Source of the DNA: Promethearchaeota archaeon
GTDB taxonomy: Archaea; Asgardarchaeota; Lokiarchaeia; Sigyniarchaeales; SOKP01
Length of the DNA: 25,987 nt
Reading direction: 5' to 3'
NCBI GenBank assembly: GCA_016839705.1
Contig: JAEOTR010000054.1
Span: 1 to 25,987 of the forward strand
Shown here: piece after piece, positions 1 to 25,987 of the stretch
How positions within the stretch are numbered: position 1 is the first letter of the stretch
Layout of the letters: every line of letters starts with the position of its first letter
Notes under the pieces: generated by a model
The model's database searches: none
What the model was told of the DNA's origin: nothing
Seen by the model: only the letters and a program-made list of their open reading frames with translations
Program-made: the position numbers and the translations under genes

Positions 1-758
1 AGATGTCTTTCAAATGCTTGAATAATTCCTTTATTATAAGATACCCCACCTTGAAAGACTATAGGTTGAGCTAATTCTTTTCCCTTTGATAAATTGTTCA
101 TATAATTTCTTACTAATGAATCACACAAACCTGCAATAATATCTTCTTTAGTATACCCCGCGTTTTGTTTGTGAATCATATCTGACTCTGCAAATACAGT
201 ACATCTCCCAGCAATGCTTACAGGTTTTTTAGATTTTACCGCATAACTACCAAATTCCTCGATAGGGATTCCAAGCCTTGAGGCTTGATGGTCAAGGAAC
301 GAACCTGTACCCGCTGCGCAGACTGAATTCATAGCAAAATCTACGATAATCCCATCTCTAAGAATTATAATTTTGGAATCTTGTCCTCCAATTTCTAAGA
401 TTGTTCTTACATCAGGATATAAAGCCTGTGCTGCAACTGCATGAGCTATTATTTCAGTCTTCGCAAGATCACCGCCAACAATTGCTTTCGTTAAATATCT
501 TGCTGAACCTGTCGTTCCACAAGAACGAATTTCATACCCTTGCAATTCTTCACTTTGTTCAACTTTAACTCTTAAATCCTCCATACCCGCTTTAGCTGAT
601 TCAATCGGAGATCCTCTGTTACGAAGAAAAACGCTGGTAAGGACTTCGCCATTCATATCCATTAATACAAATTTGCATGTTACGCTTCCTATATCAATCC
701 CAAGAAAAGCATCTAACTTCCCATCATCTTTAGCAACTTTATCTGATACTTGTACCAT
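1..758 (-). CDS. CoA-substrate-specific enzyme activase (HgdC/BadF/BcrAD-type ASKHA ATPase with Fe-S cysteines); 3' end runs off the window
   Basis: Not in the ORF track. Manual translation from ATG at 758: MVQVSDKVAKDDGKLDAFLGIDIGSVTCKFV...GTTGSAR...EIIAH...EIGGQDSK...MNSVCAAGTGSFLD...AGRCTVFAESD...FQGGVSYN. These are the canonical activase motifs. It starts 13 bp after the stop of the upstream gene. Confidence 0.92.
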   Translation of the reverse strand, partial: MVQVSDKVAKDDGKLDAFLGIDIGSVTCKFVLMDMNGEVLTSVFLRNRGSPIESAKAGMEDLRVKVEQSEELQGYEIRSCGTTGSARYLTKAIVGGDLAKTEIIAHAVAAQALYPDVRTILEIGGQDSKIIILRDGIIVDFAMNSVCAAGTGSFLDHQASRLGIPIEEFGSYAVKSKKPVSIAGRCTVFAESDMIHKQNAGYTKEDIIAGLCDSLVRNYMNNLSKGKELAQPIVFQGGVSYNKGIIQAFERH

Positions 759-771
759 ATTTCCATACCTA

Positions 772-1956
772 CTATGTCTGAATTAATTTGATACATTCAT
801 GAAAAAAATGTGATCCATTTGATTTATAAAATTTATTTTTATCGTCTTCAAAGGAAGTATTTTCTTTTCCAAGTTTATACTTTCGTCTTGACTCCATTAG
901 GTCAACAAACGCTTCTAGCCTTGTGCGCATTCCCTCTGTTCCAGAATGTTCGTCAAAAGAGAAATAAATAATCGGAAGATCATACATTTGCTTTAATTTA
1001 TTAGTTATAATCGTTCGAGCCGTCACTTCGGGCATGCAGGTAAAAGGGTATACATGACATGCACCACTAAACCCAGTTTGAGCGCGATCAATATATTCTC
1101 CTACAACCCATTGGCATTCTCCTCCAATATCCATTGGAATATATGGATGAGACAAGTGTTCTAACCATTTTCGGTGAAAGTTAAGGTGGAATTTATGTGA
1201 AACCCAATCCCATAAGCTTAAATTTTGATGAATTTCACAGCCCATTTCTCCTAGTTTACGTCTAATATCTACATTAACAAATGGCTCTAAACTTATATGA
1301 ATTTCCCCAAAAATCGCAACTCGTAAAGGAGTTCGTGTCCTATCAACATCAATTTTGTTAAAATCTTCTTTAATCACATTTTTAAAGCTTCTTAACTCCT
1401 TAAGAGTATTAGCCTGATCAAGCTTATTTATTACGGTATTAAAAACTTTAGTTGTATCTCCTTGGTTGCGTTCATAAGCTCGAAACAATCCTTCTGCGGT
1501 TTGAATATCGCTTAATAATTTTGCTTTCTTCAAGAAAAATATAACAGCTTTTACATACTTTGAATAGGCAAATAAATCTCTTTTGCCACTTAATTCTTGG
1601 AGAGTCTTAACCCATTTAAACTCTAGTAAATCCGCTTGATCTAATGGGATTATTTTAACATTTTTGTATCCCATATCATGTAAAAGACGCTCCTGAACAG
1701 CATGATAAAACCCAAATCTACATGGTCCACAATCAATAGCCATAACCAAAGTGTCGGCTCCTTTTTTTATTGCGCTAACAAAATCACCCAATGTAGCCTT
1801 AAATGGAAAACAAACAAACTCAGGACTATATTTTACTCCAATTTTTATAGCTTCACGATTGGTTGGATCTGGGAGCACAACATCTATATCAAGCTGTTCA
1901 AATAATGTCTTGAATGCATAAACATTAGGACCCATATTTGGGAAGGAAAGAATCAT
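772..1956 (-). CDS. 2-hydroxyacyl-CoA dehydratase-like / activase partner subunit (DUF2229/HgdAB-related)
   Basis: Motifs SPEFVCFPFK, CGPCRFGFY, GEI, PFTCMPE and C-terminal FDEHSGTEGMRTRLEAFVDLM. Lies directly upstream of an activase gene. Confidence 0.8.
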   Translation of the reverse strand: MILSFPNMGPNVYAFKTLFEQLDIDVVLPDPTNREAIKIGVKYSPEFVCFPFKATLGDFVSAIKKGADTLVMAIDCGPCRFGFYHAVQERLLHDMGYKNVKIIPLDQADLLEFKWVKTLQELSGKRDLFAYSKYVKAVIFFLKKAKLLSDIQTAEGLFRAYERNQGDTTKVFNTVINKLDQANTLKELRSFKNVIKEDFNKIDVDRTRTPLRVAIFGEIHISLEPFVNVDIRRKLGEMGCEIHQNLSLWDWVSHKFHLNFHRKWLEHLSHPYIPMDIGGECQWVVGEYIDRAQTGFSGACHVYPFTCMPEVTARTIITNKLKQMYDLPIIYFSFDEHSGTEGMRTRLEAFVDLMESRRKYKLGKENTSFEDDKNKFYKSNGSHFFHECIKLIQT

Positions 1957-2021
1957 ATACCTTAGAACTCCTCAAAACTTCTTAATAATTTTTGATTCAC
2001 TAATGAATGGTTAAAGTCAAC

Positions 2022-2037
2022 GTTTATTTAAATAAAC
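2022..2037. promoter_or_regulatory. 16-bp perfect palindrome GTTTATTTAAATAAAC upstream of the first dehydratase/activase operon (operator and/or TATA element)
   Basis: Read directly. About 66-81 bp upstream of ATG 1956. The same 14-bp core occurs at 18973-18986. Confidence 0.45.
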
Positions 2038-2155
2038 TATTGTTTAAATAACAAACCAAAAAATAAAAATATACCTATTTAAAACAAATTATCAAAAGTA
2101 TGATTTTCCTTATTAAAAATTCTAGTTCTGATTATTAAATTTCTATATTAGAAGT

Positions 2156-2701
2156 TTACTCTTTCAATTCGGAACCGCAATATTCACAAATAGTCTGATT
2201 AGGGTCTGAAGCTTGTTTTCCACAATATTTACATTCGACGTATCTCTCTTTTTTAACAATTTGCGGAGTAGTTGCATTCGTCTTTTCTGAAGCTAAAGAG
2301 AAATATTTATTAAAACTGGCTTTCACTCCAGCACTATGGGTTCTAATAACTATATTGTGGAAACCAGGGATAAGATTTGGTCTATTAGGGACGATTAATA
2401 CTAATTTATCACCAAGCTTTAAAGATTTATCATAGATTTCTAAAATATTTCGATTAAGATATAATGTTTCATTCATTTTCACATCGTAATCAAAAGGATA
2501 AATACTGGCATCATAAACAACAACATCATTGACTATGATAATTAAATCTTCTAGATATTGTTTTAATGTTTGATTTTGCATTGTCGGAGGTAATCCAAAT
2601 TCTAAGGAATCTCCCAAAATTGAAACATGTACCATACGTTTTGCAATTAAATTAGGTATTCTTTTAACTCTTTCTTTAATAGTCTCAAAAAATTTGGGCA
2701 T
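2156..2701 (-). CDS. Hypothetical protein with C-terminal zinc ribbon
   Basis: 181-aa ORF ending in CKYCG...CEYCG. Starts 24 bp after the kinase stop on the same strand. Confidence 0.75.
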   Translation of the reverse strand: MPKFFETIKERVKRIPNLIAKRMVHVSILGDSLEFGLPPTMQNQTLKQYLEDLIIIVNDVVVYDASIYPFDYDVKMNETLYLNRNILEIYDKSLKLGDKLVLIVPNRPNLIPGFHNIVIRTHSAGVKASFNKYFSLASEKTNATTPQIVKKERYVECKYCGKQASDPNQTICEYCGSELKE

Positions 2702-2725
2702 ATTTAAATTATGTAAAGAAATTTG

Positions 2726-3637
2726 TTAAAATTTTGCTTCTTCCTCTAATTTTAATATCAATTTGAAAGTGCTTCCCTTCCCTAATTCACTTTCAACGAC
2801 AATTTCCCCGCCTAATAGAGTAGCTAACTTCTTTGAGATATAAAGACCTAGACCCGTTCCTTCCTGATATATCCCTGGTCTGATAATCCGACTAAAAGGT
2901 TTGAACAATTTTACCATATCTTCTTTTTTTATACCTGAGCCCGTATCTTTAACTGAAATTTCAACATTCCTGTTTGATTTTTGAATTTTTAAAGCTATTT
3001 CACCTTCTTCGGTAAATTTTATTGCGTTTCCAATTAAATTTGCTAATATTTGGTTTATCCTTTTTTTATCATTATAAATTGTAAGACTTCTTGGAATATT
3101 AATAAGTAATTCAAGTCCTTTCTTTTCTGCGCCTATAGTAAAAGTTTCCTTCATTATTTTTATCTCTTCAACAAGATTGTAATTATCTTTTTTTATATCT
3201 AACATGTTCGCTTCAATTTTATTTACATCAATTACATCATCAATCAATTCATGTAATTGGTTAGCGCTATTAAGAATAATCTTAAGCTGTTTTTCTTGTT
3301 CGTCATTTATTTCACCTACTCTTCCTTTCAGTATCATCCTCGTAAAACCTATTATTGAAGTCAATGGTGTTCTCAATTCATGACTCATACTCGCGAGAAA
3401 TATACTTTTTAAACTATCTAACTCCTTTAATGCACTTATCCGTTTCAAAAAAACCCATGTAGAAATAAGAGCAATCAATAATACAATAATATAAAATCCA
3501 AATATAACAGAAAAAATCAACCATTGGTCGGTACTTATTTCTCCAAAAAATAATGGGAAATATGGATAAATGGCTAAAACTATTCCAGCGATTATTAATG
3601 AAAAAAGAACAATCTCTCTCTTAGATAATCTCATCAT
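2726..3637 (-). CDS. Membrane sensor histidine kinase (2 TM helices + HisKA + HATPase_c)
   Basis: H-box FLASMSHELRTPL, N-box NLIGNAIKFT, G1 DTGSGI, F-box LFKPF, G2 GTGLGL. Two N-terminal hydrophobic segments. Confidence 0.95.
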   Translation of the reverse strand: MMRLSKREIVLFSLIIAGIVLAIYPYFPLFFGEISTDQWLIFSVIFGFYIIVLLIALISTWVFLKRISALKELDSLKSIFLASMSHELRTPLTSIIGFTRMILKGRVGEINDEQEKQLKIILNSANQLHELIDDVIDVNKIEANMLDIKKDNYNLVEEIKIMKETFTIGAEKKGLELLINIPRSLTIYNDKKRINQILANLIGNAIKFTEEGEIALKIQKSNRNVEISVKDTGSGIKKEDMVKLFKPFSRIIRPGIYQEGTGLGLYISKKLATLLGGEIVVESELGKGSTFKLILKLEEEAKF

Positions 3638-3733
3638 GAATCCTCGTTTTAAATTAAATTCAACAATATTTATTTCAAGAATGACATTACATTTAAATTT
3701 AATAAAACTATTAATTTCAATTACGGATAAAAC

Positions 3734-4618
3734 ATGAAACCTTTAATATTAATAGTTGAGGATAATCCAAACATCTTAAACTATTTAAAAACTACCTTAG
3801 AGTTTAATGAAGCGGAAGTTGTTACAGCAGAAAATGGAATAGACGGATTAAAAGTTCTTTCAGAGCAAAAAGATTACCCCGATATCATCATCAGTGATAT
3901 TCTAATGCCAGAGATGGATGGATACGAATTTTTCAATGAAGTGTCTAATAATCCTGCCCTTTGTCATATACCATTCATCTTTTTATCAGCATTAGATTCT
4001 GTTGAGGAAATACGAATGGGAAAGATGCTTGGAGCAGACGCTTATATTACTAAACCTATTAATGAAGATGATTTCTTAGCAACCGTTTTTGGTAAAATCA
4101 AACGTAATTTACAAAATAAGCTAATTAATAAAAGAATCAATGAGTTTTTATCTTCAAATGTAGTTGAAACAAATTATATTTCTGAGCAGTACAAGGATCT
4201 GATTATTTTAATTGAAGTACATTGGGATGATATAGAAGGTCCAAAAGTTGTAAATCGTTTCCCTCAAGATATAGAAGTTGATTTTTCACTCAGCAAAATC
4301 GGTGAACAGCTTTGGGATGGTATAAAAACTATGTATGGTCAAGACTATTTAGCAGAAGCAGAAGGAATTTTGATAAATGTAAAAAAATTTAAAGTTATGG
4401 CTTATGCATTTTTTGATTTTTATCCTGATGCTTCTTATCGAGGTGGCCAGAAGGATTATATGTTTTCACTTATTGCACCCAGAATTACCTATTTTCAATC
4501 TTTAAAAATAAAGCAAATTTTTGTTGAAATGTCTTCTAGATATAAAGAAAAAAGGGAATGGGATGCAAAATTATTTTGGAATAGGTTTACCGATATCCTT
4601 ACTAATCCAACAATTTAG
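3734..4618 (+). CDS. Response regulator: REC domain fused to a putative longin/uDENN-like output domain
   Basis: REC residues ED9-10, phosphoacceptor D55 (DILMPEMDG), S85 and K107-P are intact. The C-terminal ~140 aa carries HWDDIEGPKVV and DASYRGGQKDYMFSLIAP, which resemble uDENN/longin signatures. The REC call is secure; the longin call is an inference. Confidence 0.85.
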   Translation: MKPLILIVEDNPNILNYLKTTLEFNEAEVVTAENGIDGLKVLSEQKDYPDIIISDILMPEMDGYEFFNEVSNNPALCHIPFIFLSALDSVEEIRMGKMLGADAYITKPINEDDFLATVFGKIKRNLQNKLINKRINEFLSSNVVETNYISEQYKDLIILIEVHWDDIEGPKVVNRFPQDIEVDFSLSKIGEQLWDGIKTMYGQDYLAEAEGILINVKKFKVMAYAFFDFYPDASYRGGQKDYMFSLIAPRITYFQSLKIKQIFVEMSSRYKEKREWDAKLFWNRFTDILTNPTI

Positions 4619-5195
4619 CCAGTTGTAAAACTTCCTTACTGAATGCTGTTTTGATGCTGTTTAAATCAAAGATTGTGGTATCATATGACATAAATGATGT
4701 ATCATTATTCTGCATAAAAGGTTCAATTTTTTCCAAAAATATTTCTTTTAGGTTTCTTGTGCTTGGATTATAATCAGGATCCATTTTATGAAAAAGTAAC
4801 ACTATTCTTGCATCGGGACTGTATCTTTTTATTAAATTAAAAACACCCATGAAATACATAGTCGAAATAGCAAGCCTATAATAATCTTGAATATCTACTA
4901 CATAATAACAAAACGAAATCTCTTTAAAATATGATTCAGGGTTCGCTAAGTAATCATTACGATATACTTCCTGTCCACCAAGATCCCAAACCATAATTTT
5001 TCCCTGAAAAAGAGATCTTCTTTCTACTCCCTTTGTTGGATACATATCAGGGGGTTTTCTGAGGGTTACTTCTGTTTTCTGTTTCAATAGATCCAGAATC
5101 GAAGTTTTACCTGCATTTTCCAAACCTAAAATTACAAGTTTAATTTTTTGTTCTTGATTTTTCAAGTCACTCATTAAAGATTTCGACTCCTCCAT
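4602..5195 (-). CDS. Small GTPase, Rag/Gtr1-like with Arf-like P-loop
   Basis: G1 GLENAGKT, G2 PT, G3 WDLGGQ, G4 HKMD (SPDARIVLLFHKMD), G5-like TTIFD. Overlaps the response regulator 3' end by 17 bp. Confidence 0.9.
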   Translation of the reverse strand: MEESKSLMSDLKNQEQKIKLVILGLENAGKTSILDLLKQKTEVTLRKPPDMYPTKGVERRSLFQGKIMVWDLGGQEVYRNDYLANPESYFKEISFCYYVVDIQDYYRLAISTMYFMGVFNLIKRYSPDARIVLLFHKMDPDYNPSTRNLKEIFLEKIEPFMQNNDTSFMSYDTTIFDLNSIKTAFSKEVLQLAKLLD

Positions 5196-5402
5196 CTAAC
5201 AAATTTTTTTTTCAGTTATGTAAAATATTTTATTGAAATGTACACTAATTTAAAATAATAGGGATTTTTCCTTTCCTATCAATTAAGAATCCAATGGTTT
5301 AGTTTAAAAAGAATCAGTGCATACTCAAAAATTGGACTGTATTTGTTTATTATATTATAGATTATATAATTTTGATAAATCTATTAAAAAAGTCTAACTA
5401 AA

Positions 5403-7382
5403 ATGAAAATAACTATGAAATCTAAATATAAAAGTTTAACCGGTTTAATTTTTATAGTATTGAATACCTCGATCTTATTAGGATTAACTTTCTCATCAAA
5501 TGAGATACATATTGATAAGTCATATGAAAAATATGATTTTACAGTAGAACCGATTACTTCAAATTATGAAGAATATATTAAAGGGAATTTTTCTGATTAT
5601 GAATGTTCAAACTATACTCTTTCGGTCTTTTTAAATGAAAATACTTCTAGTGTGGTAGGAAATTTAACTGCTGATTATTATAATGATGATCCTGTAAATT
5701 TCACACAGATACCTTTCCATATTTACCCTTCTGGGATGCAATATAATACGAGACCTGGGGATATTGATATATTAAATGTAACTACATCAGAAGATCCTAA
5801 TCAAGAATTAGAATTCGAAGTCCTTTCGGATATTCAGCTAATGTGGGTAAACTTAACTAGCGAATTAGAACCTGGGAACCGTACTTCTTTTATCATATCT
5901 TTTAATACGACTCTAACTGACGGGGGAATAGATCGAGCAAGTGATCATGGTTGGGATCATAATAATTCGCGTATATTTAAATTTGGGAGTGCTTATCCAA
6001 TGCCATGTGTATATGATGAATATGACGGATGGAATATAGATCCCTATCTTTCAATTGGTGATCCGTTCTATTTTGATATGGCCTATTATGATCTAATTAT
6101 TAATGTTCCTAATAGCATGACTGTTGCAGCAACAGGGGAATTGGTAGAAAAAATAACAATAGGGAATAGAACAATTAATCACTATAATCCTCGTCTTCCA
6201 GTTCGGGAGGTTACATTTTCAGCATCTCGTTACTTTGAGGTTGAGTCCTACTTCTCCGCTGATGCTAACGTCACAGTTTCTCTCTATTATCTTAATAAAT
6301 CATCCTGGTTATGGCATAATTTTGCTGTAGACGTCGTAGGAAATGCTGGCAGTCTATATTATGTAGCATTTGGAAATTATACATATCCCACGCTTAATAT
6401 AGTTCAAGAGTATACGATGTTTGGGGGGATGGAATATCCATGCCAAGTATATATATCTGAAGCTGCAGACAGGCATTCTGATCCGTGGTGGTATTTGGAG
6501 ACCATCATTGCTCACGAAGTTGCTCATCAATGGTTTTATAATCTCGTTGGTGTAGATGAAGTTGATTGGGGCTTTTTAGATGAAGGTGTTGTGTGTTGGG
6601 TTACTGATTGGTATAAAGATGTGTTTCACCCAGATTGGAATATTTTCGAACCATATTGGGGGCTATCTCGTCTAAGGCATTATTCATTGGACTACGGTTT
6701 ACCCAACAAAATCAATCAATCTGTTTATGAGTGTATTGATAGTGGTTCTAATTACTGGTATATTGCCTATACAAAAGCACCAACGATTCTTGAAAAATTA
6801 CGTACTATTATAGGTCTTGATAATTTTATTTATGGCTTAAGATATTTTACCCATGAGAATTTTTTCGAAATCGCACAATTAATAGATTTACAGCAAGCAT
6901 TTGAAACAATCAGCGGAGAAACTCTTGATTGGTTCTTTCTACCATGGTTTAATGATCCTTATCTTCCCAAGTATAACTTTACAAGTGTATTATATAATAC
7001 CCAGAGTAAAACTGTTAATATTACTATTGAAGATGTCAATGAAAATTTAAATCCCTATAGCTATTCGCAGCAAATTCCCATAACCATTTATAGCAGTGGT
7101 TCAACATTGGAATTCTCTGAATTTAAATGGATCAATGGTACAACTTCTTTAATAATACCTATTCAAAAAAAACCTGTACGCGTAGTACTAAATTATACTG
7201 ATAACGTTCTTGTTCAATTTTCAGACCATGATTTGAATTATTTGGAAACTACAGATATTATTGTGATTAATGGGCAGCAACCAAACATCCCAAGTTTTAA
7301 TGTTATAATTATCCTTCTTGCTTTTAGTACCTTGGGGATAATTTTTATGACAAAGAAGTCTAAATATCAAATAAATAATTAA
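5403..7382 (+). CDS. Secreted, membrane-anchored M1-family zinc aminopeptidase with Loki-CTERM-like tail
   Basis: GGMEY exopeptidase motif and HEVAH-x18-E zinc motif. N-terminal signal/TM segment. C-terminal IPSF + hydrophobic helix + KKSK. Confidence 0.9.
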   Translation: MKITMKSKYKSLTGLIFIVLNTSILLGLTFSSNEIHIDKSYEKYDFTVEPITSNYEEYIKGNFSDYECSNYTLSVFLNENTSSVVGNLTADYYNDDPVNFTQIPFHIYPSGMQYNTRPGDIDILNVTTSEDPNQELEFEVLSDIQLMWVNLTSELEPGNRTSFIISFNTTLTDGGIDRASDHGWDHNNSRIFKFGSAYPMPCVYDEYDGWNIDPYLSIGDPFYFDMAYYDLIINVPNSMTVAATGELVEKITIGNRTINHYNPRLPVREVTFSASRYFEVESYFSADANVTVSLYYLNKSSWLWHNFAVDVVGNAGSLYYVAFGNYTYPTLNIVQEYTMFGGMEYPCQVYISEAADRHSDPWWYLETIIAHEVAHQWFYNLVGVDEVDWGFLDEGVVCWVTDWYKDVFHPDWNIFEPYWGLSRLRHYSLDYGLPNKINQSVYECIDSGSNYWYIAYTKAPTILEKLRTIIGLDNFIYGLRYFTHENFFEIAQLIDLQQAFETISGETLDWFFLPWFNDPYLPKYNFTSVLYNTQSKTVNITIEDVNENLNPYSYSQQIPITIYSSGSTLEFSEFKWINGTTSLIIPIQKKPVRVVLNYTDNVLVQFSDHDLNYLETTDIIVINGQQPNIPSFNVIIILLAFSTLGIIFMTKKSKYQINN

Positions 7383-8842
7383 AATCTATTATTATTTTTA
7401 CTTATTTTTTTTCCAATTTCTAATACCGAATTAACAAGCACCTCAAAATCTTCTTTTACAGACCTGTGATTTACTATTGCTACACGTATAGAAAAATTTC
7501 CATTTATCATAGCATTTGACGGGACTGCTATTCCTTTCTCTTGTAATTGAAACAAAATTTCTTCATTTAATTTATTGAGTGCATTTATATCAATCGATCC
7601 ATCATTATATCTAAAATTTACGATATTGATTTCTGTAGGGGCAAGGATTTCTAATTTTTTCTCATTTTCTATTAATTTTGTAAGATATCTGGCTTGTTGA
7701 ATGTTTTGTTCAATAAGTTTCCCTAACTTCTTAATACCTTGTTCCTTTATCGTCATCCAGACCTTTAATGCTCTGAATCCTCTTGATAGTTGAGGTCCAT
7801 AGTCAGAAAATCGAATTTTACTACTACCCGTTCCTCTTTTTAGATGACCTGTATAATCTCCAATAAAATTAAATGCTTCGGAATGAAATTTTCTATTCTT
7901 AACAAGTACGCACCCTACATCATAATTTATATACATCCATTTATGAAAATCAAAAGCAATACTATCTGCTTTTTCTATACCATCTACAATGTTTTTTGAA
8001 GTAGGGGAAAGCTTACACCATATAGAAAAGGCACCATCAATATGAAACCATATATCGAATTCCCTAGCAATCTCAGCCAAAGTATTTAAATCATCAACTG
8101 CTCCAGTGTTTACTGTACCGGCATTTCCAATAATGCATATAGGTTGACATCCAGCTTTTAAATCTGCTTCTATTGTTTCTCGAAGCATGTCTAAATTTAT
8201 CTTAAATTGTTTATTTACGGCAATTTTTTTTAGTGAATTAAGTCCTAATCCTAATAGTTGGATTGCCTTATCGATTGAACCATGCATCTCAGTTGATCCA
8301 TAGAATAAGAGATTTTTTTTACTAGCTTGTATACCATGCTTAATAATATCATAATTTGCTTTGGTATTGCGTGCAACAGTTAATCCAATAAGATTTGCTA
8401 TAGAAGCACCGGATACAAGCAAACCAGATGCACTATTCTCGTAACCAAGCAGTTCTTTGGTCCATTCTAACACTTGTGTTTCAACATAATTAGCTATCTG
8501 TTCTTCTCCTGCTACATTCGTGTTCATTGTAGCAGTTAATATCTCTGCTAGTATTCCAAATGGTGTTCCAGATCCCACTACCCATCCCCAAAAACGAGGG
8601 TGAATATTTCCTAAAGGATAGGGTAGAATATTCTCTTTAAATTCCTGATATATACTCTCCCTATCTTGAGTTTTGATTGGAATAGGCATTTTGAATTTAA
8701 ATTTTACTTCATTTGGTATTTGCTGCCATACGGGTTGTTTTCTAATGCTCTTGAGATGCTCTAACATTTCATCAAGCATCTTATGTCCTAAAGTCTTTAT
8801 ATCTTCCCAATCTTCAGGATCAAGGGTTAATTCGGGTGTCAT
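7379..8842 (-). CDS. Group II PLP-dependent amino acid decarboxylase (aromatic-L-amino-acid/glutamate decarboxylase family)
   Basis: HPRFWGWV, AGTVNTGAVDDL, WFHIDGAF, DFHKW (PLP lysine), QLSRGFRALKVW. Confidence 0.92.
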   Translation of the reverse strand: MTPELTLDPEDWEDIKTLGHKMLDEMLEHLKSIRKQPVWQQIPNEVKFKFKMPIPIKTQDRESIYQEFKENILPYPLGNIHPRFWGWVVGSGTPFGILAEILTATMNTNVAGEEQIANYVETQVLEWTKELLGYENSASGLLVSGASIANLIGLTVARNTKANYDIIKHGIQASKKNLLFYGSTEMHGSIDKAIQLLGLGLNSLKKIAVNKQFKINLDMLRETIEADLKAGCQPICIIGNAGTVNTGAVDDLNTLAEIAREFDIWFHIDGAFSIWCKLSPTSKNIVDGIEKADSIAFDFHKWMYINYDVGCVLVKNRKFHSEAFNFIGDYTGHLKRGTGSSKIRFSDYGPQLSRGFRALKVWMTIKEQGIKKLGKLIEQNIQQARYLTKLIENEKKLEILAPTEINIVNFRYNDGSIDINALNKLNEEILFQLQEKGIAVPSNAMINGNFSIRVAIVNHRSVKEDFEVLVNSVLEIGKKISKNNNRF

Positions 8843-9076
8843 ACAGAAAAAAAAATTTATTAGTAAAAAAATATATCGATTCAGTCAAATTTTCATATGT
8901 AAGATTTGCTTAATATGGCAAATCCAATACAATAGAACTGTAAGCATTACATAATGTTTATATTTATAATATCTTACTAGATAAAAAAAGTGAAATTAAT
9001 ATTCAAGACCAGAGTAAATCTAAAATATAATTTAACTACAGCTCTTAAACCATACCAAGAGAAATATCTGAACAAG

Positions 9077-10024
9077 ATGAAAAACAAGAAAAAATCAAAG
9101 AGTAAAAAACCTAGAACTACTAGTGAATTTCAAGGAAGAATACAAGAGAATAGTATTTTTTCAAAATTAGACAACCTTGATAGTATCAGAAAGGAAGAAG
9201 GCTCTCTAGTGGAGGAGAAATTGAAAAGTGGACTATTAAAAAGCGAACAAGCAGAAAAAGAAGAAAACCTTGAGATTAAAAAGCTTAAAGTAATCGAAAT
9301 TAACAAAGAAATAGAAGATCTTCAGAAAATCAAAAATAAGTACCAAGCAGAAGAGAATTTTGAGAAAGCTATTAAAACTTCCAAAAAAATAATAGTAAAA
9401 GCTTTTTCCAACAACTTAAAATCAGTTGTTATAGAAGAGAATAAATTTATTGAAGTAACTCGAAAGAAATTAATACAAGAATCTGAAAAACCGGATGTAA
9501 AAAAAGAAGAATACATTAAGGAGATTGCAGAAGATGAATCTAAAGGTGAGGAAATTCAAAATAAAGAGCTACTTTTCAAAGTAAAAGCAACAGAAATTCA
9601 AGAAAAAAACCAATTTGAAGAGAAAAAACAAAGCATAAAGACAGCAAAACAAGAATTTGAATTAGAGAAACATAAATTCGAAGAAGAAAGAAAAGCTTTT
9701 AACTGGGAAAAAGAAATGATGGAAGAATTAAAAAAATTTGAAAGAGATAAAGTTGAAGAAGACATTGAGAAGAACTTAACACAGAAAAATGGAGAAAAAA
9801 TTAAAGAAGAAAGACAGGATCTTGAAGATGAGAAGTTAAAATTCAAAGAAGAAAAAGACAAGTTTGAACAGGAAAAATTACGATTTGAAGAAAAAGAAGA
9901 AAAATTAAAACAGGATAAAATGAGATTAGAAGAAGAAAAAGAGGCATTTAAATGGGAAAAGGAAATGTTTGAGGAAATTAAAAAACATGAAAAAGAAAAA
10001 AACGACGATTTTAAGGAATCATAG
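9077..10024 (+). CDS. Lys/Glu-rich coiled-coil protein of unknown function
   Basis: Long purine-rich ORF with heptad-spaced Phe/Leu and an internal duplication. The track start is GTG 8990; in-frame ATG 9077 looks more plausible, but the start is uncertain. Confidence 0.75.
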   Translation: MKNKKKSKSKKPRTTSEFQGRIQENSIFSKLDNLDSIRKEEGSLVEEKLKSGLLKSEQAEKEENLEIKKLKVIEINKEIEDLQKIKNKYQAEENFEKAIKTSKKIIVKAFSNNLKSVVIEENKFIEVTRKKLIQESEKPDVKKEEYIKEIAEDESKGEEIQNKELLFKVKATEIQEKNQFEEKKQSIKTAKQEFELEKHKFEEERKAFNWEKEMMEELKKFERDKVEEDIEKNLTQKNGEKIKEERQDLEDEKLKFKEEKDKFEQEKLRFEEKEEKLKQDKMRLEEEKEAFKWEKEMFEEIKKHEKEKNDDFKES

Positions 10025-10030
10025 AACAAT

Positions 10031-11041
10031 CTATATTTTTTGATTCCACCATTCTTCAACTTCGGTAAACAAATAATCATGCTTAATATTTGAGGGTCTT
10101 TCAAATAATTCAAGATGAAACCCAAGCTTTTCCAAAGTGTTAAATATATGAACCGTTCTAGAATTTGGATTGAAATCTTCTTTCCCAACAAGATTTTCCC
10201 ATTCTAATGGAAAGAAAATCTGATGTGTTATTTCGTTATTCTTAAAAGTGTCAACAATTTTTTCAATATCATTTACTAGAAATGTGATATTGTGAACCCC
10301 AGGACCGGATTTTTGTAGTTGTTCATGCCAAGAAGCTACTTTTGCAAGAGGTTGGATATACTGTAAAACCACATTGCTTAGATTTATATGTACCACTTTA
10401 CTAAACTCCCCATCTAAAAATTCAGCAAACTCTACTTCTACTTTTTCACTACCAAAGACATCATGAAGGAATTGACACGTCTTTTCTATATCTGGCACAA
10501 CTAGTTCGATATGGAGCATAGGCGACACATCTCCAATTAGATTATCATATCCCGTTACATACTTCTGCTGGAGTGGCTCAAAACCTTCCTTCAAAAACGG
10601 TTCGTATAATTCTAGGTGAAATCCAAGTATATCCATAGTATTCATTATAACTACAGGTTGAGGATTTGGTTTCATAACTTCAGCAGGGAATATTTTATCC
10701 CATTCAAAATCCATTACAATTAGTTCAGAAATTCCCTTATCCTTAAAGATTTCTCTTGTTTTTTGCATATCCTCTACCCCAAATGTAATATTATGTACAC
10801 CAGGACCATTTTTCTTCAATTGATCCGACCAGGAACCAACATATATTTTTGGTTGGACAAATTGAAATACAACATCGCCGAGTCCAACATGAATGTCTAT
10901 TGCACCCTCTCCACCTAATAATGCGGCTAATTCTTCTTGAACTTTAATTGCTCCAAGAGTTTTGTTTAAAACTTGAAAAGCAGCTTCTGCATCATTAACA
11001 GATATCTCAATATGCGTTAAAGGCGATAAATTAACAACCAT
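10031..11041 (-). CDS. Tandem VOC/glyoxalase-superfamily protein (two methylmalonyl-CoA epimerase-like units)
   Basis: Two homologous halves, each with SPxxHIE, QxxQP, GPGVHNITF and LGFHLEL. Confidence 0.8.
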   Translation of the reverse strand: MVVNLSPLTHIEISVNDAEAAFQVLNKTLGAIKVQEELAALLGGEGAIDIHVGLGDVVFQFVQPKIYVGSWSDQLKKNGPGVHNITFGVEDMQKTREIFKDKGISELIVMDFEWDKIFPAEVMKPNPQPVVIMNTMDILGFHLELYEPFLKEGFEPLQQKYVTGYDNLIGDVSPMLHIELVVPDIEKTCQFLHDVFGSEKVEVEFAEFLDGEFSKVVHINLSNVVLQYIQPLAKVASWHEQLQKSGPGVHNITFLVNDIEKIVDTFKNNEITHQIFFPLEWENLVGKEDFNPNSRTVHIFNTLEKLGFHLELFERPSNIKHDYLFTEVEEWWNQKI

Positions 11042-11175
11042 AATTTTTCACATTTTACTTTATTCATTTTGAATATTTAATCTTTCTTAAAATCAATAAA
11101 TAACCAATAAATTTCTATAAATTCACATTTATCATTATTCTTTAAAAAAAAATATTAAATAAAAAATTTTCAAAT

Positions 11176-11276
11176 TTATTTGTTATTTACATAATCTAAG
11201 AATGCTTTTACCACCATATGAAATGTAGGATCTGGAACAACGGTGAGATGGTCTCACCGTTGTCAAAATATGGCAT
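11176..11276 (-). pseudogene. Internally deleted gene remnant, probably an alpha/beta hydrolase
   Basis: GAGGT SD-like site, then ATG 11276 giving MPYFDNG. This is joined out of frame to DHLTVVPDPTFHMVVKAFLDYVNNK-stop (ends 11176). The two pieces resemble the first and last residues of alpha/beta hydrolases. Confidence 0.55.
11237..11263. repeat. Perfect 12-bp inverted repeat ACAACGGTGAGA-tgg-TCTCACCGTTGT
   Basis: Read directly; markedly GC-richer than its surroundings. Confidence 0.95.
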
Positions 11277-11292
11277 TATAATATTTACCTCA

Positions 11293-11577
11293 TTACTCTT
11301 TTATCCTTCTTAATTCTATTTTAACCGCGTTGAATCTATCCATACATTCTAGGTTAACAACATCTTGATCTGGAGTCCATGCTTTAGGGTATCCTCCTCC
11401 GAATTGAAGCATTATTATATATGGGAAGATATCGTGATAAAAAAAACCACATAAACCTCCAGTATTATGTCCACTTAATTCTAGTTTATCTCCAACTTTA
11501 TGGCCCGCATTACAATTTCCTTTTACTTCCTTTATCGTACCGACAATTCTATGTCCAATTTTTAGATTTTCAACCAT
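11293..11577 (-). CDS. TIGR04076-family small Cys-containing protein
   Basis: EVKGNCNAGHKVGD...GLCGFFYHDIFPYIIMLQFGG...ECMD pattern; GAGGT upstream. Confidence 0.75.
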   Translation of the reverse strand: MVENLKIGHRIVGTIKEVKGNCNAGHKVGDKLELSGHNTGGLCGFFYHDIFPYIIMLQFGGGYPKAWTPDQDVVNLECMDRFNAVKIELRRIKE

Positions 11578-11700
11578 TATTTTCTACCTCTTTATTATTT
11601 AATTTTGATTAAGTTAAAATTCAATTCAATTATATTTAGAGTATTAGTATGCAATTCTTATAAATCAATTAGTTTAGTAAACCCATTTATGGTATTACAA

Positions 11701-13197
11701 ATGTCAAAATTAAAAGATATAGGGCAACCTGAGGAATTTTGGGAATATTTTGAACAGATTACTAAAATTCCCCATTGTTCAGGTCATGAAGAAAAAATCA
11801 GAAATTTTATCAAAGCCGAAGGAGAGAAGTTCGGATTTAAAACTAAAGTGGACAAAATTGGAAACCTTGCGATATCTATCCCAACCAACTCAGTTACCAA
11901 GGAAAGATTAATATTACAGTGCCACATGGATATGGTGTGTGAGAAAAATAGTGATGTAAAACATGATTTTTTACAGGATCCCTTGGAATTGAAAATTGTG
12001 GAAATAGATAACGAGAAATGGTTAACTGCCGAAGGGACCACTTTAGGAGCAGATAATGGTACAGGGATATGTTATAATCTGACTGTTATGAAAAAAATAC
12101 ACGATGGAACTCTGAATCTAAATTCATTAAGTATTGAATTGCTTTTTACGGTTCTTGAAGAAGTTCGTTTAGGAGGAGCAAGAGAAATTGATAAAAATAT
12201 GGTGGAAGGTAATTTTCTTATAAACCTTGATTCTGGACGGGAGGGAATGATAACAAACGGATGCACAGGTGGTATTGGATTTATTGCGGATATTAAAACT
12301 AAACCAATGTCAATTGATCAAATTAAGGAAAAATTGATACCGTTGAGAATTTCTCTAAGTGGTCTGAAAGGGGGTCATTCTGGTGGAGATATTAATCGTG
12401 GAAGAGCTAATGCTATAAAAGTTTTAAGTCATATTCTATGGAAATTAGATAAAAATTATGTAATTTATATAAACTCAATCAACGGAGGTGGAGCAGCTAA
12501 TGCTATACCGCGGGAAGCAAACTCCAAATTATACATAAAAGAAGATCTAGTTTCAGAAATTAAATCCGTTGTTCATACACTTTTTCTAGAAATAAACAAG
12601 GGCTATGAAGGCATTGAAGAAAATATTCAAATTTCAACTGAAGAACTAGAACCTGATGTTAATGACACTGTTTTACCAAGAGAAATACAGAAAAACCTGT
12701 TAGACCTATTATATATCCTCCCTTGTGGACCATTGTCACTACATCCTAAGGTAAGAGCTTTAGCTTTTGCATCAGCGAATCTAGGAATTATAAAAACAGA
12801 AAAGGATCATATTAGATTAAGGATGTTGCTCCGTAGTTTTAATAAATATTACAACGAAGGTACATATGAAAAAATCATGACCCTTTTAGATCTGTCTGGT
12901 CTTGAAATGAATAAAACAAAGACGGGGAGTTATCCTCCTTGGGAACCCAATTATGATTCGAGATTACTAAATTTAGCCAAAGAAGCTTATAAAGAACTAA
13001 ATGACCAAGATCCATTAGTTATTTTAATTCAGGGAGGTTTAGAGAGTACGCTTTTAATTGATTTGAAACCTGATATGGAAGCTATTGCAATTGGTCCTAC
13101 AACGAAAGATGTACATTCCCCAGACGAGATGTTAAATGTCAAGTCCGTTGAAAAGACATGGAATTTTCTGTTAAAGATTCTTCAAAAATTAGATTAA
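11701..13197 (+). CDS. pepD: Aminoacyl-histidine dipeptidase (peptidase D, M20C)
   Basis: LQCHMDMVCEK, TTLGADNG, EE, NLDS, GGHSG, GRANA, HSPDE. Start moved from TTG 11605 to ATG 11701; ATG 11689 is also possible. Confidence 0.9.
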   Translation: MSKLKDIGQPEEFWEYFEQITKIPHCSGHEEKIRNFIKAEGEKFGFKTKVDKIGNLAISIPTNSVTKERLILQCHMDMVCEKNSDVKHDFLQDPLELKIVEIDNEKWLTAEGTTLGADNGTGICYNLTVMKKIHDGTLNLNSLSIELLFTVLEEVRLGGAREIDKNMVEGNFLINLDSGREGMITNGCTGGIGFIADIKTKPMSIDQIKEKLIPLRISLSGLKGGHSGGDINRGRANAIKVLSHILWKLDKNYVIYINSINGGGAANAIPREANSKLYIKEDLVSEIKSVVHTLFLEINKGYEGIEENIQISTEELEPDVNDTVLPREIQKNLLDLLYILPCGPLSLHPKVRALAFASANLGIIKTEKDHIRLRMLLRSFNKYYNEGTYEKIMTLLDLSGLEMNKTKTGSYPPWEPNYDSRLLNLAKEAYKELNDQDPLVILIQGGLESTLLIDLKPDMEAIAIGPTTKDVHSPDEMLNVKSVEKTWNFLLKILQKLD

Positions 13198-13244
13198 AAA
13201 AGCAGTCTTCTTTTTACTAGTTATTATTTTTTAGGGAATTTACT

Positions 13245-13973
13245 ATGACAAACACTACTAAGCTTGCTATTATTTCGGATATTCATGCAAATAAATACGC
13301 TTTAGACAGTTTTCTCCAGTATAATGAAGAACACTTTCAAGCTGAAAAAATCTTGAATTTAGGTGATTTTACTTCGATTGGACCCCATCCAAAAGAAGTA
13401 GTGCAAACAATTTACACAGATAAACGATTTGAAAATATAATTGGGAACAATGAAATGATCGTCTTGGGAAAACGAAAAAACGAATGGATGAGAGAAAAGA
13501 TGATTCATCATGAATGGATTGCTAACCATATTGGAAAATATCTTCTTGAGAAAATTGAAAATACCCCTACATCAAAAACTTTAGAAATGAACGGGAAAAA
13601 AATTTTAATGCTTCATTCACATTTCTATGATACTCCTGGCAGAACAATTCAGGATAACCTTTTAATTTATCAAGGAAAGACACTAGAAGAATTTTTCGAT
13701 GATTACCCTAAAGATATTGATATTGTACTTGTTGGTCATTCCCATTTACAGTTATATTTGACATGGAAAGGGAAATACATTATAAATCCTGGTTCAATTA
13801 GTATTACTTGGAAACCAATTACGTCTTTCTGTTTACTAGAAATTGATGATACTAACCTAAATGTTGACTTTAAGAATATTCCCTATGACTTCTCAAAATT
13901 GAAAGAAGATTATCAACAGAATAATGTAGTTGCGAAAGATTTTCTGATTAAATATTTCTATCCCTTTATTTAA
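13245..13973 (+). CDS. Metallophosphoesterase (calcineurin-like, YfcE/MJ0936-type)
   Basis: ISDIHAN, NLGD, GNNE, GHSH, NPGS. Confidence 0.9.
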   Translation: MTNTTKLAIISDIHANKYALDSFLQYNEEHFQAEKILNLGDFTSIGPHPKEVVQTIYTDKRFENIIGNNEMIVLGKRKNEWMREKMIHHEWIANHIGKYLLEKIENTPTSKTLEMNGKKILMLHSHFYDTPGRTIQDNLLIYQGKTLEEFFDDYPKDIDIVLVGHSHLQLYLTWKGKYIINPGSISITWKPITSFCLLEIDDTNLNVDFKNIPYDFSKLKEDYQQNNVVAKDFLIKYFYPFI

Positions 13974-14062
13974 TTTAAGATCATTACTCTATTCTTCTTT
14001 TAATAGTTAGAAAGCATAATCTATTAGAAAATCTTTTCTTTAATAATTATCTTTAGAAGATC

Positions 14063-14569
14063 ATGGAAATCATGAATCGAGAATTAATTGATCTTAATGA
14101 GCGTAAATTCCCAGAAAATGTTTGCTTTAAACCAATTGGTATGATTCATACCCCATTTAAATCACTCAAGGGAATTCCTATTCAATCAGCAATTTCAAAT
14201 ATGCAAGGAAAGTTAGAAATTTTTTCTGAATATAAGGCTGGTTTGAAAGATCTTTCCGAATTTTCTCATCTCTATTGTTTATTTTTTTTTGATATGGTAA
14301 AACAACCTGTCCCACTTCAATCTAAACCATTTTTAGATAATGACAAAAAAGGTGTATTTGCCATACGCACGCCATTTCGTCCTAATCCTATAGGCCTTTC
14401 AATTTTAGAGATAATCGAAATTAGAGACAATATGATTCACGTCAGGAATGTTGATATGTTAGATAAAACCCCGATATTAGATTTAAAACCTTACGTCTCC
14501 AGATTTGATAATATTAAATCAAATAAAATCGGTTGGTTGAAAGGAAAGATTCAGAAAAAACTTAGCTAG
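14063..14569 (+). CDS. tsaA: tRNA m6t6A37 methyltransferase TrmO/TsaA family
   Basis: FKPIGMIHTPF, GLKDLSEFSH, GVFAIRTPFRPNPIGLS, DMLDKTPILDLKPY. Confidence 0.88.
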   Translation: MEIMNRELIDLNERKFPENVCFKPIGMIHTPFKSLKGIPIQSAISNMQGKLEIFSEYKAGLKDLSEFSHLYCLFFFDMVKQPVPLQSKPFLDNDKKGVFAIRTPFRPNPIGLSILEIIEIRDNMIHVRNVDMLDKTPILDLKPYVSRFDNIKSNKIGWLKGKIQKKLS

Positions 14570-15950
14570 AAGCTTTTTGGATTAATTTTTCGTTCTTCTC
14601 TTTTCGAAGTCTTTTTGCTTGAATAGCTATAGTCTCAAGGAGTCTACGTTGGTTTGTTGATATCCAGGGTCCTTCACAATCAATAGCAGCGTACGGAATG
14701 TCACTTTTATTAGCTAGGGGGCGAATGATAGCTTGTGAATTCATTGCAGGTTGACAGTTAAAAGTTCCTAAATTAACTAGACCATCATAAATCCCTTCTT
14801 TTATCGAATGTAAGAATCTACCCGTTATAATTGGGGTTTCACTAAGACTATTGGAAGAAACATACTTATTCCCCTCTTCAAAAAGAGCAACAAAATCGAT
14901 AAATGGATCAAATAATAATCCTGATTTCCCGATGATTCTCCTAAAAATTTTACATTGAGAATTTAGGAAGTTTAAAGCACTTTTATTTCTCCTTGTTCTT
15001 TGAAATTCTTTTTGTTCATTTCCTTCTAATTCAGAAACACCTAACAATTTTTCATTAAATTGATCTTTTGGAGTTAAATATCCCTTTTTGAATCCAAATC
15101 TTATGGTGCTTTCTGCTAAAATCATACTCATCGTCTCAATAATATCTACAACTTTCACAATAATTCCTTTTTCAAGAAAAAAATCTTCTAGTGGGTAATG
15201 ATCAAACATTAAATTTAGTCCGCCAAAAATTAACACTTTAGGGATTTCTTCAATACTAGCTTTAAGAGGTATTTTTGCCACCTCTTTTGCCCATTTAACA
15301 AGACCAGTATTCAACGTCTTCTTTCCATCTTTTACACTATCGATAAATTCACTCGTTAAGTATTCAAATCTCTCCAAAGCATTAATTCTATTCTCTGCAA
15401 CACAATGTAAAGCGTTTCTTGCTTCTATAAGATATTGACCTACAATAAAATTAATGTTCTCCCAAGCTAACATATCGCGATTTAATCCTAGATAACGGTT
15501 AGTATATTTAGGAAATGCGCAAAAAATGGCATTTTTTACATTTAATCTCCTTGAAAAAGTATCCCAAAGAACGGGCCATGCACCATTCTGACATGGACCA
15601 TGATTATCTATTGGAGTACGATATATCGTTATTTCATCTTCTTTTTTGTATTCTTTAATATCTTTTAAGACTGCACCTGCTATTGCGACACTCGCAAGGC
15701 ATTCTCTTCCAGAACAAATTCGTTTAGCATATTGCAAAATAGAAGCATCAGTTTCTCCGCTTACCCTAATGTTTCGATTATACTTTTTGAATAAATTTAT
15801 AACTAGTCTTCTTCCATATGAGTTACGAGGTTCTGGATCAACGTATACTATCCTAGAGTCTTCAAAATCGACTCTCTGGCCGTTACTGTCAATAATATGA
15901 TTAAGATCATCTGAAAAGCGAGCCCTTCTTACTGATTCTATCTCTGTCAT
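14562..15950 (-). CDS. Dehydratase-like partner subunit of the upstream multidomain CoA activase
   Basis: CSGRECL, GPCQNGAW, GTFNCQP and AIDCEG...RLLETIAIQA. Starts 3 bp after the activase stop. Confidence 0.75.
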   Translation of the reverse strand: MTEIESVRRARFSDDLNHIIDSNGQRVDFEDSRIVYVDPEPRNSYGRRLVINLFKKYNRNIRVSGETDASILQYAKRICSGRECLASVAIAGAVLKDIKEYKKEDEITIYRTPIDNHGPCQNGAWPVLWDTFSRRLNVKNAIFCAFPKYTNRYLGLNRDMLAWENINFIVGQYLIEARNALHCVAENRINALERFEYLTSEFIDSVKDGKKTLNTGLVKWAKEVAKIPLKASIEEIPKVLIFGGLNLMFDHYPLEDFFLEKGIIVKVVDIIETMSMILAESTIRFGFKKGYLTPKDQFNEKLLGVSELEGNEQKEFQRTRRNKSALNFLNSQCKIFRRIIGKSGLLFDPFIDFVALFEEGNKYVSSNSLSETPIITGRFLHSIKEGIYDGLVNLGTFNCQPAMNSQAIIRPLANKSDIPYAAIDCEGPWISTNQRRLLETIAIQAKRLRKEKNEKLIQKASS

Positions 15951-15953
15951 TTC

Positions 15954-18911
15954 TTAAACAACCACACTTTGAGTTAATGATTTCATAATTTTTATATCTT
16001 TTTTCAGATGACGCTCTTCTATAATATCCAAAAATGCCCCCACTCTTGTCTCAAATCCAGCGTGGGCGGTATGAGAATCTATTTCGAGATAACAAAACGT
16101 GTGTCCTTCAAGTTGTTCCCGGTAATGATGATACATCGTACCATCAGGTCCACAAGAAAAGCACGACACAAAACATATAAAGAGGTTAGGATATTTCTTA
16201 ATATATTTTATAGCATTATCAATCTCTTGAGTGAATCTCCATACATTTCTTGATGGAACATCCTCCTCCTCTATATATGGTAATAGATCAGAAGGAATAG
16301 CATTATAACCTCTACTCACAATCTTTCGAGGTAGAGCAATGTTTACATCTGGAGGATAAACAACATAAGGTCTTCCAGCAATAATCACTGATGGCTTTTT
16401 TAATAATTCTTTCAGTTTTCTTCGCCCAAATTCAAAATATATTGCTCTGAACATTTTATAATGAGATAGGGCTACTAATCCAGCATTAATACCCACTTTA
16501 TTTTCTAATCCTAATAATGAAGCAACTCTGCCAAATTCTTTTATTGTAGTTTCAAGAAGATCTTCTGAGAGGCCAATATGTGGTGATATTATTTTTTCAC
16601 TTTCATTCTCAAAAGCTGCTCGGATAATGTCTGGAATAGTTGTTGTAGATGGACAAGTATAACCATGAATATAACCCTTTGGAATTTCCATTTCAATTAC
16701 GTGGGGTAAGAAGATATAATCAACATTTTGGCTAATTAGATCATGTACAGCCCCATGAACTAACTCACATGGATAACATATAGGAGCTTTTGTTTTTGTA
16801 TTGCCTGTTTTTGAAGGATTTGATAACACTACATTGTACCCCAACTCATTGATAAATTTTGCATATAAAGGATAGTAAATGTGAGAAGTAAGTGACATGG
16901 GTATACCAATCGTGCCAAGAGGATGCTTTACAGCACGAGCCCCAAAATCATTGATCATCATGTTATTCCTGATTTCTATAAGATCTTGACCGTCCTTTAT
17001 TTTTGTTCCTTTCTGACGCAATAATTTATATTTAGAACATAACCCTCCAAAAGGATATGTATGTCCTCTTATCAAAATCCTTTGAATTTCACAATTGTTA
17101 TCACATGATTTACATCTAAACGTATTTTTAATCTCAATTTCTCCTTTCGTAAGATTTTGTAATGAAAACTCTTCCTTTGATATTTCATTACGTTGTAATA
17201 AATCCCTCGTCATAAGTGCAGTACCTACAGCCCCCATAAGTTCGGGATGGGTAGGAACTACAACCTTTCGCTGTGAACGAGCGGCAATAGCTAAGGCTAC
17301 AGATCTATTAAGAGCAACTCCTCCAAGGAAGAGGAGATTCTTGCCGATTTGACGAGGTCCAACAATACGTGAAATATAATTATCAGCAATCGAATAAACA
17401 AGACCTGCCACAACATCTTCTACTTTAGCACCTTGCTGAAGAGCATTCCTCAAGTCAGTATTAATAAAAGCTGCACATCGTTCACCAAATGCAATTGGTT
17501 GAGTACTTTCTGTTGCAATAGAACTTATTTCTTCTACTTTGATACCCATATCTACTGATGCAGATTCTTCAAGAAAGCTACCAGTTCCCGCAGAGCAACC
17601 CTCATTCATTGCATAATCAATCGGCACTCCTTTTAAAAATGAAATGAATTTTGAATCCTGCCCTCCTATTTCAAAAACGGTATCAACATCAGGAAGTTCT
17701 TCCGTTGCTGATCTTGCATGTGCTAAAATTTCATTTAGGCTTCTGCAGTTATCTAAATAAACTGAAACCATCTCTCTTGCTGAGCCTGTTACCCCACACT
17801 GGATTAATTTTATAGAATTATCTCCCACTTGCTCTACAAGTTCGTTTATGCATTGTTTCGTTGCTAAAATGGGGTTACCTAATGTTCTTAAATACACACT
17901 TGCTCCTATTGAATTATCAGAAACATTAAATAATACGGCTTTAGTAGTAGTGGAACCCGCATCTACACCAAGTATGTATTTTTCCCCAGGTTTTAACGCT
18001 ATCTTATTTTCTGCATTAACCCGATAATCTAGAAGATGCTCTGCTTTTTCTAGTGCCTCATGAGTTTGAAATTCAATTTTCGATGATTTAAACCAATTAT
18101 CATATAGTTGATTAGAATCTTGTAGTTCAGATGCAAACAATGATGCTCCAAAAACTTCGAGATAAGGGCTTTCAGGTAATACTTTTATTTCCGAATCTTT
18201 GAGAAAGCTAGATAGATTTTTGATAAAAATCTTATTTAAAGCAACTCCACCAGATATGACGATCAATTGAGTAGGCCATTGAGCGGCATCTATCATTTCG
18301 CTTACTTTTCTCGCTAAATCATAAATTAATGTCTTTGCAATATCTGATGGAGTACATTCTCCTTTATTCAATCTGTGCGTTGCATCTGATTTACAATGGA
18401 CTGAACATCGTGTTGCCAATTGAGTAAAGTTTCCCTTCGCGCTCGTTTCTATTCCTTCTTCAATAGATAATCCCATTCTTTGAAGTTGTTGAACAATAAA
18501 TTCCCCCGTACCCGCAGCACACTTTGAAGTAGAAATTATGTTTTTAATGATACCATTTTTCATCGGGTAAACACTAAAAGTTTCTCCCCCAAGTGAAAGC
18601 AAAATGTCAGGTTTAAGATCATAATAAGACAGAGCTTTTTCAAGACATTCAATTTCTGATATATAAGGTAAATTAAGAAAACTACTCGTGGCTTGCCCAG
18701 TTATTACTATATTTGAATTTTTATCATCTTTATAGCGATTAAATATTTGTTTTATCTTTTCTTTAGGAGAACCCTCATGACGTATAACTTCACTGAGTAT
18801 CTCACCATTATGTGTTCTACGAACCCACTTTACAGAAACCGCACCAATTTCCAATCCCTCGAAATAACGAATCTTACTTGGTTTAATTGCTTGAAGACTC
18901 TTATTTAGCAC
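15954..18911 (-). CDS. Multidomain CoA-substrate activase (two ASKHA ATPase domains + DUF2229-like domain)
   Basis: Domain 1: CAAGTGEF, RCSVHC. Domain 2: GVDAGSTTTK, EIGGQDSK, CSAGTGSF, ERCAAF. Then CKSCDNNC..GGLC, followed by CYPCE, YTCP, CFSCGPD and EIDSHTAHAGFETRVGAFLD. GGTGA lies 6 nt before the GTG start. Confidence 0.92.
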   Translation of the reverse strand: MLNKSLQAIKPSKIRYFEGLEIGAVSVKWVRRTHNGEILSEVIRHEGSPKEKIKQIFNRYKDDKNSNIVITGQATSSFLNLPYISEIECLEKALSYYDLKPDILLSLGGETFSVYPMKNGIIKNIISTSKCAAGTGEFIVQQLQRMGLSIEEGIETSAKGNFTQLATRCSVHCKSDATHRLNKGECTPSDIAKTLIYDLARKVSEMIDAAQWPTQLIVISGGVALNKIFIKNLSSFLKDSEIKVLPESPYLEVFGASLFASELQDSNQLYDNWFKSSKIEFQTHEALEKAEHLLDYRVNAENKIALKPGEKYILGVDAGSTTTKAVLFNVSDNSIGASVYLRTLGNPILATKQCINELVEQVGDNSIKLIQCGVTGSAREMVSVYLDNCRSLNEILAHARSATEELPDVDTVFEIGGQDSKFISFLKGVPIDYAMNEGCSAGTGSFLEESASVDMGIKVEEISSIATESTQPIAFGERCAAFINTDLRNALQQGAKVEDVVAGLVYSIADNYISRIVGPRQIGKNLLFLGGVALNRSVALAIAARSQRKVVVPTHPELMGAVGTALMTRDLLQRNEISKEEFSLQNLTKGEIEIKNTFRCKSCDNNCEIQRILIRGHTYPFGGLCSKYKLLRQKGTKIKDGQDLIEIRNNMMINDFGARAVKHPLGTIGIPMSLTSHIYYPLYAKFINELGYNVVLSNPSKTGNTKTKAPICYPCELVHGAVHDLISQNVDYIFLPHVIEMEIPKGYIHGYTCPSTTTIPDIIRAAFENESEKIISPHIGLSEDLLETTIKEFGRVASLLGLENKVGINAGLVALSHYKMFRAIYFEFGRRKLKELLKKPSVIIAGRPYVVYPPDVNIALPRKIVSRGYNAIPSDLLPYIEEEDVPSRNVWRFTQEIDNAIKYIKKYPNLFICFVSCFSCGPDGTMYHHYREQLEGHTFCYLEIDSHTAHAGFETRVGAFLDIIEERHLKKDIKIMKSLTQSVVV

Positions 18912-18971
18912 TACTCATCACCACGTCCTCTTATACTTTAGAAAAAATAAGATCGATTTATTTACTTAGAT

Positions 18972-18987
18972 ATTTATTTAAATAAAT
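18972..18987. promoter_or_regulatory. 16-bp perfect palindrome ATTTATTTAAATAAAT upstream of the second activase operon
   Basis: Read directly. About 61-76 bp upstream of start 18911. Same core as 2023-2036. Confidence 0.45.
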
Positions 18988-19156
18988 TTCAATTTAATCA
19001 AATAGACATGGTAGGCATATAAATAAAATTAAACAATTGAGAATATCATAAGTATTTTGTTGAATCTATACAGCGATTTCGGTAATCTTGTTGTTGATCT
19101 CGTGTTTTTTTTCCGAAAGTTAATAGTTTTATATTGGAAAAGATGAAAGCTAAGTT

Positions 19157-20299
19157 TCAATTTGGATCAAGATTTCCTTCTAATTTCTTTTTAACCACAC
19201 AATACGCTGTATCAGTAGCTGCAACAGTTAAACAGGCATTACAACTAGTGCAAAGTGGGGGTGATAGGTCACCATTTTTCCAACGATTTGGGAGATTTGG
19301 CTCATAAATTAAAGGTCTACTTAATGCTACAAAATCTGCGACGTTTTGTTTAATAAAATCTTCTATAGTTAATGGATTTCTAATACCTCCCTGAAGAATT
19401 ATTGGCCGACCTTTCATTATAGGTTTCAAAATTTTAACATTTTGAAGAAAATAATTCTCATTTTTCTCTTTTTTATCCATAACAGAAGGATAAGTTTTCC
19501 TATTACTAAATTTTAAATCATAACGACCAGAACTTGGTTCTATTGCATCATAACCAGTCTTAATAAGAATATCAGCAATCTCTTTTGCCTCGTCTAATCT
19601 TAACCCTCCTTGAAGATAATCCATTGTATTCAACTTAATTAGTATTGGGAAATTCTTATCTACATCATCTCTGAGTTGATTATAAATATCAACTAGTATT
19701 TTTGCTCTATTTTGGAAAGATCCCCCAAATTCATCATTACGTCTATTTGTAAAGGGTGAAACGAAATCACTAAGCAAATAACCATGAGCACCGTGTATTT
19801 GAACAGCATCATATCCACATTCATAAGCCCTCCGACCAGTATCTACAAAATTTTTAATGATTTGTCTTACCTCCTCAATTGTTAATTCACGGCATGGTTT
19901 ATTAATTACTAAATTAATCATTGGTGAAGGTCCGACGGGTTTAAAATTTCTATTTCCAAAAATAAAAGCGCCATTACCAGTATGAGCAATTTGAGCAGCA
20001 ATTTTCGCATCTGAATTCTCATGAACCGTTTTTACTAGTTTTTTTTGACCAGAAATATATGAATCATTATATAAACAAGCCATTCTATAAGTAGCAGAAC
20101 CTAATGCATTTACAGCAAGATATCCAGAAATTATTAAACCTGTTCCTCCTTCGGCTAAATCCTTAAAAAGTTTAATCAAATCTTCTGTTACATAACCATC
20201 CTCTGTTGCTTTAGCGACCCAAGTTGCCGATCTGATGAGTCTGTTTTTAATTTGAACATTACCAATTTTACCGGAACTAAATAGGTGTTCTAATTCCAT
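19157..20299 (-). CDS. NADH:flavin oxidoreductase (Old Yellow Enzyme family)
   Basis: KNRLIRSAT, AQIAHTG, QIHGAHGYLLSDFVSPFTNRRNDEFGGS, GGIR, SRP; C-terminal CTSCNAC...C. Confidence 0.93.
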   Translation of the reverse strand: MELEHLFSSGKIGNVQIKNRLIRSATWVAKATEDGYVTEDLIKLFKDLAEGGTGLIISGYLAVNALGSATYRMACLYNDSYISGQKKLVKTVHENSDAKIAAQIAHTGNGAFIFGNRNFKPVGPSPMINLVINKPCRELTIEEVRQIIKNFVDTGRRAYECGYDAVQIHGAHGYLLSDFVSPFTNRRNDEFGGSFQNRAKILVDIYNQLRDDVDKNFPILIKLNTMDYLQGGLRLDEAKEIADILIKTGYDAIEPSSGRYDLKFSNRKTYPSVMDKKEKNENYFLQNVKILKPIMKGRPIILQGGIRNPLTIEDFIKQNVADFVALSRPLIYEPNLPNRWKNGDLSPPLCTSCNACLTVAATDTAYCVVKKKLEGNLDPN

Positions 20300-20477
20300 A
20301 GTATCAACTTTATTGAATTTATATTACTTACTATTTTCAGTATTAATATTTTTAATTTTTTAGCACATTTCATAGTTTTGATTCTTAACATTACAGTCTA
20401 AACTAATAAAAAAGGCAAGCAAAACTATTTCAAATTTGAATTATTTTCAAAAATATTATTACTAGGAAGGATTTTTT

Positions 20478-21917
20478 TTGAACTCATCAAAAGTCTTAAG
20501 GGAATTAAAGGGGAAGCGTTTATTAGGATATGCTCTAGGGAATTTTGGGATATCCATGTTAAATATTTTTAGCGGTTCTTTTGTGTTTCAATTTTATGTA
20601 TATACCATTAATCTAGATTCTGTCCTTGCTTCAGTTGGGCTTTCATTTAACGTGTTTTTTTCAGCAACCTTCTCAATTATATTTGGTGTCATAATAGATA
20701 ATAAAAAACCTGGAAAATTCGGGAAACGACGTCCTTTTTTGCTGTACGCTTTACCCTTCTGGATTATCAGCAGTATTATAATATGGTTTCCTCCATATGC
20801 TCCAGAAAACAACTCCTTATTCTTACCGACGGCATTCTTTTTCTGGATTGTAACTGCGATTCGTGCTTTAAGTGGAACTTTAATTTTCAACACTTACCTA
20901 TCAATGCTACCAGAACAATCTCAAACTCTGAAAAATCGACATTCAGTCGCATCCCTCCGAGCTTTATTCATGATAATTGCATCAGTTATATCTTTATTCT
21001 TACCATTGCTTGTGCAAAGTTTTCTCCCCGATCCAAAACATGCTAAACACTTTGATCCTTCTGGCCAAATTATTCTTAATATTATACCCCTAATTGGCAT
21101 TATTTTAACAGGTTTTGGATTAGCTGCGGTGCTAATTGTTTTTTTTTCTGTAGATGAAAGCTTTCACCAGCATAACTCTAACTCGAAAAAAGAAAAAGCA
21201 ACACTAAGAGAAACGTTTAAAAGAATGGCACAGCCCGCAAAAGACCATAAATATAGAAATTTGGTTTTCACTAGCTTCTTTATTAATATGTCTGGGAGTG
21301 TTTTTGGCTTCTTAATATTTCCATTTCAGACTCATTTGCTTGAATTTCAACAAGCAGAATTTTTATTATATGTTGCAATTTCACTTTTTGGAAAATTAAG
21401 TTGGTATGTTGTATGGAGATTTGTAATTAAAAGAAAACCATTAGTTAAAGCATATTCTTTATCTCTTATTTTTGCTGCAATAGTATCTATTACTGATTTG
21501 TTATTTCTCCTAAGCAATCTCCCGTATGGATTTAAGATTTTATTATATGTTGTTTCCTTTAGTACAATTTTGGGGACATCCTATTCAATACCTTTATTTG
21601 GAATTCCTCTAGGTGCATCTTTAATCCATGAAGCAGCAGTTAAAAAAAACACTTCTGATATTGATGAGACAATTAGTAACATTTCGGGATCATATTACGG
21701 ATTTTCTACATTTATATCTTCACTCGGTGCAGCTTTTTTCCAAATTATTATTGGCTTAATGCTCACAGGTGCGAATCAAAGCAACCCTATAATAATTACC
21801 TTACTGTTTGCTTCACAAGGAATTTTTTACTTAATCGCAGTATCCTTTTTAAGGAGGATTAAGCTTGCTAAACCCGTAGAGATAGATACAACTACTCCAC
21901 GAATTGAAGTTCCATAA
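20478..21917 (+). CDS. MFS transporter, GPH/MelB-like
   Basis: About 12 hydrophobic segments and a D..KFGKRRPFLL loop motif. TTG start follows GGAAGGA. Confidence 0.85.
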   Translation: MNSSKVLRELKGKRLLGYALGNFGISMLNIFSGSFVFQFYVYTINLDSVLASVGLSFNVFFSATFSIIFGVIIDNKKPGKFGKRRPFLLYALPFWIISSIIIWFPPYAPENNSLFLPTAFFFWIVTAIRALSGTLIFNTYLSMLPEQSQTLKNRHSVASLRALFMIIASVISLFLPLLVQSFLPDPKHAKHFDPSGQIILNIIPLIGIILTGFGLAAVLIVFFSVDESFHQHNSNSKKEKATLRETFKRMAQPAKDHKYRNLVFTSFFINMSGSVFGFLIFPFQTHLLEFQQAEFLLYVAISLFGKLSWYVVWRFVIKRKPLVKAYSLSLIFAAIVSITDLLFLLSNLPYGFKILLYVVSFSTILGTSYSIPLFGIPLGASLIHEAAVKKNTSDIDETISNISGSYYGFSTFISSLGAAFFQIIIGLMLTGANQSNPIIITLLFASQGIFYLIAVSFLRRIKLAKPVEIDTTTPRIEVP

Positions 21918-21996
21918 AATAAGAAAAAGAAATTTCATGATAACGCAATTAAATATACTAAAATAAATGTAAATAAAATCTTGATAACCAAAGGAT

Positions 21997-23154
21997 TTAA
22001 AATAGTTTACTCGGTTTCCTTAGTATACCACGGCCTGCAACCAATCGATTAATTTGATTAGTACCTTCATAAATCTGAGTCAATTTAGCATCACGCATAA
22101 GCTTTTCTACAATTGCACCTTTCATATATCCTGAACCTGCTAAAATTTGTACAGCATCTGTTGTAACTTTCATAGCAGCATCAGAAGCAAAGCACTTCGC
22201 TAAAGCCGCTTCTGTGGTGCATCGTATATCTTGATCTAGCATCCATCCTCCTTGTAAATACATAGCTCTTGATGCCACGATAAGGGCATTCATATCAGCT
22301 AGCATAAAATGAACTCCTTGGAATTGACCTATGGGTTGACCAAATTGTACTCGAGTGTTCGCCTGTTCGACTGCTTCATCCAATGCTTTTTGTGCAATAC
22401 CGGTACAAACTGCTGCAATGTTCACCCTTCCCCTATCAAGAGCCATCATAGCAAGCTTAAAGCCTTGCCCTTCTTGACCGATAAGGTTTTCCTCATTTAC
22501 CTCGACATCATTAAATTTCAATTCCGCAACATTTAAAGCCCGGTGACCCATTTTATCCTCTACATTAACCACTTCTATTCCTTGAGTGGTTCTAGGTACT
22601 GCAAAACAACATATTCCTTTTATTCCAAGACTCTTATCAATAGTCGCGAATAAACAAAGTAAATCAGCATATTTTCCATTAGTAATATAGCGCTTTGTAC
22701 CGTTAATAACATAGTTATTCCCTTTTTTTTCCGCAACAGTTTGCATCATAGCTGCATCTGAACCTGCCTCAGGTTCCGTGAGACAAAAACAACCACTCCT
22801 ATAACTTTTCGTCATAGTCCCTATAAATTTTTTCTTCTGTTCTTCCGTTGCACCAATTTGGATAGGTGCCATGGACAAGTGTGAAATTCCTATCATCTGA
22901 GCAATGGATGGGCACTCGTAATTTAATGCTTCAGTTATAATGTAATGCTCTACATAACTAAATCCAGACCCACCATATTCCTTAGGGATATTCGTGTACA
23001 TTAGTCCTAACTCGTGTGCCTTTTTAAGAATTTCTTCCGGATAAGTTCCCTCTTTGTCAAATTCAATAGCAACAGGCTTTATTTCTTTAGTAGCAAAATC
23101 CCTTGCCTTCATGAGTATTGCTTTCTGCTCCTCACTTAAACTAAAATCAATCAT
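21997..23154 (-). CDS. Acyl-CoA dehydrogenase
   Basis: CLTEPEAGSDA, NGTKRYITNG, RVQFGQPI, MRDAKLTQIYEGTNQI. Confidence 0.95.
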   Translation of the reverse strand: MIDFSLSEEQKAILMKARDFATKEIKPVAIEFDKEGTYPEEILKKAHELGLMYTNIPKEYGGSGFSYVEHYIITEALNYECPSIAQMIGISHLSMAPIQIGATEEQKKKFIGTMTKSYRSGCFCLTEPEAGSDAAMMQTVAEKKGNNYVINGTKRYITNGKYADLLCLFATIDKSLGIKGICCFAVPRTTQGIEVVNVEDKMGHRALNVAELKFNDVEVNEENLIGQEGQGFKLAMMALDRGRVNIAAVCTGIAQKALDEAVEQANTRVQFGQPIGQFQGVHFMLADMNALIVASRAMYLQGGWMLDQDIRCTTEAALAKCFASDAAMKVTTDAVQILAGSGYMKGAIVEKLMRDAKLTQIYEGTNQINRLVAGRGILRKPSKLF

Positions 23155-23407
23155 AATAAATCTCTCGCTCTTTACTTTTTAATACCTTTTGATTATTAAT
23201 ATGAATATTTTATAATGGAATACCATTAATCGTATTACTTTTGCTTTAAGTTTATTCACAATTATATTGACAGAGATATTTATTTTTCATTATTTAATTT
23301 TTATATTTAAGATATACATATTTTATAATCAAAACCTATTTTTTTAATAGAATTTAATATCAATAATATATAACTCTCAAAAAATAAATTAAGTAAGGTA
23401 ATTAAAA

Positions 23408-24157
23408 ATGACAAATGATACTGTAAATCGTGAATTTCGCCAATTTGGAGATAAAATGTTCTATATATTAATCTTCTTTCTTTTAAATTTCATAATTCCC
23501 GTTATCCCTGGTATATTAATGTTAATTTATTCATTTCAAGCTATTGAAGATATAAAAAAGGCTAATAAGGAACTAAAAAGCGATGATTTAGAGGATTTTC
23601 GATCTTATTTTATAAGTTCATATGTTCTTATATTTATTACAGGAACTATAATCATAATAGCGGGGATTTTATTCGCTATTGCTTTTTGGCCCTATATAGA
23701 ATCTCAAACATTCCCACCACTAGAGGATCTATTAAGACTAATACTCATTCCAGGAATAATTTTTGTTATCGCTTTAATAACGTTATTAATTGCTGGTATA
23801 CTACGGTATTCAGCATGGAAAAACTTGAATGAATTCTTTATAAAAAATTCGGAGATGTTTCCTGAAGCTATCGCATACGACGCAAGAAAGGGTTCTGAAA
23901 ACTTGAGAAAAGCAAGTTTGTGCATGTTATTAGGATTTTTAATAATAACCATACTAATAAGTATTATATATGAAATTCTAGGATATGCAAAATTGTCAAA
24001 GTTGAAAAACCTACCATATTCAAGCGCTAATAAACCCTCTCAACCCATAGAAACACCAAGTTCTAAGACGGGAGGCACAACTAACTTCTGTCCGAAATGT
24101 GGTGCTAAAAAAGAAGAAGACGCTACTTTTTGCTCTAACTGTGGTCAACAATTTTAA
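23408..24157 (+). CDS. Multi-pass membrane protein with C-terminal zinc ribbon
   Basis: Four to five hydrophobic segments, a Ser/Pro/Thr linker, then CPKCG...CSNCG. Confidence 0.82.
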   Translation: MTNDTVNREFRQFGDKMFYILIFFLLNFIIPVIPGILMLIYSFQAIEDIKKANKELKSDDLEDFRSYFISSYVLIFITGTIIIIAGILFAIAFWPYIESQTFPPLEDLLRLILIPGIIFVIALITLLIAGILRYSAWKNLNEFFIKNSEMFPEAIAYDARKGSENLRKASLCMLLGFLIITILISIIYEILGYAKLSKLKNLPYSSANKPSQPIETPSSKTGGTTNFCPKCGAKKEEDATFCSNCGQQF

Positions 24158-24178
24158 TATGTCCTAATTTTTAATCAA

Positions 24179-24187
24179 TTTTTTTTT
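24179..24187 (+). terminator. Oligo-T tract, possible archaeal intrinsic terminator
   Basis: T9 about 20 bp after stop 24157. Confidence 0.3.
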
Positions 24188-24229
24188 AATCTTAATTTAC
24201 GTACTTGTGAATAAATATCTATTGAGATC

Positions 24230-24380
24230 TTAGTGTAATTGTGCTTTTTCCTTATATTTTAAACATAGATAAGCATAAAATGTAATCCATTTGTTTGACA
24301 AACCACGTTTTCCAATTTCCCAATATTTAGATTTGATGGCGTTTGATCCGCTCAATCGTTGTTCCTTAGAAGATTTTGTA
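24230..24380 (-). pseudogene. Possible 3' remnant of a deleted gene (prenyltransferase/squalene-cyclase-repeat-like C-terminus)
   Basis: Frame reads ...YWEIGKRGLSNKWITFYAYLCLKYKEKAQLH-stop. No independent start outside the GNAT gene. Confidence 0.3.
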
Positions 24381-24398
24381 GCATCATTATTTATTAGC

Positions 24399-25190
24399 TT
24401 ATTGTTTAATTTTAGCATTCTCAATCTCATGCCTGAGTATTTTTTTTTCAATCTCTGGACCTACTTCAATCCATTTACCGTTTACAAATATACTACGTGA
24501 AAGACCATATTGTTTAAGAATGGATGGATTAGTACCAGAATATTCATTAAGCACGACATCGTTTTTATATTCAGAGACTACTTCTCGTACTCTTTGGGCT
24601 TCAACATCACTCGTTAAGCAAAAAACATTCCAAAATAAATCTACAACCACTTTTCCTTGAATTGGTTTAAATTTATAATTTAGATTCATGAATTGAGGTG
24701 GTTCAGCACTAGAATCAAGAGACTTCCAAAGAATTGCATTGATTCCTTGCTTTTCAGCAACTTTATACCCAAGTTTTTCAAAATATTTCGCTGGCATAAA
24801 CCAAAAATCCCAAAATTTAGCAATAGTCGCGATTCCCTTGCGTTGTTGTTTTAGAGTTTCTTCCTCTGCTGCTTTAATTAATTCCTTCCCAATGCCTTTT
24901 GAAGAAAATTTTGATTGTGAAACTAAACATGGAAAAACCATTAAATCTTTTCCATATATTTGAAATGGGGTTATTTCTATTGGCATAATATATATAAATC
25001 CTGCATGAACATTATCAAAGAGCGCAACTTTTGTTTTTAAGCCATATTTTTCCATTTTTTTAAGCCAAGATACCCTCCGAGGAGAAGATGATTCAATTTC
25101 TAAATTATTTTCATTTACGTGTGTACAAGTACCAACATAATATTCATCATCTTCAGTCATATCTCGAATGATTATTCCCAAATAATTCAC
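24399..25190 (-). CDS. GNAT-family N-acetyltransferase with C-terminal thioredoxin-like (YoaP-like) domain
   Basis: AGFIYIMP, CLVSQSKFSSKGIGKELI (acetyl-CoA-binding motif A), YFEKLGY; C-terminal FWNVFC...YGLSRSIFVNG. The true start may be TTG 25181, which follows AGGTGA. Confidence 0.82.
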   Translation of the reverse strand: MNYLGIIIRDMTEDDEYYVGTCTHVNENNLEIESSSPRRVSWLKKMEKYGLKTKVALFDNVHAGFIYIMPIEITPFQIYGKDLMVFPCLVSQSKFSSKGIGKELIKAAEEETLKQQRKGIATIAKFWDFWFMPAKYFEKLGYKVAEKQGINAILWKSLDSSAEPPQFMNLNYKFKPIQGKVVVDLFWNVFCLTSDVEAQRVREVVSEYKNDVVLNEYSGTNPSILKQYGLSRSIFVNGKWIEVGPEIEKKILRHEIENAKIKQ

Positions 25191-25266
25191 CTACGTTAGT
25201 TTTCCATTTTTATACATTTTCTGGAATTTTCATATTTTCATCTGTTGATAATACTGAAAAACTTTA

Positions 25267-25289
25267 AAATCATACCAATGGTATGATTT
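25267..25289. repeat. 11-bp inverted repeat AAATCATACCA-a-TGGTATGATTT covering the start codon of the ubiquitin-like gene
   Basis: Read directly. Confidence 0.9.
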
Positions 25290-25519
25290 ATTTCATGTCA
25301 ACAATTGGTCCTGGGGAAAAGAAGGAAAAATTATCTGTGAATGATAGCAACCGCGTTGATGATATTAAAAGTACATTAGGAAATATATATGGACTTGATC
25401 CTAATGACTTTCATTTATCTTCTGGTGGGGTTACAATGGATGAAAATAATCCATTAAGAGATTACGATGTAAACAATGGCGACGATATTCTTTTAATCCC
25501 CGCAAGTACTGCAGGTTAA
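25283..25519 (+). CDS. Ubiquitin-like (beta-grasp) protein with single C-terminal Gly
   Basis: 78 aa. LSVNDSNRVDDIK, GLDPNDFHL, GVTMDENNPLRDYDVNNGDDILLIP follow the ubiquitin-fold pattern. Ends ASTAG-stop. Confidence 0.8.
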   Translation: MIYFMSTIGPGEKKEKLSVNDSNRVDDIKSTLGNIYGLDPNDFHLSSGGVTMDENNPLRDYDVNNGDDILLIPASTAG

Positions 25520-25533
25520 ATATTTAATTAACC

Positions 25534-25542
25534 TTTTTTTTT
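25534..25542 (+). terminator. Oligo-T tract after the ubiquitin-like gene, possible terminator
   Basis: T9 15 bp after the stop. A short inverted repeat CTAGGAA-t-TTCCTAG follows at 25581-25595. Confidence 0.3.
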
Positions 25543-25599
25543 ATATTCTATTCCATCCTTAAGTATTCGAAAAATGCAAACTAGGAATTTCCTAGGCTT

Positions 25600-25680
25600 T
25601 TATTGTTTCTTTCTTCTTGCCATTTCAACAAAAGCTTCGATACGCGTAATCATTCCAGCCTCTCCAAAATAGCCTTTCAA
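25600..25680 (-). pseudogene. 3' remnant of a DUF2229/dehydratase-like gene
   Basis: Frame reads LKGYFGEAGMITRIEAFVEMARRKKQ-stop, matching the family C-terminal motif seen in the paralogs in this window. An in-frame TAA lies just upstream. Confidence 0.6.
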
Positions 25681-25987
25681 AGGTTAAAAAGAGATCCAAT
25701 ATCAAAAAACGAATTTCTTGAAAAAAACTCGAGTCCATTCTTAACAGCGAATCCTAAATCTAATTTTTTTGATGGATTCAGCATTGTTAAAACCTTTGAC
25801 ATTGGGGTTTCAATACTAGACATGAAATATTCAAAATTGGATTTCGGCTTAAAATATATATTTTTTATTTCATCCGGGATCACATACTTGGCATCTCTAA
25901 ACAAGGGATTAGTTTTCTTGTTGCCAACCATTAAATCATGAAATGCTTCGATTCTTGTTCTAAGTCCTTCAAAACCAGAACTTCCAT
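25677..25987 (-). CDS. C-terminal part of a third 2-hydroxyacyl-CoA dehydratase-like / activase partner subunit (5' end outside the window)
   Basis: The frame stays open past the track's ATG 25931 to the window edge: GSSGFEGLRTRIEAFHDLMVGNKK..., compared with EHSGTEGMRTRLEAFVDLM in 772-1956. Confidence 0.8.
   Translation of the reverse strand, partial: GSSGFEGLRTRIEAFHDLMVGNKKTNPLFRDAKYVIPDEIKNIYFKPKSNFEYFMSSIETPMSKVLTMLNPSKKLDLGFAVKNGLEFFSRNSFFDIGSLFNL

Follow-up and report, generated by a model that had tools for sequence, protein, structure and literature searches.

A conserved histidine kinase, receiver-longin regulator and Rag-like GTPase in Lokiarchaeia: a possible kinase-gated switch for a small GTPase

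In Lokiarchaeia, genes for a histidine kinase, a response regulator with a longin output domain and a stand-alone Rag-like small GTPase lie together far above chance, and the association with the GTPase is genuine. The set is described here for a window of 25,987 nucleotides from a Promethearchaeota archaeon, window meaning the whole stretch of DNA that was analyzed. We hold with high confidence that the three genes work together. An earlier note on this DNA had proposed that His-Asp phosphotransfer controls a longin-type regulator of the neighboring GTPase; that interpretation is supported, with GAP activity and control by phosphorylation being inferred. The best reading is a phosphorylation-gated homodimeric longin GAP, and for the whole chain, including control through D55, we see roughly even chances.

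Results and Discussion

Gene arrangement

The histidine kinase gene (2726-3637, minus strand, 303 aa) was identified by Pfam, motif boxes and hydropathy. The response regulator gene (3734-4618, plus strand, 294 aa) encodes a receiver, a long helical stem and a longin domain, as determined with Pfam and AlphaFold2. Between them is an AT-rich gap of 96 bp (3638-3733) that presumably serves as a two-way promoter. The Rag-like small GTPase gene (4602-5195, minus strand, 197 aa; Pfam, tree and motif counts) overlaps the 3' end of the regulator gene by 17 bp (4602-4618). The earlier description of a complete membrane kinase divergent from the regulator across 96 bp, and of a 17 bp overlap with the GTPase, agrees with the coordinates and motifs. 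Met8 (5174) is the probable start of the GTPase, giving 190 aa, since its nearest ortholog starts there.

A caveat that convergent orientation removes co-transcription as evidence for the GTPase link applies to this locus but probably not to its relatives. At most orthologous loci the GTPase gene lies 20-181 bp behind the regulator gene and is read in the same direction, so co-transcription is probable there. The convergent orientation at the present locus is a local inversion. The regulator and GTPase genes are not flanked by any strong direct repeat, only by weak AT-rich matches, and a sigma-70 promoter scan, a model unsuited to archaea, performed at chance level. The upstream zinc-ribbon gene (2156-2701) was rejected as a cassette member, its homolog being absent from 140 related loci.

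Conservation of the gene set

A GTPase gene was found within two genes of the regulator in 89/110 (81%) complete related loci, compared with 11% expected in this genome. A kinase gene was likewise within two genes in 89/110, and 81 loci had both. The counts overstate independence, because the loci are related and two genera dominate the sampling. The link between GTPase and regulator is kept across at least five gene orders, and the complete cassette occurs in most Lokiarchaeial genomes. A survey of Asgard synteny, suggested earlier as a check, found a three-gene adjacency that is conserved and outlasts rearrangement.

Could the GTPase be a passenger, its position inherited among close relatives that carry about 90 GTPases per genome, with no functional tie? 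GTPase density is indeed high (90 among about 3050 genes), and both the sampling and the convergent order at the present locus would fit. We nevertheless regard a passenger as very improbable given the 81% vs 11% adjacency, a link that outlasts inversions and relocations in two distinct clades, and the longin-GTPase interface predicted below. The linked GTPases are also a narrow subfamily: 49/50 of those sampled fell into two Rag-like clades (support 1.0 and 0.996) in trees of archaeal sequences only. Only two stand-alone GTPases with a Rag-type G4 strand are found in the genome, both in such cassettes, while the other ten carry fused domains. None of the other receiver genes of the genome has a GTPase within two genes. 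A mirror-tree comparison was set aside as a sign of shared history only, because the longin-GTPase identity correlation (0.80) was no higher than that of receiver and GTPase (0.79).

Histidine kinase and receiver

The kinase matched HisKA (E 5e-19, residues 77-143) and HATPase_c (E 6e-28, residues 190-298) in Pfam. Its H box, HELRTP, contains the predicted autophosphorylation site His86 (3380-3382, minus strand), assigned from the motif and by reading the codon, and the N, G1, F and G2 boxes are all there. Hydropathy predicts two membrane helices, at about residues 9-27 and 40-63; a separate sensor domain is absent. A broken kinase gene was considered and rejected, as the two-helix form is also present in loci L053 and L037 (60-68% identity). 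The majority of kinase orthologs have nine membrane helices, unlike the two here. In its core, the kinase shows 62-68% identity to the divergently oriented kinases at orthologous cassettes and about 33% to those of the paralogous operon.

The receiver domain (residues 5-118; 3746-4087, plus strand) was identified by Pfam (E 1e-22). Its pocket residues E9/D10, D55, S85 and K107 are all intact, the phosphoacceptor Asp55 (3896-3898, plus strand) being assigned from the receiver motif. H box and ATPase boxes on one side, and acidic pocket, Asp, Ser and Lys on the other, fit a canonical two-component pair. D55 is kept in 130/136 relatives and in 108/108 kinase-linked loci. Proteins in which kinase, receiver and longin are naturally fused were also found (P0068, P0070 and L171).

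The alpha4-beta5-alpha5 face of the receiver is strongly conserved, with R94, G96, K97, L99, G100, D102, D103, Y104, D113, A116, G120 and R124 each at 95-100%. An extended helix (residues 111-141; 4064-4156, plus strand; AlphaFold2 model and alignment) leads from receiver to longin, and the spacing from K107 to W164 is 57-58 residues in 113/136 relatives. The full-length AlphaFold2 model had a pLDDT of 89 and a pTM of 0.59, the latter meaning that the relative placement of receiver and longin is of low certainty.

Receiver decay was observed in 6/15 loci where the kinase neighbor is missing, compared with 0/107 otherwise, which represents about two independent events. One subclade lost the kinase and the working receiver and kept the GTPase and a longin with R236. 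Phosphorylation is therefore dispensable there, as longin and GTPase outlast both signaling partners. This subclade, together with the uncertain domain placement, is what one would expect if the longin-GTPase pair were real and D55 phosphorylation did not set GAP activity but governed location or partner binding, or if the receiver were only a dimerization device. The invariance of D55 wherever a kinase is linked, and the tightly conserved linker length and dimer face, make such a role improbable, and we retain phosphorylation gating as the preferred reading.

The output domain is a longin

Residues 135-294 gave no Pfam match and no helix-turn-helix. A DNA-binding output was rejected, the output domain having a longin fold; the earlier statement that the regulator has an intact phosphoacceptor and no DNA-binding domain is borne out. 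The longin domain (residues 158-290; 4205-4603, plus strand), of the folliculin / C9orf72-SMCR8 / NPRL2 type, was recognized from predicted structure. It was folded alone, as Foldseek with the full-length model returned receivers only, and this model had a pLDDT of 91 and a pTM of 0.87. The top Foldseek matches were GATOR1 and FLCN-FNIP2 complexes (E 3e-5 to a GATOR1 chain). In VIA-align the closest structure was folliculin (6nzd_H, Z 13.3, rmsd 2.3, 130 aligned), and the best matches comprised the longins of folliculin/FNIP/Lst4, C9orf72-SMCR8 and NPRL2/3 as well as a dimer of Lokiarchaeal longins. Identity to solved longins is about 10% in the structural alignment, and mean identity within the domain family is about 32%.

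Sequence searches were less informative. No Pfam model for NPR2, folliculin, C9orf72 or another longin/DENN family matched across 115 members, and the output domain retrieved nothing from solved structures. An NPR2 search matched nowhere in the genome, with controls equally silent. One Atlas cluster had 19% NPR2 with a low score of 0.75; all Atlas feature scores were <0.9 and served as leads only. The earlier label of longin/uDENN is upheld by predicted structure for the longin (uDENN) part. The DENN module is not there: cDENN and dDENN are absent, and the regulator, a single gene, ends directly after the longin.

Two motifs of longin GAPs, WD and GP, are described in passages of PMC12290439, with GP at beta1-beta2 and WD before it. 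The regulator has W164-D165 and G169-P170 in its beta1-beta2 hairpin (4223-4243, plus strand), located by alignment and in the predicted interface described below. These residues are kept in 136/136, 125/136, 136/136 and 135/136 relatives, respectively. In known longin GAPs the arginine finger sits in the beta4-beta5 loop (bioRxiv 10.64898/2026.01.05.697756). Arg236 (4439-4441, plus strand) lies in that loop and is a candidate finger by alignment, model and predicted interface. It is kept in 135/136 relatives and in 100/100 GTPase-linked relatives. We consider it a candidate counterpart of the eukaryotic finger by loop position and motif rather than by residue-level superposition.

The GTPase

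Pfam scored the GTPase nearly equally as Arf (E 2.5e-18) and Gtr1_RagA (E 9.5e-18). G1-G4 are intact, and the P-loop (5103-5126), the switch-II Gln75 (4971-4973) and the G4 motif HKMD (4779-4790), all on the minus strand, were located as GTPase motifs. Among solved structures its nearest relatives are 8yl2 and 8zla/9m28, of which the last bears a title naming a Rag-like GTPase of Lokiarchaeota; no paper describing these entries was found. A C-terminal roadblock domain is absent, the protein stopping after the G domain, and for this reason we call it Rag-like and not a Rag. Neither a lipid anchor nor an amphipathic N-terminus was found: the extensions are short and polar, Gly2 occurs in 2/99 and a terminal Cys is absent. 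Many Asgard Arfs likewise have no N-terminal anchor (PMC11914678).

Motif counts of the linked GTPases gave 100% conservation of Gln75; the residue preceding the switch-I Thr is Pro rather than Arg. MglA provides its own catalytic Arg. The cassette GTPase has Pro in that place and so has no MglA-type built-in finger.

Modeled longin-GTPase complex

The earlier note had also called for an interface prediction. A longin homodimer modeled with the GTPase scored 0.78, well above the best of three controls (0.32). Runs agreed in at least 81% of contacts, with partner pLDDT of at least 84. The mark applied to such scores is attained by 58/80 solved complexes and 2/110 mismatched pairs, counts that apply only roughly here. 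Longin residues 164-171 and 236-238 contact GTPase residues 26-27, 50-56 and 75-78, so that the dimer cups switch I/II in the model, which reports contact at this level and not between R236 and GTP. The score may be owed to likeness with solved FLCN-FNIP-Rag and C9orf72-SMCR8-ARF1 structures. Because of this likeness, and because near relatives of a true partner pass as well, the model is no proof of a specific substrate. Direct binding of the longin to the GTPase is nonetheless probable, and R236-dependent GAP activity is somewhat favored.

The longin might instead bind the GTPase as an exchange factor, or as an effector or scaffold, rather than as an arginine-finger GAP; in the effector case the GTP state of the GTPase may tune receiver or kinase. 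Longin/roadblock dimers often serve as GEFs or platforms (PMC10933270; PMC13408092), both GEF and GAP action are possible for such dimers (PMC13408092), DENND1 and TRAPP longins are among the fold matches, and the complex model gives contact, not catalysis. We find this unlikely, because GAP-type longins outrank GEF-type longins in the structure matches (Z 13.3-11.0 vs 10.6 and below), R236 is near-invariant in the finger loop, and the GP motif is reported, in passages of PMC12290439, as specific to GAP-type longins.

A GAP could also be broad or differently aimed, acting on several Rag/Arf/Rab-like GTPases or needing another longin as heterodimer partner, with the neighbor as one co-regulated member of the pathway. 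R236 is kept in 19/19 paralogs that have no GTPase neighbor. About one in five complete loci, among them that of the third regulator paralog of the genome (C85), keeps R236 with no GTPase nearby. In fusions and outside Lokiarchaeia, Rab-like GTPases or long Rag-like forms are often the ones nearby. GTPase-longin fusions exist (P0076, P0034, P0036 and L060), the same longin domain being joined to Rab-like and Arf-like GTPases in some proteins. Receiver-longins also occur as tandem pairs (L143, L165, L186 and L187), and each of the three longin GAPs of eukaryotes is a heterodimer. On the other hand, one genome has two paralogous cassettes, each retaining a kinase, a regulator and a GTPase clade of its own; a single chain carries both the WD element for holding and the Arg element for catalysis; and the homodimer model passed. 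A broad or heterodimeric GAP is therefore doubtful, and a dedicated homodimeric GAP remains the preferred reading.

Proposed mechanism

The membrane kinase would autophosphorylate on H86 and pass the phosphate to D55, as suggested by the motifs, the conserved adjacency and the natural kinase-receiver-longin fusions. Phosphorylation of D55 would alter pairing of the regulator through the alpha4-beta5-alpha5 face and the helix of fixed length, and thereby the arrangement of the longin homodimer. Activation seems a somewhat likelier direction of control. The longin dimer would cup switch I/II of the GTP-bound, stand-alone GTPase, as modeled. The WD/GP hairpin of one subunit may hold the GTPase while the other subunit offers R236 as a finger alongside Gln75. 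The outcome would be a symmetric, kinase-gated counterpart of the heterodimeric eukaryotic longin GAPs. A hint at nutrient signaling and TORC1 in the earlier note must be dropped, as nothing ties the locus to either.

Comparison with known systems

The novelty suggested in the earlier note was overstated: longin/two-component fusions (bioRxiv 10.1101/2020.10.19.343400) and conservons with kinase and small GTPase (PMC13343842) are already in print. Liu et al. reported NPRL2-like longins fused to two-component domains in Asgard genomes, the fusion class to which the present regulator belongs, and surmised that Asgard growth control centers on two-component systems with eukaryote-like regulators (bioRxiv 10.1101/2020.10.19.343400; Nature 2021). 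The preprint passages concerned mention neither a conserved cassette of kinase, regulator and GTPase nor a GTPase partner, an arginine finger or a mechanism of GAP action. Passages of PMC12290439 raise possible GAP activity for Asgard longins with a GP motif and arginine finger, and ask whether ArfR or Rag are the partners. The motifs are the same as here; receiver fusion, kinase and a gene-neighbor partner are not given in those passages, and the cassette names a partner. A fixed GTPase partner and mechanism for receiver-longins was not found in print.

According to recent papers, Asgard GTPases are hard to pair with GAPs or GEFs by gene order (PMC10933270), and no regulator has been identified for the Arf-like GTPases of Asgard archaea (PMC11914678). 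The cassette addresses these gaps, and that in PMC12290439, with a named kinase, regulator and GTPase. Its proteins are small and, save for the kinase anchor, soluble, with single-residue handles at H86, D55, W164/D165, R236 and Q75.

Actinobacterial conservons (CvnA-D, MfpA-E) are akin to the cassette in that a sensor histidine kinase, a roadblock-type regulator and a small GTPase form a conserved set (PMC13343842). They differ in having no response regulator, an MglB-type roadblock plus a CvnC-type gene, and an MglA-like GTPase (PMC13343842). In the cassette a His-Asp pair connects directly to a longin that has an arginine of its own.

In the Frz - RomR/RomX - MglA/MglB module of Myxococcus, receiver proteins also act on a small-GTPase switch, and the GAP is a roadblock homodimer. 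There, the receiver and the GAP reside on different proteins that are linked only indirectly.

With FLCN-FNIP (RagC/D), GATOR1 NPRL2-NPRL3 (RagA/B) and C9orf72-SMCR8 (Arf, Rab8/11), its best structural matches, the regulator has in common the longin fold, WD, GP and the beta4-beta5 Arg. A further likeness, modeled here, is the cup that two longins form around switch I/II of their Rag/Arf-like GTPase. Unlike them, the regulator has no DENN domain, is fused to a phospho-receiver, shares about 10% identity, has a putative GAP activity and, being the product of one gene, is presumably a homodimer. Its GTPase also differs from their substrates in being a bare G domain with no roadblock partner and no lipid anchor. 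If the mechanism is true, GAP activity would be a response-regulator output that is without description in the literature searched, and the cassette would show how a Rag/longin switch could have been linked to outside signals before TOR kinase. With this cassette, a probable forerunner of the Rag/Arf off-switches seen in eukaryotes, with predicted GAP activity, gains a partner that can be tested. We tentatively propose, at somewhat less than even chances, that in Lokiarchaeia a bare Rag-like GTPase has a dedicated longin GAP, homodimeric and with an arginine finger, that is gated directly by a His-Asp relay within a minimal, self-contained pathway. Such a system would be the first case in which an Asgard Rag/Arf-like GTPase is matched to its native GAP, and a living, symmetric model of how things stood before the duplications that produced FLCN-FNIP, NPRL2-NPRL3 and SMCR8-C9orf72.

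A kinase, a receiver-longin regulator and a GTPase

The contig (C43) is part of a 3.36-Mb genome whose named relatives are Promethearchaeota/Lokiarchaeia. The layout proposed in the earlier note, a histidine kinase, a response regulator and a small GTPase, was confirmed by coordinates and Pfam. The kinase (2726-3637, minus strand) is a complete membrane protein, as claimed, with two membrane helices, a HisKA domain that includes H86, and a whole ATPase domain. The regulator (3734-4618, plus strand) comprises a receiver and a 160-residue tail. Its phosphoacceptor had been called intact, and D55 is present together with E9/D10, S85 and K107. A Pfam search with the tail returned no match. The GTPase (4602-5195, minus strand) scores equally as Arf and as Gtr1_RagA, and its G4 is of the Rag type (HKMD).

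Immediately after the kinase gene lies a 181-aa protein whose C terminus carries a zinc ribbon (2156-2701, minus strand), for which no homologs were found in related loci or the rest of the genome. Divergent from the GTPase gene is a secreted M1-family metallopeptidase with a C-terminal anchor (5403-7382, plus strand); the stop codons of this gene and of a pyridoxal-dependent decarboxylase gene (7379-8842, minus strand) overlap. The window also contains two copies of CoA-substrate enzyme activase genes (DUF2229/BcrAD-type; 3-1956 and 15954-18911, both minus strand) and two long ORFs without a Pfam match, of 344 aa (8990-10024, plus strand) and 462 aa (14562-15950, minus strand).

Conservation of the cassette

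The regulator's output domain is present in 132/161 genomes of the class. A minority of the other Asgard lineages also have it, some labelled Heimdallarchaeota or Hodarchaeota by NCBI. 141 loci were examined, and the 110 with full flanks were counted. The synteny survey suggested earlier found a kinase within two genes in 89/110, a small GTPase in 89/110 and both in 81/110; a random gene in the window's genome has an 11% chance of a GTPase at that distance. Because the loci come from related genomes and the counts are not independent, the gene orders weigh more. The commonest (62/110) is a single operon, GTPase-kinase-regulator, with an ArsR-type gene ahead. In about 11 loci the kinase is divergent and the regulator is followed by the GTPase. 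Others have kinase-regulator with a convergent GTPase, an inverted GTPase ahead of the kinase, or the GTPase immediately ahead of the regulator.

In a tree of all GTPases of the window's genome plus 50 sampled linked GTPases, 49/50 of the latter grouped in two clades, with support of 1.0 and 0.996, inside the Rag-like group. The convergent orientation pointed out earlier is present; because the window's GTPase clusters with orthologs encoded on the same strand as their regulators, it reflects a local inversion, as at loci L036 and L061. Kinase, regulator and GTPase each divide into the same two groups, and the genome encodes one cassette per group, on C43 and on contig C87. A Rag-type G4 strand occurs in twelve of its GTPases. 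Ten have fused domains, and the only two bare ones are the cassette members. None of its other receiver genes has a GTPase neighbor. The cassette is real, conserved and anatomically well supported.

The C87 paralog (19379-23191; L001:7380-11191) has the commonest cassette form, a four-gene operon of an ArsR-type regulator, a bare Rag-like GTPase, a MASE3-PAS kinase and a receiver-longin. A third receiver-longin, on contig C85 (79513-80475; L002:7514-8476), retains the Asp and Arg, but neither a kinase nor a GTPase gene lies up to two genes away. Natural kinase-receiver-longin and GTPase-longin fusions also occur, the GTPase part of the latter being Rab- or Arf-like. In P0034, P0036, L060, P0076, P0046 and P0050 the longin is fused to Rab-like/Arf-like GTPases, RsbRD_N or DUF1638 domains; such fusions are possibly self-inactivating GTPases or alternative sensory inputs. 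Outside Lokiarchaeia (L186, L188, L189, L191), receiver-longin genes are found in two-component clusters, next to Rab-like GTPases of 217-240 aa and long Rag-like GTPases of 414-462 aa. Tandem receiver-longin pairs were seen at L143, L165, L186 and L187.

The output domain is a predicted longin

A model of the output domain, built from an alignment of 115 relatives, was confident (pLDDT 91, pTM 0.87) and has longin topology: two strands, a helix, three strands and two helices. Its top structural match was the folliculin complex (6nzd_H; Z 13.3, rmsd 2.3, 130 residues), followed by the Lokiarchaeal longin dimer 8yqg (Z 13.1), Lst4 (12.9) and C9orf72-SMCR8 (11.7, 11.0). DENND1 (Z 10.6) and TRAPP (Z 9.9) ranked below these, and Foldseek placed GATOR1 and FLCN-FNIP2 chains at the top. 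Pfam models of the eukaryotic longin GAP families did not match the domain. Of the "longin/uDENN" output first proposed, the longin fold stands by predicted structure, but the regulator lacks any DENN part.

In a set of 136 receiver-longin proteins from related loci, every member has W164 and G169, 135 have P170, 135 have R236 and 125 have D165. Two features mark GAP-type longins, a GP motif plus an arginine finger (PMC12290439). The finger is located between strands 4 and 5 (bioRxiv 10.64898/2026.01.05.697756), where R236 sits in our model, and C9orf72 activity requires W33-D34 (bioRxiv 10.1101/2021.04.13.439632). W164/D165, the GP motif and R236 in the finger loop occur together, so a single regulator chain combines C9orf72's holding element with the catalytic one of SMCR8/FLCN. 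Equivalence with the eukaryotic residues rests on fold, loop position and motif.

A predicted longin-GTPase complex

Two longins modeled with the GTPase, GTP and Mg gave the predicted interface that the earlier note had sought, scoring 0.78 against 0.32 for the best control. Runs shared at least 81% of contacts, and partner pLDDT was 84 or higher. The mark for such complexes was reached by 58/80 solved and 2/110 mismatched pairs, counts only roughly valid for this job. Contacts on the GTPase fall in the P-loop, switch I and switch II (including Q75); on the longin side they come from R236 and the WD/GP hairpin of each copy, a pattern like that of C9orf72-SMCR8-ARF1 (bioRxiv 10.1101/2021.04.13.439632). 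Because similar complexes have already been solved, the score may reflect likeness to them instead of binding, and it says little on specificity.

Q75 is kept in 99/99 linked GTPase relatives, and linked GTPases have a Pro directly before the switch-I Thr. MglA bears its own catalytic Arg at this position. A finger supplied in trans fits these features.

Possible control by phosphorylation

D55 is retained in 108/108 kinase-linked loci. Receivers have decayed in 6/15 complete loci without a nearby kinase vs 0/107 with one, the cases representing about two independent events. L045, L046, L056-L059 and L050, which have lost the Asp or Lys and have no kinase neighbor, may be natural constitutive versions. 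Since decayed-receiver loci retain R236 and, in most cases, the GTPase, a locus can lose its kinase input.

The alpha4-beta5-alpha5 face of receivers is a common, phosphorylation-dependent dimer surface. In the regulator this face is 95-100% conserved, helix 5 extends 31 residues onward, and receiver-longin spacing is 57-58 residues in 113/136 proteins. These features would suit a mechanism in which the receiver dimer sets the geometry of the longin dimer. The window's kinase has two membrane helices and most orthologs nine; operon-type kinases carry a MASE3 + PAS sensor.

Comparison with known systems

The cassette most likely works through a longin GAP that is gated by the kinase and acts on the bare Rag-like GTPase, and we consider the chain as a whole about an even bet. 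The first reading knew of no described system with this architecture. Part of it is in print: NPRL2-like longins fused to two-component domains already appear in Liu et al. (bioRxiv 10.1101/2020.10.19.343400), who surmise there that two-component systems with such regulators are central to Asgard growth control. Our literature search, thin in subscription papers (none on LokiRag structures), found no paper on the cassette, on its partner or on a GAP gated by a receiver. PMC12290439 raises GAP activity of GP-motif Asgard longins as a possibility. The cassette renders a stated open question directly testable.

Kinase-roadblock-GTPase operons are known in actinobacteria (PMC13343842), but theirs include no response regulator, and in Myxococcus receivers are tied to MglA only indirectly (PMC13408092). 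Eukaryotic longin GAP complexes have a DENN part and multiple genes, whereas the regulator is a single gene without DENN; the cassette is therefore not a member of those complexes.
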